DNA from: Candidatus Falkowbacteria bacterium
GTDB taxonomy: Bacteria > Patescibacteriota > Patescibacteriia > Patescibacteriales > UBA12465
Assembly (NCBI GenBank): GCA_037132255.1
Contig: JBAXPN010000001.1
Coordinates: 276,113 to 340,112 of the forward strand
Length of the DNA stretch: 64,000 nt
Reading direction: 5' to 3'
Positions within the stretch are counted from its first letter, which is position 1, and each line of letters begins with the position of its first letter. Position numbers and translations under genes: made by a program. The notes under the pieces are model-generated. The model was not told the origin of the DNA, searched no databases, and worked only from the letters and a program-made list of their open reading frames with translations. Below are positions 1 through 64,000 of the stretch, one piece after another.

Positions 1-1020
1 AATAATTGTTTCCGCGAGCCCAACGCCGTGTCCGATTATTGGGCTCTCCATTACATAAGTAAAACTGTCTCGATAGAGACCAAGCCGCCAACCAATTGAG
101 CCATAAGGATCGGACTGAAAGATGGTATTAAATCGCTGCTGAAAAGAAAAGGAAGCGACATAAAACACGAGTAAACCGACGCCGGCAATCAACAAAAACT
201 TTCTAAATTTAAGTAGCCCGACCAGAATAAAAATCAAAATAAGCGCGACATAAGCGCCGCGAGTATAAGTGTAAATTAAAATAAAACTCAAAAAAACCGC
301 GATCACTAAGTAGATATATGATTCTAGCCGCGTCTTTTTTACAGTTAAAAAAATAAAAATCGATAGGGTAATTGGCAATAATAGATAGAAGGCAAGCATA
401 TTCGGATGCGCCATTGTCCCGTAGACTCTAATAATATCCCCCTCAACCAAACCACGTCCAGAAATAAACTGAATGAGCGCGACTCCGGCCGGAATTAATG
501 AAGAAAAAATTATTATCTTAATCAATTTTGTTAAGTCTTGGCTTTTTTTAATTAACGTTGCTCCGAGCGCAAAACTGAAAAAAATACTGATATAGCGCGA
601 TAACTCTTTAACCGAACTAAGAGTATCGAAAGAATAGGTTAAGGAAACGAGAGACCAAAGGATAAATAATATCCAAAGAACAACTAATTTATTTTTTCGC
701 AAAGCAGAAAAATTTGCATATAAAGCAATTAGTGAAAAAAGAAGCATAAATCCTCCGTAAACAAAAAGTAAGTTAACATTCACCGTTCCAACAGAGAATA
801 GTTTTTGCTCGGTTGCGAAATCAATCACCGGGCGCAAAAAAAGGAAAAGAAAAAAACCAAAGCGATAATTTAATAAGCTTAATAAAAAAACCAAGCCGGA
901 GCCGATTAGAAAAAACTTGGCAATATTATCGAGAGGCAAAAATAAGACTAAAAGCGCCGCCAAAAGATAGGCAAGCGTGATAGCCCCAAAAATTTCTCGA
1001 CTTCTTAATTTATCGGCCAT
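1..1020 (-). CDS. O-antigen ligase / Wzy-like polytopic membrane protein (3' end runs off the window start)
   Basis: ATG at 1020-1018 on the minus strand. The first ~20 codons at the window edge (nt 1-60) have no in-frame stop; the rest of the frame was not checked codon by codon, but no competing ORF is listed for 1-1081 and a gene with no stop in the window would be absent from the ORF track. N-terminus MADKLRSREIFGAITLAYLLAALLVLF..., hydrophobic throughout. The last residues in the window, ...YVMESPIIGHGVGLAETII, resemble the conserved loop of the O-antigen ligase/polymerase family. Confidence 0.55.
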   Translation of the reverse strand, partial: MADKLRSREIFGAITLAYLLAALLVLFLPLDNIAKFFLIGSGLVFLLSLLNYRFGFFLFLFLRPVIDFATEQKLFSVGTVNVNLLFVYGGFMLLFSLIALYANFSALRKNKLVVLWILFILWSLVSLTYSFDTLSSVKELSRYISIFFSFALGATLIKKSQDLTKLIKIIIFSSLIPAGVALIQFISGRGLVEGDIIRVYGTMAHPNMLAFYLLLPITLSIFIFLTVKKTRLESYIYLVIAVFLSFILIYTYTRGAYVALILIFILVGLLKFRKFLLIAGVGLLVFYVASFSFQQRFNTIFQSDPYGSIGWRLGLYRDSFTYVMESPIIGHGVGLAETII

Positions 1021-1081
1021 ATTATGATATAATTATATTATTACTCTAATTTTAACTTAATTTTGCCCAAAAAGTCAAAAT

Positions 1082-2305
1082 ATGAAAATACTCCAAGTTA
1101 ATAAATTCTATTACCCAAAGGACGGCGTAAGCAATTATTTGCTCGGCCTTGAAGCAAAGCTCAAAGACTTAGGGCATGAAGTTCGCGTTTTTGCCATGGA
1201 TAATCCAAAGAATATTAGCAGCGACACTCAGAAATATTTTGTTTCCTACTTATCATTCGATAAAAAAGGCCTTCTTAACGCCTGGCGCTCTTTTGCACGT
1301 ATATTTTACAGCCTTGAAGCTAAAAGAAAATTTAGCTCGCTAATCGAAGACTATAAGCCTGATATTATCCATATACATAATATTTATCATCAAATTTCGC
1401 CCTCAATTTTAAGCGTCGCTAAGAAGAAGAATATACCGGTGATAATGCATCTTCATGACTATAAATTAATTTGTCCGAATTATAAGCTATTTACTGAAGG
1501 CAGTATTTGTCGGCGCTGCCAGGGAGGGAGATATTATAATTGCGCATCTCATAAATGTTTAAAAAACTCCTATCCTAAAAGTATTGCGGCTACGCTCGAA
1601 ATGTATTTTCATCACGATATCTGGAAAATTTATAAAAGCGGCGTTAAACTCTTTATCGCCCCCAGTAGATTCATGAAAAAAACCTGCGAAGAATTTGGCT
1701 GGCCGGCCGAAAAAATCATCTGCCTACATAACTTTTTTAATGATCAGGGTGCTAAAAATATTAAGACCAAGCAAGATATAAATCATGAATATCTATTTTA
1801 CTTCGGTCGCCTCTCCGAAGAGAAGGGTGTAAATGTTCTCTTAAATGCCTTAAGTGAAAACAAATACAAACTGAAAATTGCCGGTGAGGGACCAGAAGAA
1901 ACAAAACTAAAAAATTTAAGCACCAAACTAGGACTTAATGAGCGGATAGAATTTCTCGGTTTTAAATCAGGCGAAGAATTAGATGGCCTAATCTCAAACG
2001 CTAAAGCGATAATTATTCCTTCAATCTGGTATGAAAATATGCCACTTAATATGCTTGAGGCTATGGCGAGAGAAAAAATTGTAATCGCGTCAAATATCGG
2101 CGGGATGCCGGAAATAATAAACGATGGTCAAAATGGACTACTATTTAAAGCCGGAGATAAGGATGATTTAATTACCAAACTTAAACTCCTTGATGATCTC
2201 GATACTAAACAAATGGGGGAACGAGCCGCTGAAGCCGTCAAAAATTTAAACGCCGATACTCACGTTAAAGAGATTATAAAAATATACGAGCAAGTCCTCA
2301 AATAA
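1082..2305 (+). CDS. glycosyltransferase family 4 (GT-B, RfaG-like)
   Basis: 407 aa. C-terminal GT1/GT4 signature ...YENMPLNMLEAMAREKIVIASNIGGMPEII.DGQNGLLF. Cys-rich insert CPNYKL..CRRCQGGRYYNCASHKC in the N-domain. Confidence 0.85.
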   Translation: MKILQVNKFYYPKDGVSNYLLGLEAKLKDLGHEVRVFAMDNPKNISSDTQKYFVSYLSFDKKGLLNAWRSFARIFYSLEAKRKFSSLIEDYKPDIIHIHNIYHQISPSILSVAKKKNIPVIMHLHDYKLICPNYKLFTEGSICRRCQGGRYYNCASHKCLKNSYPKSIAATLEMYFHHDIWKIYKSGVKLFIAPSRFMKKTCEEFGWPAEKIICLHNFFNDQGAKNIKTKQDINHEYLFYFGRLSEEKGVNVLLNALSENKYKLKIAGEGPEETKLKNLSTKLGLNERIEFLGFKSGEELDGLISNAKAIIIPSIWYENMPLNMLEAMAREKIVIASNIGGMPEIINDGQNGLLFKAGDKDDLITKLKLLDDLDTKQMGERAAEAVKNLNADTHVKEIIKIYEQVLK

Positions 2306-2307
2306 CA

Positions 2308-2337
2308 AAAACACCGGTATTAACCCGGTGTTTTTTA
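2308..2337. terminator. bidirectional rho-independent terminator between convergent genes
   Basis: Stem ACACCGG (2311-2317) / CCGGTGT (2325-2331), 7-nt loop. A-run before and T-run after. Confidence 0.75.
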
Positions 2338-2354
2338 TTGAATTAAACCAAGCT

Positions 2355-3635
2355 TTAACGAATATCAACTGAGATGCTATAGCTAAGTTTCGAAGTTTCG
2401 CCCGTAACTTTTACATCATAACGACCGTGAATAAGAGATGGAGTTGTTATATCTTTAGAGAAGCGACCGTTATTGTCAGCCTGGGCAGGGAAAGTAGTTC
2501 CGCCTAAATTAATTGTTAAAGGCTCTTGCGCCCAGAAGCCTCCGCCGGAAACAGTTAAAGGTGTCCCACCTAAACTATAATAATGATTTAAGATTAAGAA
2601 GAGATTCTCATTGGCTGCGCTGGTCGCGGTAGTTACTGTAGATTTGATCGAATCAATTTTCTTTAAATTACTATCAAGCACGACGATATTTGAACCGTTA
2701 AAAACAACTATCACGTCACCACTAGCAGTATTTACAACCTTAAGGCCCATCGCCCAGCCCTGGGGACCGCCGACTTCATTAGTAAAGGCATATTTTGAAA
2801 CTTTAAAATCATCCTTAGACATTTTGACAACTCCCATTCCGTTTGAGAAATAAAAATAAGGATTATCATAAGTGCTATCAACTTCGTACCCCGGTTGTTC
2901 TAAATGCTTAAAAGAAGCTAATTGATTTCCATTTAGATCGAACTTCTTAGTATAGGAATCATCAATCGCGTAAATTTCATTTCTGGCAATATCATAATAG
3001 GCGCGATGATTATTTGTCTTATAAACAAAGTTAAAAGGAATCTCGCGAACGAGGGCGCGAGTACTACGATCATAGATTTTTATCTTATCGTTATCAACCG
3101 CAAAGATGTATTGCTGACTGCCATTACTGCGAATACTATAGGGATTACCAACATTAAAATTATAAGAATCGATAATTTGTAAATCAGAATTAAAAATTTT
3201 AATGCCTTTTTCGCTGATAGTAGCAATATTATCGCCTAAACGATCAACACGTTGATACCAGTCCCAATAGTTATTTGTACTTTTATTAACAAGTTGAGCA
3301 GAACTAAGGGTCGATATATTGTATTTATAAAGAGTATATTGAGAAACCGCATAGACATATAAGCCGCTGCCTTCAACACTCAATTTAATATCGGAAAAAC
3401 CATCATTCGTATTAAAAAGATTGTTATAATTGTTCATTTCCAGGGTCTTGGTGATAACTTTATCCTCGACTTGGAAAACTTCGAGCTTACCAGAATTGAC
3501 TGTAGCGAAAACTACCTTATTATTAAAGTTTACCGCATCGCCAGAATAATATGCTTGAAGCTTACTATTGGTTTTTCCGACTAAAAAGAAGAGGGAAATG
3601 GCTGACAAGGCTAAAACTATGCCTATTTTTTTCAT
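2355..3635 (-). CDS. secreted repeat protein (beta-propeller-like body, C-terminal Ig/IPT-like domain), function unknown
   Basis: 426 aa. N-terminal signal/anchor MKKIGIVLALSAISLFFLVG. Repetitive beta-strand-rich sequence. C-terminal ~80 aa (GGTPLTVSGGGFWAQEPLTINLGG...YDVKVTG) looks like an Ig-like fold. Confidence 0.6.
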   Translation of the reverse strand: MKKIGIVLALSAISLFFLVGKTNSKLQAYYSGDAVNFNNKVVFATVNSGKLEVFQVEDKVITKTLEMNNYNNLFNTNDGFSDIKLSVEGSGLYVYAVSQYTLYKYNISTLSSAQLVNKSTNNYWDWYQRVDRLGDNIATISEKGIKIFNSDLQIIDSYNFNVGNPYSIRSNGSQQYIFAVDNDKIKIYDRSTRALVREIPFNFVYKTNNHRAYYDIARNEIYAIDDSYTKKFDLNGNQLASFKHLEQPGYEVDSTYDNPYFYFSNGMGVVKMSKDDFKVSKYAFTNEVGGPQGWAMGLKVVNTASGDVIVVFNGSNIVVLDSNLKKIDSIKSTVTTATSAANENLFLILNHYYSLGGTPLTVSGGGFWAQEPLTINLGGTTFPAQADNNGRFSKDITTPSLIHGRYDVKVTGETSKLSYSISVDIR

Positions 3636-3707
3636 AAATTTATTAATTTTTAGCTAATATTGAACAAAATATATTAAAATGCATCATTTGCTCTTATCTA
3701 ACTAATA

Positions 3708-3736
3708 ATAATACAAAACTAGGCTTAATTTGTCAA
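3708..3736 (-). promoter_or_regulatory. sigma70-type promoter for the 2355..3635 gene
   Basis: Minus strand TTGACA (3736-3731), 17-nt spacer, TATTAT (3713-3708). About 70 nt upstream of the ATG at 3635. Confidence 0.5.
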
Positions 3737-3789
3737 TATTAATACGCAAAAAGCAAATTGAAAAATATCAAAATTATTGGACATAACTA

Positions 3790-3818
3790 TTGACAAAGTT
3801 TTTAATATGTATTATAAT
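3790..3818 (+). promoter_or_regulatory. consensus sigma70 promoter for the wzz-like gene
   Basis: TTGACA (3790-3795), exactly 17 nt, TATAAT (3813-3818). Divergent from the promoter at 3708-3736. Confidence 0.65.
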
Positions 3819-3856
3819 ATATTATTAATCAATAAACTATAAATAGATTAAATACT

Positions 3857-4663
3857 ATGGAAGTTAAAGATTTTTTCCACATTTTAAAGCGTCGTAAAGG
3901 AGCTGTGATTGGCGCTTGGCTTATTTTTATAATTATTGGCGCCGGTGCAACCTTTATCCAACCTCTAAAATATGAAGCTAATTCTCGATTACTAATTGTC
4001 CAGAATATCTCCGGAGTCGATCCTTATACGGTTTCTAAATCCAATGAATATTTGAGTAATCTTTTTTCACAAGTTGTTTACTCTAATTCATTTTTCGAAT
4101 TAGTAACAGGCTCAAATAATTTTGATATTGATAAGAGCTATTTTTCCGATAATTACAAAAAGCAAATGAAGATTTGGCAAAAGACAATTACAGCCAAAAG
4201 TAATAGCGCCGGTATCATTGAAATTTCCATATACCACCCAAATGCCTATCAAGCTAAACAGATTGCGCTAGGTGTTAATGATGTTCTTATTAACCAAGGT
4301 TTTAATTACCAGGGCGGCGATCAAAGCATTAAAATAAAAATTATCGACCAACCTTTAATTTCCGACTATCCGGTTAAACCGAATATTATTTTTAACTTTC
4401 TCGCTTTTTCTGCTCTCGGTATTCTCGCTGGCTGTATCTACTTATATTATTCACCAAATAAACGCTCATCCGTACAACAAGCTTCCCGACAAGCAAATGC
4501 GCTGTCGAAACAAGAGTTTCAAGCAGTTTATAGCTCCCACCAGAGTTATAATAAGCAGGCAGGCCATCCGGCCGAAAAAGTGATGATTAATGAAGATATT
4601 CCGGAAGAAAATATTGAGACCCCTGTTCACGGCGATATGCGTAATCTTATCAATCGATTTTAA
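3857..4663 (+). CDS. Wzz / polysaccharide chain-length determinant family protein
   Basis: 268 aa. N-terminal Wzz-type pattern (FFHILKRRKGAVIGAWLIFIIIGAGATFIQPLKYEANSRLLIV), a second TM near residue 180-200 and a polar C-terminal tail. Confidence 0.65.
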   Translation: MEVKDFFHILKRRKGAVIGAWLIFIIIGAGATFIQPLKYEANSRLLIVQNISGVDPYTVSKSNEYLSNLFSQVVYSNSFFELVTGSNNFDIDKSYFSDNYKKQMKIWQKTITAKSNSAGIIEISIYHPNAYQAKQIALGVNDVLINQGFNYQGGDQSIKIKIIDQPLISDYPVKPNIIFNFLAFSALGILAGCIYLYYSPNKRSSVQQASRQANALSKQEFQAVYSSHQSYNKQAGHPAEKVMINEDIPEENIETPVHGDMRNLINRF

Positions 4664-4782
4664 TTTTATCTTTTAATTATAGACTTTAGCCCTTTACCGG
4701 GCTGAGGCTTGTAATCAAAAATACGAGCTATTCAAGGCGAATAGTAACGAACTTTAACAACAACAAAAAAACCAAACATACG

Positions 4783-5643
4783 ATGAGAAAACTCCTTTTA
4801 TTTTTTGTGGTCTTATTGGTTTGCGCCTGCATTCCAAATAACACCCAGGCTCAATTTGAGTCGCCACTAACAAACTTCAGCTTATACGGTGGCAATATCT
4901 ATTTCAGCAATCAACACGGAGACGGTACGGCTCGTTGGGCTGAATCGCGTATTCTGTTCGGAAGAGGCAACGACTACAGACTTCTAAGTATTGGCGGCTT
5001 CGTCAACTACAATGAAGTTGGTTCAAAAATAGACTCTTTCCTGTACCACGATGTGGAATGGGCGGGCGGTCTAGCCATGAACTTCGGTTCGCAATACTGG
5101 ATGGACTATAATGAAGTTTGGGGCTGGCTCAATGTCGGACTCAAATTCACAAATGACCACGGTGCAATTGCACAATATGACACAAAGCAAAAAGACGAAA
5201 TGTTTTATGCCTTTGGCGGTATTATGTTCAAAAACACCATGAATAGGGGGCCATTCTTTATTAAAAAATTTATGGTCACCTACCAGCAGCCGTATACAAG
5301 CACACGCAACGCCTACTGGGAAGGGAAAGCTACTTATGACACAGCCTCAAACAAAGGCTATCTGAAATTAATAGCCGAAAACACCTTCTGTTCGTTACCT
5401 ATAACTCGCTCGGAAAATTTACGTTTCGAACCGAAAATTATGGGTGCTGCTACTTACCAATTCTTGAATAAGCAAGTTGTTTATTCATTAGGAATTGGAG
5501 TAACCCTGGCTCGCGCTTATAGCCAGGAGATTATGACGCTTGATGCCGGAATCAAATTTGACCCGGTAAAACCAGGTAATATGTACTCAGTTGGAGTGCT
5601 AGTCAACTTTGTTGAACTAGCAAAAGCTATTGCAAACAAATAA
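4783..5643 (+). CDS. secreted beta-barrel-like protein (outer-membrane-protein-like), function unknown
   Basis: 286 aa. Signal peptide MRKLLLFFVVLLVCACIPNNTQAQ ending in the AQ-type cleavage context common in Bacteroidota. Alternating hydrophobic/aromatic beta-strand pattern rich in Y/W/G/N. Confidence 0.55.
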   Translation: MRKLLLFFVVLLVCACIPNNTQAQFESPLTNFSLYGGNIYFSNQHGDGTARWAESRILFGRGNDYRLLSIGGFVNYNEVGSKIDSFLYHDVEWAGGLAMNFGSQYWMDYNEVWGWLNVGLKFTNDHGAIAQYDTKQKDEMFYAFGGIMFKNTMNRGPFFIKKFMVTYQQPYTSTRNAYWEGKATYDTASNKGYLKLIAENTFCSLPITRSENLRFEPKIMGAATYQFLNKQVVYSLGIGVTLARAYSQEIMTLDAGIKFDPVKPGNMYSVGVLVNFVELAKAIANK

Positions 5644-5682
5644 CAATTAATAAAAATTAATAACCCACAAAAAATCGTAATC

Positions 5683-6558
5683 ATGAAAACATGGATGAAA
5701 TGGGCACTAGGTGTCTTAACGCTTATCGCTTTTGCAGTATTGTTCTTTTTCAGCTTCCAAAGCTGCAATAAAAACGACAAAACAAAAATAAGCAAAAGTG
5801 ATTCAACCGCAATCGCACAAAGCAATCAAAACAATCAACTTAAATCTGACCTGGAAGACTGCAATGAATACTCGAAAAGTATGGGGGACTCACTCCGTTG
5901 GACGCGCGAAGAACTTTGCGCCGCTAACGCGATGATTGTATCGCTTAACGATTCTATCTTCAAACTGAACACCTTGCTTGATAACTGTATGAAAGGCAAA
6001 AAGAAAGCTGTGGCTAAAAAAACAGCGGTTCGTTCGACATCTAAGAATACCTACACACCAGAACCTCAACCACAAAAACAAAAAACAATTGTAGCTGCTG
6101 ACAGACCAAGCCGATCAGAAAACAATGCTCTGTGTGGCGATATGTATGCCGGCGACTATAACGGAGAGTATGGAACAACCATAAATGATGAAAGCCAATT
6201 GGTTTTCTTTATGAGCAACAAGGTTGTTAACGCCGGAGAAGGCAAATTACAATTACCAGCGCCTCTTCTGAACTCAACTTCTGGCCAGGACTTTTATTGG
6301 GACAAATCCAAAAATCTATGGATTTGTGAAACAAATATCAATATTACGATTGCCAGGCTTGAAAGCGGGGACCCGGTTGACTGGGCTGCATATATTGGAA
6401 TGCATCCTCAATGGAACTACGAAATGTGGTTGCCGGATGAAGTTGTCAAAACAAAATCAGCCTCATCAAAAACTGCAATCGCAAACGGAGAAATCTGGAT
6501 GCATGAAAAAGATTCAGGAAGCGCCTTCCGTATGCACATCCAATTTCACAAAAAATAG
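5683..6558 (+). CDS. membrane-anchored or lipoprotein-like protein with coiled-coil segment, function unknown
   Basis: 291 aa. N-terminal hydrophobic segment WALGVLTLIAFAVLFFFSFQSC (possible lipobox Cys), heptad-like region, K/P/Q-rich linker and a globular C-terminal domain. 39 nt downstream of the previous gene. Confidence 0.55.
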   Translation: MKTWMKWALGVLTLIAFAVLFFFSFQSCNKNDKTKISKSDSTAIAQSNQNNQLKSDLEDCNEYSKSMGDSLRWTREELCAANAMIVSLNDSIFKLNTLLDNCMKGKKKAVAKKTAVRSTSKNTYTPEPQPQKQKTIVAADRPSRSENNALCGDMYAGDYNGEYGTTINDESQLVFFMSNKVVNAGEGKLQLPAPLLNSTSGQDFYWDKSKNLWICETNINITIARLESGDPVDWAAYIGMHPQWNYEMWLPDEVVKTKSASSKTAIANGEIWMHEKDSGSAFRMHIQFHKK

Positions 6559-6578
6559 CAGAATATCTGTTAAAAAAT

Positions 6579-6606
6579 AAGGCTTAGATAAAACTAAGCC
6601 TTTTTA
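6579..6606 (+). terminator. rho-independent terminator of the 4783-6558 gene pair
   Basis: Stem GGCTTAG (6581-6587) / CTAAGCC (6594-6600), then TTTTT. Confidence 0.7.
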
Positions 6607-6630
6607 ATTTGTAAAAAATAACTAAAGTAT

Positions 6631-6667
6631 AATTAAAACCCCGTCTCTTTAGATGGGGGACGGGGTT
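6631..6667 (-). terminator. rho-independent terminator of the 6706..7914 gene
   Basis: 9-bp GC-rich stem AACCCCGTC (6637-6645) / GACGGGGTT (6659-6667). T-run follows on the minus strand. Confidence 0.65.
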
Positions 6668-6705
6668 AAGCCAATGTATTTATTTAATAGGAAAATTGAT
6701 AACTG

Positions 6706-7914
6706 TTACTTTTTTATAACGCTGATGCTATAAGCTCTTTCGCTACTTTTCATAGTAGCGAGCTGAATGCCAAGCATTTCATTAGTGGCATCATAGAATT
6801 TAGACTGCGTCATGTCGCCATATACGGTCGGATTGGCCAAATTTGGGCCAAATTTGAAGTATAAACGACTGTTATCCTGCTTAATTGAAGCGATACTGAA
6901 AGTTTTGTAACCCCATCCCGTATTCGAGATTATGCGAAGTGCAGAATTAGACCAATTGCTCTGGTGGACGGACGAAATGAAAGGCTGAGATCCATTAGAA
7001 TATTGGGCGTAGTTAATAAAGATTCTGAGTGAATCGGTAGCAACTGTCGCTCCAAGCATTAAGGAATCACGTACCGTTGGTGGATACGAACCGGCAATTT
7101 GATCACCATCTTCACCTGGATAATAAACTATTCCTGGGGAAAAGGTATAAAATTGCCCGTTAAAAGGGTATACGACATACTTTCCACTGCCTGCGCCGGT
7201 AAATACCCAGAACTTCGAGTTTGGGCTATAAGACCATCTGGTTTGTTGTCCGAAATGCAAGTCCTGGGGCGTGTTGTTTGGGAATATTAGGTGCTTAGTG
7301 ATGTAAATTTCACCATTAATGTTCGTATACTCCGGACAAGCCGGTGGATTCGTCCAATTACAGAAAGTACCTGTAACAAAAGGGATTTGTCCGGCAGCGT
7401 AAGGAGGAGGAGAAAAACTACTGATAGTAGAGGCTTTAAAGCCTATATTATAATCATAACCACCTGCTACTTGTTGGTAACCCAGAACGACGATAGTATT
7501 ATCATCCGCGTAAGTTAATGATGCCTTAATCCACAGGGTGCGTGTTGTTACAACACCGGTTAGGGGGTTAGTCGCCGTTGATACTAATTGATATTTGCCT
7601 ATCGCATATTCGTGCTCTACACGAGGTGTATTCAAGATGGCCCCACCGTCGCCGAAGTTCCAGGTGTACTGGTAGTTTGCTCCAGCCGGTAGTGTTGGTA
7701 AGTTCTCCCACCAGAATTTGATTACCAGGTTTGGTAAGGTTTTTAGCGTGTCGGCGGTCACAGCTCCTGTTGATTTTAACACAGCCTTACTGTAATCATC
7801 GACGGGCTTTCCAGAAGGGAAATCATTTTCAGTTATTTTTTGGCAGTTTGCCAACAGAAACACAAGCGGGATAATCATCAACCACTTGTTAAACGCAATC
7901 ATTCTTTTTTTCAT
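6706..7914 (-). CDS. lipoprotein with PKD domain, function unknown
   Basis: 402 aa. Signal plus lipobox-like MIIPLVFLLANC. PKD signature YQYTWNFGDGGAILNTPRVEHEYAIGKYQLVSTATN. Long beta-rich C-terminal region. Confidence 0.6.
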   Translation of the reverse strand: MKKRMIAFNKWLMIIPLVFLLANCQKITENDFPSGKPVDDYSKAVLKSTGAVTADTLKTLPNLVIKFWWENLPTLPAGANYQYTWNFGDGGAILNTPRVEHEYAIGKYQLVSTATNPLTGVVTTRTLWIKASLTYADDNTIVVLGYQQVAGGYDYNIGFKASTISSFSPPPYAAGQIPFVTGTFCNWTNPPACPEYTNINGEIYITKHLIFPNNTPQDLHFGQQTRWSYSPNSKFWVFTGAGSGKYVVYPFNGQFYTFSPGIVYYPGEDGDQIAGSYPPTVRDSLMLGATVATDSLRIFINYAQYSNGSQPFISSVHQSNWSNSALRIISNTGWGYKTFSIASIKQDNSRLYFKFGPNLANPTVYGDMTQSKFYDATNEMLGIQLATMKSSERAYSISVIKK

Positions 7915-8030
7915 GATTATTGGATTTGGGGGTTAGTACTAATTTTCCTATTAAGTTTTGAAGGTACGGAATTTTAGACCTTCTATCAGTTAACTAAATT
8001 TAATTAATTAGCTGAATGAAGGGCCTAAAA

Positions 8031-9131
8031 TTATACAACGCTTTTATAAACTGCTAATACTTGGTCTGAAATATCGTTCCAATTATAATCAGTCTTAACG
8101 CGCTCTAATGCTTTTTGGCCATATACTTTAACTTGTTCTGGTTCGGCCAGCATGATTTCTAATTTATTCTTTAAATCACTAACATTTTTATTCTCAAAGA
8201 TATACCCAGTTTCGCCCAGAGCCTCCTTATTTGCCTCAATATCGCTTACTAAGCAAGCCTGGCCATAACTCATAGCTTCAAGCAGAGCAATCGATAAGCC
8301 TTCGCTTTCTGAAGGTTGGACAAAAGCATAAGCATTCGAATATAGTTCTGAAAGGACTCGGCTAGTTTGGTTACCAGTAAAAATTATATTTGGGTTATCG
8401 GTAGTAGAAAGATGTAGTTCATTTACATAGTCATCGGTATGCGAGCCTTCGCCAACAATTACTAATTTCTTATCAGTATTTAATTCCTTATAAGCATTAA
8501 TTAAATGTTGAATACCTTTATGTCTAACTAGACGGGAAATAGAAACTAAATAATTTCCTTCTTCAAGTCCCCAACGGCGAATTTCGCGAACAGGAGTTCT
8601 CTTGGTAATAGTTGCACCATTTGGAATATAGATAGCTGGTTTATTATAGCGACTTAATACATAACGATTAAGTTCTTTTGAGATCGTAATAATCTTATGG
8701 GCTAATGCGCAGCCAACTTTTTCGCCAAATTTTAAATAAGCACGCGCTGCCTTGCCCCATTTCTGATGATAATAATCCTGGCAATGGAAAGTGAAAACGA
8801 CCGGAGTTCTTGGTTTAAGAATTCTAACTAACCAAATCAGGGAAGAGGGGCCAATTGATTGAAAATGAATAACGTCAACTTTACGTCTCATAAGATCAAG
8901 ACAGGCAAAAAAAGTGAAAGTAATCGCTTCTAAATTTTTACCGGGAAAATTTGGTAAAGCGATGATTTGAATACCTTTATATTCCTTGAGGTCATGGCTA
9001 TAATTACGTCGCGAGTATACTAATACTTTCTGGCCTTTGGAGACCAGGTTAAGGGCTAGACTTTCGACGTATCTTTCGACACCTCCAGTCTTGGCCGGTA
9101 TTCCTTTTTGTCCAATAAACGCGATTCTCAT
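8031..9131 (-). CDS. glycosyltransferase family 4
   Basis: 366 aa. MRIAFIGQKGIPAKTGGVERYVE N-terminus and C-terminal ...PSESEGLSIALLEAMSYGQACLVSDI (E-x7-E region). Confidence 0.85.
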   Translation of the reverse strand: MRIAFIGQKGIPAKTGGVERYVESLALNLVSKGQKVLVYSRRNYSHDLKEYKGIQIIALPNFPGKNLEAITFTFFACLDLMRRKVDVIHFQSIGPSSLIWLVRILKPRTPVVFTFHCQDYYHQKWGKAARAYLKFGEKVGCALAHKIITISKELNRYVLSRYNKPAIYIPNGATITKRTPVREIRRWGLEEGNYLVSISRLVRHKGIQHLINAYKELNTDKKLVIVGEGSHTDDYVNELHLSTTDNPNIIFTGNQTSRVLSELYSNAYAFVQPSESEGLSIALLEAMSYGQACLVSDIEANKEALGETGYIFENKNVSDLKNKLEIMLAEPEQVKVYGQKALERVKTDYNWNDISDQVLAVYKSVV

Positions 9132-9317
9132 ATATTTAATTTAACTGGATATCATACCACTCTATAAAACATTTGTCAACACTTTAACGAAAAATTATCC
9201 ACACCGACAAGGGAATTAGAGAGCTATCTGGCATTTCCTTGTAATACTGGCTTAAATATGGCTTTATGCTTGCTAGCTCAGAGACTCCCATTTCCTTATC
9301 AATATACTTTTTTTCAA

Positions 9318-10073
9318 TTATAAATCCATTTTTTCAGCAATACTTATTAATTCTGGCAAACGCAACCTATTCGGACCACCTCTAAATTTTACAAATTTTT
9401 TATAAATATTTTCACTATAACGGAGAAAATTTAGACGATCTTTGTCTTGAATAAAGGAAGTGTGGGTCTGAAAATCAATTTTATGAATCATCATCCCGCC
9501 TGACGCCAAGGATTTTCTCATCGCCACAAAAGAGGCATCTAAATCATCAACATGCTCGAGGACGTCCTTGCTGAAAATAATATCGTATTTAACTTCTTCA
9601 TCTTTTAAATCCTCAATACCGCGAATCTTATAGCTAAAATCCGAAGAGTTTATAGCTTCCGATTTCGACAGGGAATTAATAACAGAGTCAACTGCTTTTA
9701 ACGCGATAGGCGCCTTTAAATCGTTTTTAATTTTTTCATAAAAAGAAACAGGAGCGCTTAAAACTGGAAAATAATCAATCGCCGAATAAGAACTTGCACC
9801 AGACTCTAAGCTGAGAAGTCCAAGCATTAAATCTGGGCCTGGACCAATTTCTAAAACATTTTTATCTTTGAATAGATCTGGGTTCGCCGCCAAATTCATT
9901 ATCATCTTTAAAATTTCACGATCATAATTCAAATTTTTATCATAATCGCCCAGCGACAACATACGCGGACGCGGAGATTTTAAACCAAGAATAAATTTCT
10001 TTATTCGACTGGAAAGACCAATAAATAGGCCGAGAATGTAATATGTTTGTTGTTTCATATAGTTGTTTATCAT
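9318..10073 (-). CDS. class I SAM-dependent methyltransferase, apparently truncated by a frameshift (C-terminal 44 codons continue out of frame to 9184)
   Basis: 251 aa. Motif I VLEIGPGPD and DIIFSKDVLEHV. Downstream in another frame: ...NGFIIEKKYIDKEMGVSELASIKPYLSQYYKEMPDSSLIPLSVWIIFR*, reachable by adding one base to the T6 run at 9329-9334. Confidence 0.75.
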   Translation of the reverse strand: MINNYMKQQTYYILGLFIGLSSRIKKFILGLKSPRPRMLSLGDYDKNLNYDREILKMIMNLAANPDLFKDKNVLEIGPGPDLMLGLLSLESGASSYSAIDYFPVLSAPVSFYEKIKNDLKAPIALKAVDSVINSLSKSEAINSSDFSYKIRGIEDLKDEEVKYDIIFSKDVLEHVDDLDASFVAMRKSLASGGMMIHKIDFQTHTSFIQDKDRLNFLRYSENIYKKFVKFRGGPNRLRLPELISIAEKMDL

Positions 10074-10124
10074 AATAAATTATTATAATACATTTTATTC
10101 ATTTTGTCAAGTTATTCATCCACA

Positions 10125-10154
10125 AGAAAAAACACCGCTGAATAGGTGTTTTTA
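10125..10154 (-). terminator. terminator downstream of corA (bidirectional shape)
   Basis: Stem ACACC (10132-10136) / GGTGT (10145-10149), flanked by an A-run and a T-run. Confidence 0.55.
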
Positions 10155-10190
10155 TGATTAAATTTGTTTAATATAGAAAGCGCAAATATC

Positions 10191-11156
10191 CTAGTGAAGC
10201 CAGCGTTTTGTTTCAAAAAAGGCAAGCATTCCAAGAGAGCAGGTAAACATAATACTAACAATTATCCAAAAACCATTTGGCTCATTAACAAAGGGCATGT
10301 ACTTCGCGTTCATCCCAAAAGTGCCGGCCAGTAAATTTAGCGGTAAAACAATAACTGAGAAGATAGTTAAAGTCTTCATGATGCTGGTCATACGATCATT
10401 TAAAAGAGACTCATTCGTATTATTTAGAACTTCCACCATTTCCTTCTGATTATCAAGCATTTCCCAAATCCTCTTTGAATCGTCGACTAAACCAACATAA
10501 TATTTTTTAATAGCTGTTTTTTCGACCAAGCTGCTTTTCATTTCCATTAACTGACGCAGAATATTTTTATGATTCTGCATGATCTTGCGGATATTTACGA
10601 TATTACGACGAATAACAAGAATATTTTTCACAGCATCTTTCTGTTTATGCGAAAAAATTATATCCTCTATTTCATTTAAATTAATACTATTTTCGTCTAA
10701 TAGTTGGTAAGTGCTGTCAATTAAATGGCCTAAGATTTCATAGAGCAAAATGGCCGACGATTCAAGGGAATAAGTTAATAGAGAATCGGGACTTTTCTTG
10801 CCGAGGCTAAAAAAATCAGAAAGAGCCTTAAGATTATTATTATTTATGGTAATCAAAAAACCGTGACCGACAAAAAAATCTACTTCTCCAGCAATAATTT
10901 TATCATCTTTAAAAGTCGGGAAATGAAGAACTAAAAAAAGATAATCCGAACCATTAAATATTTGCGGACGTTGGAAAGATACTGAGGCCGCCGAAGCTTT
11001 AAGATGAACCAGATCAAAATTATAGTTTTTTCGTAAATAATCTATTTCGTTTTTTCCGGCATTGACAATATTGACCCATTTTAGTTGTGGCGCTGTACGC
11101 GGATTATCAATAGTAAGCTCTTCAACCCGATCAGATATTTTTTTATAATTAGCCAT
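10191..11156 (-). CDS. corA: CorA-family magnesium/cobalt transporter
   Basis: 321 aa. Two C-terminal TM helices with the GMN motif (LLAGTFGMNAKYMPF). Confidence 0.85.
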   Translation of the reverse strand: MANYKKISDRVEELTIDNPRTAPQLKWVNIVNAGKNEIDYLRKNYNFDLVHLKASAASVSFQRPQIFNGSDYLFLVLHFPTFKDDKIIAGEVDFFVGHGFLITINNNNLKALSDFFSLGKKSPDSLLTYSLESSAILLYEILGHLIDSTYQLLDENSINLNEIEDIIFSHKQKDAVKNILVIRRNIVNIRKIMQNHKNILRQLMEMKSSLVEKTAIKKYYVGLVDDSKRIWEMLDNQKEMVEVLNNTNESLLNDRMTSIMKTLTIFSVIVLPLNLLAGTFGMNAKYMPFVNEPNGFWIIVSIMFTCSLGMLAFFETKRWLH

Positions 11157-11225
11157 AGAATATATAAATTTACTTTGACGAAAGCCTTAATTTATAATAA
11201 AATTAAGACATCACTATTATATCAT

Positions 11226-12431
11226 ATGGTCAATATTTTGGGAATAAATTTAAGTGAATTTAGCCAAACAGAGGTCTTAAAAAAGATCGCTGATTTTTTG
11301 AAAGACAATAAACAACATTATATTGTCACTCCGAACCCGGAAATTATTCTTGCCGCCCATGCGGACGAGGAATTTTTCTATGTTTTGAACCAGGCAGACT
11401 TATCGCTAGCCGATGGCTTCGGTCTAAAAATAGCCGGATTCTTTTTTGGTGAGAATATTCCGCGGGTTACTGGCGCCGATATAACAATCGAATTATTAAA
11501 ATTTTCTTCCGAGAATAAAACGCGTGTCATGATTCTAAACTGGGAAAAAGGCTTATCGCAAATTAATGATATAAAAAATTCACTCAATCAAAAATTTCCC
11601 GGATTAATTTTTGACGTGATTAATATTAGTCGCGAAAAATTTTTGAATGATGAAATAATTAATAAAATTAATCTATACTCGCCGGCAATTTTATTTAATA
11701 CTCTTGGCTTCCCTTATCAAGAAAAGTTAATGTATCATAATATAAATAAATTAGCCTCAGTAAAAGTCGCACTTGGTATTGGTGGTTCATTTGATTTTAT
11801 TACCGAGAAAATTAAACGCGCACCAAAAATATTTCGCGCATTAGGTCTTGAATGGTTTTGGCGCCTGGCTAACGCCTTTAATTACCAAAACTCGGGACAG
11901 AGAATAAAAAGAATTTATCGCGCGACTTTTGTTTTTTTAGCAAAAGTTATAAAAGTTAGATTTATTTATCCCTTTATCTACCGGAATAATGTCGCCTGTT
12001 TTCTTTTTAAAAAAGAGGGGACTGAAACTAAAGTTTTAATTGTTGAACGAACCGATGTTCCCGGACATTGGCAATTACCTCAAGGCGGAACTGATGGCGA
12101 AAACATTGAAATTGCCGGCAGTCGCGAACTACGTGAAGAATTGAGTACCGATAAATTTATAGCTCGCGCAAGTTTTAAAAAAGTTTATCGCTATTTATTT
12201 CGAGATCGCGGCAAGGATGATACGCGCATGTTTAAAAACTACAAAGGACAAAGTCAAGGATTATTTATTGCTGAGTTTACTGGCATAGACCAAGATATCA
12301 AAATTAATTTCTGGGATCACAGCGCCTGGAAATGGGTCCCGACAGACAAACTTCCAGAAAGTGTGCATCGTGTTAGACGCCAGGGTTCAGAATTATTTTT
12401 AAAAAAATTTCAATCGATTAAATTAAATTAA
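11226..12431 (+). CDS. WecG/TagA/CpsF-family (GT26) glycosyltransferase fused to a C-terminal NUDIX hydrolase domain
   Basis: I start at ATG 11226 (MVNILGINL...). The track's TTG at 11085 overlaps corA. The N-terminal ~245 aa are GT26-like (YIVTPNPEIIL..., ADGFGL, APKIFRALGLEWFWRL). The C-terminal ~155 aa carry a Nudix box: HWQLPQGGTDGENIEIAGSRELREELS. Confidence 0.75.
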   Translation: MVNILGINLSEFSQTEVLKKIADFLKDNKQHYIVTPNPEIILAAHADEEFFYVLNQADLSLADGFGLKIAGFFFGENIPRVTGADITIELLKFSSENKTRVMILNWEKGLSQINDIKNSLNQKFPGLIFDVINISREKFLNDEIINKINLYSPAILFNTLGFPYQEKLMYHNINKLASVKVALGIGGSFDFITEKIKRAPKIFRALGLEWFWRLANAFNYQNSGQRIKRIYRATFVFLAKVIKVRFIYPFIYRNNVACFLFKKEGTETKVLIVERTDVPGHWQLPQGGTDGENIEIAGSRELREELSTDKFIARASFKKVYRYLFRDRGKDDTRMFKNYKGQSQGLFIAEFTGIDQDIKINFWDHSAWKWVPTDKLPESVHRVRRQGSELFLKKFQSIKLN

Positions 12432-12432
12432 T

Positions 12433-13887
12433 ATGTCATTATTCGGAAATAATATTCGTCTCCGTTTCGCCCCATCTCCAACTGGTTTTCTTCATCTCGG
12501 TAATTTGCGATCGGCTTTATTCGGTTATCTGCTAGCTAAAAATTGGAAAGGCAAATTTATTCTTCGCCTAGAAGATACTGATCAAAAAAGAGAAATCGAA
12601 GGCGCTCTTGATAAATTATTAGACATTCTTACTTGGGTTGGCATTGAATTTGATGAAGGACCTCATACGACTGGCGACTTCGGTCCCTATATCCAATCCG
12701 AGCGCCTGCCGATATACCATAAATTAGTCGATGGCTTATTAAAGGAGAAGAAAGTTTATCGCTGTTTCTGTACCGAAGAACGATTAACTGATATGCGCTT
12801 AGCGCAAGAGGCAAGAAAAGAAGCCCCGCGCTATGACCGTTTATGCCGTAATTTAAGCGAGGAGGAAATTGCTAAAAAAATTCAAGCTAGCGAAAATTAT
12901 ATTATTCGCCAGAGCATTCCACTTGAAGGTCAAATAATAGTGCACGATGAACTACGCGGTGATATTAAATTTAATCTCGAGGATTTAGATGATCAAGTCT
13001 TGATAAAATCTGATGGTGTCCCGACTTATCATTTTGCTAATATTGTCGACGATCATCTCATGAAGATAAGTCATGTGACTAGAGGAGACGAATGGATACC
13101 CTCATTTCCAAAAAATATTTTACTTTACCAAGCCTTTGACTGGACTCCGCCAAAATATATCCATCTCCCATTAATCCTTAATAAAACCGGAGGCAAGCTG
13201 AGTAAACGCCAAGGAGACGTTTTTGCTGAGCAATATCGAGACAGGGGATACTTACCAGAGGCAATTATTAATTTCTGCGCACTTTTAGGTTGGCACGGAA
13301 AAAATGATCAAGAGATTTATAGCTTATCAGAATTAGAAAAAGAATTTTCACTCGATGGTCTAGGCTCTAGCCCGGCAGTTTTTGATGTCGAGAAATTAGA
13401 TTATTATAATGGTTATTATATACGCCAAAAAACAATTAGTGAGTTGACACAATTATGCCGTCCTTATTTAGAGCATGTCGGACACAATATCAAAGATGAA
13501 AAACGCCTTGAATCTTTTGTTGCTCTTGCTCAAGATAGAATGAAAAAATTAGAAGACATTGTTGAACTCACCGAATTTCTTTTCGGCCTTAAGCATTACG
13601 ATGAAAATTTACTGTGTTGGAAAAGCTTGAGCTTAGTAGAAGTAAAAAATAATTTGCAAACTCTCGCCGTCGAACTAGAAAAAATAAATGAGTCCGACTG
13701 GAATAAAGAAGATCTCGAAGAAATTATTTTTAATTGGATAAAAGCTAACGATAAGAAAAACGGCGACTATCTTTGGCCGCTACGCGTTTCACTAACTGGA
13801 CTAAAAAATAGCCCGGGACCATTTGAGATCGCTTCTGCTCTCGGCAAGAAGGAAGCCATACTTCGCATCGAAAAAGCTTTAAAATAA
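12433..13887 (+). CDS. gltX: glutamyl-tRNA synthetase
   Basis: 484 aa. RFAPSPTGFLHLGNLRSAL (HIGH region), KLSKR (KMSKS), class I Glu/Gln catalytic core. Confidence 0.95.
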   Translation: MSLFGNNIRLRFAPSPTGFLHLGNLRSALFGYLLAKNWKGKFILRLEDTDQKREIEGALDKLLDILTWVGIEFDEGPHTTGDFGPYIQSERLPIYHKLVDGLLKEKKVYRCFCTEERLTDMRLAQEARKEAPRYDRLCRNLSEEEIAKKIQASENYIIRQSIPLEGQIIVHDELRGDIKFNLEDLDDQVLIKSDGVPTYHFANIVDDHLMKISHVTRGDEWIPSFPKNILLYQAFDWTPPKYIHLPLILNKTGGKLSKRQGDVFAEQYRDRGYLPEAIINFCALLGWHGKNDQEIYSLSELEKEFSLDGLGSSPAVFDVEKLDYYNGYYIRQKTISELTQLCRPYLEHVGHNIKDEKRLESFVALAQDRMKKLEDIVELTEFLFGLKHYDENLLCWKSLSLVEVKNNLQTLAVELEKINESDWNKEDLEEIIFNWIKANDKKNGDYLWPLRVSLTGLKNSPGPFEIASALGKKEAILRIEKALK

Positions 13888-13901
13888 AAAAAGAGAACTT
13901 A

Positions 13902-13930
13902 TTTACAAAAGTAATGAAAAATGTTATAAT
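13902..13930 (+). promoter_or_regulatory. extended -10 promoter giving a leaderless or near-leaderless mRNA
   Basis: TTTACA (13902-13907), 17 nt, TGtTATAAT (-10 hexamer at 13925-13930). The ATG at 13939 is only 8 nt after the -10. Confidence 0.55.
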
Positions 13931-13938
13931 TATAAAAC

Positions 13939-15189
13939 ATGAAAAATAAGCCCCATAATATCAGAAATAAAACTCTCAAAATTGGCTTTCTCGCTTTAAT
14001 ATTTGCTGGCCTTCTTAGCTCAGCCCCTTTTGTATTTGGTGAGAGTAGTAATTATGATGCCGAAATCGACGAATTAAATCTAAAAATTCAAAATCAGAAA
14101 AAGCAGATCGATACTCTTAAGGCGAAACAGCAAGAATACCAAGCACAAATTGAAGCTAAAAGAAATGATCGAATTAATTTGAGTAATCAATTGTCGCTAC
14201 TAGAGAACCACCTAGTTAAATCTCAACTTGATATTGAAGGCACTAATTTAGAAATAGACAAAACTAATCTAGAAATTCAAAAAATTGGAATTGATAGCGC
14301 TAACCTAGACGCAAAAATTGAAGAACAGAAAGTTCACATCACCAGTCTTTTGCGCCTAGTATACAAGCAGGACCAAGTCTCTACTCTCGAGATGCTGCTA
14401 TTAAATGATTCTCTAGCGGAATTTTTAAATCAAGCGAAATATCTTGAAGATACTAATAAGGAAATCGGGGAAAGCGTCGCAGACTTGCGGGTCGACAAAG
14501 AAAGACTTGAGAATAATAAATTAACGCTTAACGAAAAGGATAGCGAACTGCTAGCACTTAAAGGAAAGTTGGAAGAGAAAAAAGATAATTTACTCTATGA
14601 ACAAGAAAGTAAAACTTTTATTCTTGAAGAAACAAGATCATCAGAAAAAGAATACCAAAGTCTCTTGCTCCAAGCTAAACGCGAACAAGACCAAGCAATG
14701 GCAGACATTGCTAATGCTGAGCGCTTAATCCGGAAAAAGATGTCTGAGAAAGACCAGCAAAAATTAAATAACGGAAATAATACTATCGGCTGGCCCGTGC
14801 CAAAAAATGTTATCGTTACAAAATTTCATGATGCTGATTATCCCTACCGAAATATTATCGGCGAACATTCAGCCGTTGATATCCGTGCTAAGCAGGGAAC
14901 TACGATTGTCGCGGCTGCCGATGGCTATGTCGCCAAAGTTAAATTTGATGGCTCAAAAAGCTATTCCTATATTATGATTATTCATGGTAATGGCCTAGCT
15001 ACAGTTTACGGCCATGTTTCTGCTACTTATGTTTTAACTGATCAATATGTAACTCAAGGGCAAGCGATCGGACGTAGCGGTGGTATGCCAGGTGGAACCG
15101 GCTCGGGACCATTTACTACTGGCCCTCATCTACATTTCGAAGTTAGAAAGGATGGCTTACCAGTTAACCCAGAAAATTATTTACCATAA
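13939..15189 (+). CDS. M23-family murein endopeptidase with long N-terminal coiled coil (EnvC-like)
   Basis: 416 aa. Signal/anchor, ~230 aa of heptad-rich sequence, and a C-terminal LytM domain with HSAVDI...HLHFEVR. Confidence 0.85.
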   Translation: MKNKPHNIRNKTLKIGFLALIFAGLLSSAPFVFGESSNYDAEIDELNLKIQNQKKQIDTLKAKQQEYQAQIEAKRNDRINLSNQLSLLENHLVKSQLDIEGTNLEIDKTNLEIQKIGIDSANLDAKIEEQKVHITSLLRLVYKQDQVSTLEMLLLNDSLAEFLNQAKYLEDTNKEIGESVADLRVDKERLENNKLTLNEKDSELLALKGKLEEKKDNLLYEQESKTFILEETRSSEKEYQSLLLQAKREQDQAMADIANAERLIRKKMSEKDQQKLNNGNNTIGWPVPKNVIVTKFHDADYPYRNIIGEHSAVDIRAKQGTTIVAAADGYVAKVKFDGSKSYSYIMIIHGNGLATVYGHVSATYVLTDQYVTQGQAIGRSGGMPGGTGSGPFTTGPHLHFEVRKDGLPVNPENYLP

Positions 15190-15213
15190 TAATTTGTAAA
15201 TATAAAAAGATAT

Positions 15214-15246
15214 AAGGACTCTAAATTAATTAGGGTCCTTTTTTAA
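15214..15246 (+). terminator. rho-independent terminator after the M23 peptidase gene
   Basis: Stem AAGGACTCTA / TAGGGTCCTT (one G-U pair), 7-nt loop, T6 run. Confidence 0.7.
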
Positions 15247-15274
15247 ATAAAAAAGCCCCTGCTTAAAAGGGCTT
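15246..15274 (-). terminator. rho-independent terminator of the 15304..15903 gene
   Basis: Stem AAGCCC (15253-15258) / GGGCTT (15269-15274). T-run on the minus strand (plus-strand A-run 15247-15254). Confidence 0.6.
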
Positions 15275-15303
15275 CAAAAAAAGAACAGTAAAAAGTTGCA
15301 AAA

Positions 15304-15903
15304 TTAAGATAAAGATGCGACCTGAAAAATACGATGGCAGAAGTTAAGACTCCAGGGCATCGGAATACTTTCATTTTCGGTATACATGGATGCGTAAAGA
15401 CCTGAAGTTTTTCTGACCACTTTGATAACACGAATATCCGGTAAACCAAATAATGGAAACAGGGAAACCTGTCCATCAATTTCGAATTGACCGGGGTAAG
15501 CACCAATTAAATAAATAATTCTCCTCAGAGTTAAGCTAACATCAAGAGGATCTCCGGTGCGAAAATCCCATTCATAAAAATCAGCGGGCCGAAAATTATA
15601 AACGTTAGAGGTCTGCCGAATTTCTTTGATGACAATATTCTGTTTGCGATTCAACTTACCTAAATTTGCGGCGACCAAAATCCTACTTTCTAGCGGCATA
15701 AGAACAATTCTATTTGACAGTTTATGATCATAACTGAGGCTCTCGCTAGAGTGCGCTAAATTAATTAAGGCAATAATTTCCTGATCGACACCGGCACTAA
15801 AAATTGATTTAGCTAGTCCGACACTAACGACAGGATGACTTAAGGCAAGCGGAGGAACGCTTAAATTGATTTCGGTATTAATTTTTACAAGATTAGCTTT
15901 CAT
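15304..15903 (-). CDS. hypothetical protein
   Basis: ORF track gives 15304..15909 with a GTG start. An ATG two codons in (15903) gives MKANLVKINTE.... I recognise no motif and see no TM segments. Immediately downstream of the xer gene. Confidence 0.5.
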   Translation of the reverse strand: MKANLVKINTEINLSVPPLALSHPVVSVGLAKSIFSAGVDQEIIALINLAHSSESLSYDHKLSNRIVLMPLESRILVAANLGKLNRKQNIVIKEIRQTSNVYNFRPADFYEWDFRTGDPLDVSLTLRRIIYLIGAYPGQFEIDGQVSLFPLFGLPDIRVIKVVRKTSGLYASMYTENESIPMPWSLNFCHRIFQVASLS

Positions 15904-15989
15904 GGGCACGGCTTTTAGATATTGTTTATATTTAGTTTTTAAATGACTTCAATAGACTCTATCACTATAATAATATAGTGTCAAAAAGA

Positions 15990-16946
15990 CTAGAATTTTC
16001 GATTATCATGAACCTTGCGGTGAATATCGCGCAATTGTTTATTGGTTACATGGGTATATATTTGAGTTGTCGCTATATTGCTATGACCAAGAAATTCTTG
16101 AACTGTTCTCAGGTCTACTCCTTGATTCAATAAATCGGTGGCAAATGAATGACGCAAGGTATGAGGCGTCGCCATTACTGGCAAACCCGCAATAATTACA
16201 TATTTTTTTACAATATCTTCAATACTCTTAACTGTTAAACGTCTTGAGGCGTTAGTTTTAGCGCCGCCGCGTTTATAATTGATAAAGAGGGCATCATCCA
16301 TATCCTTGCGCTCACCTATATAAGCACGAAGCGATTTAATAGCTCTCGCCGAAAAATAAACTGTTCTTATTTTACTTCCTTTGCCAACAACGGCAATCTC
16401 TAAATCATGGGTCTCATCTTTGATTCGTAATTGGTCACAATTAAGTGCCGCCAGTTCGGCCACGCGCAAACCAGTAGAAAAAAGGGTTTCTAGCAGCGCA
16501 CGATCGCGTAAACCAATAATTGTTCCCGTGCTCGGCGATTCAAGTAAACGAGATAATTGTTCAAGCGTTAAAAATTTAATTTCTTTATCCGCTTTATCCT
16601 TAGCCAACTTAACTTTCGAAGGCGGGAGGGAACTGATATCTTTTTCTACAAAGAACTCTAAAAGTGAGCGTAAGGCAATCAAATAATAGTTCTGGGTTGT
16701 CTTTTTAAGCGTTTTGCGGGTCCTAGGGTCCTGATGACGCGATAAATAAACCTTATACTGCCAAATATGCTCAGCGCTCAATTTTGATGGTGTTAGGCTC
16801 TCTGAATTAGTTTCTTTTAACCAGCCAAAAAACTTCCTCAGAAAACGAGTATAATTTTCCTGTGTTTTTGAGGACAGTCCTTTTTCAATTTCAGAATAAT
16901 CAAGAAAATCAACTAAATATTTAATTATTGCCTTATTTTTATCCAT
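15990..16946 (-). CDS. tyrosine recombinase, XerC/XerD family
   Basis: 318 aa. N-terminal SAM-like core-binding domain. Catalytic C-terminus ...TPHTLRHSFATDLLNQGVDLRTVQEFLGHSNIATTQIYTHV (R..HxxR..Y). Confidence 0.9.
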   Translation of the reverse strand: MDKNKAIIKYLVDFLDYSEIEKGLSSKTQENYTRFLRKFFGWLKETNSESLTPSKLSAEHIWQYKVYLSRHQDPRTRKTLKKTTQNYYLIALRSLLEFFVEKDISSLPPSKVKLAKDKADKEIKFLTLEQLSRLLESPSTGTIIGLRDRALLETLFSTGLRVAELAALNCDQLRIKDETHDLEIAVVGKGSKIRTVYFSARAIKSLRAYIGERKDMDDALFINYKRGGAKTNASRRLTVKSIEDIVKKYVIIAGLPVMATPHTLRHSFATDLLNQGVDLRTVQEFLGHSNIATTQIYTHVTNKQLRDIHRKVHDNRKF

Positions 16947-17000
16947 AGCTGATTAAATTATAGCATAAAATAGGGAAGTGTGTGCACCAAAAAATTTAAA

Positions 17001-17029
17001 TTGACATGACTAGGTATTTATCATAAACT
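17001..17029 (+). promoter_or_regulatory. promoter placing the TSS at or next to ATG 17036
   Basis: TTGACA (17001-17006), 17 nt, TAAACT (17024-17029). The ATG lies 6 nt later. Confidence 0.4.
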
Positions 17030-17035
17030 GCCTTA

Positions 17036-17839
17036 ATGCTTAATTTTATAAGCATTCCCAACCGTCTCGGGTTGATTCGGAACTTTAACAAAATAATACT
17101 GGCCATGGAAAACAACCAAGAAAATGCTAGTCTCGCGCTCATTGAAGAACTCTGCAAGAGGGCGCGAAAAGATTCAAGATTCTATGAGATACTAAAAGAA
17201 CTATCAAACTTATCGAAAGAAAAAATCGATAAGCTTATTATCAACGGACCGCCAGACCGACGCGGTAAAGACAATCATTTGCATTTAATCTCTTTCCCCA
17301 AAATCCTAACTCTTGAAGCATTAAGGGGCGATGAGTATTATTCTAAAGATTGCATTACAGTTATTAGAAACCGATATGGCATACACCTACCTCTACTGCG
17401 TCACTTTGGAGAACAACAGGAACACAATTGTTATCCTGACGAAAAAATCCATATTCGGGTTGATGCAACATTTGGCGGAGGCACCATCATGGATGCCTTT
17501 CAGTCTCTACCGGGCAATTGGAGCCAAAAATGCTTAAGCTGGAATCAATTAATCTTTTTCCTGAGAAAATACCCAACTTGGGTAAACCAGGACGGTATCA
17601 CTCATTTTCTTGTTAAAAAAGATGCGAACAAAGAAATAGATGAAGAACGTCCCCAGGATAATTTAAGAGAGATCCACCTCTACGCTACCATGAATAGGAA
17701 ACCGCCTTACGCCACTCTATCTGGCGATGGAATAAATAGCCAAATAATTTTTCCAAAAATTCGCCGTGTTATTTCACAATCAACCATCAATGCTTATCTG
17801 ACTGAGGATTTTAGACGGGAAGGGCCAATAAACGACTGA
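17036..17839 (+). CDS. hypothetical protein
   Basis: 267 aa (alternative ATG at 17105, MENNQENASL...). No recognisable motif. Looks somewhat GC-richer than neighbouring genes. Lies between the xer gene and the dif-like site. Confidence 0.55.
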   Translation: MLNFISIPNRLGLIRNFNKIILAMENNQENASLALIEELCKRARKDSRFYEILKELSNLSKEKIDKLIINGPPDRRGKDNHLHLISFPKILTLEALRGDEYYSKDCITVIRNRYGIHLPLLRHFGEQQEHNCYPDEKIHIRVDATFGGGTIMDAFQSLPGNWSQKCLSWNQLIFFLRKYPTWVNQDGITHFLVKKDANKEIDEERPQDNLREIHLYATMNRKPPYATLSGDGINSQIIFPKIRRVISQSTINAYLTEDFRREGPIND

Positions 17840-17861
17840 GGAGCCAAAACAAATGTATCTT

Positions 17862-17890
17862 AACCTGGTAATCAAATACCAGGTTTTTTA
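17862..17890 (+). terminator. rho-independent terminator
   Basis: 9-bp stem AACCTGGTA / TACCAGGTT, 6-nt loop, T6 run. Confidence 0.8.
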
Positions 17891-18050
17891 TTTTTAAAAA
17901 ATTAATTATAAATAAAAAATAATAATAAAGTAAATAAACTATAGTCAAAAACATGTTATTAAAGCATCTTATTAACGGGAAGAAAAAAATAATAAAAGAG
18001 GAGGGATGGGCACAAAACAGCCAAATTACCGGGGTTTTTGCTCACACAAT

Positions 18051-18090
18051 ACTTCGCATAATGTATATTAATACACCCATTATGATATAG
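18051..18090. other. dif-like Xer recombination site (atypical or interrupted right arm)
   Basis: 18051-18078 reads ACTTCGCATAA TGTATA TTAATACACCC. The first 20 nt fit the dif consensus as I recall it (E. coli GGTGCGCATAATGTATATTATGTTAAAT). A right-arm-like TTATGATATAG lies 12 nt further on (18080-18090). CATAATG (18057-18063) and CATTATG (18078-18084) form an inverted repeat. Confidence 0.5.
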
Positions 18091-18134
18091 AATAAAGGGC
18101 AGCCTAATGCCACCCTATATAAGCGAGCTTCTTA

Positions 18135-18284
18135 TTAATTAGCCATGGTCATGAGTAATCCCATGAAATGCACATCTGGTTGAAATAGTAGCACGACTTT
18201 AATGATAATCAAAAAAATTCCGATTACAACCATACAAAAAACTAATACAGCCAGGGTAAAAAAAGTTTTGAAAGCACCTTCCAT
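18135..18284 (-). CDS. possible small membrane protein (49 aa), below the ORF-track threshold
   Basis: ATG 18284-18282 to TAA 18137-18135: MEGAFKTFFTLAVLVFCMVVIGIFLIIIKVVLLFQPDVHFMGLLMTMAN. One clear TM helix. Starts 11 nt downstream of the ftsQ stop. Confidence 0.3.
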   Translation of the reverse strand: MEGAFKTFFTLAVLVFCMVVIGIFLIIIKVVLLFQPDVHFMGLLMTMAN

Positions 18285-18295
18285 ATTTTTTTAAA

Positions 18296-19144
18296 TTAAT
18301 TGATAAAGATACGGTCTCCGTAACGTAAATCGATATAATTAGTCTTACTAAAATTATCCTTTATTTTTTCCTTTTTTACAAGAACCAGGCGCTCTATTTG
18401 GGCCTTAGCATCCGTTTTGGTGTTGAAGTAGACAAGTGGACCATCTCGGAACTTAACTTTAATTGTATTGAACTCCTGGTCAATCACAAAGCGCTCGACA
18501 GATAATTCAGGATGAGTGGTAATCTGATTGGCAAGTTCCAAAATAAAATTTAAATAAGCGTCAGAAATATTTATTTTATTTTTATCGTTGATCAAATTTT
18601 CGGCATTACGATTTTCTAAAATTAAATATTTCGATTTATCGTCTTCAGAAACAACAGCCTCTGGGATGATGCAGGCGTCAATTGCGGAGTAAAAAAACTG
18701 ATTTCCCTGCTGAAAAATATAAGAATATGGCCGTTCGCCAACCTTAATAATAAGGGTTTTTGCTGGTCTTTTAATGATTTCAAGCGAGGCTAGATTATAC
18801 GAGCTCAGGATACTATCTTGAGCTTCTTGTTCATCAAATAACCAAATATTTGTCTGCTTAAAGACACCATAGCGCGATTTGGCTTCCTGCTCCTTTATCT
18901 TATTTATGATTTCGTCACTTGAGATACGGGTTAAGCCCTCAACTTTAATATTATTAATTTGCCAAAACGGAGCAGCCATGAAAAACCAAAAAATAAAAAT
19001 AATAAATACAACAATAGCAATAATTAAACAAGCGAATAATCTTTTATTCGGCTTCTTTTTCGGTTGATGAAAAAAAGGATTTGAAAGATTTTTACATTGG
19101 TAATCCTTTTTGATTTTTTTATGGTATTTCCCTTCTCTTGACAT
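18296..19144 (-). CDS. ftsQ: cell division protein FtsQ/DivIB-like (POTRA domain)
   Basis: 282 aa. Basic N-terminus, single TM (LFACLIIAIVVFIIFIFWFFMAA), then a POTRA-like WQINNIKVEGLTRISSDEIINKI. Confidence 0.7.
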   Translation of the reverse strand: MSREGKYHKKIKKDYQCKNLSNPFFHQPKKKPNKRLFACLIIAIVVFIIFIFWFFMAAPFWQINNIKVEGLTRISSDEIINKIKEQEAKSRYGVFKQTNIWLFDEQEAQDSILSSYNLASLEIIKRPAKTLIIKVGERPYSYIFQQGNQFFYSAIDACIIPEAVVSEDDKSKYLILENRNAENLINDKNKINISDAYLNFILELANQITTHPELSVERFVIDQEFNTIKVKFRDGPLVYFNTKTDAKAQIERLVLVKKEKIKDNFSKTNYIDLRYGDRIFIN

Positions 19145-19162
19145 AATTTATAAAATATTGCG

Positions 19163-20314
19163 TTACCAAATAATCTCACGCCGAATATTTGATTGCAGAC
19201 GTACTAAAAATTCATATGGAATAGTATTCATATATCGCGATAAAGCGAGCACTGAATTTCTGTCCTCTTTATTGCTAGACACAATCACAACCGTGTTCCC
19301 TTTTTGCGCGCTAGCGTCTCCAAGATCAAGACAAGTTAAGTTCATGCATACTTTACCCGCAATCGGCGCCCAGACTGATTCGCCCGACATCTGAACTAAA
19401 AACTCAGCACGATTAGAAAGACGCCTGTCTAGGCCTTCAAAATACCCAAAAGGAATAACAGCAATGTTCGTTTCCCTGCTAGCACGGTAAGTTTCATTAT
19501 ATGAAACCGTCTCATTGGGAAGCAGGCGTTGCACGGAAACGATTTGCGATGTGACGTTAATAGCGGGCTGTAAATACTCATTAAAAACTGCCGAAGATTC
19601 ATCAGCGTTGGAAAATGGATCATAACCGTAGAGAGCCAATCCGGGGCGATATGCAGTTAGAAGCTTATTATTTAAAGACAGTAAACCAGCTGAGTTACCA
19701 AGGTGCACCCAGCGCGGAAAATATCCGAATGATCGTAAGGCATCAAGCGCGGCCATAAATTCAGCTTCTTGCGTTTGATTAAGAATTGATTCTTCGTCAG
19801 CGGAGGCTAAATGAGAACAGAGTCCAACTACTTCAACAGAGTCAAGATGTTTTTTATTATCTTCAATAAATCTTGGAAGATCTTTAACGCCTTCGCGATT
19901 CATGCCTGAATTAATAAATAAATGCACTTGAACTTTTTTACCATAGCGTGCTAAATATCTTAATGTTTCTGAGTTATAAATAATAAATTCAGTCCGTTTA
20001 AAGTCGCAGTATCCGTAAGCCTTGAGCGGCATTTCGCCGAGTATTAAAATTTTACGTTTGAAATAACGAAGCGCAATTTGGGCCTCGGGAAAAGAATCAA
20101 CAATAACTATTGGCGCTGTTGTCTTATTCAATATTAAACACATTTCCTTTAGGCCGTGGCCGTAGGCATTCGATTTCAAAACCGGAAATATTTCCGAACT
20201 TCCCTGTCGCTCCTTCAAATAATTAAAATTTGAAATTATTTTTTTGGCATCAATTTCAATTTTATTAAGAGTGTCGTATTTTGGTTTTAATATTTGACGA
20301 AAAAAATTTATCAT
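19163..20314 (-). CDS. alr: alanine racemase
   Basis: 383 aa. PLP-lysine motif PVLKSNAYGHG and a typical two-domain length. Confidence 0.85.
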   Translation of the reverse strand: MINFFRQILKPKYDTLNKIEIDAKKIISNFNYLKERQGSSEIFPVLKSNAYGHGLKEMCLILNKTTAPIVIVDSFPEAQIALRYFKRKILILGEMPLKAYGYCDFKRTEFIIYNSETLRYLARYGKKVQVHLFINSGMNREGVKDLPRFIEDNKKHLDSVEVVGLCSHLASADEESILNQTQEAEFMAALDALRSFGYFPRWVHLGNSAGLLSLNNKLLTAYRPGLALYGYDPFSNADESSAVFNEYLQPAINVTSQIVSVQRLLPNETVSYNETYRASRETNIAVIPFGYFEGLDRRLSNRAEFLVQMSGESVWAPIAGKVCMNLTCLDLGDASAQKGNTVVIVSSNKEDRNSVLALSRYMNTIPYEFLVRLQSNIRREIIW

Positions 20315-20318
20315 ATAA

Positions 20319-21389
20319 TTAAGGTAAAACTACTTCTCCTTGTCCCCGGTTAATACGATCAAAATTTAGATTAGTATCGAGGTTATTCAAGGTGCCAGTA
20401 TTTTCATCATTGATTAACGTATCTTCAGCATAGTAATTTATTCCTGTTAAAAGATTAACAACTTTACCGAGCTGTAGAGCATTAGGAATAAATTGTACTT
20501 CAAAGCCAACGCGATAACTATCGCTCTGATTTTTTAGTTCCACTACCTTCCAAATTATCTGACGTGAAGATTCGTTATATTTAAAATCACCGGCAAGAAC
20601 AGAGCGCCGATCTGTTAATTCGACACCCTTTGGTAATTTTGCGCTAAAAACTAAATTATTAAAATCGCCACTGCTCTTAACCTCAAAGAATACCCAATAA
20701 TTTGTAGGCAAAGCAACTGCCGGCGGGAGAGGACCGCTACCTAGTTGATCGCCTTGCGGGCTATTATAATAGGCCACAGCACGAGCGCTAAGCTCAGCCG
20801 CTAAACTAATACCAGGAATACTAAATGTTTCCTTGATGGTTTGGCCCTCAACATTATATTCACTTTGCGCCTGCCATTTGATAAGTCGATTTGTTTCCGT
20901 CTTGTCAGAAAAATACACTTTGTAAACCACTTCCCTATTTTCTGATGCCTGTAATTTTCCAAATGAAATTTCACTATTACTTATTTCTGTTTTAGAATCC
21001 GGTTCACTGTTACTTATTTCTTCAAGTTTATCAATATTAAAATTTTGATCAATGACAAGCAAATTAATCTTAATATTCTCAACTAAAAATTTACTAGTGT
21101 TTCGCATCTTAAGTCTAAGCTCTGCGCTGTCCGCCAAATGAAGAGATGAACTGGCCAATTCAAAATTTATGATTAAAGGCGGATTATTTAAGTCGAGCTC
21201 ATTTTTTTTCGGAATATTAATTACTGACTGCGTATTAACGACTGGGCGGTAAGCATAAAAACTAATTAACATGGCGGCTAATATTATAATAATGAGCGCC
21301 AAGGAAAAATCTAATATTAAATGCCAGCTATTTTTTTGATAAAAACGTTCTCGTCTTTTTTGCCACTGACGGCGAATAAATTTAAACAT
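20319..21389 (-). CDS. membrane-anchored surface protein, C-terminal 'GSGPLPP' domain family (paralog of 62594..64000)
   Basis: 356 aa. N-terminal TM (LILDFSLALIIIILAAMLISFYAY). The C-terminal ~150 aa (LGSGPLPPAVALPTNYWVFFEVK...SSRQIIWKV...) align by eye with the C-terminus of the last gene in the window. Confidence 0.6.
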   Translation of the reverse strand: MFKFIRRQWQKRRERFYQKNSWHLILDFSLALIIIILAAMLISFYAYRPVVNTQSVINIPKKNELDLNNPPLIINFELASSSLHLADSAELRLKMRNTSKFLVENIKINLLVIDQNFNIDKLEEISNSEPDSKTEISNSEISFGKLQASENREVVYKVYFSDKTETNRLIKWQAQSEYNVEGQTIKETFSIPGISLAAELSARAVAYYNSPQGDQLGSGPLPPAVALPTNYWVFFEVKSSGDFNNLVFSAKLPKGVELTDRRSVLAGDFKYNESSRQIIWKVVELKNQSDSYRVGFEVQFIPNALQLGKVVNLLTGINYYAEDTLINDENTGTLNNLDTNLNFDRINRGQGEVVLP

Positions 21390-21396
21390 ATTTTTA

Positions 21397-23439
21397 TTAA
21401 TAAAAATTCTTAATTCCAGCTAAAATTTCAACAACGCCATCATCATTAATATCGCTCGCGCTTACTTTAATTCCACCATGGTAACTTTGATCATAAGCAA
21501 AAAAATTAGATAATACTTCTCCGCGCGAATTAAAAATTCTAATATGCGGTCCACCCCCGGCTCCGGGCGCAGTTATAATATCTATTTGGTCATCACCGTT
21601 AGTATCGCCAACGGCGACGCTAACTCCACCTTTAAATTTTATATCGTAGGCCAAAAAACTATTAATTAGAATGCCCTTAACAGAAAAAATTTTAATAAGG
21701 GGCTCCTGGCCAACGCCAGGCGAAGTGATAATTTCGTCCTGACCATCGCCGTTAACATCACCGAGCGCAACACTAACTCCGCCTCTTGAATTTTTATCGT
21801 AAGCAAAAAAATTACCAAGTAATTTTCCGTCGGGCAAGAACATTCTAACTTGTGGCCCGCCGCCATTTGTCGGGCCAGTGACAACTAATTTAAAAACTCC
21901 CTGATCGATTTTAGCTGCTAAATTAATTCGCCCCTTATAAGCGCTCGCATAAGGGGGAAAAGTCGATAATTTTGAGCCATTTTTTTGTAAATAAACGACG
22001 CCGAATCCGGCTGACAGACTCATGTCTTGGTTATTGATCGTTTGACCCGTGGTGACAACTTCCTGTTCACCTGGAAAATTACTTAAATAAGAAAAAAATC
22101 CGGTTCTAATTTGCTTACCGCTAAAATCATAAACGCGATAAAAATAACCATTCGTGAAAGCACTCCCGCTAATTACAGCATTCTGACGTAAAAGTAAAAC
22201 ACCGTCTTGCGGCGCCAACTTTAAATAATTAATTTTTAAACCAGTATTAAAGGCTGGATCTTGGACACCTTTAATCTTTTCCATCTCTTCTTTCTGAAAA
22301 ACATAAAGCTGTTCTTTGTTCGTAGAATTAACAATCGCTGAGCCATATTTAAAATCTCTCCGCCATAAACCGGCTTGTATATCTGTCCCTCGATTATTTA
22401 ATAAATTATAGGCATCAGATTGAGCTGCACCCAAGTTTAAATTATATTCATCATACCACCAAGTTTGGCCATGATTTGTAATATCATAATCGAAACTATA
22501 GAATCCATTTCCCATTAAAGCGCTCGCTAGCCCAAAACGAAAACGTTTATAATCAACCTGGTTTTTATTTGTAACATTAAGAACAGATAAATTGGGGCTG
22601 GAATTTACAGACGGTAATCGTAAATATGTTTTCATTGATCCTGCCCAGGTTCCCCCGTTTTCCCAAGAAGACGGAAAACTTTCGAGCATCGAGCCATTTA
22701 ATAATCCCTGATAAGAATCAAAAACCCGACCGTTACCAACTATAATGAAGTCTCTTCCAGCAAGCTCTCGTGTTTTGCTTAAAACTTTCTTAAATCCGTT
22801 TGACCAAGACTGATCGAGACTAACGGAATTATCGGGCTCGCCATCGTTATTAGCATCAATATTGCCGGCATTAAGCCAAGAAATATCGCCCCAAGTATTA
22901 TCATAATAAACTCCGTCCCAGAGACCAGTCGCTTTAATTTCGTTTACAACAAAATTCGGCAAATAATCATTATAGCGTTTTCCACCACTGTTAACTGGAG
23001 CGCTATCAGTTAAATTCAACATTGAATTATAGGGCCAATTCGATATTTTATTACCTCGTGAATCTCTTAACCACCAACTACTGTCTATATTCCTAGCTAG
23101 GCGCTGACGGAGCTCAGCCTTATTATAGTCATCCGCGTTATCTACCTGTTCGACGCCGTTAATGTAAGCAAGAATAACAACACTGGGATTTAATTCTCGA
23201 ATTTTTAATAATTGCTGACGACTATTTTCTTGAACTTCCATATCTAAAATAAGCACGTCCCACTTTGCAAGTTCTCGAGCCTCGCTATCGCTAATTTCCC
23301 ATTTCAAAAAATAATTAGCCGTCCGCGGAAAAGTGGTTTTTAATTGCGCCGCATGAGCATCAAACGAAAAAAATAAGGCCGCGCCAATAAAGGTTACGAT
23401 TAATACGCAAATTATTTTCTGATTAAAAACCTTTTTCAT
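21397..23439 (-). CDS. secreted protein: N-terminal glycoside-hydrolase-like TIM-barrel region plus C-terminal FG-GAP/VCBS repeats
   Basis: 680 aa with a signal peptide. C-terminal repeats GDVNGDGQDEIITSPGVG.., GDTNGDDQIDIITAPGAGGGPHIRIF, DINDDGVVEILAG (FG-GAP type). The hydrolase-like assignment of the N-terminal region is tentative. Confidence 0.55.
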   Translation of the reverse strand: MKKVFNQKIICVLIVTFIGAALFFSFDAHAAQLKTTFPRTANYFLKWEISDSEARELAKWDVLILDMEVQENSRQQLLKIRELNPSVVILAYINGVEQVDNADDYNKAELRQRLARNIDSSWWLRDSRGNKISNWPYNSMLNLTDSAPVNSGGKRYNDYLPNFVVNEIKATGLWDGVYYDNTWGDISWLNAGNIDANNDGEPDNSVSLDQSWSNGFKKVLSKTRELAGRDFIIVGNGRVFDSYQGLLNGSMLESFPSSWENGGTWAGSMKTYLRLPSVNSSPNLSVLNVTNKNQVDYKRFRFGLASALMGNGFYSFDYDITNHGQTWWYDEYNLNLGAAQSDAYNLLNNRGTDIQAGLWRRDFKYGSAIVNSTNKEQLYVFQKEEMEKIKGVQDPAFNTGLKINYLKLAPQDGVLLLRQNAVISGSAFTNGYFYRVYDFSGKQIRTGFFSYLSNFPGEQEVVTTGQTINNQDMSLSAGFGVVYLQKNGSKLSTFPPYASAYKGRINLAAKIDQGVFKLVVTGPTNGGGPQVRMFLPDGKLLGNFFAYDKNSRGGVSVALGDVNGDGQDEIITSPGVGQEPLIKIFSVKGILINSFLAYDIKFKGGVSVAVGDTNGDDQIDIITAPGAGGGPHIRIFNSRGEVLSNFFAYDQSYHGGIKVSASDINDDGVVEILAGIKNFY

Positions 23440-23444
23440 TTCCT

Positions 23445-24725
23445 TTACTTCTGTTTAGGAATTATTTTCTTATAAGTCTTTGGCATATAAGGCACTAGCG
23501 CTTTCGGTATTTCAATTGAACCGTCCTCAGTCTGATAATTTTCCATAATAGCAATCAGACAACGCGGAACGGCGATTGCTGTGCCGTTAAGAGTATAAAC
23601 CAATTCTTTATCACCACTCGCCTTGCGATATTTAGTATTCATTGCGCGAGACTGGTAGTCGGTGCAATTAGAAGTTGATGTCACCTCTGCCCAGGCACCC
23701 TGAGATCCGTCAGCAGCTGGTTTACCAGGCATCCACGCTTCAAGATCATAAGTTCTAATCGATGGCGCGCCTAAATCTGCAGTGCAATGGTCAATAACCT
23801 GAAATGGAATTTCCAGACCCTGAAAAATTTCCTTTTCAATTTCTAATATCTCAAGATGCGCTTTCTCCGCATCTTCCGGTTTTACATATTGAAACATTTC
23901 AATTTTTGTAAATTGATGAACGCGAAAAATACCTTTAGAGAATTTCGAATAGCTACCGGCCTCTGTTCTAAAACAATGCGATACGGCAACATACTTTTTT
24001 GGTAGATCAGACTCCTCTAAAACTTCATCTTTATGATATCCGCCCATTGTAATTTCGGCCGTTCCAATAAGACTTAAATCTGAATTTTCAATATTATATA
24101 TTTGCGTAGATTCGCCGCGAGGATTAAAACCCATCCCTTCGACTACTTCTCGTTTTGCGAGATCTGGCGTAATAACCGGCGTGAAGCCATGATTAATTAA
24201 TATATTTAAAGCATACTGGATGAGAGCATACTCCATCATAGCTAGTTCATTTTTTAAATAATAAAACTTGGCGCCACTTGCCTTAGTTCCGCGATCAAAA
24301 TCAATCAGATCTAAATCTAAAGCAAGCTCAACGTGGTCTTTAGGAACAAAATTAAATTTCGTCGCCTGGCCGTATGTTTCAAGAACTGGATTATCATCTT
24401 CATTTTCGCTTACTCTAACGTCCGGATGTGTTAAGTTCGGGACAGCTAAAAGCATTTCATCAAATTTAGTTTGGCAGACTCCGAGAGTCTCTTCTTTAGC
24501 TTTAAGTATTTCCCCGAGATCTTTCATCTCGGCAATTATTTCTGGAGTGGGTTTAGTTTTTGATGATTGATTTCTCTTTGCACGCGCGCTTTCAATCTCG
24601 GTTAATAAATTCCTAATTTCCGTGTCAAAAGAAAGCAAAGCATCAATATCAACAGTCGCTAAGCGATCGCGAGTATTTTTTTTAATTAGTTCTGGATTTT
24701 CACGAATGATTTTAATGTCTAACAT
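23445..24725 (-). CDS. serS: seryl-tRNA synthetase
   Basis: 426 aa. N-terminal coiled-coil arm and class II core (FRTEAGS..., LNGTAIAVPRCLIAIMENYQ). Confidence 0.95.
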   Translation of the reverse strand: MLDIKIIRENPELIKKNTRDRLATVDIDALLSFDTEIRNLLTEIESARAKRNQSSKTKPTPEIIAEMKDLGEILKAKEETLGVCQTKFDEMLLAVPNLTHPDVRVSENEDDNPVLETYGQATKFNFVPKDHVELALDLDLIDFDRGTKASGAKFYYLKNELAMMEYALIQYALNILINHGFTPVITPDLAKREVVEGMGFNPRGESTQIYNIENSDLSLIGTAEITMGGYHKDEVLEESDLPKKYVAVSHCFRTEAGSYSKFSKGIFRVHQFTKIEMFQYVKPEDAEKAHLEILEIEKEIFQGLEIPFQVIDHCTADLGAPSIRTYDLEAWMPGKPAADGSQGAWAEVTSTSNCTDYQSRAMNTKYRKASGDKELVYTLNGTAIAVPRCLIAIMENYQTEDGSIEIPKALVPYMPKTYKKIIPKQK

Positions 24726-24734
24726 ATATTTTAA

Positions 24735-26435
24735 TTAATTGATAACTTCACCACCAAACGCTTTAAGAAGATCGCCAATCACGCCCTCAGCTTTTTTTTC
24801 GCTGACGGGCTCACCGGCAGAAATAATTGGCGCTTCATCACTTTTCTCTTCACGACGAATTTCTAAATTTTCATTAATCAGAGAGCTGACAGAAAGCATT
24901 GAGCCATACACTTCTGCCAGAGTCGTTTCGACAATATTTTTAATTGTAACATCATTGATCCGATCTTGATGGAATTTATATTTAAAAACAAGACAGAGCC
25001 GATTATCCTTAATTCCCTGTGGCTGACAATTCTGGAGAACAAAAGATAGAGAGTGGTTGTGTTTTTTAATACGCACTAAAAATTCTGGCCATTTTTCTAG
25101 AACTTCTGATTCACTTAAATTTATAATAACTGTATTAGCTGAACCACCGACTGTGCGAAGAACTTCCCCGCCCTCATCTTTTTTTGCTGGAGAAATTTCC
25201 GTCTTAAGATCATTATTGCTTTTTAAATCAATTTCTTTTTTTAATATCTGAGCTGAAGAATTAGCGATAGAAGTTTTGGGACTACTTGTAGAACTAGGGA
25301 TAATATTTTGACTAGATGCAGAAGAATATAAATCTCGTTGCGACGAATAACATAAGTCAATAATCGCAAGCTCTAGTGGTAACTGGGAAATAAGTGGATT
25401 TTTATTATCATTATAAGCTTCAAGAAAACGGCGCGTAAAAGAAATTAATAGTTCCCAACTTAAATTATCTGATATGGCATTAATCTTTATTTCCAAACTC
25501 TCACCCAGACTTAAACCTAAATTATCCGCTAAACCCGGGCTTACTTTAGTTAACATTATTTTTCTCAGTAAGCCAACAAGTTCTCCGGTAAAATTTTTTA
25601 AATTAACCCCGCTATCAACAAGCCCATTTACAAGAGATATTGCTTTCCCCGCATCTTTACGACTTAAATAATCTAATAAATCGACGGCTTCATTGCTATT
25701 GTAATGTGGAATAACTAACTCGGCTTGCTCAAGACTAATTTTATTTCCACCCAGCGAGAATATTTGTCCAAGTAAACTTTCGGCATCACGCAAATGCCCG
25801 CCGGAACGTCGCGCTACGGCATCGAGGACGGCGGCGTCAATATCTATTTTTTCCGCCCGTGCAATTAAAGATAATTTTTTTACAACATCGCTTACGCTTA
25901 TTCTCTTAAAATCAAAACGCTCACAACGAGAAATAATTGTCAGCGGTACTTTTTGAATTTCGGTAGTACAGAGAATAAAAATAACGTGGACTGGAGGCTC
26001 TTCAATAATCTTGAGCAAGGCATTAAACGCGGAAATCGAAAGCATGTGAACTTCATCGATTATAAAAACTTTAAATTTTGAATTTACCGGAGTTAAACGA
26101 GAAAAACCAATTATATTTTCCCGAACATTATCTACTCCCGTATTTGAAGCGGCGTCAATTTCAACGACATCTAAATTTTTTCCCAGCGTTGTGCTTATGC
26201 AGCTTGAACATTTATTACAAGGTTCAAACTCACCATCTTTGCGATCAAGACAGTTTACGGTTTTGGCTAGGACACGAGCTAAGGTTGTTTTACCAACTGC
26301 CCGCGGACCGCAAAACAAAAAAGCCTGCGCTAATTTATTGGCGCTAATTTCATTTTGCAAAGTTATTTTAATATGATTCTGTCCTAAAACTTCTGTGAAA
26401 TTCTGTGGACGGTAATCGCGATAAAGAGTGGACAT
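24735..26435 (-). CDS. dnaX: DNA polymerase III subunit gamma/tau
   Basis: 566 aa. YRPQNFTEVLGQ, Walker A GPRAVGKTT, Zn module CNKCSSC, IIDEVHMLS, SRC motif. Confidence 0.95.
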   Translation of the reverse strand: MSTLYRDYRPQNFTEVLGQNHIKITLQNEISANKLAQAFLFCGPRAVGKTTLARVLAKTVNCLDRKDGEFEPCNKCSSCISTTLGKNLDVVEIDAASNTGVDNVRENIIGFSRLTPVNSKFKVFIIDEVHMLSISAFNALLKIIEEPPVHVIFILCTTEIQKVPLTIISRCERFDFKRISVSDVVKKLSLIARAEKIDIDAAVLDAVARRSGGHLRDAESLLGQIFSLGGNKISLEQAELVIPHYNSNEAVDLLDYLSRKDAGKAISLVNGLVDSGVNLKNFTGELVGLLRKIMLTKVSPGLADNLGLSLGESLEIKINAISDNLSWELLISFTRRFLEAYNDNKNPLISQLPLELAIIDLCYSSQRDLYSSASSQNIIPSSTSSPKTSIANSSAQILKKEIDLKSNNDLKTEISPAKKDEGGEVLRTVGGSANTVIINLSESEVLEKWPEFLVRIKKHNHSLSFVLQNCQPQGIKDNRLCLVFKYKFHQDRINDVTIKNIVETTLAEVYGSMLSVSSLINENLEIRREEKSDEAPIISAGEPVSEKKAEGVIGDLLKAFGGEVIN

Positions 26436-26441
26436 AGAAAA

Positions 26442-28931
26442 TTACTTTAATTTATCTTTAATTAATGGCAAGTGCGCCCGACGACTTATTTCCGCTTCTA
26501 CTAAACGAGTATTTTGTCCGTACTTTAAACGACTAAGAGCTCTTATTTTATCGGCCATCCCTGGTCTCTTAACACCCAATATCGGCCAAATGGTATTTAA
26601 AGAAAATGGCCTAGTGGCGCTATTATCCACTAACAACTTAATACAGGCCATGCCCTTATCGACATTTATCAAATCGTATTGATTAAAAACCGGTGAGAAT
26701 TCTTTGACTAAAAAATCGGCATCTTCGGAGCCAATCTTAAAACTTACCATAGTTCCGACGTTACCAAATACCGCCTCTTTGATTTCGTGATTATTATTTT
26801 TACTGAGTTGTCCAATATACTGATGGGCAATAATTAAATCAAGCGCATATTTTCTAGCTTCAGACAAAATCTGACAAATTGAATTGGTAGTGAAATTTTG
26901 GAACTCATCAATATAGAGATAGAAATCTTTTCGAGACTCTGGAGGTAAATCAGTTCTTGATAAAGCTGCCATTAAAATCTTACCGACTAAAATCATTCCC
27001 AGAAGATAAGCATTCATTTCCCCGACAAGACCTTTCGGTAAATCGACCAAGAGAATTTTCTGCCCGTCCATAACTTCACGCAAATTAAAAGCACTTTTTT
27101 GCTGACCGATTATCGGCCGCATCATATCATTAGAAATGAAAGATGTTAATTTAGAGGTAATGTATGGAACAATATTTGCGAGCGCTGCTTCCCCGCCAGC
27201 CTTCTCAGCTTCTTTGCGCCAAAAATCAACAACTGTTTGATTCTTACATTGACTTAATTTATATTTTCGAAACTCCTCGTCAGCCAGAACTTTCGGAATT
27301 TCCATCAAAGTAGAGCCAGACTCCGGATCATCCATGATTAAAAGCATGGCGTTGCGCATATACTGTTCGAACATCGGGCCACCCGTTGCTTTAAGATCAT
27401 ACAACTTATCCAAAATACCAATCATTTCATTTATAACAAAGCTTTTTTGTTCTGGGTAACGCGGGTCGTATTCAAGTAAATTTAGAGCTAGTGGGCGTTC
27501 AATATCACCAGGAGAAAAAATAATAACATCTTCAGCTCTTTCCGGTGGAATTCTTTCGAGAATATCGGAAATCAAATCTCCATTCGGATCGAATACACAA
27601 ACACCTTCGCCGTTTTGAATATCCTGAATGGCCATATTAGCCAAGAGAACTGATTTACCAGTACCAGATTTACCAATAATATAAGTATGGCGACGGCGAT
27701 CCTGCCGCTTAATTCGTATTTCTTTCTTTACACCACGATGAACATTAAGACCGAGCGTAATTCCTTCAGTCGGAATTGTTGCTGGCGCCGGAGCAATTTT
27801 AGATGAAAGCCAAAGAATATTTGGGGTTTCGGTTCCCTTCAAAGGAAAGTGAAAAATACTCGCAAGTTCTTCGCTATTTAGCAAGAAACTATTTTTTTCT
27901 TGAAAATGACGATAAATAAAATCTTGTACTATTTTTTCTGGCGCTCTCTTATTAGCGCGCGAAAAATTATTGCCATAACTAAAATTATTATATTCGCTAA
28001 AACTAGAAACTATATTTTCTAAATACCTGTTCGCGTCCTCTTTTGTTTTCGCGCAAGAAATAATCCGCAAATTAACATTAAGACCTGTCTTTAAATTTTT
28101 CTGCTCAATTGACTTCACCATTTCCTCTTCAATCGCCGACAATTTACGGCTAGAGTTAATTTCCTTATTCTTTTTCATGGCGCCGCCGGTCATAAAAATT
28201 TCGGCCACTATTCCTAAGGGCGTGCTAGCTCTAACGCCGGCCAGCACAGAATTTTTCTTATGTATTTTAGCAACAACACGTCTGGCTTTTCGATGCCAAC
28301 GCTTTTTAGCGCTACGTACTAAATATTGAATTACCAGACTTTCGTCTTTTCCTAATTTTGAAAGAGTATTGATTATTGAATTAAGAGGATCAACCTCCAT
28401 TTTTTGATATGTTTTTATCGGAAAGAAAAAACCGCGAGTCGTTCTAAGAGAGGCCGCGGCGATTTGCCCACTCATACTAAAGGGATTATAATCTTCAACT
28501 TCTTCGATAATGGCATCCGGATAATAAGCCTGTACTTGCTGCTCGATATAACGCAAATTATCAAAAGGCGCAACAATATAAAAAGCTATTTTATTATGAC
28601 TAGCAACAATTTCAAAAGAAAAATGATCATGTCTGCCCGTGAACCAGGCCTTGATCCCACGCTCAGCTTTCAGTCCGCCGACAGCCGCAAATATTGTTTC
28701 TCCCTTGGCAATTTCTTCGCGAAGAGTTTGAACGTTGTTTAATTTCTTATCATCGTCTGGTTTTTCCTTTGGAAGTCTAACCAAAAAGACTTGATGGGGA
28801 AAATAGTGACGACGAGTCAGTATGAAGCGTAATAGTCTAATTAATAAAACTAAAAAAACAATGAGCGCTCCTGCCCAAAGTAAAATGATAAACAAATAAT
28901 CGGCCGCGCTCGGCGTCGTTATTATGGTCAT
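26442..28931 (-). CDS. membrane-anchored P-loop ATPase, VirD4/TraD/TraG (type IV coupling protein)-like / HerA-FtsK superfamily
   Basis: 829 aa. N-terminal TM (YLFIILLWAGALIVFLVLLIRLL), Walker A IIGKSGTGKSVLL, FDPNGD, Walker B-like FYLYIDEFQNF. Gaps of 2 nt to the upstream ORF and 6 nt to dnaX. Confidence 0.7.
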   Translation of the reverse strand: MTIITTPSAADYLFIILLWAGALIVFLVLLIRLLRFILTRRHYFPHQVFLVRLPKEKPDDDKKLNNVQTLREEIAKGETIFAAVGGLKAERGIKAWFTGRHDHFSFEIVASHNKIAFYIVAPFDNLRYIEQQVQAYYPDAIIEEVEDYNPFSMSGQIAAASLRTTRGFFFPIKTYQKMEVDPLNSIINTLSKLGKDESLVIQYLVRSAKKRWHRKARRVVAKIHKKNSVLAGVRASTPLGIVAEIFMTGGAMKKNKEINSSRKLSAIEEEMVKSIEQKNLKTGLNVNLRIISCAKTKEDANRYLENIVSSFSEYNNFSYGNNFSRANKRAPEKIVQDFIYRHFQEKNSFLLNSEELASIFHFPLKGTETPNILWLSSKIAPAPATIPTEGITLGLNVHRGVKKEIRIKRQDRRRHTYIIGKSGTGKSVLLANMAIQDIQNGEGVCVFDPNGDLISDILERIPPERAEDVIIFSPGDIERPLALNLLEYDPRYPEQKSFVINEMIGILDKLYDLKATGGPMFEQYMRNAMLLIMDDPESGSTLMEIPKVLADEEFRKYKLSQCKNQTVVDFWRKEAEKAGGEAALANIVPYITSKLTSFISNDMMRPIIGQQKSAFNLREVMDGQKILLVDLPKGLVGEMNAYLLGMILVGKILMAALSRTDLPPESRKDFYLYIDEFQNFTTNSICQILSEARKYALDLIIAHQYIGQLSKNNNHEIKEAVFGNVGTMVSFKIGSEDADFLVKEFSPVFNQYDLINVDKGMACIKLLVDNSATRPFSLNTIWPILGVKRPGMADKIRALSRLKYGQNTRLVEAEISRRAHLPLIKDKLK

Positions 28932-28933
28932 AT

Positions 28934-29413
28934 TTAAAACTTATTTTTCAATCTAACAATTTTATCTGCTTTGATTTTAACTTCCTGCTCGATAAAAAAT
29001 TTATTAACTCCCGGAATCATTTTTAGCCACTTTCTAATCAGCTCAACTATTTTATTAACTTTAACTTTTGTTTCTGATAATAATTTATTAATTTTTACAA
29101 CTGTCTCTTCTCCTGTTTTCTTAAATTCTGCCTGCTGAGCGGCGTTCATTTTTAGAAATACTTCATTCAAGCCTTCGGACAAAACATTGTCTATTTCCGT
29201 GGCGCGTTGTTTTTGCCATGTTTGCGCCTGAGAGGCGGCAACAATATTACCCTCTCCTTTTTTTTCAATTGGTTTCGGAGCATCAGTGACTCTTTCAACG
29301 GACGGCAAAATATGTTCCGGTTTATTCTCCGAACTAGGTATATTTTCAGTTTTAACGGGCACGGCTTCGCGCTTTTCAAGATTAAACTTTTCAGCGATTA
29401 TTTCTCCGGCCAT
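28934..29413 (-). CDS. hypothetical protein (acidic/Pro-rich N-terminus, helical C-terminus), first gene of the ATPase operon
   Basis: 159 aa with no recognisable motif. Stop codon lies 2 nt before the ATPase start. Confidence 0.55.
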   Translation of the reverse strand: MAGEIIAEKFNLEKREAVPVKTENIPSSENKPEHILPSVERVTDAPKPIEKKGEGNIVAASQAQTWQKQRATEIDNVLSEGLNEVFLKMNAAQQAEFKKTGEETVVKINKLLSETKVKVNKIVELIRKWLKMIPGVNKFFIEQEVKIKADKIVRLKNKF

Positions 29414-29423
29414 AAATTAAAAA

Positions 29424-29597
29424 TTAATTAACGCTTATTGCTTCCACTGGGCAGTTTTCAGCCGCGTTTTTTGAGCAATCAGTTGTTTCAGGATTTTGAA
29501 CTTCAGCCTTACCACTGGCACCCATTATAAAAGTAGACGGGCACATTCCCGCGCACATGCCACAGCCAATACATTTCTCGGAATTTACTTTTACCAT
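29424..29597 (-). CDS. small monocluster [4Fe-4S] ferredoxin (57 aa), missing from the ORF track
   Basis: Hand translation: MVKVNSEKCIGCGMCAGMCPSTFIMGASGKAEVQNPETTDCSKNAAENCPVEAISVN. CxxCxxCxxxCP plus a distal CP, the pattern of Thermotoga/Pyrococcus-type single-cluster ferredoxins. 174 nt, ATG to TAA. Confidence 0.8.
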   Translation of the reverse strand: MVKVNSEKCIGCGMCAGMCPSTFIMGASGKAEVQNPETTDCSKNAAENCPVEAISVN

Positions 29598-29694
29598 ATT
29601 TTTTTTATTAGATTTTTACTTAGTTTTTATGTTATTATTATAGCATATTTAATAAATATTAAAACCCTTTTAAAGCCTAATTTAGGGCTCAGAT

Positions 29695-29723
29695 TTGACA
29701 ATTTATCATTCATGAGTTATATT
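29695..29723 (+). promoter_or_regulatory. promoter of rpmA
   Basis: TTGACA (29695-29700), 17 nt, TATATT (29718-29723). Confidence 0.55.
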
Positions 29724-29752
29724 TATACAATAAAACTTAAATTACCTTTGAT

Positions 29753-29776
29753 TGCTAGTCTTCTGGCTAGCATTTT
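29753..29776 (+). promoter_or_regulatory. 5' UTR hairpin plus short U-tract upstream of rpmA (possible r-protein leader)
   Basis: Stem TGCTAG (29753-29758) / CTAGCA (29767-29772), then TTTT. About 20 nt before ATG 29795. Confidence 0.3.
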
Positions 29777-29794
29777 CGGTGTAGAACAATCCAT

Positions 29795-30226
29795 ATGGCA
29801 CATAAGAAAGCTGCCGGGTCAACCTCACTAGGCCGCGAGTCAGAAAGTAAACGTTTAGGCGTTAAATTGACGGACGGGCAATGGGCTAAAACTGGCGCCA
29901 TCATTATTAGACAACGCGGTACCAAATATCATCCTGGCCTAAATGTTGGCATTGGCGGAGATGATACTTTATTCGCTCTTCAGGGCGGTTTTGTAAAATT
30001 CACAACCAGAAAATTACGCAAATTTAACAATACGCTTAAATCTACCAAGATTGTTAACGTAATACCTTTAACTGAGGCTAAACGCGAAGAACTTAAAGTA
30101 GTCGCAAAAGCGGCCGCTGCTCGTAAGGAAGTTGCTAAAACAGCGCGTGCTTCTAAAAAAAGTTTGATTAAGAAAACAGCCAAAAAAGTAGCTAAAAAGG
30201 CTACAAAGAAAGTAATTAAAAAGTAA
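29795..30226 (+). CDS. rpmA: 50S ribosomal protein L27 with ~55-aa Lys/Ala-rich C-terminal extension
   Basis: 143 aa. [24 protein letters not shown]...[21 protein letters not shown] is canonical L27. The tail [49 protein letters not shown] is extra. Confidence 0.9.
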
Positions 30227-30240
30227 AACAACGACATATC

Positions 30241-30268
30241 AAAAAACAGGCCAATAGCCTGTTTTTTG
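30241..30268. terminator. bidirectional terminator between rpmA and pyrG
   Basis: AAAAAACAGGC CAATA GCCTGTTTTTT. Near-identical arms to the terminator after rplA (40923-40956). Confidence 0.8.
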
Positions 30269-30281
30269 TTATATTTAAAGA

Positions 30282-31976
30282 TTATTTACTCGTTTTGCAA
30301 ACTTTTACAAATTCGACAAATAAAGGATGAGGGGCAAGCGGACGGGAGATATATTCAGGATGAAATTGAACACCAATAAAGAATGGGTGATTCGCGATTT
30401 CGACTGCCTCGACTATCTTAGAATCCGGAGATGTTCCGGAGACAATTAAACCCAGACGCTCAAACATTTCGCGGTAATCATTGTTAAATTCGAAGCGGTG
30501 TCGATGTCGCTCAGAGACTATCTTATGAGATGAAAATCGCTCATATGCTTTCGCTAAATGTGTGCCCGGTTTTAACTTACATGGCCAGCCGCCAAGACGA
30601 ATTGTTCCGCCATAGCCTTTTTCCGCAATTAATTTCTCTTGTCCTGGCATTATATGAATAACTGGATTCTTAGTTTTCGAGTCGCACTCTGCCGAATTTG
30701 CATCTTTTAAACCAGCTACATTCCGCGCAAATTCAATTACGGCCATTTGCATGCCATAACAAAGACCAAAATATGGAATATTATTTTCCCGGCAATATTT
30801 AATTGTCTTTATCTTCCCTTCTGATCCACGACCACCCCAGCCTTGCGGCACGATAATCCCGTCTATATTTTTCAAAACTTTTACGCCATCCGTCTCAACA
30901 TCCTCGGCGCTCAACCAATGCAACTTAACCTTACAATGATTAAAAGCGGCTGCATGCTTAACTGCTTCAATGACCGAAATATAGGAATCACTAAAATTAA
31001 AATCTCCGCTGGAAAAATATTTTCCAACAATTCCAACATTTATTTCCGGATCCTTAATTTTTGAAGCCAGAACCATTTTTTTCCAGGCCGCATTATCGCT
31101 GTTCTTTTTTCTAACTGGAAGCTCAAATTTTTCTAAAATTCGCAAACTTAAATCATCTTTCTCAAAGTTTAAAGGAATATCATAAATTGAATCTGCATCC
31201 GGGGCAGCAATAACCGCCTCAAGCGCCACGTTACAATTGATCGATAATTTTTCCCGACGCGCCATATCTATCGGACGCTCGCTGCGCGCTACCAAGAAAT
31301 CTGGCTGAATTCCAGCACTTTGCAAACTACGAACCGCATGCTGAGTCGGTTTTGTTTTCATTTCTCCTATCATATTAGGAATCGGTAAATAAGAAACCAT
31401 AACAAAAAGCACATCCTTCGGATGATATAATTTCATTACTCTCGCCGCTTCCAAAAAAAGAAGATTTTCATATTCACCAACCGTTCCGCCGACCTCAATA
31501 ATCATAATCTCGGCCTTTACTTTGGCGACCGCTTTCTCAATTCTATCGCGGATCTCTTGTGGAATATGAGGAACAACTTGGACGCACTTCCCTTTGTATT
31601 CCAAATTTCTTTCACGCGCAATTACTGTCTGATATATTCGACCGGTCGTCATGTAATTTTCACGATAAATATTTTTATTCAAAAATCTCTCATAATTACC
31701 GATATCCTGATCAGTTTCATCACCATCTTCAGTCACAAAAACTTCGCCATGCTCGACTGGATTCATTGTCCCCGCATCAACGTTAATATAGGGATCCATT
31801 TTAATAGCACTAACATTATAACCGCGTGCCTGTAGAATTTGCCCAATAGAAGCAGTTGTAACTCCCTTCCCAACCCCAGACATAACACCCCCAACAACGA
31901 AGATGAATTTGGTCGCATGTTCTTCTTTTTTAGCTTTTTTTACAGTTTTTTTATCCAAAGACATAGTTATTGACAA
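30282..31976 (-). CDS. pyrG: CTP synthase
   Basis: 564 aa. FVVGGVMSGVGKG N-terminus. GATase domain with GLCYGMQ and HRHRFEFN. Confidence 0.95.
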   Translation of the reverse strand: MSITMSLDKKTVKKAKKEEHATKFIFVVGGVMSGVGKGVTTASIGQILQARGYNVSAIKMDPYINVDAGTMNPVEHGEVFVTEDGDETDQDIGNYERFLNKNIYRENYMTTGRIYQTVIARERNLEYKGKCVQVVPHIPQEIRDRIEKAVAKVKAEIMIIEVGGTVGEYENLLFLEAARVMKLYHPKDVLFVMVSYLPIPNMIGEMKTKPTQHAVRSLQSAGIQPDFLVARSERPIDMARREKLSINCNVALEAVIAAPDADSIYDIPLNFEKDDLSLRILEKFELPVRKKNSDNAAWKKMVLASKIKDPEINVGIVGKYFSSGDFNFSDSYISVIEAVKHAAAFNHCKVKLHWLSAEDVETDGVKVLKNIDGIIVPQGWGGRGSEGKIKTIKYCRENNIPYFGLCYGMQMAVIEFARNVAGLKDANSAECDSKTKNPVIHIMPGQEKLIAEKGYGGTIRLGGWPCKLKPGTHLAKAYERFSSHKIVSERHRHRFEFNNDYREMFERLGLIVSGTSPDSKIVEAVEIANHPFFIGVQFHPEYISRPLAPHPLFVEFVKVCKTSK

Positions 31977-32051
31977 TTAAATATAATTATGATATAAAAT
32001 TCTTATTGGCAAACAATAGTTCATTAAACGTTTAATCTAAAACTCACAAGA

Positions 32052-32390
32052 ATGCTGTATTTAGTTAAGACTGAAATGCCTACAAGTCGGGGCCTTATTC
32101 GACGCTACCATTTATTTGAATGGGTAACAGGAAAAGAACCGCAAAGTCTTTGCACAGAGGAGACAATCCCAGGAATCACAAAGTTTTCGAAAGAAAATGA
32201 TTATGATGTAGCGACAATCAAAGTTGCGCTACCAAAAGATTGGCCACTGCCGATATTCATTCCGCTCAATACTGAGCAAATAATTCGATTTGAAGTTGGA
32301 TCAGGTCGGAGAATCCAAATTCCAAAAATCAAAAAACAAAAAACAAAGAACGAAACAAACAAAAAAACTAAACAGAAACTCGTTGCCTAG
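32052..32390 (+). CDS. hypothetical protein with Lys-rich C-terminal tail
   Basis: 112 aa with no motif. Ends ...IPKIKKQKTKNETNKKTKQKLVA. Followed by a good terminator. Confidence 0.45.
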   Translation: MLYLVKTEMPTSRGLIRRYHLFEWVTGKEPQSLCTEETIPGITKFSKENDYDVATIKVALPKDWPLPIFIPLNTEQIIRFEVGSGRRIQIPKIKKQKTKNETNKKTKQKLVA

Positions 32391-32411
32391 CATTCAGGCA
32401 ATAACGAACAA

Positions 32412-32450
32412 AAGGCAGACCTCTCGGGCTGCCTTTATCTTTTATTTTTT
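32412..32450 (+). terminator. rho-independent terminator (overlaps the 3' end of the convergent protease gene)
   Basis: Stem AAGGCAG (32412-32418) / CTGCCTT (32429-32435), followed by a T-rich tract. Confidence 0.6.
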
Positions 32451-33686
32451 CCTGGGCTTTAAAATGTCCAAAGCCTTATTCATTTGCGGATCTACATTTT
32501 TATCAATATCAGCTTGCGTATATTTTATTTCTACTCCCGGAGCAATTCCCTTTTCGTTAATAAAGTCACCGGCTGGAGTTAACCATTTTGCGATTGTAAC
32601 TTTTAAAGTTGAGCCGTCGCTTAAATCTTTCAAAGTCTGCACCGAACCCTTCCCGTATGTTTGTTCACCGACTAAAGTTGCCTTTTTATAATCGCGCAGA
32701 GCGCCAGCTAAAATTTCTGAGGCGGAAGCGCTACCTCCATTAACCAAAACAACCGTCGGGAAACTCTTTAAACGCGCTCGGCCGTTAGATGGGTATTCAT
32801 TTCTTTTATTGTCGCCGAATTGTTCAGCAACAACCGGACCGGCCTCAACCCATTCCGAGGCCATAGCCACGGCCGTATCTAAATATCCACCCGGGTTATT
32901 TCTTAAATCTAAAATAATTCCCTTCGGATTCTTCGCTACGGCTTCACTTACGGCCGCATTAAACAAGGAAAGAGTATCATCATTAAAATTAGTAACCTTG
33001 ATAACGAATATCCCATCGGTTCTCATTTCCGTTTTCACACTTTTAACAAAAATAACGTCACGAGTAATTATGATATCTTTCGGTTTTTCACCGGCACTAC
33101 GCAAAACAGTTAGGGTAACTTTCGTTCCCTTTTTACCGCGAATTAATTTTACCGCTTGATCAACTGATAACCCAATAGTCGAAGTTCCATTAATTGCATA
33201 AACTTTATCACCCGCCCGAAGTCCTGCTTTTTGCGCTGGCATACCTTCAAGAGGAGCAATAATAGTCACAATTTCATTTCTCATACCTACTTCGGCGCCA
33301 ATACCTTCGAAGGTGCCTGCTAAATCATTGGCGAATTCCTTCGCATCCGTCGGATCCATAAAAACCGTATAAGGATCACCAACGGATTCCGCTAAGCCCT
33401 TGAGCGAGCCGTAAAATAAGTCCTTATCTTTTATTTTTACTTTATCAACATAATTAACTTTAAGAGCATCCCAAACTTCCCAATATAAATTAAAATCAAA
33501 ATTATCATCAGAGTTAGCTACCGTTGTCTTCGCATCAGTTAGAGCGATAATTCTAGCGGATGAACGACCAGCCACACTTGTGCCCTTTCGACCAGCATAA
33601 AAACCTCCCCAAAAAGTTGCCAAAAGTATGGCAAGTAAAATAAGTCCAGGTACTAGTTTATTTATTTTTTCACGATTTATTTTCAT
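32442..33686 (-). CDS. S41-family carboxy-terminal processing protease with PDZ domain
   Basis: 414 aa. N-terminal anchor, PDZ (PAQKAGLRAGDKVYAINGTS), catalytic region VVLVNGGSASASEILAGAL and GKGSVQ. Confidence 0.9.
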   Translation of the reverse strand: MKINREKINKLVPGLILLAILLATFWGGFYAGRKGTSVAGRSSARIIALTDAKTTVANSDDNFDFNLYWEVWDALKVNYVDKVKIKDKDLFYGSLKGLAESVGDPYTVFMDPTDAKEFANDLAGTFEGIGAEVGMRNEIVTIIAPLEGMPAQKAGLRAGDKVYAINGTSTIGLSVDQAVKLIRGKKGTKVTLTVLRSAGEKPKDIIITRDVIFVKSVKTEMRTDGIFVIKVTNFNDDTLSLFNAAVSEAVAKNPKGIILDLRNNPGGYLDTAVAMASEWVEAGPVVAEQFGDNKRNEYPSNGRARLKSFPTVVLVNGGSASASEILAGALRDYKKATLVGEQTYGKGSVQTLKDLSDGSTLKVTIAKWLTPAGDFINEKGIAPGVEIKYTQADIDKNVDPQMNKALDILKPRKK

Positions 33687-33696
33687 ATTTTGATTA

Positions 33697-34305
33697 TTAT
33701 TTTCTAATTATAATTGGGGCATTTTCATCGCGTAAATCAATTAGACGCGATGGACGCTTTTGTGGAGATGGGCCCGCATCAATTACTAAATCCGGCCGAT
33801 TATTCTTTTTTGGAAAATAATAATGTAGCCGGTGAAGATCGGTAATATTTTTTTGACCACTAAGATTCAAACTAGTTGAAACGAGCGGGCAATTTACTTT
33901 CCCTAATATTTTAATTAAAAAAACACTTTTAGGCAAACGCACTGCCAAGCCATCTGAGCCGCGTGTAAGTTCACGCGGTAATATTCGACGATTTTTCAGA
34001 ATCACGGTTGTCGGCGCTGCTTTTTTTGCCCAAATTTTTTTTAAAAGTTTCTCTTGCTTATCCGAAATGATTACATATTTTTTTGCCATCTCAATGCTAG
34101 CAACAAGAATCAAAACTGGTTTTTTCGGATCCCTTTTTTTTAAATGATAAATTTTATTTATCGGACGCAAACGATCAGCCAGACAGCTTAAACCATATAT
34201 CGTGTCGGTTGGCAAAACTACTACTTGTCCTATTTGCAAAGAACCGACTACGAGATCGATGATAGCCGGTTTTATTCTAGTCGGTTTTATTTCAACATGA
34301 GTCAT
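33697..34305 (-). CDS. tsaC: L-threonylcarbamoyladenylate synthase (TsaC/YrdC family)
   Basis: 202 aa. VVVLPTDTIYGLSC, LKKRDPKKPVLILV, SLNLSGQ. Confidence 0.85.
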   Translation of the reverse strand: MTHVEIKPTRIKPAIIDLVVGSLQIGQVVVLPTDTIYGLSCLADRLRPINKIYHLKKRDPKKPVLILVASIEMAKKYVIISDKQEKLLKKIWAKKAAPTTVILKNRRILPRELTRGSDGLAVRLPKSVFLIKILGKVNCPLVSTSLNLSGQKNITDLHRLHYYFPKKNNRPDLVIDAGPSPQKRPSRLIDLRDENAPIIIRK

Positions 34306-34326
34306 GAAATTATTCTAATATTTTAT

Positions 34327-34842
34327 TTAAATAATTGATTTTAAGGCCTTAAGCGCATCCGGTAAAATTGGCATAATAATATTCACAATACGAAGCAATA
34401 CTGGAGAAACGACTGAGGTCGTTAATTGTGTTCCAAAAAAATTACCAATTATCGCGTAACGTGAGACCACAAAAATAATTAAGCCAAGGAAAAGAGCACC
34501 TTCAATAAATCCCAAAATTGCTCCGGCGATATTATTAATATATTTACTGCCTGGAATAATAGCAATTAGATTAAAAAGTTTTTCAATTAATTTAAATACA
34601 AAATCTAAAATCCAGGTTGTCACCGTGAACAAAATAATAAATGATACGACTTTGCCAACAGCGTCATGTCCGTTAAAAATATTTTGACACCAGCCGTAGA
34701 AAACTAGATAAAAATGACTAGCTATGTAGGCGCCGATAATTAAACCGACTACGTGCCCTAAAAGTCTGATTAAACCCTTAAACAGCCCATTTAAAGCAAA
34801 GCCAATAAGAATAACCAATAACCCGATGTCTAAAGTCGACAT
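34327..34842 (-). CDS. cvpA: CvpA-family membrane protein
   Basis: 171 aa. 4-5 TM helices and the typical N-terminus LDIGLLVILIGFALNGLFKGLIR. Confidence 0.75.
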   Translation of the reverse strand: MSTLDIGLLVILIGFALNGLFKGLIRLLGHVVGLIIGAYIASHFYLVFYGWCQNIFNGHDAVGKVVSFIILFTVTTWILDFVFKLIEKLFNLIAIIPGSKYINNIAGAILGFIEGALFLGLIIFVVSRYAIIGNFFGTQLTTSVVSPVLLRIVNIIMPILPDALKALKSII

Positions 34843-34854
34843 ATATTTATGTTA

Positions 34855-36297
34855 TTATAAACGTGGAAAAAGCACTTCGCCTTTTTTAATTTGTTCGGCT
34901 ATAAATTGCGCTTGAATTTTTGCAGCGCTTCCCGGTAAAAAAGGTTCAACTAAATAAGCTAAATTTAAAAGTGTTTGTGCTAAGGGGAGAAGAGCCGCTT
35001 CGATTTCTTTTTTATCAGTCATTTTCCAAGGTGCTTTCTGACTCAGATTCTCGTCACAAGCTTTTATCTTTTCCCAGAGACCTTGAAGAGCTTCATTGAA
35101 ACGATACTGTTCCATGCTGCTTGTGAAATGATTAAGAGTTTCTTTGAGAGAACTATCGTTTAAATCAACTTTAAAATTTGTTTTAATCTCATTTTTCTCT
35201 AGTAAATTAGAAACGCGGGCTACTAAATTTCCCAAGCCATTAGCTAAGTCTGAATTATAACGCCCAATAAACTTTTCTTCGCTATAATCACCATCTTCAA
35301 ATGGAGCGATCTCTGCCAATAAGTAATAACGAAGCGCGTCGACACCATATTTATCAACCAACTCATAAGGATTAACAACATTGCCCAAGCTCTTGCTCAT
35401 TTTTTGACCATTGGCAGTTAGAAATCCAAAAACTAGAACTTGCTTCGAATTAGCTATTCCGGCCGACATCAACATTGCTTGCCACATCGCCGTTTGCGGA
35501 CGTAAATTATCTTTGCCGCAGACCTGAACACCTGGCCAATAATTTGCAAAGTCTTTAGATTCGTTTGGCCAGCCGAGAGTTGAAATATAATTTACCAAAG
35601 CATCAAACCAAACATACATAACTTGGCTATCGTCGCCAGGAACCGCAACACCATGAGGCATTTTTTCCTTTAGTCTCGAGATACTAAAATCTTGCAAGCC
35701 AGAAGAAACAAATGAAGATATTTCTTTTAAGCGACTGCTTGGCACAACAAAATCGGGATTATTTTTATAAAATTTCAATAATTTTTCCTGATAGTTAGAA
35801 AAACGAAAAAAATAATTTTCTTCATTTATAATTTCTAATTCCTGATTAGGGTGCAGAGGGCAATGACCATTAACAAGCTCCGAGTCAGTTTTTTCCATTT
35901 CGCATCCCACGCAATATTTAACTTGATAACTTTTTTTATAAATATCTCCATTTAAGTCACAACGTTTCCAAAACTCCTGAGCCGCTTTTTTATGGACCTC
36001 GTCAGTCGTACGGATAAATTTATTATATGAGAGATTTAATTTTTCCTTTAGTGGCAAGAACTTGGCCGAATATAAATCACAATATTCCTGAACATTAATC
36101 CCGAGTTCCTGGGCTTTTTGAAAAATTTTTAAACCATGCTCATCTGTCCCGGTATTAAAAAACACCTGCGCCCCACGCTGAGCCTGATAACGTGCGATAA
36201 CATCAGCTTTAATTATTTCCGCCGCAAAACCAATATGCGGATCCGAATTAATATAAGGCAAGGTTGTGGTAATATAAAAATATTTATTTTTCGACAT
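34855..36297 (-). CDS. metG: methionyl-tRNA synthetase (short form, no C-terminal tRNA-binding domain)
   Basis: 480 aa. TTTLPYINSDPHIGFA (HIGH-like), Zn knuckle CVGC...CPLH, KMSKSLGN. Confidence 0.95.
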   Translation of the reverse strand: MSKNKYFYITTTLPYINSDPHIGFAAEIIKADVIARYQAQRGAQVFFNTGTDEHGLKIFQKAQELGINVQEYCDLYSAKFLPLKEKLNLSYNKFIRTTDEVHKKAAQEFWKRCDLNGDIYKKSYQVKYCVGCEMEKTDSELVNGHCPLHPNQELEIINEENYFFRFSNYQEKLLKFYKNNPDFVVPSSRLKEISSFVSSGLQDFSISRLKEKMPHGVAVPGDDSQVMYVWFDALVNYISTLGWPNESKDFANYWPGVQVCGKDNLRPQTAMWQAMLMSAGIANSKQVLVFGFLTANGQKMSKSLGNVVNPYELVDKYGVDALRYYLLAEIAPFEDGDYSEEKFIGRYNSDLANGLGNLVARVSNLLEKNEIKTNFKVDLNDSSLKETLNHFTSSMEQYRFNEALQGLWEKIKACDENLSQKAPWKMTDKKEIEAALLPLAQTLLNLAYLVEPFLPGSAAKIQAQFIAEQIKKGEVLFPRL

Positions 36298-36299
36298 AG

Positions 36300-36986
36300 T
36301 TATAATTTTTTAATTAAAACAACAAATTCCCCTTTTAAATTATTTGGATCATTTTTAATTTCTTCAAGAACGCTAAACGGACTTCCCGAGTAAAAAGATT
36401 CATGCATTTTTGTTAGTTCGCGCGCCACCATTATTTTTAATTCCTTTTCCGCGCGAATAATCTCAAGTTCTTCAAGCAACTTTATTATTCTATGCTTTGA
36501 TTCATAAACTACTACCGGATAATTACTGGCCATTATTTCGCGAAGCATCGTCTGTCTTCCCTTCTTGTGTGGAAGAAAGCCGAGAAAAAGAAAACGATCA
36601 AAGCCAGCGCCTGAAATTGAAATTGCTGCGCCAAGTGCTGAAACCCCGGGCACGCTTTCAATTAAAATTTCATCGCCAAACTCTTCGCGCAATATTGAAA
36701 CGAGCTTTCCTCCCGGATCGGAAATGCCGGGTGTGCCGGCGTCAGTCACGAGCGCTAAGTTTTTTCCTTCACGAAGCAATGAAATAATTTTATCAACTTT
36801 TAAATCTCCCGAATGCTGATGATATGAGATAGTCGGTGTTTTAATTTCGTAATGATCCAATAATTTTCTACTAACTCGCGTATCTTCGCATAAAACAAAA
36901 TCAGACTCTTTTAATGTTCGAAGAGCCCGTAAAGTCAAATCTTCCAAATTACCGATAGGCGTAGCGACTATTCTTATGATACTCAT
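36300..36986 (-). CDS. rsmI: 16S rRNA (cytidine1402-2'-O)-methyltransferase RsmI
   Basis: 228 aa. VATPIGNLEDLTLRALRTLKESDFVLCEDTR, tetrapyrrole-methylase fold family. Confidence 0.9.
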   Translation of the reverse strand: MSIIRIVATPIGNLEDLTLRALRTLKESDFVLCEDTRVSRKLLDHYEIKTPTISYHQHSGDLKVDKIISLLREGKNLALVTDAGTPGISDPGGKLVSILREEFGDEILIESVPGVSALGAAISISGAGFDRFLFLGFLPHKKGRQTMLREIMASNYPVVVYESKHRIIKLLEELEIIRAEKELKIMVARELTKMHESFYSGSPFSVLEEIKNDPNNLKGEFVVLIKKL

Positions 36987-36989
36987 AAA

Positions 36990-38717
36990 TTATTCCATAT
37001 TTTCCCGACGTTCCCGAACGTATTTCGTCCAATCCTCGGCAATTTCTACTAAAATCTTAAAAGGCGCTTCAAGTATAAAATCAAAAATGAAAATAAAAAT
37101 ATTAACCTTTGAAATATTACTCGACATCCATTTGCCGACTAAAATTATCGGCATATAGAACAGATCAATAATTAGGGTTAAAAGATTTTCACGGCGGTCA
37201 ACAATCATTAATTCTTTTATACCTTTGGTGACGATAATACTAAAAAAACTAACAAAGGCCAAAAAGAATAAGAAAATTGTAATACTAACCCAATTAAAAT
37301 TAATAAATTCCAAACCCCTGATAATTAAGTACACCGTGACAAAAAAGGAAGCGGCATAAATAAGATTAAAAATCCCATCGGTAAACATATTGCGACGCGT
37401 CGGTTTACGTAAGGTTATCGGCTGCTTCTTTTCTTGACCGACAAAAGCAATCTCCTTTATCCCGTTTATAATTTTATCGGTGTTATTATCTTTCGGCGTT
37501 CTTGAGAGAAGGACGATAAAAAATAATAAAACGGCCGGGAAAGAAATATTAATGGCCAGGGCGTAGACGTTTAATGGCTCATTAAACCATTTAATCGCCG
37601 GGAGCTCGATGGCAATAGCAAAAACTGATTTTGTTAAAAAAATGTATATAATACTGCGAACGGCCGCCGTCCAAAGACGCGCTTTAGCTTTTTTATATTT
37701 TAAATTGCAAACTTTCTTCAAAAGAGCGGAGAAATTTTTCTCGCCTTTCTGTAATTCTCCGTAAACCTTCGTTGGGTCACTTTCGATTGTTTCTGCTAAA
37801 ATCGAAAAATATAAGGAATATACATGAACTAATTTGTCTAATTGTTTGGTAAGTGGATGATTAAGCTGCTCTTTAACTAGCTTATTCATCTCGCTCATTT
37901 TTATAGCAATCGCCTTAATTTTCCGGTCATCATCAGCGCTAAGAACATCCTTTTCTCTCAAATCAAGCCACTCGCTATTATAGTATTTGAAGAGGATGAA
38001 ACTTAACATGTCTTCGTCTAACTTGAGATAAGTTCGGCCGATACTTAAATATGTTTGAATTTCTAGGTCTGATGCGTAAGGCAAGTCGTCCGGCAGTTTA
38101 ATATTACTAGACAAAACGTCAAACAGATTATTGACGATCATCTGCTTTACTCTATTTGGAGCAAGATTATCTTCAATCTCACAAGCAGCTAGAGTTAAAA
38201 GCCAGCTAACAAGATGATTTTTTTGATTAATCAGATCTTTTGCTTTGCCGATATCGGTCTTCAAGCTTAGTGAAGTATTAATCTTTAGAACCATTTGGTC
38301 CTTTAGGCGAATATATTTTTCGAGCAAGACACCAATCTCCTTAATCTTAGTCTCCGGAATTTTATTATTGGGCAAATAACTCCCTCTTATTAACTCAACC
38401 AATAAATGATTGGCTATCCCCATGCTATCGGCCTCCTTAACCACGCCCTCAATCATCACCTGGCGACGCAAAATACGGGCAATCGCATTTTTACGAAGCA
38501 GATGTTCTTCTTCGTAGTCTACAGCGTTGCGAACTTTTTCATAAAAAAAGGCCACCCGCGAAATAAGGGTAGAAACTTTTATTTTTGGAATATTATCATC
38601 CTGTTCCTCCTTGGCTGTCTGTTCGCTATAAATAACTTGAAACAGCTTCTTGGTGTTTTCGTTAATTTCAATCGGATGAGAATCTTCGGCTCTTTTGATT
38701 AAATTTGGGCTAACCAT
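36990..38717 (-). CDS. large polytopic membrane protein, function unknown
   Basis: I prefer ATG 38717 (MVSPNLIKRAED...) because the track's TTG at 38795 overlaps the secE promoter. Soluble helical N-terminal half, then about 6 TM helices in the C-terminal half. Confidence 0.6.
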   Translation of the reverse strand: MVSPNLIKRAEDSHPIEINENTKKLFQVIYSEQTAKEEQDDNIPKIKVSTLISRVAFFYEKVRNAVDYEEEHLLRKNAIARILRRQVMIEGVVKEADSMGIANHLLVELIRGSYLPNNKIPETKIKEIGVLLEKYIRLKDQMVLKINTSLSLKTDIGKAKDLINQKNHLVSWLLTLAACEIEDNLAPNRVKQMIVNNLFDVLSSNIKLPDDLPYASDLEIQTYLSIGRTYLKLDEDMLSFILFKYYNSEWLDLREKDVLSADDDRKIKAIAIKMSEMNKLVKEQLNHPLTKQLDKLVHVYSLYFSILAETIESDPTKVYGELQKGEKNFSALLKKVCNLKYKKAKARLWTAAVRSIIYIFLTKSVFAIAIELPAIKWFNEPLNVYALAINISFPAVLLFFIVLLSRTPKDNNTDKIINGIKEIAFVGQEKKQPITLRKPTRRNMFTDGIFNLIYAASFFVTVYLIIRGLEFINFNWVSITIFLFFLAFVSFFSIIVTKGIKELMIVDRRENLLTLIIDLFYMPIILVGKWMSSNISKVNIFIFIFDFILEAPFKILVEIAEDWTKYVRERRENME

Positions 38718-38788
38718 ATAAAAAAATAAGAAAAATATTTTCAATATTATTGTAACGTGTTTAGGCGCAAAAGGCAAACCTAAGGCTC

Positions 38789-38817
38789 TTGACAACAGAC
38801 GCTCAATTTTGTATGAT
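38789..38817 (+). promoter_or_regulatory. promoter of the secE-nusG-rplK-rplA cluster
   Basis: TTGACA (38789-38794), 17 nt, TATGAT (38812-38817). Confidence 0.6.
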
Positions 38818-38833
38818 TACAACAGTTAAATAA

Positions 38834-38855
38834 GGTGACCGACGAGGTCATTTTT
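38834..38855 (+). promoter_or_regulatory. promoter-proximal hairpin plus U5 tract in the secE leader
   Basis: Stem TGACC (38836-38840) / GGTCA (38846-38850), extendable by two G-U pairs, then TTTTT (38851-38855). About 10 nt after the predicted TSS and 20 nt before the ATG. Confidence 0.35.
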
Positions 38856-38875
38856 AAATACCAAATTTAGCCAAT

Positions 38876-39061
38876 ATGAACAAATTAAGCAACTACATTA
38901 AAGAATCGATTGCCGAGATGAAAAAAGTCACCTGGCCGACTAAAAAAGAGACTCGAAACTATACAATCCTAGTTATTGCTATTAGTATCGGAGTCGCTTT
39001 ATTTTTAGGTCTACTGGACTATTTATTCACTACGGGTTTTCAACTTATTATTAATCGATAA
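38876..39061 (+). CDS. secE: preprotein translocase subunit SecE
   Basis: 61 aa. EMKKVTWPTKKET followed by a single TM. Conserved position upstream of nusG. Confidence 0.9.
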   Translation: MNKLSNYIKESIAEMKKVTWPTKKETRNYTILVIAISIGVALFLGLLDYLFTTGFQLIINR

Positions 39062-39096
39062 TAAACATTAATCGTTCTTAAATTTATTTAAAATTT

Positions 39097-39642
39097 ATGG
39101 CCAAGCAATTATTAAATCAAGGCCGACGTTGGTACGTCATCCACACCTACTCCGGATATGAAGAAAATGTCGCTCAGAATCTAAAACAAAGAGTTGAATC
39201 TTTGGACATGGAGGACAAGATTTTCAATATTTTGATCCCAACCGAGAAAAAAATTAAAATTAAAAATGGTAAACGTAAGGTCGTCGAAGAAAAAATCTTC
39301 CCTGGATATATTCTTGTTGAGATGATGGTAACCGACGAATCTTGGTATATTGTCCGAAATACCCCAAATGTTACCGGTTTCATTGGCACCGGCACAATTC
39401 CTACTCCGATTGGCGAAGCTGAAGTTAAAGCGCTTCAAAAGAGAATGGGGGTTGAGGATCCTAAATTTCAAATTGACGTTATTATTGGCAGCCCAGTGCG
39501 CATTAACGAGGGGCCATTTAAGAATATGGAAGGTAAAGTTACTGCCGTCGACGAAGCCAAGGGTAAAGTCAAAGTTTCCGTTTCCCTCTTCGGTCGCGAA
39601 ACCCCAGTCGAACTCGACTTCTTACAGATTAAAAAAGTTTAA
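39097..39642 (+). CDS. nusG: transcription termination/antitermination factor NusG
   Basis: 181 aa. WYVIHTYSGYEENV (NGN domain) and C-terminal KOW (GPFKNMEGKVTAVDEAKGKVKVSVSLFGRETPVEL). Confidence 0.95.
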   Translation: MAKQLLNQGRRWYVIHTYSGYEENVAQNLKQRVESLDMEDKIFNILIPTEKKIKIKNGKRKVVEEKIFPGYILVEMMVTDESWYIVRNTPNVTGFIGTGTIPTPIGEAEVKALQKRMGVEDPKFQIDVIIGSPVRINEGPFKNMEGKVTAVDEAKGKVKVSVSLFGRETPVELDFLQIKKV

Positions 39643-39689
39643 TGAAATAACAGGGCGATGCTTCTACGTCCTAAACTAAAAATTATTAT

Positions 39690-40112
39690 ATGGCAAAGAA
39701 AATAAAGACAAAAATTAAATTACAGATTGCGGGTGGTCAAGCTAATCCAGCCCCTCCAGTCGGTCCAGCCTTAGGTCAACACGGTTTGAATATCGCTGAA
39801 TTCTGTAAGAGTTTTAACGATAAGACAAAGGATAAAATGGGAGACATTATCCCAGTTGAAATTACCGTCTATGAAGATAGAACATACGATTTCATCCTTA
39901 AGACTTCCCCGGCTTCAGAGTTAATCAAAAAGGCAGCGGGAATTAAAAAAGGATCAGGCAAGCCGTTAACGGTTAAGGTTGGCTCAATCACTAAAGCGCA
40001 ATTAGAAGAAATTGCAAAAACAAAGATGCCAGACTTAAACGCTAACGACATAGAAGCAGCTAAAAACATTATCGCCGGTACTGCTCGCCAAATGGGTGTT
40101 GATATTAAATAA
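39690..40112 (+). CDS. rplK: 50S ribosomal protein L11
   Basis: 140 aa. [27 protein letters not shown]. Confidence 0.97.
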
Positions 40113-40121
40113 TATATAATT

Positions 40122-40151
40122 GTGGGAGTTCGGTTTTGAACGCTTGACCAC
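40122..40151 (+). promoter_or_regulatory. possible L1-binding autoregulatory element (mimic of the 23S rRNA L1 stalk) in the rplK-rplA spacer
   Basis: GUGGGAGUUCGGUUUUGAACGCUUGACCAC. Outer helix GUGG/CCAC, inner helix GUUC/GAAC, asymmetric loop. The 5' GUGGGAG and 3' GAC..CCAC recall E. coli 23S ...GGUGGGAG...GCCGACC...ACCACC (from memory). Confidence 0.3.
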
Positions 40152-40160
40152 GAAAAGACT

Positions 40161-40901
40161 ATGGCTAAAAAAGAAAAAGCCGTGAAGCCGGCTAAAAAAA
40201 CTTCAGCAAAAGAAGAAAAAAAAGTTGCTAAAGTAAAAAAGGTAGATAACTCAGCTGTTTACGATCGTTTAAAAACTTATTCTATTGAAGAAGCTTTAGA
40301 AATTGTAAAAAAATTAACTAAAACTAAATTCGACGCTTCAATTGAAGTTCATTTCCGCCTTGGAATTAATACTAAAAAAGGTGACCAGCAGGTTCGCGGC
40401 GCCGTTAGTCTACCAAACGGAACTGGCAAAACTGTTAAAATTGCCGCTTTTGTCTCTCCAGAAAATGAAAAGGCCGCAAAGGCAGCCGGAGCTGATTTTG
40501 TCGGAAGCGATGAATTAATTGCCGAAATCAAAAAGACTGAAAAAACAGATTTCCAAGTTGCTATCGCTGAACCAGCGATGATGAAAAACCTAGCTGTTAT
40601 CGCTAAAATTTTAGGAACTCGTGGCTTGATGCCATCTCCAAAAAATGACACCGTTACAACTAACCCAGCAAAAGCGATCGAGGAATTAAAGAAAGGTAAA
40701 ATCAGTTTCAAGAATGACGATACCGCTAATGTTCACACTGTTATTGGCAAAGTTAGTTTCGATACCAAGAAATTAGTTGAGAATTACCAAACATTGCTCG
40801 ATACTATTAAGAAGGCTAAACCAGCCGCCTCTAAAGGAACATTTATAAAAAATATCAGTATCGCCTCATCAATGAGTGCTGGTGTTAAAGTTTCACTCTA
40901 A
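40161..40901 (+). CDS. rplA: 50S ribosomal protein L1 with Lys-rich N-terminal extension
   Basis: 246 aa. L1 core (FDASIEVHFRLGINTKKGDQQVRGAVSLPNGTGK) preceded by MAKKEKAVKPAKKTSAKEEKKVAKVKKV. Confidence 0.95.
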   Translation: MAKKEKAVKPAKKTSAKEEKKVAKVKKVDNSAVYDRLKTYSIEEALEIVKKLTKTKFDASIEVHFRLGINTKKGDQQVRGAVSLPNGTGKTVKIAAFVSPENEKAAKAAGADFVGSDELIAEIKKTEKTDFQVAIAEPAMMKNLAVIAKILGTRGLMPSPKNDTVTTNPAKAIEELKKGKISFKNDDTANVHTVIGKVSFDTKKLVENYQTLLDTIKKAKPAASKGTFIKNISIASSMSAGVKVSL

Positions 40902-40922
40902 GCTTCAAGCTCTAAATATATC

Positions 40923-40956
40923 AAAAAACAGGCTCTTATTGGCCTGTTTTTTGTTT
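40923..40956 (+). terminator. rho-independent terminator after rplA (no rplJ/rplL follows)
   Basis: Stem ACAGGC (40928-40933) / GCCTGT (40942-40947), then T6. Confidence 0.8.
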
Positions 40957-40973
40957 TTCGCTTATATCAACTC

Positions 40974-41002
40974 TTGACTTATCAATGGGAATAGGATATA
41001 CT
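40974..41002 (+). promoter_or_regulatory. promoter of the RRM protein gene
   Basis: TTGACT (40974-40979), 17 nt, TATACT (40997-41002). Confidence 0.55.
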
Positions 41003-41032
41003 GAAATCTAGGTAAGCTATTTTAAAAGTAAA

Positions 41033-41060
41033 AGCGGACCAATTAATCCGCTTTTTCTTT
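41033..41060 (+). promoter_or_regulatory. terminator-like hairpin inside the 5' leader of the RRM protein gene (candidate attenuator or short leader RNA)
   Basis: Stem AGCGGA (41033-41038) / TCCGCT (41047-41052), 8-nt loop, TTTTTCTTT. About 25 nt after the predicted TSS and 49 nt before ATG 41109. Confidence 0.45.
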
Positions 41061-41108
41061 AAAAAAAGGTCGTCTTACGTTTAATAAAATATGTAAAAAG
41101 TAAACAAA

Positions 41109-41366
41109 ATGAAAAAGTTATTTATCGGCGGCTTGTCATTCAAGACGACCGAACAAGGTTTAGCGGACGCTTTCGCTAAAGCTGGCACCGTTTTATCCGC
41201 CGTTATCATTTCCGATCGCATGACTCATCGCTCAAAAGGCTTTGGATTCGTCGAAATGGAAAATGACGCAGACGCTGACAATGCGATTGCGATGTACAAC
41301 AATCAGGAATTAGACGGACGTAAAGTCGTTGTTAACGAAGCTCGTCCTCTAGAGAAGAGATTCTAA
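41109..41366 (+). CDS. RRM-type RNA-binding protein
   Basis: 85 aa. RNP2 KLFIGGL and RNP1 KGFGFVEM. Confidence 0.9.
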   Translation: MKKLFIGGLSFKTTEQGLADAFAKAGTVLSAVIISDRMTHRSKGFGFVEMENDADADNAIAMYNNQELDGRKVVVNEARPLEKRF

Positions 41367-41396
41367 TCGATTCTAAGTAGATTGAAGATACAAACA

Positions 41397-41425
41397 AAAG
41401 ACACTCCTTATGGGAGTGTCTTTTG
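41397..41425. terminator. bidirectional terminator between the RRM gene and nifU
   Basis: Stem GACACTCC / GGAGTGTC, 5-nt loop, TTTT after and an A-rich tract before. Confidence 0.75.
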
Positions 41426-41430
41426 TATGC

Positions 41431-41898
41431 TTATTTTTTCGTCGTTTTTTTCTTTTTTGCTTTAACTGTTACTTTCTTTACAATTACTTTCATCACTACC
41501 TTTGTAGGCTTCGCCTTTTCAGTTTCCTGACGCTTTTCATAGTCAGCAATCGCCTTCTTTAAACCTTGAACAGCCATTACGGAACAATGAACCTTCTGAT
41601 GAGGCAGACCACCTAAATCAGAAACAATTTTTTCCCATTTATATTTTTTGGCTGCTTCAATTGTCATGCCCTTAACTTTTTCCGTCATAAGAGAGGCTGT
41701 TGCAATGTTTGAGGCGCAACCAAAAGAAAGAAATTTTACATCTTTAATTTTTCCCTTCTCTACTTTTAAAAAGAAATCTAATTGATCGCCGCAAACCATA
41801 TTACCGATTTGAGCATAACCATCAGGTTTCTTTATTTCTCCAATATTGTGTGGATGCAAAAAGTGATCCACCGTCTTTTTTGTATAATTTAAAGCCAT
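41431..41898 (-). CDS. nifU: Fe-S cluster scaffold, NifU N-terminal/IscU-like, with Lys-rich C-terminal tail
   Basis: 155 aa. The three scaffold cysteines sit in MVCGDQLDF, FGCASNIATAS and HCSVMAV. Tail: KAKPTKVVMKVIVKKVTVKAKKKKTTKK. Confidence 0.85.
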   Translation of the reverse strand: MALNYTKKTVDHFLHPHNIGEIKKPDGYAQIGNMVCGDQLDFFLKVEKGKIKDVKFLSFGCASNIATASLMTEKVKGMTIEAAKKYKWEKIVSDLGGLPHQKVHCSVMAVQGLKKAIADYEKRQETEKAKPTKVVMKVIVKKVTVKAKKKKTTKK

Positions 41899-41936
41899 AT
41901 TTTTGAATTATTATTTTTTATATTTATTTATACTTA

Positions 41937-43088
41937 TTATTTTATCGGGCTAAAACTTCTCAACCTTTTAACTGTATCCTTAAGACATTTAATCGTATAG
42001 TCTAATTCCTTTTTTGTATTATAACGACCGAAAGAAAAACGAATATTGCTATTCAGATAATTTTTATTTAAACCGATCGCTTTTAGGACTGACGAAGCGC
42101 GTAAATCAGTTGCCGAGCAAGCGGAACCGGTTGACACGCAAACACCTTTATACGACAGATCCATGAGGATTGCCTCACCTTCGATTGAACCGAACATGAT
42201 ATTTAAATTAGCCGGTACGCGCTTGGTGGCTGAGCCATTCAATTTTACACCGCTAATTTCTTTCTTAATTTTTTGCCAAAAATAATCTTTCAGGCTTTTC
42301 ACATGTTTCAAGTAAGTCGCTCTTTCTTTGTAGGCAAGCTCAAGAGCAAATACTAAGCCCATTATCCCCGGTAAATTATATGTCCCTGCTCGCATCCCAT
42401 TTTCTTGACCGCCGCCGACAATTAAAGGTTTAACTTTAATTCCCTTTCCGATATACGCAAGACCGACCCCTTTTGGGCCATAAAATTTATGTGCCGAAAG
42501 GCTCAAGAGATCGATTCCCATTTTCTTAATATCAATTTTAAGATATGGAATTGCCTGAACCGCGTCAGTATGAAAATAGGCACCATGCTTATGAGCAATT
42601 TTAGCGAGTGCGGCGATGTCTTGGATCGTGCCAATCTCATTATTAACTGTCATTATTGAAACAAGAATAGTTTCTTTATCGATAAGTTTTTCCAGCTCTT
42701 CGGGTGTCACTAAACCCTCTGAGTTAACCGGTACAAATTCAACGACAAAGCCCGCTCGCGCTAGTTCATTCGCTGATTCGCGCACGCACGGATGTTCTAT
42801 ATTTGAAACCAATATCTTATTACCTTTAGCCTGGTTTGCGAGCGCCACCCCCTTAATAATCAGATTATTTGACTCTGTCGCGCTGGAAGTAAATATCACG
42901 CTTTCAGCTTCCCCATTCAAGAGCTTAGCGACGCTCTCCTTGGCCTTCTGGAGCTCTAAAAAGGCCTCCTGACCCAATGAATGAATCGAAGAAGCGTTTC
43001 CATATTTGTCGCTTAAATATGGCTTCATTTTAGCAAGAACACGAGGGTCAAGACGAGTTGTCGCTGCATTATCTAAATATACTTTCAT
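41937..43088 (-). CDS. nifS: cysteine desulfurase (NifS/IscS class)
   Basis: 383 aa. PLP Lys in SAHKFYGPKGVG and active-site loop SGSACS. Confidence 0.9.
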   Translation of the reverse strand: MKVYLDNAATTRLDPRVLAKMKPYLSDKYGNASSIHSLGQEAFLELQKAKESVAKLLNGEAESVIFTSSATESNNLIIKGVALANQAKGNKILVSNIEHPCVRESANELARAGFVVEFVPVNSEGLVTPEELEKLIDKETILVSIMTVNNEIGTIQDIAALAKIAHKHGAYFHTDAVQAIPYLKIDIKKMGIDLLSLSAHKFYGPKGVGLAYIGKGIKVKPLIVGGGQENGMRAGTYNLPGIMGLVFALELAYKERATYLKHVKSLKDYFWQKIKKEISGVKLNGSATKRVPANLNIMFGSIEGEAILMDLSYKGVCVSTGSACSATDLRASSVLKAIGLNKNYLNSNIRFSFGRYNTKKELDYTIKCLKDTVKRLRSFSPIK

Positions 43089-43212
43089 ATTTCAATTAAA
43101 AAATTTATAAGATTTAAACCATAACAAGTTATTCTAATTATGTCCATTATAGCCTAGTTTAAGTAATATTTAAACTATTGACATTATAAGTAAAAAATAT
43201 CATTAATTATTA

Positions 43213-43244
43213 CAAAAAAGACTCGCTGCAAACGAGTCTTTTTA
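43213..43244 (-). terminator. terminator downstream of the cyclophilin gene (bidirectional shape)
   Basis: Stem AGACTCG (43219-43225) / CGAGTCT (43233-43239), flanked by A6 and T5 runs. Confidence 0.75.
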
Positions 43245-43264
43245 TTATATATTTGTCCGATGAT

Positions 43265-43675
43265 TTATTTCAATAACTCAATACTATTAACTACAACTGG
43301 TTCGATTGGGCGATCATTAACTCCGGTCTCAACTGCTTCAATCTTTTTAACTACATCCAATCCGGCAGTTACCTGTCCAAAATTTGTGTGCTTGCCGTCT
43401 AGCCGTGGAGTTTCTGGAATCGTAACGATAAAGAATTGAGAACCATTTGTACCTGCCCCAGCATTAGCCATTGCTAAACTACCAAGCACTAATTTATGAG
43501 AATTAAATTCATCCTTAAATTGGTAGCCTGGGCCACCCGTTCCCCAAACAGCTGTATTCGATTCTTTACTTAATGGGTCTCCTCCTTGAATCATAAAATC
43601 TTTAATAATACGGTGAAATTTAGTTCCGTTATAAAATCCGGACTGAGCTAAATTTAAAAAATTATTAACAGTCAT
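43265..43675 (-). CDS. cyclophilin-type peptidyl-prolyl cis-trans isomerase (catalytic domain, N-terminally cut by a frameshift)
   Basis: 136 aa. FHRIIKDFMIQGGDP and SLAMANAGAGTNGSQFFI. The missing first beta-strands (AIIKTSLGDITVKFYAAESP) are encoded in frame just upstream (43676-43753) with no start codon. Confidence 0.85.
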   Translation of the reverse strand: MTVNNFLNLAQSGFYNGTKFHRIIKDFMIQGGDPLSKESNTAVWGTGGPGYQFKDEFNSHKLVLGSLAMANAGAGTNGSQFFIVTIPETPRLDGKHTNFGQVTAGLDVVKKIEAVETGVNDRPIEPVVVNSIELLK

Positions 43676-43724
43676 TGGGGACTCAGCGGCGTAAAATTTT
43701 ACAGTAATATCACCAAGGCTGGTT

Positions 43725-44018
43725 TTAATAATTGCTTGGCAATATTCTTTTAGTTAAATCTTCCTGATTTTCTGGACTTTTCATAGTTGTGATATTATCA
43801 ACCGGCACATCAGTCGCGATGGTCTGTGAGGCATCGCTTGTTGCTGAGGTATTAGCCGGTGCGGATGAATTTATATCATCTGCTAAATTAAAATCTTCAT
43901 CGGCTGTAACGCTCGTCGGGGCAACATTTTCCTCACCCGTAAGAGCAGTTTTACTAGTGCAAGCCGAAACACTAAACGCGATTGCAAGAATCGCAAATAC
44001 AAACAAAATCTTTTTCAT
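43725..44018 (-). CDS. lipoprotein signal peptide plus low-complexity linker, probably the detached N-terminus of the cyclophilin
   Basis: 97 aa. MKKILFVFAILAIAFSVSAC (lipobox) then a Ser/Thr/Asp/Ala-rich linker. Ends 7 codons after a T4/A4 run (43748-43751). Removing one base joins it to the cyclophilin frame. Confidence 0.6.
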   Translation of the reverse strand: MKKILFVFAILAIAFSVSACTSKTALTGEENVAPTSVTADEDFNLADDINSSAPANTSATSDASQTIATDVPVDNITTMKSPENQEDLTKRILPSNY

Positions 44019-44023
44019 AGCTT

Positions 44024-45481
44024 TTATACTTTAAATTGTTTTTTAATTGATTTATCTTCTTCTTCTCGTTTTTCAGCAATAAGCTCTTTTGCTTTTATTC
44101 TAAGTTCTTCTAACTCAAATTTATCAAGCTCCTTAACTCGTTTCTTGAGCCAAATAACATTATTTAATTCCGGGTCTTCTAGAACATCACTGAGTAGTAC
44201 GTCAAGAATAGCGCCAATCTTCGGGCTAGGCGGAATCTTAAGGATACTAATAAGATCATCACCATTTAACTTAAGCATCTTAACGGAAACCGGGTCATTC
44301 TGAACTTTTTCCATCATGTACTGTAAGTGACGCAATTTATAGGGCATTGCCTTCGGTGTGCCCGATCCAAGACGATCAGCGATTCTAATATCTATTAAAT
44401 CTTTTAAATTTTCTCTACCAACTTTAACTATCAAACGTCTAACTGATGCGGCTGTGACTTCTCCAACATTATAATAGAACATGTGGTTTTTTACCAGATT
44501 TACCACGCGTATTTGATCGGCACTGGCAAATCTTAAACGCGTCATTATTTTTTCAGTCATGCGCGCTCCAATATGTTCATGATTATAAAAAGTCGCAATA
44601 TTATTTACAATTTTTCTTGTCTTAGGCTTGGCAACATCATGAAGTAAAGCAGCAAAACGAACTTGCCATTCTTTATTCGGACAACATTTTAAAGCTAAAA
44701 GATTGTGTTTAAATACTGGATAAATATGGTGGCGATCTTGCTTCACATCTACACCCTGCTCAAGTTCAGGCAAAATATATTGAAGTAATTTACACTCATG
44801 TAAAAGCATTACTCCATTATATGGTCGATCGGAAGAAAGAATTTTTATAAACTCATCACGAATTCTCTCCTTAGAAACAAACTTTAAGCTACCTGCTAAT
44901 TTTACAATTGCACGTTGAGTTTTTGGCTCTAATTCAAAACCAAGCTGTGTGCTGAATCTAATAGCACGGAGCATACGCAGGGCATCTTCCTTAAAACGAT
45001 CTGTCGGCTCGCCCACTGCTCTAACTACTTTTAATTTAATATCTTTTTGACCGCCAAATAAATCAATTATATTTTTTTCATCAAGTGGATTTAGAGCTAA
45101 GGCATTGATAGTAAAATCACGACGCTCCAAGTCTTTATCTAACTCTGTCTCAAATTGAATTGTATCTGGGTGCCGACGATCAGAATAACCCTGTTCGCTG
45201 CGGTAAGTTGTGATTTCAACAACATCTTCTAAGGCTCCTTTTGTTTCCTCGCCCTTTGCCAAGGCTCTGATTGGTAATAGAACAGTACCAAATGCATTTT
45301 CATATTTGGCATCTGGAAATATTTTAAGCATTTGCTCAGGCAAGGCATTTGTCGTAATGTCCCAATCCTTCGGCACTTTAGCCATTAAAACATCGCGAAC
45401 ACAACCACCAACAATATAGGCCTCGTAGCCCGAGGCCTGTAAATCTTTAATTATTTTACTGATATATGCTGGGATGTCCAT
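44024..45481 (-). CDS. cca: CCA tRNA nucleotidyltransferase with HD domain
   Basis: 485 aa. GGCVRDVLM...DWDITT head domain, RRDFTINALA, HD region LLHDVAKP. Confidence 0.9.
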   Translation of the reverse strand: MDIPAYISKIIKDLQASGYEAYIVGGCVRDVLMAKVPKDWDITTNALPEQMLKIFPDAKYENAFGTVLLPIRALAKGEETKGALEDVVEITTYRSEQGYSDRRHPDTIQFETELDKDLERRDFTINALALNPLDEKNIIDLFGGQKDIKLKVVRAVGEPTDRFKEDALRMLRAIRFSTQLGFELEPKTQRAIVKLAGSLKFVSKERIRDEFIKILSSDRPYNGVMLLHECKLLQYILPELEQGVDVKQDRHHIYPVFKHNLLALKCCPNKEWQVRFAALLHDVAKPKTRKIVNNIATFYNHEHIGARMTEKIMTRLRFASADQIRVVNLVKNHMFYYNVGEVTAASVRRLIVKVGRENLKDLIDIRIADRLGSGTPKAMPYKLRHLQYMMEKVQNDPVSVKMLKLNGDDLISILKIPPSPKIGAILDVLLSDVLEDPELNNVIWLKKRVKELDKFELEELRIKAKELIAEKREEEDKSIKKQFKV

Positions 45482-45484
45482 AAA

Positions 45485-45751
45485 TTATTCTTGTTCTTTC
45501 ATAATACTTAATTTAACAGTTAAATGAGGCAAGGTTTTTAAATTTTGTTCTAATTCAGCTATTTTTGGACCATCACCTTCTACCGCTAAAATTATTAAGC
45601 CCAAACAATGCTCAAAACAATTACGTTGTACATTAACACCTAAGCGAGACATAATCAAGTGTCCAGCCTCGGTTAATATTTTATTTAATTCGCCAGAAAC
45701 TGCCTGACGGTCGGTCGCTAAAATTGAAATTGTTGCGAGAACTCTAGACAT
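45485..45751 (-). CDS. TM1266-like ACT/NikR-C-type small protein (putative iron-only hydrogenase system regulator family)
   Basis: 88 aa. The pattern ...ISILATDRQAVSGELNKILTEAGHLIMSRLGV...LIILAVEGDGPKIAELEQNLKTLPHLTVK matches my memory of the TM1266 family. Immediately downstream of hydA. Confidence 0.45.
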   Translation of the reverse strand: MSRVLATISILATDRQAVSGELNKILTEAGHLIMSRLGVNVQRNCFEHCLGLIILAVEGDGPKIAELEQNLKTLPHLTVKLSIMKEQE

Positions 45752-45761
45752 ATTTTTTTAT

Positions 45762-47516
45762 TTAAAATAGAAAATCGAATAAAGAACTTCTACCATTTTT
45801 TTTCGTTGTTAAAATTGACCCAGTCGTTCGTGCAAATTTAGTATGGAGAACTTGTTTGCTTAGATTATTTTTTTTGACCCAATTATAATACTCAAGCATT
45901 GCCTTATTTTCATGGGCACGGCGAATAGGACGTTTTTTATCAATTGCGTATAGACCGTCTAGTCTTTTTTGTCTAATCTCTTTATTAGTTGGAATCGGCT
46001 GTCCTCCTCCGCCGAGACAGCCGCCAGGACAAGCCATGACTTCAATATAATGATATTTATTTAGTTTTGGTAAAATACGTTCTATATTAGCAATACCATT
46101 AACCACTCCAACCTTAATTTTCTTACCATCTAAATTTACAATCGCCTCTTTAAATCCTGCCAAACCACGGACTTCTTTAAATTCTAAATGGCAATCACAT
46201 AATTTATTTTTACTATCCGCGCAGACAAGGGCGTTAGCCGTACGGAGAGCCGATTCCATGACTCCTCCGGAGGCACCATATATTGCAGCTGCGCCGGAAC
46301 CAGAATTAAACAAATTCTCGCCCTTTCCATCAGCTAATTTTTTAAAATCAATATTATTTTTCTTAATCATGTAGGCTAACTCTCTAGTCGTTAACACTAA
46401 ATCAACCAAGGGTCGGCCGTCCAAACCCAATTCTTCTCGGGCTGCTTCATATTTCTTTGCCGTACAAGGGACGATAGAAACAACAATAATATTTTTTGGA
46501 TTAACTTTATTTTTTTGCGCCCAATAAGTTTTAATTGCACCGGCTAAATGAATATGCGGAGATCGAGCGGTCGTTAAATTTGGCAATAGTTCAGGATGAT
46601 AAAATTCTGCATAAGCAACCCAGGCCGGGCAACAGGAAGTTGTCATCGGGAAAACAGCCTTTTTGTCTTTAAGACGCGATAATAATTCCTCGGCCTCAGT
46701 CATCGTAGTTATGTCCGCGCCAAAATTAACATCGAAAACTTTATTAAATCCAAGTTTCTTTAGAGCCGTATATATTTTAGATTCACAATTTGCGCCATAA
46801 GGCATTGCAAACTCTTCGCCCAGCGATACCCTTATCGACGGAGCAAATTGCGCTACAACTATTTTTGTCTTATCTTTAATCAACTCTTCAACTTTCTGCC
46901 AAGCTGCTTGTTCCTGAGATGCGGCAACCGGACAATGCAAGGCGCATTGACCACAATAAATACAGGCTACATTTTTATCTTTTACTGGAACAACTTCTTG
47001 ATTAACTCCCTCACCCGCCATCTTAAGATAATTAATATTCTGAATGTCACTACAGGCGCTGATGCAATTTTTACAATCGATACATTGCGTGCCGTCAATT
47101 TCGACAGCGTTAGCAAATTTATAGGTTTTTCTATTTCCCTTCCGATCTTTAAAACGATCAATTTTTACTTTATATTTAGTGGCAAGTTTTAATAATTCAC
47201 AATCATAACGAAGTGTACAATTCGCGCATTTTTTTGAATGTTCGGCAAATATCAATTCCAAATTTAATAAGCGCGCTTTTTTTACTCGTTCACTTTCCGT
47301 CTGAATATTCATTCCCTCTTCGACAATTGTTGAACAAGCAGTCTCTAGGTGATCACGACCCTTAATTTCGACAACGCAAATCCGACAATTGGCCTGAACC
47401 TTTAGGTCTGGGTGCTCACAAAGAGAGGGTATTTTAATCTTATTTGCTGTGGCAATATTAAGAATAGTTGACCCTGGAGTTACTTTAACTTTTTTATTAT
47501 TTATTGTGATTGTCAT
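45762..47516 (-). CDS. hydA: [FeFe] hydrogenase catalytic subunit (CpI-like: 2Fe-2S, accessory 4Fe-4S clusters, H-cluster domain)
   Basis: 584 aa. N-terminal plant-type ferredoxin fold (CEHPDL..CRIC), CIDCKNCISAC / CIYCGQCALHCP, and H-cluster motifs TSCCPAWV, PCTAKK, MACPGGCLGGGGQP. Confidence 0.92.
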   Translation of the reverse strand: MTITINNKKVKVTPGSTILNIATANKIKIPSLCEHPDLKVQANCRICVVEIKGRDHLETACSTIVEEGMNIQTESERVKKARLLNLELIFAEHSKKCANCTLRYDCELLKLATKYKVKIDRFKDRKGNRKTYKFANAVEIDGTQCIDCKNCISACSDIQNINYLKMAGEGVNQEVVPVKDKNVACIYCGQCALHCPVAASQEQAAWQKVEELIKDKTKIVVAQFAPSIRVSLGEEFAMPYGANCESKIYTALKKLGFNKVFDVNFGADITTMTEAEELLSRLKDKKAVFPMTTSCCPAWVAYAEFYHPELLPNLTTARSPHIHLAGAIKTYWAQKNKVNPKNIIVVSIVPCTAKKYEAAREELGLDGRPLVDLVLTTRELAYMIKKNNIDFKKLADGKGENLFNSGSGAAAIYGASGGVMESALRTANALVCADSKNKLCDCHLEFKEVRGLAGFKEAIVNLDGKKIKVGVVNGIANIERILPKLNKYHYIEVMACPGGCLGGGGQPIPTNKEIRQKRLDGLYAIDKKRPIRRAHENKAMLEYYNWVKKNNLSKQVLHTKFARTTGSILTTKKNGRSSLFDFLF

Positions 47517-47549
47517 GAGAGATTATTTATTTTCGGTAAAGAATTTATT

Positions 47550-48329
47550 TTATTTCAAATTTGCATGAGCCTTAATCGCGACAAGATCACGAAAAATATC
47601 ATAAATATAGATTACAATAATTGGTGAAATAAGCGCCCAAATAAAATTCATTAAGGCGTTATAGCTTACATAAGCTGAGCCTCCTTCTTGCATGGAGCTT
47701 AGTGGCGAGGCTAAAAAAATATTAATAATTCCTGCCATTAAACCGATAAACATAACTCGGCCGAAAACCGCCCACCAATAACCTTTAACTAATTCCTTAC
47801 TTCTTCTTATGGCTTGCATTCCCGTAAGCCCCTCAAAGAAAAAAGTATAATTAAATAATAAGTAATATATGGCGAAGATAATTCCGGGAATAATTAAAAG
47901 AATGGCCCATAAACCAATTATAAGCGTACTTAAAATTGAGACCCAAACATAGCCCCAAAAAAAATTTTTGCTATCTTCGAAACAATCCTTAGGAGAATTG
48001 TAATTGTTTTTTATAAGTATTATCATTGCCGCTCTAACCCGAATTCCATAATATATGGCCCAAACGCCAGCAATAAAAATTACTAAAACCATGACCGTTC
48101 TCACGACTATATTATCGAGCACTGAACTAACTGAAGTTAATAAAATAAACAGTAAACCCAGGGCGACGAACGGAATAAAACCGACCAGACCGCGAAGGTA
48201 AATTTCGATAAATTTTTTAATATTTTTGAAATAAGTCTTGCTTGCCTCCTCTATCATTTCAAAAACAGGCGTTAACTTTGTTTTGGTAATAACTTTCAAG
48301 GGTTTATTAACCATTGTTTCGTTGTCCAT
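47550..48329 (-). CDS. polytopic membrane protein, function unknown, embedded in the hydrogenase cluster
   Basis: 259 aa with about 6 TM helices and no catalytic motif recognised. Confidence 0.55.
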   Translation of the reverse strand: MDNETMVNKPLKVITKTKLTPVFEMIEEASKTYFKNIKKFIEIYLRGLVGFIPFVALGLLFILLTSVSSVLDNIVVRTVMVLVIFIAGVWAIYYGIRVRAAMIILIKNNYNSPKDCFEDSKNFFWGYVWVSILSTLIIGLWAILLIIPGIIFAIYYLLFNYTFFFEGLTGMQAIRRSKELVKGYWWAVFGRVMFIGLMAGIINIFLASPLSSMQEGGSAYVSYNALMNFIWALISPIIVIYIYDIFRDLVAIKAHANLK

Positions 48330-48333
48330 AAAA

Positions 48334-49368
48334 TTAAAATTTAGCTTGTAAAATATTAAAATAATAACTCTTTATTGGTGTTGGGAGCGAACGGCCGAGA
48401 CCGCAAAAACTAGTCTCCTCGAGCCCATTAATTAATTCCCAAAATAATTTTTTATCATAATCTTTTTTATTTATGAGTTCCCATAAACGATATGTTCCCT
48501 CGCGACAAATAGTACAATTGCCACAACTTTGTTCATGATAAAAATTCAACCAATATTTAATGAGTTTTTGCTTATCAGTTTTTTTAAAGTCATAAACCAT
48601 AATTGACCCGGCGCCCTCAACTGGTCTATTCAATTGATCGGATCGCAAAACTTCTCCTGCGGCCTCGCCACCACATTGCACAAAAAACTTAAAAACTGGA
48701 ACATTATTGGTTTTTTTTAATACTTCTTCGATTGTTAGTTCCGCCGCGAGCGAAAATACTCCCCGATGACGAACAGCGCCATTTATGGTGTAAAGTCTTT
48801 CGTGCTTAAAACGACCAGAATAAACTAAACTAACATTATAAAAAGTTTCAATATTATTTATGAGTGTTGGCGCTGAAAATAATCCCGCTTGAGTCGGATA
48901 AGGCGGTTTAAGCCGCGGCTCTACTTTCCTCCCTTCTATTAAATTTAATAGTGCTGATTCTTCGCCACTTATATAGGTCAGTCTCTCGCCCTTAACAATA
49001 AACTTAATTTTTTTTCCAAGTGAAATATATTTTTTCATCTTTAATATCTTTTCAATCGCCGGCGAGTATTTCTTAAAATATTCGGAATTAAGGAAAAAAT
49101 ATATTTGCTGAACTTTTTCTGTGCCGAGAAATTTATCCGCTAAATAAACACCGTTTATCAATTCCTCAGAGAAATGTTTAAGGACGTGCTCATCTTTTTT
49201 CACACCTGGTTCTCCTTCTGCGCCATTAATAATAATATATGCAACTTTTTTTGTCTTAAGAGCAGTTTTTACGGCCGCCCATTTTTTGGCGACCAAAAAG
49301 GAGGCGCCGCCCCGACCAACTAAGGCGGCGGCCTCTATTTTATCAATGATGTTATTTGAATTGGTCAT
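48334..49368 (-). CDS. NuoF/HydB-like NAD(P)H- and FMN-binding flavoprotein with one 4Fe-4S site (short form)
   Basis: 344 aa. GRGGASF (cf. GRGGAGF), NGAEGEPG, NNIETFYNV, SCGNCTICREG, FCGLGRS. Confidence 0.75.
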   Translation of the reverse strand: MTNSNNIIDKIEAAALVGRGGASFLVAKKWAAVKTALKTKKVAYIIINGAEGEPGVKKDEHVLKHFSEELINGVYLADKFLGTEKVQQIYFFLNSEYFKKYSPAIEKILKMKKYISLGKKIKFIVKGERLTYISGEESALLNLIEGRKVEPRLKPPYPTQAGLFSAPTLINNIETFYNVSLVYSGRFKHERLYTINGAVRHRGVFSLAAELTIEEVLKKTNNVPVFKFFVQCGGEAAGEVLRSDQLNRPVEGAGSIMVYDFKKTDKQKLIKYWLNFYHEQSCGNCTICREGTYRLWELINKKDYDKKLFWELINGLEETSFCGLGRSLPTPIKSYYFNILQAKF

Positions 49369-49382
49369 TTTTTTTATTTAAT

Positions 49383-50114
49383 TTATCTTGCTGTCCAGCC
49401 ACCGTCAACATGTAATATCGTGCCGGTAACATACTTAGCGTCATCACTTGCAAGATAGAGAGCTGCAGAAGCAATATCACTGGGCTCACCAACATAACCA
49501 AGGGGCGTATTCATTGCAACCATGGTTTTAAAATTTTTATCCTCAAGTGGTGCTTTAGTCATATTTGTAGCGATGAAACCAGGAGCAATCGCATTCATTC
49601 TTATGCCATCAGCCGCAAGGTCAAGCGCTCCCGCGTGGGTTAATTGCACAACACCGCCTTTAGTAGCACAATAAGCAACCGCACCAGGCATGCCAACCGT
49701 TCCAAGAATTGAACTCATATTAATTATAACGCCCTTTGTTTTAGTCGCTTTCATGGCTCTAGCTGCCGCCCGAGCGCCATAAAGAACACCGGACAAATTT
49801 ATTCCCATAATTTTATCCCAGAATTCATCCGTTATGTCCATAATCCCACCGAGCGAACCGATACCGGCATTATTCACCATAATATCAAGATGCCCGAATT
49901 TATCGACAGCTGCTTTTACCGTAGCATCAACTTCAAGAGAATTAGACACGTCACACTTAACAAAAACTGCATTTGCTTCGTCGAGCTTTAAATCACCCTC
50001 ATTAAGATCAGCGTAAATAACTTTTGCTCCCTCAGCCACAAAAAGATTAGCGATGGCCAAGCCGAGCCCAGAAGAAGCACCGGTAACAACAGCCACTTTA
50101 TTTTCTAATTTCAT
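49383..50114 (-). CDS. short-chain dehydrogenase/reductase (FabG/glucose-dehydrogenase-like)
   Basis: 243 aa. VTGASSGLGLAIA, NNAG, SS...YCATKGG catalytic tetrad region. Confidence 0.85.
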   Translation of the reverse strand: MKLENKVAVVTGASSGLGLAIANLFVAEGAKVIYADLNEGDLKLDEANAVFVKCDVSNSLEVDATVKAAVDKFGHLDIMVNNAGIGSLGGIMDITDEFWDKIMGINLSGVLYGARAAARAMKATKTKGVIINMSSILGTVGMPGAVAYCATKGGVVQLTHAGALDLAADGIRMNAIAPGFIATNMTKAPLEDKNFKTMVAMNTPLGYVGEPSDIASAALYLASDDAKYVTGTILHVDGGWTAR

Positions 50115-50129
50115 ATATATAATTTCTTA

Positions 50130-51140
50130 TTAAATTAACTTTTTTAAATACACGGCTAACTCTACTAAGCGATTTGAATAACCCCATTCATTATCATACC
50201 AAGCAACAACCTTCAATAAATCACCACCCACAATTTTAGTGGTCTTTAAATCAACGATTGAGCTATGAGGATTGCCGACAATATCAGTTGAAACTAATTC
50301 TTCATCTGATGCCTCAATAATACCTTTCATTTTTCCTTTCGCTGCCTTAATAAAAGCCGCATTGACCGCTTCGACTGTTGTTTTTTTATTTAAGACATAA
50401 ACAGTATCACAAAGAGAGGCAACCGGAGTGGGAACGCGTACCGCTAAACCATCAAACTTACCTTTTAACGACGGAATAGTTTCGGCAACCGCAATTGCCG
50501 CTCCCGTAGTCGTTGGCACGATATTCAAAGCAGCTGCCCTTGCTCTTCTTAAATCTTTATGAGGACCATCAACTAAATTCTGATCAGCGGTATAAGAATG
50601 GATGGTTGTCATTATCGCTTTTTTAATGCCAAATTGCTCTTTAATAATAGCTGTTGTTGGTGCCAAACAATTAGTAGTACAAGAAGCACAGGACACTAAA
50701 TTATCACTCTTTAATAATTTATTTTCATTCACACCGATAACAATTGTTTTTACGCCTCCCTTTTTAGCCGGGGCCGAAAGGATTACCTTTTTTGCGCCTG
50801 CTTTCAAATGAAGACTTAAATCCTCCTTATTAGTAAAGCGCCCGGTGCACTCAAGAACAACATCAACTTTAAGTTTCTGCCAAGGCAAAAGAGATGGGTC
50901 CTTGATAGCCAAAACTGGGATTTTAAATCCATCCACAACTAAAGAGTCTTTAGTGGAACTAACTTTTTTACCATAACGACCATAACAAGAATCGTATTGC
51001 ATTAAATGGGCCAAGGTTTCTGGATCAGTTAAATCGTTAATCGCAACTATATTCACGCCCGGAAATCGATTAATTATTATCTTGGCTGCCGCTCGGCCAA
51101 TTCGACCAAAGCCATTAATTGCAATGTTCATTTTTTGCAT
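50130..51140 (-). CDS. gap: glyceraldehyde-3-phosphate dehydrogenase (type I)
   Basis: 336 aa. INGFGRIGR, ASCTTNCLAP, WYDNEWGYS. Confidence 0.95.
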   Translation of the reverse strand: MQKMNIAINGFGRIGRAAAKIIINRFPGVNIVAINDLTDPETLAHLMQYDSCYGRYGKKVSSTKDSLVVDGFKIPVLAIKDPSLLPWQKLKVDVVLECTGRFTNKEDLSLHLKAGAKKVILSAPAKKGGVKTIVIGVNENKLLKSDNLVSCASCTTNCLAPTTAIIKEQFGIKKAIMTTIHSYTADQNLVDGPHKDLRRARAAALNIVPTTTGAAIAVAETIPSLKGKFDGLAVRVPTPVASLCDTVYVLNKKTTVEAVNAAFIKAAKGKMKGIIEASDEELVSTDIVGNPHSSIVDLKTTKIVGGDLLKVVAWYDNEWGYSNRLVELAVYLKKLI

Positions 51141-51200
51141 ATTTTTGATATTTTTCTTTAAATTATTATACTTAATTATAGCATATTTTTAGAAATATTT

Positions 51201-51235
51201 AAAAATACGCCCCCAAATAATGGCGGCGTATTTTT
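51201..51235. terminator. bidirectional terminator between the PSP1 gene and the gap promoter region
   Basis: Stem TACGCC (51206-51211) / GGCGTA (51225-51230), A5 before and T5 after. Confidence 0.6.
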
Positions 51236-51259
51236 ATATAATTTAAAGCGAGAATTTTC

Positions 51260-52072
51260 TTATTTTTTATGATGGCGATTAATATCAACCTCAATTATTA
51301 TATCACGTTCACCTTCCTTAGCAGAGCTTATTTTAACATCGACTGTTTGCTTTAAAATATGGTGACCAACGATTATCCCTCGCGTTCCATCCACATTAAC
51401 CTTGGTACCAATTGGTGGTAATTTCCCGGCCATTTCTTTATAACCCTCGTACTCAAAAGACAAACAACACATTAAACGGCCACACATGCCCGATATTCTT
51501 TCTGAGCCGCGATGAACGACTTGCTGGGCTTCGGCCATTTCCGATGTTATAGAGGAAAACTCCTTTAAAAATCCCCGGCAACACAAGCCACGACCACATG
51601 GTCCACAGTCGCCAGTAATTTTTGCTTCGTCTCTGGTGCCAATTTGAGTTAATCGAATATTGACTCCAAAATGTGCCGCTAAATCTTTTACCAATTCGCG
51701 GAAATCAACTCGACCGTCAGAAATAAAAGCAAAATTTATACGATTTGCTTCGAATGAATAGTGGATATCGACCAACTTCATCGGTAAATTATATTTACTA
51801 ATCATTTCATCACAAAAGGCCAAGGCTTCCGCTTTTTGAGTAGCATCTGGCAAACGTGCAATATCATCATAATCTGCCTTTCTAATAATTGGTTTCAATT
51901 CTCGTTTATCGTCTTTCGGATCAATTTCTTCAACTAGAGATAAGAGTTTTCCTAACTCAAGCCCAAGCTCAGTCTCAACAATTACAAAATCACCGACAGA
52001 CACTTCCGATTTGCCCAGAGAAAAATTATATATTTTATCCCAAGGTGCAAATTGTACTTGTGCGTAAATCAT
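51260..52072 (-). CDS. PSP1 domain protein (YaaT/RicT-like)
   Basis: 270 aa. Cys clusters CGPCGRGLCC and CGRLMCCL, typical of the PSP1 C-terminal domain. Confidence 0.8.
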   Translation of the reverse strand: MIYAQVQFAPWDKIYNFSLGKSEVSVGDFVIVETELGLELGKLLSLVEEIDPKDDKRELKPIIRKADYDDIARLPDATQKAEALAFCDEMISKYNLPMKLVDIHYSFEANRINFAFISDGRVDFRELVKDLAAHFGVNIRLTQIGTRDEAKITGDCGPCGRGLCCRGFLKEFSSITSEMAEAQQVVHRGSERISGMCGRLMCCLSFEYEGYKEMAGKLPPIGTKVNVDGTRGIIVGHHILKQTVDVKISSAKEGERDIIIEVDINRHHKK

Positions 52073-52119
52073 GTAAATAATAAGCCGGGATTAGCCGGCT
52101 TATATTAATATTTGAGTAA

Positions 52120-52914
52120 TTAAAGTGAAAAGCGAACGAACTTGATAACTTTAGCTCCGCCCAAAATATCCTTCACTTTCTTTTTGTCATCTTTGATATA
52201 TTCCTGTTCAGCAAGGCAAACTTCAGAGTAGTATTTACCTGCTTTGCCTTCGACAATTTTTTCAACCATTGCTTCGGGCTTCCCTTCCTTAACTAATTGT
52301 TCCTTATATATTTCTCTCTCTTTGGCCATTTCGGTCGGATCAACTTCTGAAGGTAAAATATATTTTGGGTTAGCGGCTGCGACTTGCATTGCTACATCAG
52401 CTGCAAGCTCAGATTTTCCTTCAGTATCGAGTGCGACTAGAACACCCATTTTTCCGCCAAGGTGAGAATAGGCGGCCACAGAGGCACCGCTCAGTATCTC
52501 AAAACGTTTAACACCGAGCTTTTCACCGATTGTCCCGCTCAAACTATCAAGATCCTCCTGAACACTACCTGTACTCAATTTAAGGCTAAGCAAAGTTTCA
52601 AGATTGGCTGGTTTTTCCTTTTTAATTATTTCCATGACTGAGTCAGCAAACCCTTGAAATTTATCATTGCGAGAAACAAAGTCAGTCTCAGAGTTTAGCT
52701 CCAATATATAGGCTTCATTTTTTTCAGCATTGACGCTAACCTTAACGACACCTTCGTTGGTATCACGGTCAGTTCTTTTGGCCGCTTTAGCAATACCTTT
52801 TTTTCGCAATATTTCTATTGCTTTTTCGAGGTTGTTGTCTGCTTCTTTAAGAGCTTTTTGACAATCAACCATACCCGCGCCTGTCATTTCGCGGAGTTGT
52901 TTGATGAGTTCCAT
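52120..52914 (-). CDS. tsf: translation elongation factor Ts
   Basis: 264 aa. LIKQLREMTGAGMVDCQKALKEADNNLEKAIEILRKKG (UBA-like N-terminus). Follows rpsB. Confidence 0.95.
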   Translation of the reverse strand: MELIKQLREMTGAGMVDCQKALKEADNNLEKAIEILRKKGIAKAAKRTDRDTNEGVVKVSVNAEKNEAYILELNSETDFVSRNDKFQGFADSVMEIIKKEKPANLETLLSLKLSTGSVQEDLDSLSGTIGEKLGVKRFEILSGASVAAYSHLGGKMGVLVALDTEGKSELAADVAMQVAAANPKYILPSEVDPTEMAKEREIYKEQLVKEGKPEAMVEKIVEGKAGKYYSEVCLAEQEYIKDDKKKVKDILGGAKVIKFVRFSL

Positions 52915-52941
52915 ATTGTTAAATATTAAATTTTGATTAAA

Positions 52942-53637
52942 TTAAGCCTTAACGGACTTTTTAGCATCAAGAAGGGATTCTTTAATTGCATCTAAAACAA
53001 TCTTAATTGTTTTAGTTGAATCATCATTAGCTGGGATCGGATAGCTTACTTCTTCTGGATTAACATTAGTATCGCAAATTGCGATAATCGGAATATTTTT
53101 CTGTTGTGCTTCTTTAATTGCAGTTTCCTCTTCCTTGATATCCCAAACGAAAAGAGCGTCTGGCATCTTGTTTAAGCTTGTTAGACCACCAACCCGCATT
53201 TCTAATTTCTTAATATCGCGATCAAAGTTTAAACGTTCTTTTTTTGTATATTTCTCTAATTTTCCAGTTTCACGTTTCTCAATTAAATCTAAATATTTTT
53301 TAACGGATTTTTTAACAACAATGAAATTCGTTAAATATCCGCCCAACCATTTACCAACAATATAAGGCTGGCCGATCTCTGACGCCATTTTCTTTAATGG
53401 TTCAGAAACTTGATTTTTTGTACCGACGAAAAGAATGCTCTTACCTTCGGAAACTAATTTAGCCATGAATTCTAAAGCAATTTGAAATTGCTCTTGAGTC
53501 TTCTTTAAGTCAATAATATAAATACCGTTTTTTGATGTAAAGATAAATTGTTTCATCTTTGGGTGCCAACGATTTGTACGATGGCCGAAGTGCATGCCGG
53601 CTTTTAACATGTCTTCTAATTTTGGAACTTTTACCAT
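52942..53637 (-). CDS. rpsB: 30S ribosomal protein S2
   Basis: 231 aa. MLKAGMHFGHRTNRWHPKM, ILFVGTK, PDALFVWD. Confidence 0.97.
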   Translation of the reverse strand: MVKVPKLEDMLKAGMHFGHRTNRWHPKMKQFIFTSKNGIYIIDLKKTQEQFQIALEFMAKLVSEGKSILFVGTKNQVSEPLKKMASEIGQPYIVGKWLGGYLTNFIVVKKSVKKYLDLIEKRETGKLEKYTKKERLNFDRDIKKLEMRVGGLTSLNKMPDALFVWDIKEEETAIKEAQQKNIPIIAICDTNVNPEEVSYPIPANDDSTKTIKIVLDAIKESLLDAKKSVKA

Positions 53638-53726
53638 ATGTTTTTCTTTTTTACGTCTGTCCGCTCATATATAATATTTTATTTAATATTATACAAGAAA
53701 ATTAATTGCGAACATGATAATTTAGT

Positions 53727-53762
53727 AAATAAAAAGAGGTCGCTTTTAGAGGCTAGACCTCT
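53727..53762 (-). terminator. terminator hairpin between the 53826..55346 gene and rpsB, with an alternative pairing
   Basis: Minus strand AGAGGTC (53762-53756) / GACCTCT (53741-53735) followed by a U-run. The same 5' arm can instead pair with CCTCT (53752-53748). A TTGACA-17-TATCTT promoter-like element (53798-53770) ends just upstream. Confidence 0.55.
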
Positions 53763-53825
53763 GCTAATAAAGATATATTAAAAATGGCTACTTGTCAAGA
53801 CAAAACAGGCTTATTTACGGCGTAT

Positions 53826-55346
53826 TTAGAGCTGATAAAATGATCTTTGCGATTCGTTATAAAGAATGACTTTAGCGTTGTACTCATTAACCTTTACCTG
53901 ATAAATCGCCAAATCGGCATTATAGATATTAATCGCACTATTATAGCTAGGCACCAAATTATTATACTCCTTAAATTGGCCGTTATTGTAATAAATATCC
54001 ATCTGGCTTTTTATCGCTTTAGCGGCATTTTCTTTCACCACTAGCTTCGTGCCCAAATCATTAATTTCGAGTTGGAGAGTGTTTAATTCAATCTTTCCGA
54101 GACGCAAAGCATCTGCTCGAGCAATCAAAGACGGAATACCCTGATATAGTTTACCACTCGTTGCTTGGTATATTTCAATCTTACCCAAATTACTGGAATC
54201 AAAAAGATTGGTAAATTCTTCAACTGTTTGAGCTTGACCGTTATTAATACTTTGCGGGATAACACCCAAAGGAAAATAATTGGTTGTTTCGCCATAGCAA
54301 TATCCGGAATTATTCAAGGAATATTCTTTTGGACAAGCAATGCCCAGGGCTGTGTGGTTACGATCAGGAAAATCTAAAATCGCCGCTCCGTATCCTAATT
54401 TTCGAAAAAGTAAAACTGCCAGAAAAGTTTTATCAGAACAGACACCCTTATCTAAATATAAAGTCTCATACGGAAAATAAGGATTATCATTAACACCTGA
54501 GCCGGCATTTATTTTGGGCTGATCATACGGAATATATTGTACAAAGGATAAAACAAATTCGGCTGTTTGGTCATCGCTCCAATTATTAGCAGTCGCCACT
54601 TTCTTTAGTTTGGCTAGAATTTCATCAATCGAGCTATCGTCGGTTTTTAATTTTAAAAATAAACCATAGAATACCTCACGCAAATTAGTCGGCTCATTAT
54701 TGCTACTATAGGTATAAACTCTAGAAGAAGTCTTATAACTATTATAAAGCGTAAGCGACATCGGTAAGCTTAGCTCGTAATTATTAGTTCGGTATTTAAA
54801 AGTAAAGCGATTACTCTGACTACTGACAATCGGCGCAGGCGTTACGGAACTAATTGGTTTAGCACTTATGACAGGACTACTCGCTGTGGAAATTAAAATG
54901 GATTCTAAATCGCGGTTGCTAATTCCGAGCCCCCACTGACGCATAACATTAAAAGCATCTGCCGGACGACCGAGATAATATAATTTTAATTCAACTGGAT
55001 CAACATAATAAGCTTGCCCCTTATCCTGAACTTTTAATAAAATTCTGCCAGCTAAGCGCGCTGGGACTCTACTAAAATAGGAATTTAAATCGGTATTAGA
55101 AACGCCGAGGCCAAGCGAACGCATCACTAAAAATGCATCATCAGGCCGACCTAAATAATAACGACGATTATTTAAGGGGTTAACATACCAAGCCTGACCT
55201 TTGTCCTGTACCTGAAGCAATATTCTGCCTTTTAAACTAATTGCCGCTTCTGCCTTTTTTACGCCAACAAAACTAGTCCCGAAACCAGAAAGCCCGGAAC
55301 TAACAAATATAATTAAGAAAAAAAGTTTTAAGCGGCAATTTTTCAT
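53826..55346 (-). CDS. secreted protein: two tandem ~60-aa N-terminal repeats, transglutaminase-like Cys-protease core (tentative), C-terminal coiled coil
   Basis: 506 aa with a signal peptide. Repeats GRILLQVQDKGQAWYVNPLNNRRYYLGRPDDAFLVMRSLGLGVSNTDL and GRILLKVQDKGQAYYVDPVELKLYYLGRPADAFNVMRQWGLGISNRDL. KGVCSDKTFLAVLLFRKLGY...NHTALGI resembles a transglutaminase core. Confidence 0.55.
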   Translation of the reverse strand: MKNCRLKLFFLIIFVSSGLSGFGTSFVGVKKAEAAISLKGRILLQVQDKGQAWYVNPLNNRRYYLGRPDDAFLVMRSLGLGVSNTDLNSYFSRVPARLAGRILLKVQDKGQAYYVDPVELKLYYLGRPADAFNVMRQWGLGISNRDLESILISTASSPVISAKPISSVTPAPIVSSQSNRFTFKYRTNNYELSLPMSLTLYNSYKTSSRVYTYSSNNEPTNLREVFYGLFLKLKTDDSSIDEILAKLKKVATANNWSDDQTAEFVLSFVQYIPYDQPKINAGSGVNDNPYFPYETLYLDKGVCSDKTFLAVLLFRKLGYGAAILDFPDRNHTALGIACPKEYSLNNSGYCYGETTNYFPLGVIPQSINNGQAQTVEEFTNLFDSSNLGKIEIYQATSGKLYQGIPSLIARADALRLGKIELNTLQLEINDLGTKLVVKENAAKAIKSQMDIYYNNGQFKEYNNLVPSYNSAINIYNADLAIYQVKVNEYNAKVILYNESQRSFYQL

Positions 55347-55355
55347 TGAATTATT

Positions 55356-56027
55356 TTAATCAATTAAAGTAATAAATAAATCCTCATCAGGCGGTGACGG
55401 TAAATGACTAACATCATTAATATAGTTTATTTTTACGAAGCCGTCGCGATCAATAACTAATTTTGTGATCGATGATTGAAATATCTCTAATGACAAAAAA
55501 CCGATTACATCAGCATTCAAAATGCCAGTCACGAGTGCCTTGATAAAATTTCCATGTGAAAATAAAGCGACACTCTTTCCTTTATTATGCTTGTAGATAT
55601 CCGCCAAGGCACGCCGAGCATTTGTTTGCATTTTATCGAGCTGGCGATCAAGCTCGAGATGATATTTTAATTTTTTTTCTCGATTTTTTTCCGACACATT
55701 GAAATATTTAGTCCTAAGCCAATGCGTCCAATCAATTTCGTTTAATCTTTTATCAAAGACTACTAACTTCTTTTTCTTCTGAGCATAGATTAATGCTGTT
55801 TCCTGCGCCCGAGCCAATTCACTCGCATAAATCTTATCAAACTTCATCGTTAACAATTTTTTTGTTAAAAATTTTCGCTGTTCAAGCCCCGTCTCAGACA
55901 AAAGCATATTACGTTCCCCCACTTTTTTTTCCGTCGTATAGTCAGGATGGCAATGACGAATTAAATAAACCTCGGTATAAGGTTCCCGCGTTTTAGGTTT
56001 TATCTTTATGTAAGGATTTTTGTACAT
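55356..56027 (-). CDS. histidine phosphatase family protein (phosphoglycerate-mutase-like)
   Basis: 223 aa. VYLIRHCHPDY (RH motif) and a second His in LFSHGNFI. Confidence 0.7.
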   Translation of the reverse strand: MYKNPYIKIKPKTREPYTEVYLIRHCHPDYTTEKKVGERNMLLSETGLEQRKFLTKKLLTMKFDKIYASELARAQETALIYAQKKKKLVVFDKRLNEIDWTHWLRTKYFNVSEKNREKKLKYHLELDRQLDKMQTNARRALADIYKHNKGKSVALFSHGNFIKALVTGILNADVIGFLSLEIFQSSITKLVIDRDGFVKINYINDVSHLPSPPDEDLFITLID

Positions 56028-56036
56028 TTTTTATTA

Positions 56037-56627
56037 TTAGAGATTGCTGGTGGCAAATTCCCAATTTAAGATATTTTTTAATATTCCTTCAACGAAATCG
56101 GCTCGACGATTCTGGTAATCCAAATAATAAGCATGTTCCCAAACATCGATTGTGAGAACTGGCTTAAGACCATGGACTATTGGAGTATCGGCGTTAGCAG
56201 TCTTAAAGATTTTTAATATTTCCCCTTCAAGTACTAACCAGGCCCAACCGCTTCCAAACTGCGCCAAGGCAGCTGCTTTTAATTCTGTATAAAAATTTTC
56301 AAGACTTCCGAAAGATTTATTAATTAAGGCTAATAGTTTTTCGCCTGGCTCCGAAGAAACGCCTACCGGACGCAAGCTCTTCCAAAAAAAATCATGATTA
56401 TACATCTGAGCGGCATTATTAAATATTCCCGCGCGACTAACATCGCTTGCAGTATCTAAAATAATATTTTCCAAACTTTTGGCTTCTAAATCAGAGTCCA
56501 GAATCAATTTATTAAGATTATCGACATAGGCCTGATGATGCTTTCCGTAGTGGAAATCGAGTGTTTTTGAAGAAATATATGGTTCAAGCGCATTTTTTTC
56601 AAATGGCAGTAATGATAAAGTAAACAT
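56037..56627 (-). CDS. Fe/Mn superoxide dismutase
   Basis: 196 aa. LPFEKNALEPYIS..LDFHYGKHH and DVWEHAYYLDYQNRR. Confidence 0.95.
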   Translation of the reverse strand: MFTLSLLPFEKNALEPYISSKTLDFHYGKHHQAYVDNLNKLILDSDLEAKSLENIILDTASDVSRAGIFNNAAQMYNHDFFWKSLRPVGVSSEPGEKLLALINKSFGSLENFYTELKAAALAQFGSGWAWLVLEGEILKIFKTANADTPIVHGLKPVLTIDVWEHAYYLDYQNRRADFVEGILKNILNWEFATSNL

Positions 56628-56780
56628 AAATTTATGATTAATATTAATAGATTAATTATAACAAACTTTTGCTGCAGCTACTAATTAATACGTGAATCAA
56701 ATAATATACTTTTTTCTCACAAAATATTAATCTAATATTGGCTAATTTTGATGAAATTTGAGAATAATCGCCTACTACTA

Positions 56781-56809
56781 TTGACAATTACAAATAATAA
56801 TGATAATAT
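56781..56809 (+). promoter_or_regulatory. near-consensus promoter of the candidate ncRNA
   Basis: TTGACA (56781-56786), exactly 17 nt, TAATAT (56804-56809). Confidence 0.6.
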
Positions 56810-56815
56810 ATTAAT

Positions 56816-57073
56816 CCGTTCATTATGAGCAAAAAAAATTGCGGGAAAGAACACGAAATGCGAGCTAGTCGAATAACCAAGCTGCCAATGCCGGTAATCG
56901 TCTTAAACTCTATAGCGCCCAGCGCTGTAATAATTCGTAATATCTTTACCCGAACGATGTGTACTGCCCAGGCAGTGCGCGGCGCAGTGAACTCCGATCA
57001 CTGCTCAATAGATTAACATCTACCGCGGATAACGCATCTTTTTGAGGGGACCACGCGTTCCCTCTCTTTTTTT
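56816..57073 (+). ncRNA. candidate structured non-coding RNA, class not identified
   Basis: GC about 46% (102/220, hand count) in a ~33% GC genome. Bounded by a promoter and a strong terminator. Nested long-range helices 56842-56850/56943-56952 and 56853-56857/56934-56938. Hairpins at 56914-56926, 56961-56978 and 56984-57004. No plus-strand gene lies downstream. Confidence 0.5.
57044..57073 (+). terminator. rho-independent terminator of the candidate ncRNA
   Basis: Stem GAGGGGA (57044-57050) / TTCCCTC (57058-57064), 7-nt loop, T7 run at 57067-57073. No U-run in the minus orientation. Confidence 0.8.
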
Positions 57074-57092
57074 ATCTATATATATGTGGCCA

Positions 57093-57656
57093 TTATATTA
57101 ATTGGCCATTTTTTAATTTAAGTCTTAAAGCACGAAAATCCGGAATGGTATGTGTAACTAGCTTCCAAAAGCTTGCCGAGTGATTAAATTCTTTTAAATG
57201 GCAAAGCTCATGGACAATAACATAATCAGAAACTTCTGGCGGCAAAAATAATAAGCGAAAATTGAAATTTAAATTTCCCTGGCGCGAGCAACTTCCCCAG
57301 CGCGACTTTTGATCACGAATGCTAATTGTCCCGTATTTAAAATTATAAAAGGAATTGAAATATTCCAAACGCTCGATAACAAGTTTTCTCGCTTTTTCAC
57401 GGGCATTAAGGTAATCGCGTCTCGTTAAAAGATTAAGCGGATTAACCGGTGAATTTTTAAAATTATTAATCCTGCTAATAATCCACGCGGATTTTGAAAG
57501 AATAAAATTATCAACTTGTTCCGTTCGAAGATTACGCGGTTGAGTCACAATTAGATCGCCATTACAATAAATCGCCAAACGTAAACGTTTGGCGCGTGGA
57601 CTTATTTTTAGTGTATAAGTTATATTCTGTTCTCCTAATTTTATTTCTTTAACCAT
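57093..57656 (-). CDS. DUF45/YgjP-like (M48-related) zinc metallopeptidase
   Basis: 187 aa. SRWGSCS... and HELCHLKEFNHSASFW (HExxH). Confidence 0.75.
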   Translation of the reverse strand: MVKEIKLGEQNITYTLKISPRAKRLRLAIYCNGDLIVTQPRNLRTEQVDNFILSKSAWIISRINNFKNSPVNPLNLLTRRDYLNAREKARKLVIERLEYFNSFYNFKYGTISIRDQKSRWGSCSRQGNLNFNFRLLFLPPEVSDYVIVHELCHLKEFNHSASFWKLVTHTIPDFRALRLKLKNGQLI

Positions 57657-58288
57657 TAAATCTTATTTAATTCCCGTAATTTATTATCAATAATTTCAGT
57701 TAGCCAGGCAAAATCTTCTTTATTTCTAAAATCACGATCGCTGCGATCAATATACAAAACATTATCTAGCTTGAAACTCTTCAAATATTCATCATGTGTT
57801 TCATGAATGGCGGCATAGCGCTCGAGAAAATCATTATTTATTTCGAAGCTTCGACCGCGGGAAGACACAAATTCTTTTATTTTTTGTGGGCTAGCCTTTA
57901 AGCTTATAACTAAATCTGGCCAGGGAAAAATTTTTCTATCTAACTCAGCTGCCCTTGTCATTAACTCTTTTTCGAAGGGATCACTTAAAAACTCGCGACA
58001 GCAAACCTCATTAACTAACCAAAAGTTATCAAGAAAAACTATTTTATTTTTTGCCTTTTCGCTTAGAGCATCTAAATACTGCGAAAAGGTTTTATTGCGA
58101 AAGTATGTTCTAGTTGCCAATTGTTTTTCTCCGGTTTTTATTCCTTCTCTAACCGTTTCGGGAAAATCTTTTTCTTCGCCTTCAAACAAGGCTACCGCCT
58201 TATAGTGCTCAGACAGGCGACGGACGAGAGATGATTTACCAGTGCCCGGCCCTCCCGATACCGCGATAATTATTCCCTCCTTAGTCAT
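57656..58288 (-). CDS. P-loop kinase, deoxynucleoside/nucleotide-kinase-like
   Basis: I start at ATG 58288 (MTKEGIIIAVSGGPGTGKSS...) because the track's start at 58345 overlaps rlmN. Walker A present, and the size fits dNK/NMP kinases. The stop overlaps the DUF45 start by 1 nt. Confidence 0.5.
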   Translation of the reverse strand: MTKEGIIIAVSGGPGTGKSSLVRRLSEHYKAVALFEGEEKDFPETVREGIKTGEKQLATRTYFRNKTFSQYLDALSEKAKNKIVFLDNFWLVNEVCCREFLSDPFEKELMTRAAELDRKIFPWPDLVISLKASPQKIKEFVSSRGRSFEINNDFLERYAAIHETHDEYLKSFKLDNVLYIDRSDRDFRNKEDFAWLTEIIDNKLRELNKI

Positions 58289-58292
58289 ATAA

Positions 58293-59300
58293 CTATTTCT
58301 TTTTACCTCGTAATTGGCCACAGGCAGCCGTAATATCTGCTCCAAAACTCAGGCGAACAGTAACGGCAACGCCGGCCTCCTCTAATATTTTTTTGAATTT
58401 TTCAATTCGTTCTCGACTTGAGGCTTGAAAACGACCGGTTGGATTATAAGGAATAAGGTTAACCATATAGAGCGGTTTCTTCAAAAGTTTGATTAGCTCA
58501 AAAGCGTCTTTATCGCTATCATTGATTCCTTTCATCATTAAATATTCAAACATAACTCGACGCCCAGTCTTGGTAATATAATTATCAACCGTTTTAAGAA
58601 TCTCGTGCAAATTATATTTCTGAGCAATCGGCATTAAATCGCGTCGCAAATTATCGTTAGACGCATGAAGCGATATAGCTAAATTGATCTGCATTTTTTC
58701 GCCAGCCAATTTCTTTATTCCTTCTGTGATGCCGGAAGTCGAAACCGACATTCGGCGTGAGCCAATATTCAATGTCTCCGGGTTATTGATAAACTTAGCC
58801 GCCTTAATAAACTCTACATAATTAAGAAATGGCTCGCCCATACCCATGAAGACAATATTATCTACCTTTTCTCCCTTCCCTTCATTCTTCAAATAACGTG
58901 ACCAAAAAACTACCTGTTCAACAATTTCTTCAGATTTTAAATCTCGTCTAAATCCATAATTTCCGGTAGCACAAAATTCACATGCGAGAGCGCAACCTAC
59001 CTGAGAGGAAACACAAACGGTATTTCGCTTATCCTTTTGACGAATTAGAACAGTCTCAATTGCCTCGTCATCAGCTAAAGTAATAAGCGCTTTAATACTT
59101 TTATTTTTACTTTTATTTTTATCGAGTTGCGCCTTAATTTCTAAAGGACATTCGGCGTCTAATTTTTCTCTTAGACCTTTCGGTAAATTAGAAACCTCTT
59201 GCCAAGAAGAAATAAAATCTTGCCAAACAGCTTTATTTACCTGGACATATCGATACTTCGGTTCATCCTGAAGGATACTGGATAATTTAGATAAATTCAT
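58293..59300 (-). CDS. rlmN: 23S rRNA/tRNA (adenine-C2)-methyltransferase RlmN (radical SAM)
   Basis: 335 aa. VSSQVGCALACEFCATG, GMGEPFLN, and C-terminal Cys in DITAACGQL. Confidence 0.92.
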   Translation of the reverse strand: MNLSKLSSILQDEPKYRYVQVNKAVWQDFISSWQEVSNLPKGLREKLDAECPLEIKAQLDKNKSKNKSIKALITLADDEAIETVLIRQKDKRNTVCVSSQVGCALACEFCATGNYGFRRDLKSEEIVEQVVFWSRYLKNEGKGEKVDNIVFMGMGEPFLNYVEFIKAAKFINNPETLNIGSRRMSVSTSGITEGIKKLAGEKMQINLAISLHASNDNLRRDLMPIAQKYNLHEILKTVDNYITKTGRRVMFEYLMMKGINDSDKDAFELIKLLKKPLYMVNLIPYNPTGRFQASSRERIEKFKKILEEAGVAVTVRLSFGADITAACGQLRGKKK

Positions 59301-59301
59301 T

Positions 59302-60411
59302 TTATTTTTTCTTAAGAATAATTTTTACAATCTCACTTTGCCCGCTTGTTCGCATTGGTGGTCCCCATGTTCCCGCGCCGCGGTTAACAATTAAAGAAAA
59401 GTCGCCATCATTGAATAAACCATGTCCATAACCCTTATAGGCTAGCTTAGCTAGATAATTAAAGGGAAACAATTGGCCATTGTGAGTATGGCCGGATAAT
59501 TGTAGGTCAATTTCCGCCTTTTTAGCAAGCTCAATATTTTTCGGTTCATGAAAAAGCAAAATGCTTGCTTTATCTTTACTGTATCCCACTTGCTCGAGTA
59601 TCGCCTCCTCCAAATCAAAATCTTTATTAAAGGAGTAATTAACACCAATAATTTGTAGACCATCAACAACTCGCATTTTATTATCGAGAATGATGACAGG
59701 ATTATTTTTTAGAAGTTCCATGGCCCTATTGAAACCTAAATATAAATCATGATTTCCGAATGAATAGTATATTCCCCGTGGGACATTCATTTTTGTAAAT
59801 GGATGATTTAACCAGCTAAAATCCGACTCCATGCCGTCAAAGAGATCGCCAGTAATAAACACAGCCTCCGGATTAAGTTCTTGTACCTTTTTAAGTAAAC
59901 GCGCAAATGATCTTTCACGATAAACTGGACCAAGGTGAACATCGGAAATTTGCACAACAACTTTATTATTCCAAGAGTCTGGTAAATCTTTAATAACTAC
60001 TTCATAACTTGTTACTTTCGGCACCCAGGCTTTATACAAACCGAACAGCGACAAAGCAATCGCGCCCACTAGAAATATAAATTTCAGAGCGAATAGCGGG
60101 AAAGAATAATCAAATGACCATCCTAAAAATCGAAGAAGCAGAATGACAATCATCATCAAACTAAAATTTGCCAGTAAACCAATCCAAAATCCCGCTATTA
60201 TATAATACCAACGGGTAAATATATTATCCCATTTATGAATTAAATACGATGCGGCGACCGTGCTTAAGAACACAAAAAGAATTATAAGCGCAGCAATTAG
60301 ACGACCTTCGAAGGAACTAATTTGAAATAATTTAATCAAAAACAACCAGAACAATATATGTCCCGAAAATAAAACAAGAATAGAAACTGCGAAAAAAATT
60401 AATTGCATCAT
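59302..60411 (-). CDS. membrane-anchored calcineurin-like metallophosphoesterase
   Basis: 369 aa. About 4 N-terminal TM helices, then ISDVHLG, TGDLFDG, GNHD, SGHTHNG. Confidence 0.85.
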   Translation of the reverse strand: MMQLIFFAVSILVLFSGHILFWLFLIKLFQISSFEGRLIAALIILFVFLSTVAASYLIHKWDNIFTRWYYIIAGFWIGLLANFSLMMIVILLLRFLGWSFDYSFPLFALKFIFLVGAIALSLFGLYKAWVPKVTSYEVVIKDLPDSWNNKVVVQISDVHLGPVYRERSFARLLKKVQELNPEAVFITGDLFDGMESDFSWLNHPFTKMNVPRGIYYSFGNHDLYLGFNRAMELLKNNPVIILDNKMRVVDGLQIIGVNYSFNKDFDLEEAILEQVGYSKDKASILLFHEPKNIELAKKAEIDLQLSGHTHNGQLFPFNYLAKLAYKGYGHGLFNDGDFSLIVNRGAGTWGPPMRTSGQSEIVKIILKKK

Positions 60412-60415
60412 ACTA

Positions 60416-61447
60416 TTATAAATTTACATTTTCTCGGCGCAAAGAACGCTCAATTCGTTTGATAACTTTTGAGAGAATTTTTACCGCTTCTACCGGGTAA
60501 GCACCAATCGTTGTTTCGTCAGATAACATAATAATATCCGCTCCTTCAAAAACAGCATTAGCGATATCAGAAACTTCAGCCCGAGTAGGGTGAGCGTTAG
60601 TAATCATTGAGGTCATTACTTGAGTGGCGATAATTGCCGGCTTATCATGCCAATGTGCATGACGAACTAAATTTTTCTGGACAATCGGCAAATCTTCAAT
60701 CGGAATTTCTATACCTAAATCACCGCGTGCAATCATAATCACGTCTGAGGCGCAAATTATACTATCAATATTCTTCAAGGCTATCGCCCGTTCAATTTTT
60801 GAAATTATTTTAATTTTAGAATTTTTACCAAGCAAACGGCGCAATTTTTCGACATCATCCGCTGTTTGTACAAAAGAAAGCGCAATATAATCGGTTCCCT
60901 TACTAAGAACGAATCTAACATCTCTAATATCTTTAGGAGTCAGTCCGCCGCGTTTTAAATTTGTATAAGGAACATTTATTCCCTTATGCGAAGTAAGGAA
61001 ACCGCCTTTTACAACTTTTCCAGATATTATTTCATTCTTAACGCTAGTCACTAGAATTTCAATTTCACCATTACATAAATATAATGGTTCACCTTTTTTT
61101 ATATCTAGATGTAGCTCCGAATTATCGATTGGAATTATTCCTTTATTTAATTCACATGTTTTTCCTGGAAAACAAAAACTAATATTCTCGCCGTCATGAA
61201 GCGTTATGCCTTCGGGCACAATTTTTCCAATACGAATTCTTGGCCCTTGCAAATCAGCAATAATGGAAATCTTACGAGTTGATTTTTTATTAAATTGATC
61301 AATAATTTTTTTAACACGCACATATTGCTCATAGCTAGCGTGAGAAAAATTTACTCTAACAATATCAACGCCAGCCTTAAGAAGGGCCTCTAAATTTTGT
61401 GGAGATTCTGATTTTGGTCCAACTGTGGCAATTATTTTAGTACTCAT
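60416..61447 (-). CDS. pyk: pyruvate kinase, short form lacking the C-terminal regulatory domain
   Basis: 343 aa. KIIATVGPKS...VDIVRVNFSH, MIARGDLGIEIP, ATQVMTSM. Ends right after the A-domain, and the next gene starts 4 nt later. Confidence 0.9.
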   Translation of the reverse strand: MSTKIIATVGPKSESPQNLEALLKAGVDIVRVNFSHASYEQYVRVKKIIDQFNKKSTRKISIIADLQGPRIRIGKIVPEGITLHDGENISFCFPGKTCELNKGIIPIDNSELHLDIKKGEPLYLCNGEIEILVTSVKNEIISGKVVKGGFLTSHKGINVPYTNLKRGGLTPKDIRDVRFVLSKGTDYIALSFVQTADDVEKLRRLLGKNSKIKIISKIERAIALKNIDSIICASDVIMIARGDLGIEIPIEDLPIVQKNLVRHAHWHDKPAIIATQVMTSMITNAHPTRAEVSDIANAVFEGADIIMLSDETTIGAYPVEAVKILSKVIKRIERSLRRENVNL

Positions 61448-61464
61448 ATGCTTCTGAATATTGT

Positions 61465-62559
61465 TTATTTTTTTAAAGTGTTTAATAAATTCTGATAGAA
61501 TTCTAGATTATTTAAACTCGCTAGTTTTTGACCTAATACTTCATTTAGCCTAAATAAATGATGAAGATAGCTTCGACTATGTTTTTTTAGCTCATTTATT
61601 TTACTCTTTTTATTAATTATCGAAAAATCGGAGATAAACTGAGCATTATTTATATTAATTGTCGTGTATCTATAGCCATTATTCGCAATAAATAATTTTC
61701 CGTGTCTTCCCTCTCTAGTCGGTATTACGCAATCAAACATATCCCAACCCATTTTTGCGCAACGCACTATGTCTTCCGGGGTACCAACGCCAAGCGCAAA
61801 GCGTAAGGCGTTCTCAGGAATATATTCAGCTGTTTTACGCAAAACTTCTTCTAAAAAATTTCCCTGCTCATCGATTGGTCGCGCGCCGAAGCCGTAACCG
61901 TCGAATCCAATTTTTACTAATTCTTTAGCACAGTGTTCCCGCAAATCTATTTCCGCTCCGCCTTGGATAACCGCAAATAAAAGCGGCTTCTTAATCCCAG
62001 ATAATTTTCTTTTTTTAATTTGTCTTAAATATTCTACCTTGCATCTCTTTGCCCACGCTATAGTTCTGGCGACTGCTACTTCTAAATCGGGTCGAGAAAA
62101 TTCGTTCGGCGGACAATCATCAAAACAGACCATCATGTCTACCCCTAGAGAGAATTGAATTTGAATCGATTTTTCAGGCGTGAGTTCATGTTTCGAACCA
62201 TCGAGCGGAGATTTGAAGATTACTTTATCGTCCTCAATTTTTCCCATTTTGGAATTTTTATGAATCAAGGAAAATACCTGAAATCCCCCGGAGTCGGATA
62301 AAAGAGGACCAGACCAATTCATGAATTTATGTAAACCACCAGCATCTTCGATTACTTTTAATCCGGGCTGTAAATATAAATGAAAAGTATTTACGACTAA
62401 GGCTTCAGTGCCAGTATTCTTAACCTCTTCATTCGTACTTAGCTTGATAAACCCGCGCGTTGCGTCGGGCATATAAAAAGGCGTTCTTAAAAAGCCGTGG
62501 GCTGTTTTTAAAATGCCATGGCGAATTCCCGCTTCATCTGTCTTAATTATTTTAAACAT
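61465..62559 (-). CDS. tgt: tRNA-guanine transglycosylase (queuine-type TGT) lacking the canonical Zn-binding residues
   Basis: 364 aa. LLSDSGGFQVFSL, LGVGTPEDIV, MFDCVIPTR, SRSYLHHLFRLNE. The CxCxxC...H Zn motif is replaced (see finding). Confidence 0.9.
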   Translation of the reverse strand: MFKIIKTDEAGIRHGILKTAHGFLRTPFYMPDATRGFIKLSTNEEVKNTGTEALVVNTFHLYLQPGLKVIEDAGGLHKFMNWSGPLLSDSGGFQVFSLIHKNSKMGKIEDDKVIFKSPLDGSKHELTPEKSIQIQFSLGVDMMVCFDDCPPNEFSRPDLEVAVARTIAWAKRCKVEYLRQIKKRKLSGIKKPLLFAVIQGGAEIDLREHCAKELVKIGFDGYGFGARPIDEQGNFLEEVLRKTAEYIPENALRFALGVGTPEDIVRCAKMGWDMFDCVIPTREGRHGKLFIANNGYRYTTININNAQFISDFSIINKKSKINELKKHSRSYLHHLFRLNEVLGQKLASLNNLEFYQNLLNTLKK

Positions 62560-62593
62560 AATATTTTGAGTCCCGGAAAAACAGGCTTTACTT

Positions 62594-64000
62594 TTATTGC
62601 ACCCTTCCTGAATTACTCATTCCGGCTATATCGTCATCTTCTAGTTTTGTTGTCTTAGGTGATGTTTTCTTTATTATTTGATTTTTTGTGTCCGTATCAG
62701 TCGCGGTCACAGTCGATCCCGTTGTTAAAACTAAAATTTTATTTCTATCATTTTCAATCGGAGTTACGCTAATACCAAACTCAGCATCCGCCCGGTAGAC
62801 TGAAACTGGCAAACGGCCAATTTCCCAAATTACCTGACGGCTACTAGCGTCGTAAGATATATTTCCGACATTTGTTGTATTTTTATCGTCCCAATTTATA
62901 TTACTCGGCAAATCAAAGACAACGCGTGTATCGCTTAATTCGTGTAAATTATTTTTAACTACCCAATAAACCTTAAAGCCAGTTTTCTCTCCAACTTTGG
63001 GCGGAAGTGGTCCAGATCCGACCGGCTGATTGTCCTCATTAAAATAGCGTATTTCTTCGCTAATACTTAAATCACTATTAATTTTACTGGTAATTGTATT
63101 ACTTTTATTATCCTCTCCCTTGACTGTTTGATTGTTAACTCCATATTGGGAATAGGAAACAACACTTAAATTTTTTCCTAAATCGCCATCTTTATACGGA
63201 AGCAAATTGATGGAAAAATTAATTTCGCCGTCTTGCCCCGGCTTTATTTCCGCGAGCTCGGGAATTTCATTTTTTGTCCAAATTATTGTATTCCCCCGGA
63301 CTTCACCTTTCTTTACCATGTTTAAAGAATTGTAATCGAGGAAATCACCACTTAGAACAGCCATAATAACCACTTCTTTATAAGTATTATCACCCTTATT
63401 GCTATAACTTACCGTGTAGTTTAAAGCCTGCCAAAAATTTATGGCGTTATCGCTTTTTGCCCCGTTAATAAACATCGTGAGATTCAAATCGCTTTTTACT
63501 AATTCCGGTTTAAATGTTTTTTCCCAAAAGACGTAAGACTGACCATCTTCTAACTTCTTCTCTAGGCGAACGCTAATTTCTGAACTATCTTGCTTAGTAC
63601 TAATCTTATAACTTAAAGGTATCTCTTGCCGACTAAAATCCTGACTAAGGCCAGCTATCTGCCAGCCTGTTCCGCCGGTTTTAGTAATCACAATTTTTTT
63701 TGCAATTAAGTCTAAGGAGCTGGCGGTTTGGTCACTAGGAGTTACGACTTGTGCGTTTGTTTCTTCAGGCAAAGCGAAACTTAAATTAAAATCGCCAAGA
63801 TAATTATTTTTTACATCAGAAAAAACTAAGTTCATGGTATTATCCTGATTTAAGAAAGCCGTATTACTATATTCCAAATCAACTTGAAAACCGGGGCCTG
63901 TGACGATAGTTGAGGCCGACGCTTCTTTTTTAAATTGACTAGAATAGTTTACGGGAACATAGCTCAAGCGTCCTGAAACAACATTTACCGATTCTGGTTT
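62594..64000 (-). CDS. surface protein of the 'GSGPLPP' C-terminal domain family (5' end probably beyond the window)
   Basis: The track start at 63967 is a TTG, and the same frame stays open to nt 64000 (KPESVNVVSGR-). C-terminal region PVGSGPLPPKVGEKTGFKVYWVVKN...SSRQVIWEI is paralogous to 20319..21389. Confidence 0.65.
   Translation of the reverse strand, partial: KPESVNVVSGRLSYVPVNYSSQFKKEASASTIVTGPGFQVDLEYSNTAFLNQDNTMNLVFSDVKNNYLGDFNLSFALPEETNAQVVTPSDQTASSLDLIAKKIVITKTGGTGWQIAGLSQDFSRQEIPLSYKISTKQDSSEISVRLEKKLEDGQSYVFWEKTFKPELVKSDLNLTMFINGAKSDNAINFWQALNYTVSYSNKGDNTYKEVVIMAVLSGDFLDYNSLNMVKKGEVRGNTIIWTKNEIPELAEIKPGQDGEINFSINLLPYKDGDLGKNLSVVSYSQYGVNNQTVKGEDNKSNTITSKINSDLSISEEIRYFNEDNQPVGSGPLPPKVGEKTGFKVYWVVKNNLHELSDTRVVFDLPSNINWDDKNTTNVGNISYDASSRQVIWEIGRLPVSVYRADAEFGISVTPIENDRNKILVLTTGSTVTATDTDTKNQIIKKTSPKTTKLEDDDIAGMSNSGRVQ

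Follow-up and report, generated by a model that had tools for sequence, protein, structure and literature searches.

The window, by which we mean the whole stretch of 64,000 nucleotides of Candidatus Falkowbacteria DNA that was analysed, carries a tyrosine recombinase gene, xer, and an ftsQ-like gene to the left and right of a non-coding stretch at 17840-18134. The initial annotation placed a dif-like Xer site in this stretch, at 18051-18078 and about 1.1 kb from xer. The sequence ACTTCGCATAATGTATATTAATACACCC was indeed found at 18051-18078, on the plus strand and outside coding sequence, and the xer start lies 1,105 nt from the site. The features of the locus are as follows.

15990-16946, minus strand: xer, encoding a 318-aa tyrosine recombinase of XerC/XerD/XerA type (NCBIfam, Pfam), transcribed away from the site
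16957-16986, minus strand: promoter-like element of xer with the extended -10 sequence TGCTATAAT, directly upstream of the xer start (promoter scan)
17036-17839, plus strand: lineage-specific 267-aa open reading frame (ORF) between xer and the site, in a slot of variable cargo (homology searches)
17862-17885, plus strand: predicted terminator-like hairpin ending the 267-aa ORF
18049-18080, plus strand: conserved dif-like site of 32 nt (column conservation, shuffles, and the junctions of locus L003 described below)
18049-18061, plus strand: left arm of the 32-nt site, ATACTTCGCATAA
18062-18067, plus strand: central hexamer of the 32-nt site, TGTATA
18068-18080, plus strand: right arm of the 32-nt site, TTAATACACCCAT
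18096-18116, minus strand: predicted terminator-like hairpin ending the transcript of ftsQ and the small ORF, 16 nt from the site
18135-18284, minus strand: conserved 49-aa membrane ORF downstream of ftsQ (translation; also in the public annotation)
18296-19144, minus strand: ftsQ-like gene (POTRA_1), transcribed toward the site (domain matches)
19163-20314, minus strand: alr (gene order right of ftsQ)

The site is flanked by two convergent terminator-like hairpins, at 17862-17885 on the plus strand and at 18096-18116 on the minus strand. The ftsQ-like gene had been said to end at the site; its 3′ end does face the site, but the 49-aa membrane ORF intervenes. Small ORFs homologous to the 49-aa ORF occur in two related loci, L003 (4612-4752) and L035 (8957-9124). 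The 267-aa ORF on the other side matched nothing in Pfam, NCBIfam or PHROGs and had no homologue in 79 genome loci. Incidentally, the site itself gave no Rfam match, no tRNA, and fold z-scores of −0.40 and +0.15, and a structured RNA was set aside.

The resemblance to E. coli dif was evaluated in parts. The first 20 nt of ACTTCGCATAATGTATATTAATACACCC agree at 17 of 20 positions with E. coli K12 dif, GGTGCGCATAATGTATATTATGTTAAAT (PMC2731167), including an identical TGTATA spacer, just as initially annotated. An exact 16-mer, CGCATAATGTATATTA, is common to the two sites and spans most of the XerC-side arm, the entire spacer, and the first 3 bases of the opposite arm. Because a match of this type is expected by chance at about 1e-4 per 64-kb window on both strands, as estimated from base composition, the resemblance is real, but it is partial. 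Over the full 28 nt, only 18 of 28 positions agree with E. coli dif, which chance 28-mers in this AT-rich window equal, and 28-nt matching to the dif sites of E. coli, B. subtilis, V. cholerae, and H. influenzae was likewise no better than chance 28-mers. The significant part of the resemblance is thus confined to the left arm and spacer. The XerD-binding arm of classical dif, TTATGTTAAAT, is highly conserved (PMC2731167), and the right arm in the window, TTAATACACCC, agrees with it at 4 of 11 positions. Judged by sequence, the site joins a left arm and spacer of the classical XerC-side type to a lineage-specific right arm, TTAATnnACnTAT.

The 32-nt block is laid out as ATACTTCGCATAA / TGTATA / TTAATnnACnTAT, where TTAATnnACnTAT is the consensus of the right arm, and it fits a 6-bp centre, predicted from conservation, with the same sequence as the E. 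coli spacer. When the right arm is reverse-complemented in ATACTTCGCATAA / TGTATA / TTAATACACCyAT, 7 of 13 arm positions are symmetric, namely outer ATA/TAT, inner TAA/TTA, and one T. A 6-bp centre between two partially symmetric arms is the classical dif layout. The site is also non-coding and low in G+C (9/32, or 28%, vs about 37% for the window), as expected of dif, and single-copy within the 64 kb, with 0 matches in 100 shuffles. No second or canonical dif was found in the 64-kb window, where the best right-arm-like 11-mers (e.g. 17016-17026) are isolated.

Conservation was examined in two sets of relatives. By the names of close Xer homologues, the window belongs to the Patescibacteria, or Candidate Phyla Radiation (CPR), and is of Candidatus Falkowbacteria type. 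A search of a genome collection with the Xer protein yielded 79 loci, 42 of which are Falkowbacteria-type with a protein identity of 69-93%. The core is present in 39 of these 42, and the remaining 3 contain too little upstream DNA to judge. The 20-nt core is identical at 20/20 positions in 35 of the 39 site-bearing loci and at 18-19/20 in the other 4, so that it is nearly invariant in loci where the Xer protein identity is merely 69-93%. Between species, neither the interval from the site to xer nor the far side of the site can be aligned. In Paceibacteria-type loci (45-49% identity), no full site was found upstream of xer, and only a short motif, TGTCGCACAATA, recurs there.

The second set was retrieved independently of xer, by scanning metagenomes with the pattern CTTCGCATAATRTAKATTAAT, which gave at least 118 stretches. 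A conservation profile was built from 40 unique xer-retrieved and 99 unique pattern-retrieved sequences, with the consensus taken over 132 unique sites. In these approximately 140 distinct related loci, the 32-nt block is near-invariant and its flanks are unconserved, as the column profile falls from about 2 bits within the block to about 0 outside it, with sharp edges at 18049 and 18080. The profile consensus is ATACTTCGCATAA-TGTA(T/G)A-TTAAT-n-n-A-C-n-T-A-T, in which the left arm and spacer are described as invariant; in the right arm, five inner positions are invariant and A-C...T-A-T is conserved. To the right of the site, a terminator signature of a C-run and a T-run is weakly conserved.

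The profile bears directly on two points of the initial annotation. Alignment with relatives had been proposed there as a check of the site, and the 32-nt block at 18049-18080 passes it strongly. On the other hand, the right arm had been taken as displaced by 12 nt and the site as interrupted, and this has to be corrected. Conservation falls on the adjacent right arm, TTAATnnACnTAT, which is contiguous with the centre, and 18081-18090 is unconserved, so the displaced arm was dismissed. The elements put forward for it, TTATGATATAG at 18080-18090 and the pair CATAATG/CATTATG with a 14-nt spacer, are present in the window, but conservation in relatives stops at 18080.

The gene order around the site is also conserved. 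Among the matches listed, xer is located on the left-arm side and on the opposite strand in 103 of the 105 that have enough left flank, and the site-linked orthologues are 63-95% identical to the Xer of the window. In the two exceptions, the flanks within the ‘site’ are different, and these matches are probably not related. ftsQ is located on the right-arm side, on the minus strand and 190-600 nt away, in essentially all listed loci with enough flank. A recombinase gene linked to its site has been suggested as a hallmark of Xer systems with a single recombinase (PMC5357621), and the analogy to XerS/difSL that had been drawn from one locus is borne out by this conserved linkage. Second copies of the site flanking the inserts between xer and the site were looked for, and none were found, save half-site oddities in five loci (L027, L035, L101, L106, and L177).

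With such proximity to xer, the site could instead be an operator or promoter of xer, and its usual position, about 50-150 nt upstream of xer in the genome loci, would suit that role, as would an extra left-arm half-site that abuts the xer promoter in four loci. However, the distance between the site and xer ranges from 19 to 2029 nt among the matches listed, with whole genes in between. Unrelated genes have been inserted there in more than 12 lineages, one gene being common to L001 and L042, and the promoter motif TGnTATAAT stays beside xer at any distance from the site. A short peptide gene was likewise considered, as the public annotation calls a 45-aa ORF (17953-18090) over the site. This ORF is spurious because conservation is confined to 32 nt: its edges are sharp, codon periodicity is absent, and the rest of the ORF is unconserved. 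Chance resemblance to dif is ruled out by the conservation of the site.

Evidence for recombination at the site came from one of the related loci. L003 (contig JBAZJV010000003.1) has no intact site and contains two junctions about 5 kb apart instead. The junction beside xer reads ATACTTCGCATAA-TGTATA-TTAAGCGAAGTAT, and the far junction reads AAAAGTGTTTAAAAG-TGTATA-TTAATACACCTAT, followed by the usual flank of the small ORF, ftsQ, and alr. A sister genome from the same study, L009, has the same flanks and an intact, empty site. Both L003 junctions contain TGTATATTAA, which places the exchange within or next to the proposed centre. These junctions also stand against the regulatory and peptide readings, and we consider an operator, a peptide gene, or a chance dif resemblance, taken together, to be very improbable.

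The L003 insert encodes an assembly ATPase of the Zot/pI type (PF05707, 49.5 bits; phrog_197, 58.5 bits) and several further proteins. One, of 94 aa, combines a signal peptide with a hydrophobic segment and a basic tail, and we interpret it as coat-protein-like. Another, of 478 aa, occupies the pIII position and is predicted to have an N-terminal signal and a C-terminal anchor. Small membrane proteins are also encoded. No recombinase family was matched in the insert. Filamentous phages that integrate at dif use the Xer proteins of their hosts, and the L003 insert matches this pattern (PMC5357621). In this one event, the element lacks a recombinase of its own and its hybrid junctions share the centre, as is characteristic of elements that exploit Xer. 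The insert thus appears to be an inovirus-like prophage integrated at the TGTATA core, carrying the signature of a Xer-exploiting mobile element. Inoviruses have been reported in CPR hosts in a study whose main text is silent on dif or Xer (PMC6813254).

The arms of the L003 junctions are informative about the phage site. The xer-side junction is a palindrome of the host left arm at 12 of 13 positions. In the phage attachment site reconstructed from the two junctions, one arm is degenerate and the other repeats the host left arm in inverted orientation at 12 of 13 positions, which is expected if both arms can be occupied by one protein. The viral contigs contained 0 matches to the phage attachment junction deduced in this way, and the relatives of the L003 Zot protein in IMG/VR were four small contigs (40-66% identity), none with a recognisable site.

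A mobile origin of the host module itself was also weighed. In that case, xer would encode a mobile element's integrase, with the site as its attachment scar and no housekeeping role; Pfam gives only the generic phage-integrase fold for the protein, and variable cargo does lie beside xer. Against it, the order core genes-xer-site-ftsQ-alr is kept in about 140 distinct loci at 63-95% protein identity, each locus has a single site without flanking direct repeats, and the site had 0 matches in 2.9 million viral contigs. The probability left to a mobile integrase is close to negligible. Separately, a looser left-arm pattern gave 34 hits in the viral contigs, which mostly have classical dif-like or unrelated right halves and were not used; five of the 34 are palindromic sites in tailed-phage fragments.

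The Xer protein was then compared with known families. In NCBIfam, it scored 222.5 bits against both the XerD model (cut-off 329.6) and the XerC model (cut-off 335), missing both. It also fell below the cut-offs of the XerA model NF040815 (192.4 bits, cut-off 220), with a bacterial host in this case, and of the XerS model NF003462 (116.9 bits, cut-off 267), which covered the C-terminal half only. Scores below the XerC, XerD, XerA, and XerS cut-offs argue for a distinct Xer lineage. Pfam assigns Phage_integrase and SAM-like N-terminal domains to the protein. It aligned end to end with E. coli XerD (1a0p, 126 bits), covering the conserved catalytic-motif regions by our reading, and it is weakly related to XerH (5jjv, 59.8 bits).

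Whether one recombinase or two act on the site was judged from the arms, the genes, and the L003 junctions. With two, the classical left arm would be bound by the adjacent Xer and the lineage-specific right arm by an unlinked paralogue of it. The two arms do clearly differ and are both conserved, the left one invariant and the right one as TTAAT..AC.TAT; the left arm and spacer are of XerC-side type; and XerD is the best solved relative of the protein. However, neither the 64-kb window nor about 200 loci contained a second tyrosine recombinase, the scores against the XerC and XerD models are equal and under both cut-offs, and gene-site linkage is typical of single-recombinase systems. In addition, the L003 xer-side junction, being a left-arm palindrome, would be without the arm of the second protein. 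A second recombinase is accordingly possible but rather doubtful, and we favour, with reasonable confidence by analogy to linked systems, that the adjacent Xer would act alone on both arms.

Comparison across the related loci indicates a genuine Xer-type, gene-linked recombination site in a CPR lineage, with recombination at its core. With good confidence, we interpret the 32-bp element at 18049-18080 as a putative chromosomal Xer site (dif) that forms one module with the neighbouring xer. Xer protomers would bind the two arms flanking the 6-bp TGTATA. On a chromosome dimer, two copies of the site would pair, and strand exchange across the centre would restore monomers. A single, adjacent Xer would work on both arms, as XerS and XerH do, and at least one filamentous prophage would have hijacked the same reaction to integrate at the site. 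We infer dimer resolution as the function, together with any coupling to FtsK and a possible location at the terminus. A tblastn search with segments of E. coli DnaA and FtsK located neither gene in the window or across 200 loci. Among CPR bacteria, TM7x at least has an annotated FtsK.

The location in the terminus was examined by gene orientation and skew. If the site marks the replication terminus, strand asymmetry associated with replication should switch there. The description of the right side as mostly minus-strand and of the left side as mixed holds, with 37 of 43 right-side ORFs on the minus strand. In 40 related loci, right-side genes are about 100% minus-strand and left-side genes are 50-89% plus-strand. 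The left side was extended 9 kb past the window edge to 27 kb, which adds uvrC, rplJ, and rplL; these plus-strand genes lie 20-27 kb to the left and point toward the site. Raw GC skew changes from about −0.1 right of the site to about 0 to +0.1 left of it. Known dif sites are found near the skew peak, at a median distance of 7 kb (PMC2731167). On the other hand, the left raw GC skew is near zero or slightly negative and never clearly positive over the 27 kb, where the flank is rich in polysaccharide genes that were possibly acquired horizontally.

Skew was computed not only raw but also at third positions and at fourfold-degenerate positions with bootstrap, the fourfold set being 140 distinct loci. 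The fourfold T-over-A skew of minus-strand genes is 0.343-0.360 on the left vs 0.335 on the right, and that of plus-strand genes is 0.199 on the left vs 0.222 on the right, where the plus class has 9 genes. In coding-strand G-over-C skew, minus-strand genes have −0.18 to −0.19 on the left vs −0.12 on the right, and plus-strand genes −0.22 on the left vs −0.39 on the right (again 9 genes on the right). Genes on like strands are thus similar on either side, which is the opposite of the pairing predicted by replication reversal, and the fourfold skews agree better with the absence of a reversal at the site than with its presence, although the test is weak because the right-side plus class has just 9 genes, several of them ribosomal.

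Local skew (10-27 kb) and gene orientation therefore conflict at the site, and a skew switch located at the site is not supported. Of the proposal of a candidate terminus, the convergence of gene orientation at the site stands in all relatives, but a local skew reversal is absent. Published dif sites lie up to 200 kb from the skew peak, with that of E. coli 39 kb away (PMC2731167). Since dif sites can be tens of kilobases from the peak, the missing local reversal does not refute a terminus. We rate the site as marking the replication terminus, or lying within its region, at about an even chance.

CPR bacteria account for a large part of bacterial diversity and are nearly all uncultured, so their chromosome maintenance is known from gene lists only. 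No description of a dif site or Xer system of Patescibacteria was found in the searched literature. There may well be, at roughly even odds, an undescribed CPR single-recombinase module here, consisting of a 318-aa Xer that is not XerC, XerD, XerS, XerH, or XerA and a gene-linked hybrid dif that is exploited by inoviruses. If so, the module would serve Falkowbacteria and neighbouring Parcubacteria-type lineages in chromosome dimer resolution, and its hybrid dif would join a classical left arm and spacer to a new right arm. CPR inoviruses would carry a site whose good arm is the inverted host left arm, and the CPR would thereby have both its first defined dif and its first mobile element that exploits Xer. 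The module could also operate independently of the terminus defined by skew. The invariant 32-bp site could be used as a landmark to orient and check CPR genome assemblies, and it predicts an entry point of prophages and small cargo genes in these genomes. The 318-aa protein and the 32-bp site make up a pair that is testable in vitro or in E. coli, with no need for a culture of the CPR bacterium.

Among known systems, XerS/difSL of streptococci and lactococci is similar in that the recombinase gene adjoins its site as one module (PMC5357621, PMC2731167) and the arms are asymmetric, one matching better; the role of difSL is chromosome dimer resolution. The differences are that XerS has about 356 aa vs 318 aa here, where the XerS model cut-off is missed, and that the 31-bp difSL has an 11-bp centre and unrelated arms, whereas the present site has a predicted 6-bp centre and a classical XerC-type left arm. 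XerH/difH of Helicobacter and Campylobacter also has its gene near the site, imperfect inverted arms, the left one more strongly conserved or bound, and a single recombinase, XerH. However, XerH has 354-362 aa, and the difH arms, AGTTATGAAAA and AAAAGTTTGA, are unrelated.

The L003 element resembles CTXphi, VGJphi, and TLCphi in having inovirus genes, no integrase, and hybrid junctions at a dif-like site, and TLCphi in particular in that one arm of its attachment site is degenerate. It differs from them in its CPR host and in its good arm, which is the inverted host left arm rather than a right-arm mimic. A lineage-specific dif revealed by an integrating element with a dif mimic has a parallel in XerL/dif of Legionellales and the element LME-1 (PMC9765430). 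The two differ in phylum, recombinase lineage, and site sequence, and XerL/dif was tested experimentally, whereas the present site is known computationally; linkage of xerL to dif is not described in that abstract (PMC9765430).

Classical dif/XerCD of E. coli and most Proteobacteria and Firmicutes has the same arrangement of arms and a 6-bp spacer, with CGCATAATGTATATTA identical in E. coli dif, and is likewise low in G+C, non-coding, and located between convergent genes. Unlike in that system, the hallmark XerD arm TTATGTTAAAT is absent here, xer is linked to the site, and the protein fits neither equivalog model. With classical XerC-side sequence on the one hand and gene-site linkage on the other, the site is thus placed between XerCD and the single-recombinase systems.

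Locus comparison marks the gap that separates xer from the conserved 32-nt dif-like site as a variable cargo slot: more than 12 lineages have 260-2029 nt of mostly unrelated sequence there, and inserts between xer and the site are found in related loci L001, L002, L004, L010, L020, L028, L035, L036, L039, L040 and L042 as well as in several metagenome loci. One gene is common to L001 and L042 only, the other inserts being mostly unrelated between lineages. Three ORFs or gene calls of the window lie in this gap, across the site or beside it:

17036-17839, plus strand: 267-aa ORF within the xer-to-site gap
17953-18090, plus strand: 45-aa gene call of the public annotation spanning the conserved site (equal to 8857-8994 of locus L239)
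18135-18284, minus strand: 49-aa hydrophobic ORF (MEGAFKTFFTLAVLVFC...) directly after ftsQ

The 267-aa ORF matches no family and lacks a homologue in every other locus, although the gap itself has ends homologous to L001. The 45-aa gene call is probably spurious, because conservation within it is limited to the 32-nt site. The 49-aa ORF is kept in distant relatives (L003 4612-4752 and L035 8957-9124), and it may encode a small membrane protein associated with division.

The left arm of the site recurs elsewhere. An additional copy of ATACTTCGCATAAT abuts the xer promoter in four loci (L035 at ~9963, L101, L106 and L177), where it is inverted relative to the main site and an insert parts the main site from xer. 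L027 carries a partial copy in direct orientation at ~9934. The promoter-abutting copies could act as an operator for Xer or be what element turnover left behind. The window itself contains two extra exact 11-nt copies, both within coding regions and in differing reading frames:

6930-6940, minus strand: left-arm copy ACTTCGCATAA
60984-60994, minus strand: left-arm copy ACTTCGCATAA

Three copies of this 11-mer occur in the window versus 0.05 expected, and three were reached in none of 100 shuffles. Within 10 kb of their sites, relatives have no such additional copies except the half-sites in L003, L035, L101, L106 and L177.

L003, a locus of a CPR genome, carries an inovirus-like prophage of ~5 kb (4843-9858), with an extra left-arm-like copy inside it, near one end, at ~9804. 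The prophage encodes a Zot ATPase, a candidate for the major coat protein and a protein resembling pIII; it lacks an integrase, and no replication initiator is obvious. Near-palindromic sites, TACTTCGCwTAA-N6-TTAwGCGAAGTA, occur close to terminase large-subunit genes in five low-GC IMG/VR contigs (L205, L211, L215, L222 and L228), which are tailed-phage fragments with host unassigned. These sites may serve as attachment sites for Xer-dependent integration.

Two further genes of the window were noted:

11085-12431: WecG-NUDIX fusion, in the left flank
26442-28931, minus strand: 829-aa protein with weak family matches, between dnaX and a 159-aa ORF

In the left flank (window 1-11000, and 1-10000 of L080), gene orientation is mixed and skew is atypical; a plasticity zone would fit. 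Envelope-polysaccharide genes (glycosyltransferases, Wzy_C, Wzz, GHL15 and the WecG-NUDIX fusion) predominate there. The 829-aa protein matches the TrwB/TraG/VirD4 coupling-protein and HerA families weakly and has DUF8128 in the public annotation; the tests run ruled it out as an FtsK homologue.

Other CPR classes were represented by Paceibacteria, Kaiserbacteria and similar loci (L044-L079), with xer identity of 45-49%. Of 37 loci, 13 carry the motif TGTCGCACAATA, in one orientation or the other, no more than ~70 nt from the start of xer, and AACCkGCGAAGGTT...ACTATAGCAyAAA...TTGCAAG, upstream of xer, is common to several others. Both motifs may be the site's counterparts in these classes.

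What the first reader, a model, noticed from the sequence alone, without database searches (positions are those of the whole stretch)
56781..57073. GC-rich, highly structured ~260-nt orphan transcription unit: candidate novel ncRNA
The unit sits in the 465-nt gap between sod and the DUF45 gene, both on the minus strand.
- Boundaries: a perfect -35 (TTGACA), 17-nt spacer and TAATAT -10 (56781-56809) precede it. A strong plus-only intrinsic terminator follows (7-bp stem at 57044-57064, then U7).
- Composition: about 46% GC (102/220 counted) in a ~33% GC genome whose intergenic DNA is even more AT-rich. This is the classic signature of structured RNA in AT-rich genomes.
- Structure: I can draw nested long-range helices CGGGAAAGA/UCUUUACCCG (56842-56850 with 56943-56952, one bulge) and ACGAA/UUCGU (56853-56857 with 56934-56938). 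These enclose a ~75-nt domain containing the hairpin at 56914-56926. Perfect 7-bp hairpins follow at 56961-56978 and 56984-57004. GCAGUG occurs twice, which allows alternative pairing.
- Class: I could not match it to the tmRNA, RNase P, SRP, 6S or common riboswitch consensus sequences I remember. It cannot be a cis-leader because no plus-strand gene follows.
- Alternative: a 63-codon ORF (56825-57016) spans it. Its GC3 (~48%) and composition are unlike local genes, so I rank a small foreign or RiPP-like peptide as the second hypothesis.
Basis: partly seen in the sequence, partly recalled or inferred. Interest (0 to 1): 0.7.

Follow-up and report, generated by a model that had tools for sequence, protein, structure and literature searches.

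The report
New structured small RNA gene
A roughly 258-base stretch between two genes of an uncultured groundwater-type bacterium (Candidatus Falkowbacteria) is a free-standing gene for a folded, non-coding RNA; it matches no described RNA family, is shared by at least eight related species, and its job is still unknown.

Summary
Window 56781-57073 (+) is a self-contained transcription unit. It has an extended -10 sigma-70 promoter, a ~258-nt GC-rich RNA, and an intrinsic terminator. It lies between sod and a YgjP/DUF45 gene in a Candidatus Falkowbacteria (Patescibacteria) genome.

Eight other species carry a homologous unit at the same site and in the same orientation (215-466 nt). Four syntenic relatives lack it cleanly.

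It is not protein-coding:
- The 63-codon ORF has no homologue among 5.8 billion proteins.
- In the closest relative the ORF has a stop at codon 3 and 1-nt indels.
- Substitutions show no codon periodicity (8/9/7).

The fold is conserved with compensatory changes. A helix with a bulged A closes a three-way junction. A 7-bp long-range helix closes a variable 3' domain. In the 5' core, 89.9% of cells are paired against 77% in shuffles, and 19 pairs show double changes (0/500 shuffles reach either value).

Rfam 15 and ARAGORN give nothing for the window. Rfam also gives nothing for eight relatives carrying the element.

Function is unresolved. My best guess (inference only) is an abundant trans-acting RNA that works through its folded junction core. 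An anti-Shine-Dalgarno mechanism looks unlikely because these genomes barely use Shine-Dalgarno sites. It is a new family of a known kind, of moderate interest.

The parts
56733..56749 (.). Conserved near-palindromic motif TAATATTGGCTAATTTT (family consensus TTTAAWATTAGCTAAWT) upstream of the RNA promoter. It may be an operator or UP-like element.
   Evidence: The motif is present in all nine element-bearing loci, 16-18 or 36-39 nt upstream of the -35 box. It is absent from the four syntenic loci that lack the RNA. Its function is not tested.
56781..56809 (+). Sigma-70-type promoter: -35 TTGACA (56781-56786), 17-nt spacer, TG (56801-56802), -10 TAATAT (56804-56809).
   Evidence: The scan scores it 10/12 plus TG. 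All nine homologues carry a TTGACA-17-TA..AT promoter, near-identical in eight, while the flanking spacer diverges.
56816..57073 (+). Predicted RNA of about 258 nt. The 5' end is inferred from the promoter to within about 2 nt; the 3' end is the U-tail of the terminator.
   Evidence: RNAfold gives -80.9 kcal/mol, z = -4.14, specific to this strand. Homologues of 215-466 nt were found. There is no Rfam hit.
56818..56830 (+). 5'-terminal hairpin GUUCA-UUA-UGAGC, followed by an A-rich linker (A8 at 56831-56838, then UUGC).
   Evidence: The hairpin is kept with changes in relatives: GUUCA/UGAAC in L022 and GUAC/GUAC in L023 and L026. The linker AAAAUAYU is conserved in all nine.
56843..56951 (+). 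5' core domain (P2 domain).
- Closing helix GGGAAAGA (56843-56850) with UCUUU-A-CCC (56943-56951, bulged A 56948).
- Inner helix ACGAA/UUCGU (56853-56857 with 56934-56938).
- Arm P2a (56862-56910, loop UGCCAAU 56883-56889).
- Arm P2b hairpin (56911-56929).
   Evidence: Covariance model R2 finds all nine members and nothing else in 131 kb. Of 31 pairs, 89.9% of cells are paired and 19 pairs show changes on both sides, with 0/500 shuffles reaching either value; slid controls give 36-47%. RNAalifold on a plain MAFFT alignment recovers P2 and P2b. P2a is missing in L030 and L060.
56956..57038 (+). 3' domain closed by long-range helix P3: GAUGUGU (56956-56962) with ACGCAUC (57032-57038). It encloses:
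- hairpin 56963-56976;
- helix CGCGG/CCGCG (56978-56982 with 57023-57027);
- hairpin 56984-57004 with loop ACUCCGA (56991-56997);
- hairpin 57009-57022.
   Evidence: P3 is 98% paired in eight distinct sequences, and 4 of 7 pairs show compensatory change. RNAalifold predicts it independently. The interior varies from about 50 to about 320 nt among homologues.
57039..57073 (+). U-run (57039-57043), then the intrinsic terminator: GAGGGGAC (57044-57051) with GUUCCCUC (57057-57064), followed by U7 (57067-57073).
   Evidence: The terminator scan finds it. A G+C-rich hairpin followed by a U-run ends every one of the nine homologues.
56825..57016 (+). 63-codon ORF inside the RNA. It is judged spurious and is not part of the function.
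   Evidence: It has no homologue other than itself. It is broken in L022 and absent in the others. GC at codon positions 1/2/3 is flat at 0.45/0.45/0.48, whereas the neighbouring genes show 0.42-0.47/0.29-0.34/0.28-0.35. There is no Pfam hit.

Best explanation
Window 56781-57073 is a free-standing gene for a non-coding, highly structured RNA of about 258 nt. It belongs to a previously undescribed family found in a sub-lineage of Candidatus Falkowbacteria-like Patescibacteria.

Shown:
- It has its own near-consensus extended -10 promoter and its own intrinsic terminator, and no same-strand gene follows it.
- Eight other species carry a homologue at the same place: divergent from sod and convergent with the YgjP-like gene.
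- It does not encode a conserved peptide.
- It keeps a common fold through compensatory substitutions. The elements, in order, are a 5' hairpin, an A-rich linker, helix P2 (with an invariant bulged A) closing a three-way junction, a short purine-rich joiner, long-range helix P3 closing a variable 3' domain, a U-run and the terminator.
- Sequence conservation is concentrated where P2 and P3 meet (AAAAUAYU-GGG...ACCC-RAAMR-GAUG...AUC-U(n)). The peripheral arms expand, shrink or disappear.

Inferred (about 25-30% confidence in this mechanism): the RNA is made abundantly and acts in trans through its folded junction core, by binding a protein or a small ligand there. It probably does not act through a long antisense seed. 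The variable arms would be structural decoration.

The RNA is dispensable, since four syntenic relatives have lost it cleanly. It may be co-regulated with the divergent sod gene through the conserved palindromic motif that travels with it.
For: - Transcription unit: promoter and terminator found and conserved in nine loci.
- Strand-specific stability: z = -4.14 on the plus strand against -0.85 on the minus strand.
- Homologues at the syntenic site: L022, L023, L026, L028, L030, L032, L059, L060.
- Clean absence in L005, L033, L061 and L063, where the spacer is only 58-96 nt.
- Not coding.
- Covariation in the 5' core: 89.9% paired against 77.2% shuffled, and 19 pairs with double changes against 10.4; 0/500 shuffles reach either value, and slid controls give 36-47%.
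- P3: 98% paired, with 4 of 7 pairs compensatory.
- An alignment not fitted to the structure gives the same helices, with 11 compensatory pairs.
- Model R2, trained on six members, detects the three left out (E = 1e-7, 8e-5, 5e-3) and nothing else in 131 kb.
- Not a known family: Rfam 15 gives no hit, ARAGORN gives none, and blastn finds nothing in phages or plasmids.
- Conservation focused on the junction.
- The same promoter consensus drives tRNA genes in unrelated AT-rich bacteria, which fits a strongly expressed stable RNA.
Against: - No expression data were available, so the 5' end, the abundance and even transcription itself are inferred from sequence.
- Only nine members from one gene neighbourhood are known, and they were found through synteny. 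The distribution elsewhere is therefore unknown, and the association with sod is subject to ascertainment bias.
- The covariation alignment was fitted to the model structure, and that structure came from the window sequence. Both inflate pairing, although the shuffle counts of double changes and the unfitted alignment agree with it.
- Nothing identifies a partner protein or ligand. The 'acts through its junction core' step rests only on where conservation lies.
- Clean loss in close relatives (L061 is about 80% identical in the YgjP protein to carriers) shows the function is dispensable or niche.
Confidence: 0.8

Rival explanations
1. Sensor RNA with gated read-through. The three-way-junction core would be an aptamer-like sensor. 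Its state would decide whether the terminator at 57044-57073 works. Read-through would then produce an antisense transcript across the convergent YgjP/dNK/RlmN-like operon, as with riboswitch-controlled antisense or non-coding RNAs such as AspocR or EutX/Rli55.
For: - Conservation is concentrated at a multi-helix junction.
- The terminator lies 20 nt from the stop codon of a convergent gene in the window.
- L023, L059 and L032 carry three mutually exclusive pairing partners (CCUGAC, GCCAGG, GCCUGG) that could form a conformational switch.
- A C-rich loop (CUCC) is partly complementary to the G-rich 5' arm of the terminator in most members.
Against: - I found no anti-terminator that is clearly exclusive with the terminator.
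- The complementarity between the CUCC loop and the terminator arm is only 3-5 bp and is expected for any G-rich arm.
- In the window a second plus-strand hairpin with a U6 run (57087-57114) follows as a back-up stop.
- No Rfam riboswitch model matches.
- The switch-like triplet exists in only 3 of 9 members.
Confidence: 0.1
2. Base-pairing regulatory sRNA. The apical C-rich loop (ACUCCGA here, CCUCCGA in relatives) and/or the U-rich tract would pair with mRNAs, as the C-rich loops of RsaE/RoxS pair with Shine-Dalgarno regions. The neighbouring sod would be a candidate target.
For: - A hairpin presenting CUCC or CCUCC in its loop is found in 7-8 of 9 members, with stem covariation (GCAGUGA/UCACUGC, GCGGUGA/UCACCGC, ACAGA/UCUGU).
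- The 3' end has the pattern U-run, hairpin, U-tail, which is typical of chaperone-bound sRNAs.
- The RNA is transcribed divergently from a stress gene, as OxyS is from oxyR (own knowledge).
Against: - Only 1 of 60 ORFs in the window has a Shine-Dalgarno-like motif upstream, fewer than in random windows (6.7%). There is therefore essentially nothing for an anti-SD mimic to bind.
- Duplex energies with the sod translation-initiation region are no better than with shuffled controls in any of the nine species (z from -1.0 to +2.3; a crude test).
- L030 lacks the CUCC loop.
- L030 keeps the RNA although its sod is truncated to 135 aa.
- A size of 215-466 nt and a covarying multi-domain fold are atypical for seed-type sRNAs.
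Confidence: 0.1
3. Small protein gene. The 63-codon ORF 56825-57016 would encode a peptide (foreign, RiPP-like or a type I toxin).
For: The ORF exists. One automatic annotation calls it as a gene (L002; P0001). It contains a moderately hydrophobic stretch.
Against: - It has no homologue among 5.8 billion proteins and no Pfam hit.
- The closest relative has a stop at codon 3 and frameshifting indels, and substitutions run 8/9/7 by codon position.
- No ORF is shared across the nine members.
- GC is flat across codon positions.
- The ATG lies inside the 5' hairpin, about 9 nt from the predicted start.
Confidence: 0.02
4. A housekeeping RNA (6S, RNase P, SRP or tmRNA) too diverged for the Rfam models.
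For: CPR bacteria often carry divergent versions of universal RNAs (own knowledge). The promoter is strong. The variable peripheral expansions resemble those of RNase P or tmRNA.
Against: - No hit appears even at E up to 10 on the element, or at E up to 1 on eight relatives carrying it.
- ARAGORN finds no tmRNA.
- There is no long 5'/3' closing stem or central bubble as in 6S.
- There is no GGAAAGUCC / ACAGAA core as in RNase P.
- The gene is deleted cleanly in four close relatives, which is hard to reconcile with an essential RNA unless it has moved.
Confidence: 0.03
5. Non-functional DNA: a decaying gene remnant or a small mobile insertion that happens to fold.
For: Presence is patchy among relatives (9 of 13 syntenic loci). 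GC content differs from the surroundings.
Against: - The promoter, terminator and helices are maintained by compensatory change across species whose YgjP proteins are only 64-84% identical.
- There is a single copy in the window and none elsewhere in 131 kb of related loci.
- It always sits at the same site and in the same orientation.
- I saw no terminal repeats or target duplications.
Confidence: 0.03

Closest known systems
Orphan structured bacterial ncRNAs found by comparative genomics (for example raiA, and the larger OLE, ROOL and GOLLD RNAs). Comparison from my own knowledge of the Breaker and Weinberg surveys.
   Same: It is intergenic and GC-rich in an AT-rich genome. It has a multi-helix fold supported by covariation, with conserved junction nucleotides and variable peripheral arms. 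It has no obvious cis target, a patchy distribution and an unknown function.
   Different: There is no sequence or structure match to any of those families in Rfam 15. It is smaller than OLE, ROOL or GOLLD. So far it is restricted to one Patescibacteria sub-lineage and one genomic site.
6S RNA (ssrS)
   Same: It is a free-standing, strongly promoted RNA of about 200 nt that is non-essential.
   Different: 6S is a rod with a long 5'/3' closing stem and a central bubble. This RNA consists of two side-by-side domains, each closed by its own helix, and its ends do not pair. The Rfam 6S models do not match.
C-rich-loop sRNAs of Gram-positive bacteria (RsaE/RoxS)
   Same: It has a hairpin loop presenting a CUCC/CCUCC motif and a Rho-independent terminator. 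It lies next to a redox or oxidative-stress gene.
   Different: Those sRNAs are about 100 nt and bind Shine-Dalgarno regions. This RNA is 215-466 nt with a complex covarying core, and this genome almost lacks Shine-Dalgarno sites (1 of 60 ORFs). There is no Rfam match.
Riboswitch-controlled non-coding or antisense RNAs (EutX/Rli55, AspocR, SreA)
   Same: A structured 5' domain is followed by a terminator, with no downstream same-strand ORF. It is convergent with another operon.
   Different: No known aptamer class matches. No anti-terminator was identified. Ligand dependence is untested.
OxyS-type arrangement (an sRNA divergent from a stress gene)
   Same: It is transcribed divergently from an oxidative-stress gene, with a conserved palindromic motif in the shared upstream region.
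   Different: OxyS is 109 nt, depends on Hfq and is divergent from its own regulator, oxyR. Here the neighbour is sod itself. There is no sequence relationship, and no complementarity to the sod leader was detected.

Membership tests
Free-standing structured ncRNA gene (generic) | Own promoter and own terminator, with no same-strand ORF served | tested here: met
   Promoter and terminator were found and are conserved in nine loci. The gene after the terminator is on the opposite strand in all loci.
Free-standing structured ncRNA gene (generic) | Secondary structure conserved through compensatory substitutions | tested here: met
   19 of 31 core pairs and 4 of 7 P3 pairs change on both sides, and the shuffle and slide controls are far lower.
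Free-standing structured ncRNA gene (generic) | A discrete transcript is actually made | not testable with these tools
   No transcriptome data are accessible.
Protein-coding small ORF / RiPP precursor / type I toxin | ORF conserved in homologues, with codon-periodic substitution | tested here: not met
   no homologue, a stop at codon 3 in L022, five 1-nt indels, and substitutions 8/9/7.
Cis-regulatory leader (riboswitch, T-box, ribosomal-protein leader) | Lies upstream of a same-strand gene that it controls | tested here: not met
   No plus-strand gene follows in the window or in any of the eight homologous loci.
Cis-regulatory leader (riboswitch, T-box, ribosomal-protein leader) | Matches a known aptamer or leader covariance model | tested here: not met
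   Rfam 15 gives no hit with E up to 10 other than chance matches to terminator hairpins, and none in 11 loci with E up to 1.
6S RNA | Rod-like fold: long closing stem formed by the 5' and 3' ends, large central bubble, apical stem | tested here: not met
   MFE and consensus folds show two independent domains closed by P2 and P3, with no conserved long closing stem formed by the 5' and 3' ends (only, in the window MFE, an A-run/U-tail pairing). No 6S model hit.
6S RNA | Binds the RNA polymerase holoenzyme and templates product RNAs | not testable with these tools
   This needs biochemistry.
RNase P RNA | Conserved P4 core (CR-I GGAAAGUCC, CR-IV/V ACAGAA...) and a match to an RNase P model | tested here: not met
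   No Rfam hit. The motifs are absent from the sequence, and the GGGRRRGA strand covaries as an ordinary helix.
RNase P RNA | Universally retained (essential) | tested here: inconclusive
   It is absent from the syntenic site in four relatives, but their whole genomes could not be searched.
tmRNA | tRNA-like domain plus tag reading frame | tested here: not met
   ARAGORN finds no tmRNA in the window. No Rfam hit.
SRP RNA | Domain IV motif, or a match to an SRP model | tested here: not met
   No Rfam hit.
Anti-Shine-Dalgarno C-rich-loop sRNA (RsaE/RoxS-like) | Exposed C-rich motif in loops | tested here: met
   A CUCC/CCUCC motif sits in an apical loop in 7-8 of 9 members.
Anti-Shine-Dalgarno C-rich-loop sRNA (RsaE/RoxS-like) | Targets are G-rich Shine-Dalgarno regions of mRNAs | tested here: not met
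   Only 1 of 60 ORFs in the window has an SD-like motif at -20 to -4. There is no excess complementarity to the sod initiation region.
Mobile element / MITE | Multiple dispersed copies, terminal inverted repeats, target-site duplication | tested here: not met
   There is a single copy in 64 kb by nhmmer, blastn and CM search. It always lies at the same site and orientation. No flanking repeats were seen.

The most novel reading that the evidence does not exclude
The conserved junction where P2 and P3 meet could be a binding pocket. On that reading this is a new class of free-standing sensor or catalytic RNA in CPR bacteria. It might be a riboswitch-like RNA that senses a redox- or metal-related signal and acts in trans or by gated antisense read-through, co-regulated with superoxide dismutase through the palindromic operator that always accompanies it.
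Probability: 0.1. Interest if true: 0.75.

Novelty: new member of a known kind. Interest (0 to 1): 0.45.

Why it matters
Patescibacteria (the candidate phyla radiation) make up a large share of bacterial diversity. They have tiny genomes, and almost nothing is known about their regulatory RNAs. A strongly promoted, covariation-supported RNA that has been kept in genomes this reduced, and that elaborates its arms from 215 to 466 nt, is probably doing something useful.

It also corrects an annotation error. Gene callers currently label parts of this RNA as hypothetical proteins of 50-63 aa.

The covariance model built here gives a direct route to mapping the family across CPR genomes and metatranscriptomes. 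The practical impact is limited by the narrow known distribution, by the clean losses in close relatives, and by the fact that the hosts are uncultured.

Tried and rejected
1. Rfam. A gathering-score scan of the whole window, a permissive scan of 56600-57150 and a scan of 11 related loci gave only chance hits to terminator hairpins (STnc290, Histone3, ncr1175; all E of 0.1 or more and far below gathering score).
2. ARAGORN found no tRNA or tmRNA in the window.
3. Peptide hypothesis. The protein search found only the query itself, there was no Pfam hit, and no ORF is shared among members.
4. GTDB genome scan with the YgjP protein. Only one close relative (L005) came back and it lacks the element, and nhmmer found no copy in those loci.
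5. Metagenome scan with the promoter pattern. This was a poor choice of pattern. It is a generic strong promoter, so it returned only three members I already had, plus tRNA and unrelated promoters.
6. Viral-contig scan with a core motif: 0 hits.
7. blastn against phages and plasmids: no match.
8. Anti-Shine-Dalgarno idea for the CUCC loop. It is weakened because this genome almost lacks SD motifs.
9. Direct pairing with the sod leader. There was no signal above shuffles (the first attempt, timed out). RNAduplex allows very long loops, so this is a weak test.
10. K-turn reading of GGGGAAGAAC (it resembles Kt-7). Rejected because those nucleotides covary as a regular helix.
11. Structure-aware MAFFT (Q-INS-i) was not installed. 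Plain MAFFT misaligned the two subgroups by one column, so I used a two-step covariance-model alignment instead.
12. Literature searches for CPR/Patescibacteria structured RNAs found nothing describing this element.
13. A P1 helix between the 5' A-run and the U-run after P3 is plausible. It cannot be tested, because both strands are homopolymeric.
Full report
**What is in the sequence.**
- Promoter: TTGACA at 56781-56786, a 17-nt spacer, then TAATAT at 56804-56809, preceded by TG at 56801-56802. This is an extended -10 promoter and the best-scoring site in the local scan.
- Terminator: a G+C-rich hairpin at 57044-57064 followed by U7 at 57067-57073, which works on the plus strand only.
- Composition: the segment between promoter and terminator is 46.9% GC. 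The spacer on its left is 21.6% and the window overall is 37.0%.
- Stability: as RNA, the plus strand folds at -80.9 kcal/mol. That is 4.1 standard deviations better than dinucleotide shuffles, and none of 200 shuffles is as good. The minus strand gives z = -0.85.
- Neighbours: an Fe/Mn superoxide dismutase gene (56037-56627) and a YgjP-like/DUF45 metallopeptidase gene (57093-57656), both on the minus strand. The unit is therefore divergent from sod and convergent with the YgjP gene, and it has no plus-strand gene to serve.

**Source organism and relatives.**
The YgjP protein is identical to one annotated from a Candidatus Falkowbacteria metagenome-assembled genome. I used its homologues (64-84% identical) to fetch syntenic loci.
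- Eight further species have a 380-695-nt spacer between the YgjP gene and sod: L022, L023, L026, L028, L030, L032, L059 and L060. Each contains a TTGACA-17-TA..AT promoter (near-identical in all but L026), a related RNA of 215-466 nt in the same orientation, and a terminator.
- Four syntenic relatives (L005, L033, L061, L063) have spacers of only 58-96 nt and no trace of the element.
- One of these, L061, sits inside a clade of carriers: its protein P0021 is 78-81% identical to P0005 and P0010. The gene has therefore been lost more than once and is dispensable.

**Not a protein gene.**
- The 63-codon ORF (56825-57016) has no relative among 5.8 billion proteins other than its own copy, and no Pfam match.
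- In the closest relative, L022, the same ATG is followed by AAC TAA.
- The alignment of the two sequences has five single-base indels, and substitutions fall 8/9/7 on the three codon positions.
- No reading frame is shared among the nine members.
- GC is flat across the ORF's codon positions (0.45/0.45/0.48), unlike the four neighbouring genes.

**Conserved fold.** All members share one plan:
- a short 5' hairpin;
- an A-rich linker (AAAAUAYU);
- helix P2 (GGGRRRGA with UCYYY-A-CCC, always with a bulged A), which closes a three-way junction bearing an inner helix;
- a variable arm P2a, which has loop CUGCCAAU in five members, a different form in two, and is absent in two;
- a hairpin P2b;
- a 4-5-nt purine-rich joiner;
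- helix P3 (GAUGYRY with RYRYAUC), which closes a 3' domain whose interior ranges from about 50 to about 320 nt;
- a U-run;
- the terminator.

**Testing the fold.**
1. I built a covariance model from the window and L022 alone, using the window's predicted fold. It recovered L023, L059, L028 and L032.
2. A second model, built from those six, found all nine members. These included three it had not seen (E = 1e-7, 8e-5, 5e-3). It found nothing else in 131 kb, which included the whole window and the four loci that lack the element.
3. On the resulting alignment, 89.9% of cells pair, against 77.2% in shuffles (0/500 reach the observed value).
4. On the same alignment, 19 of 31 pairs change on both sides, against 10.4 in shuffles (0/500).
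5. Sliding the 3' partners by 1-3 columns drops pairing to 36-47%.
6. P3, tested on the strands anchored by GAUG and the U-run, is 98% paired, with compensatory change at 4 of 7 positions.
7. The alignment in steps 3-5 was fitted to the model, so I also ran RNAalifold on a plain MAFFT alignment of five full-length members. It independently predicts P2, P2b, P3 and the terminator, with 11 compensatory pairs.

**Comparison with known RNAs.**
- Rfam 15 gives no match at gathering score anywhere in the window.
- It gives only sub-threshold chance hits to the terminator hairpins at E up to 10.
- It gives nothing at E up to 1 in eleven related loci.
- ARAGORN finds no tmRNA.
- The fold has no long closing stem formed by the 5' and 3' ends and no central bubble as in 6S RNA, and no RNase P core motifs.
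- blastn finds nothing in the phage or plasmid collections, and a motif scan of viral contigs found nothing.
- Three literature searches found no description of it.
I therefore treat it as an undescribed family.

**What it might do.**
The shown facts are these: it is a non-coding, structured, independently transcribed unit, dispensable, and always found beside sod in the loci sampled. Everything beyond that is inference.
- Conservation is concentrated where P2 and P3 meet, while the peripheral arms vary or vanish. That pattern is typical of RNAs that work through a folded core by binding a protein or ligand.
- The promoter is a near-perfect extended -10 type. A pattern scan shows the same consensus in front of tRNA genes in other AT-rich bacteria, which suggests high expression.
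- I considered a base-pairing mechanism through the apical CUCC/CCUCC loop, which is present in 7-8 of 9 members. Only 1 of 60 ORFs in the window has a Shine-Dalgarno-like motif, so there is little for an anti-SD mimic to bind.
- Duplex energies with the sod initiation region are no better than with shuffles in any species (a crude test).
- A gated-terminator (sensor) model remains possible but has no positive evidence beyond a possible three-way alternative pairing in three members.
- L030 keeps the RNA although its sod is truncated, which argues against a function tied exclusively to sod.

**Verdict.**
This is a new family of a familiar kind of element: a promoter-to-terminator structured ncRNA gene. 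Its function is unknown.

Confidence that it is a genuine structured ncRNA gene of an undescribed family is about 0.8-0.9. Confidence in the proposed mode of action is about 0.25. Interest is moderate. It is a clean, covariation-supported RNA in a poorly explored phylum, but it is narrow in known distribution, dispensable, and hosted by uncultured organisms.

Noticed in passing
window 56733-56749; same motif in L022, L023, L026, L028, L030, L032, L059, L060: A near-palindromic motif (consensus TTTAAWATTAGCTAAWT; a perfect 16-nt palindrome AAAATTAGCTAATTTT in L022) lies upstream of the RNA promoter in all nine carriers. It falls into two spacing classes, 16-18 and 36-39 nt from the -35 box, which differ by about two helical turns. 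It is absent from the four loci without the RNA. It may be a transcription-factor operator shared with the divergent sod gene. Two other loose matches in the window (3648-3659 and 38865-38876) are within chance expectation.
   Followed up: partly
whole window (60 crude ORF calls): Only 1 of 60 ORFs of at least 80 aa has a GGAG/GAGG/AGGA/GGGG motif at -20 to -4, compared with 6.7% of random 17-nt windows. This lineage appears to initiate translation essentially without Shine-Dalgarno sites.
   Followed up: partly
window 57087-57114 (+): A second plus-strand hairpin with a U6 run (TGGCCA-TTATATTAAT-TGGCCA-TTTTTT) straddles the stop codon of the YgjP gene. It could act as a back-up terminator for the RNA. 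It accounts for the weak Rfam chance hits to Histone3 and ncr1175.
   Followed up: no
window 56655-56663 (minus strand); all 13 syntenic loci: The motif TGTTATAAT (an extended -10) lies about 30 nt upstream of the sod ATG. It is conserved in nearly all the syntenic loci, including ones without the RNA. It is probably the sod core promoter and would give a short leader with no Shine-Dalgarno site. A second conserved block, GCTAATTAATACG (56681-56693), lies just beyond it.
   Followed up: no
L030 2452-2859 and L031 (same species): The sod gene is called as only 135 aa (N-terminal domain only) and is followed by a gap of about 200 nt. It is probably a pseudogene, yet the minimal 215-nt version of the RNA is retained next to it.
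   Followed up: no
L023, L059, L032 (3' domain of the RNA): Three segments, CCUGAC, GCCAGG and GCCUGG, can pair in two mutually exclusive ways (first with second, or second with third). The two arrangements flank a large inserted sub-domain. This could be a conformational switch, and it is seen only in the three longest members.
   Followed up: no
window 56825-57016; L023 3474-3647; L032 2407-2559: Automatic gene callers annotate spurious hypothetical proteins of 50-63 aa on the RNA strand in several assemblies. Each is different, and none is conserved.
   Followed up: yes
whole window 1-64000: Rfam at gathering score and ARAGORN find no tRNA, rRNA or any other RNA family in 64 kb.
   Followed up: no
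L035, L036, L047, L048 (unrelated metagenome contigs): The promoter pattern TATTGACAAT-N5-ANAANAATGNTAATATA sits directly upstream of tRNA genes in unrelated AT-rich bacteria. It also sits upstream of a repeated outer-membrane-like gene in the BNJS/BNJT/BNJU/BNJV assemblies. It is therefore a generic strong promoter, not a family marker.
   Followed up: partly
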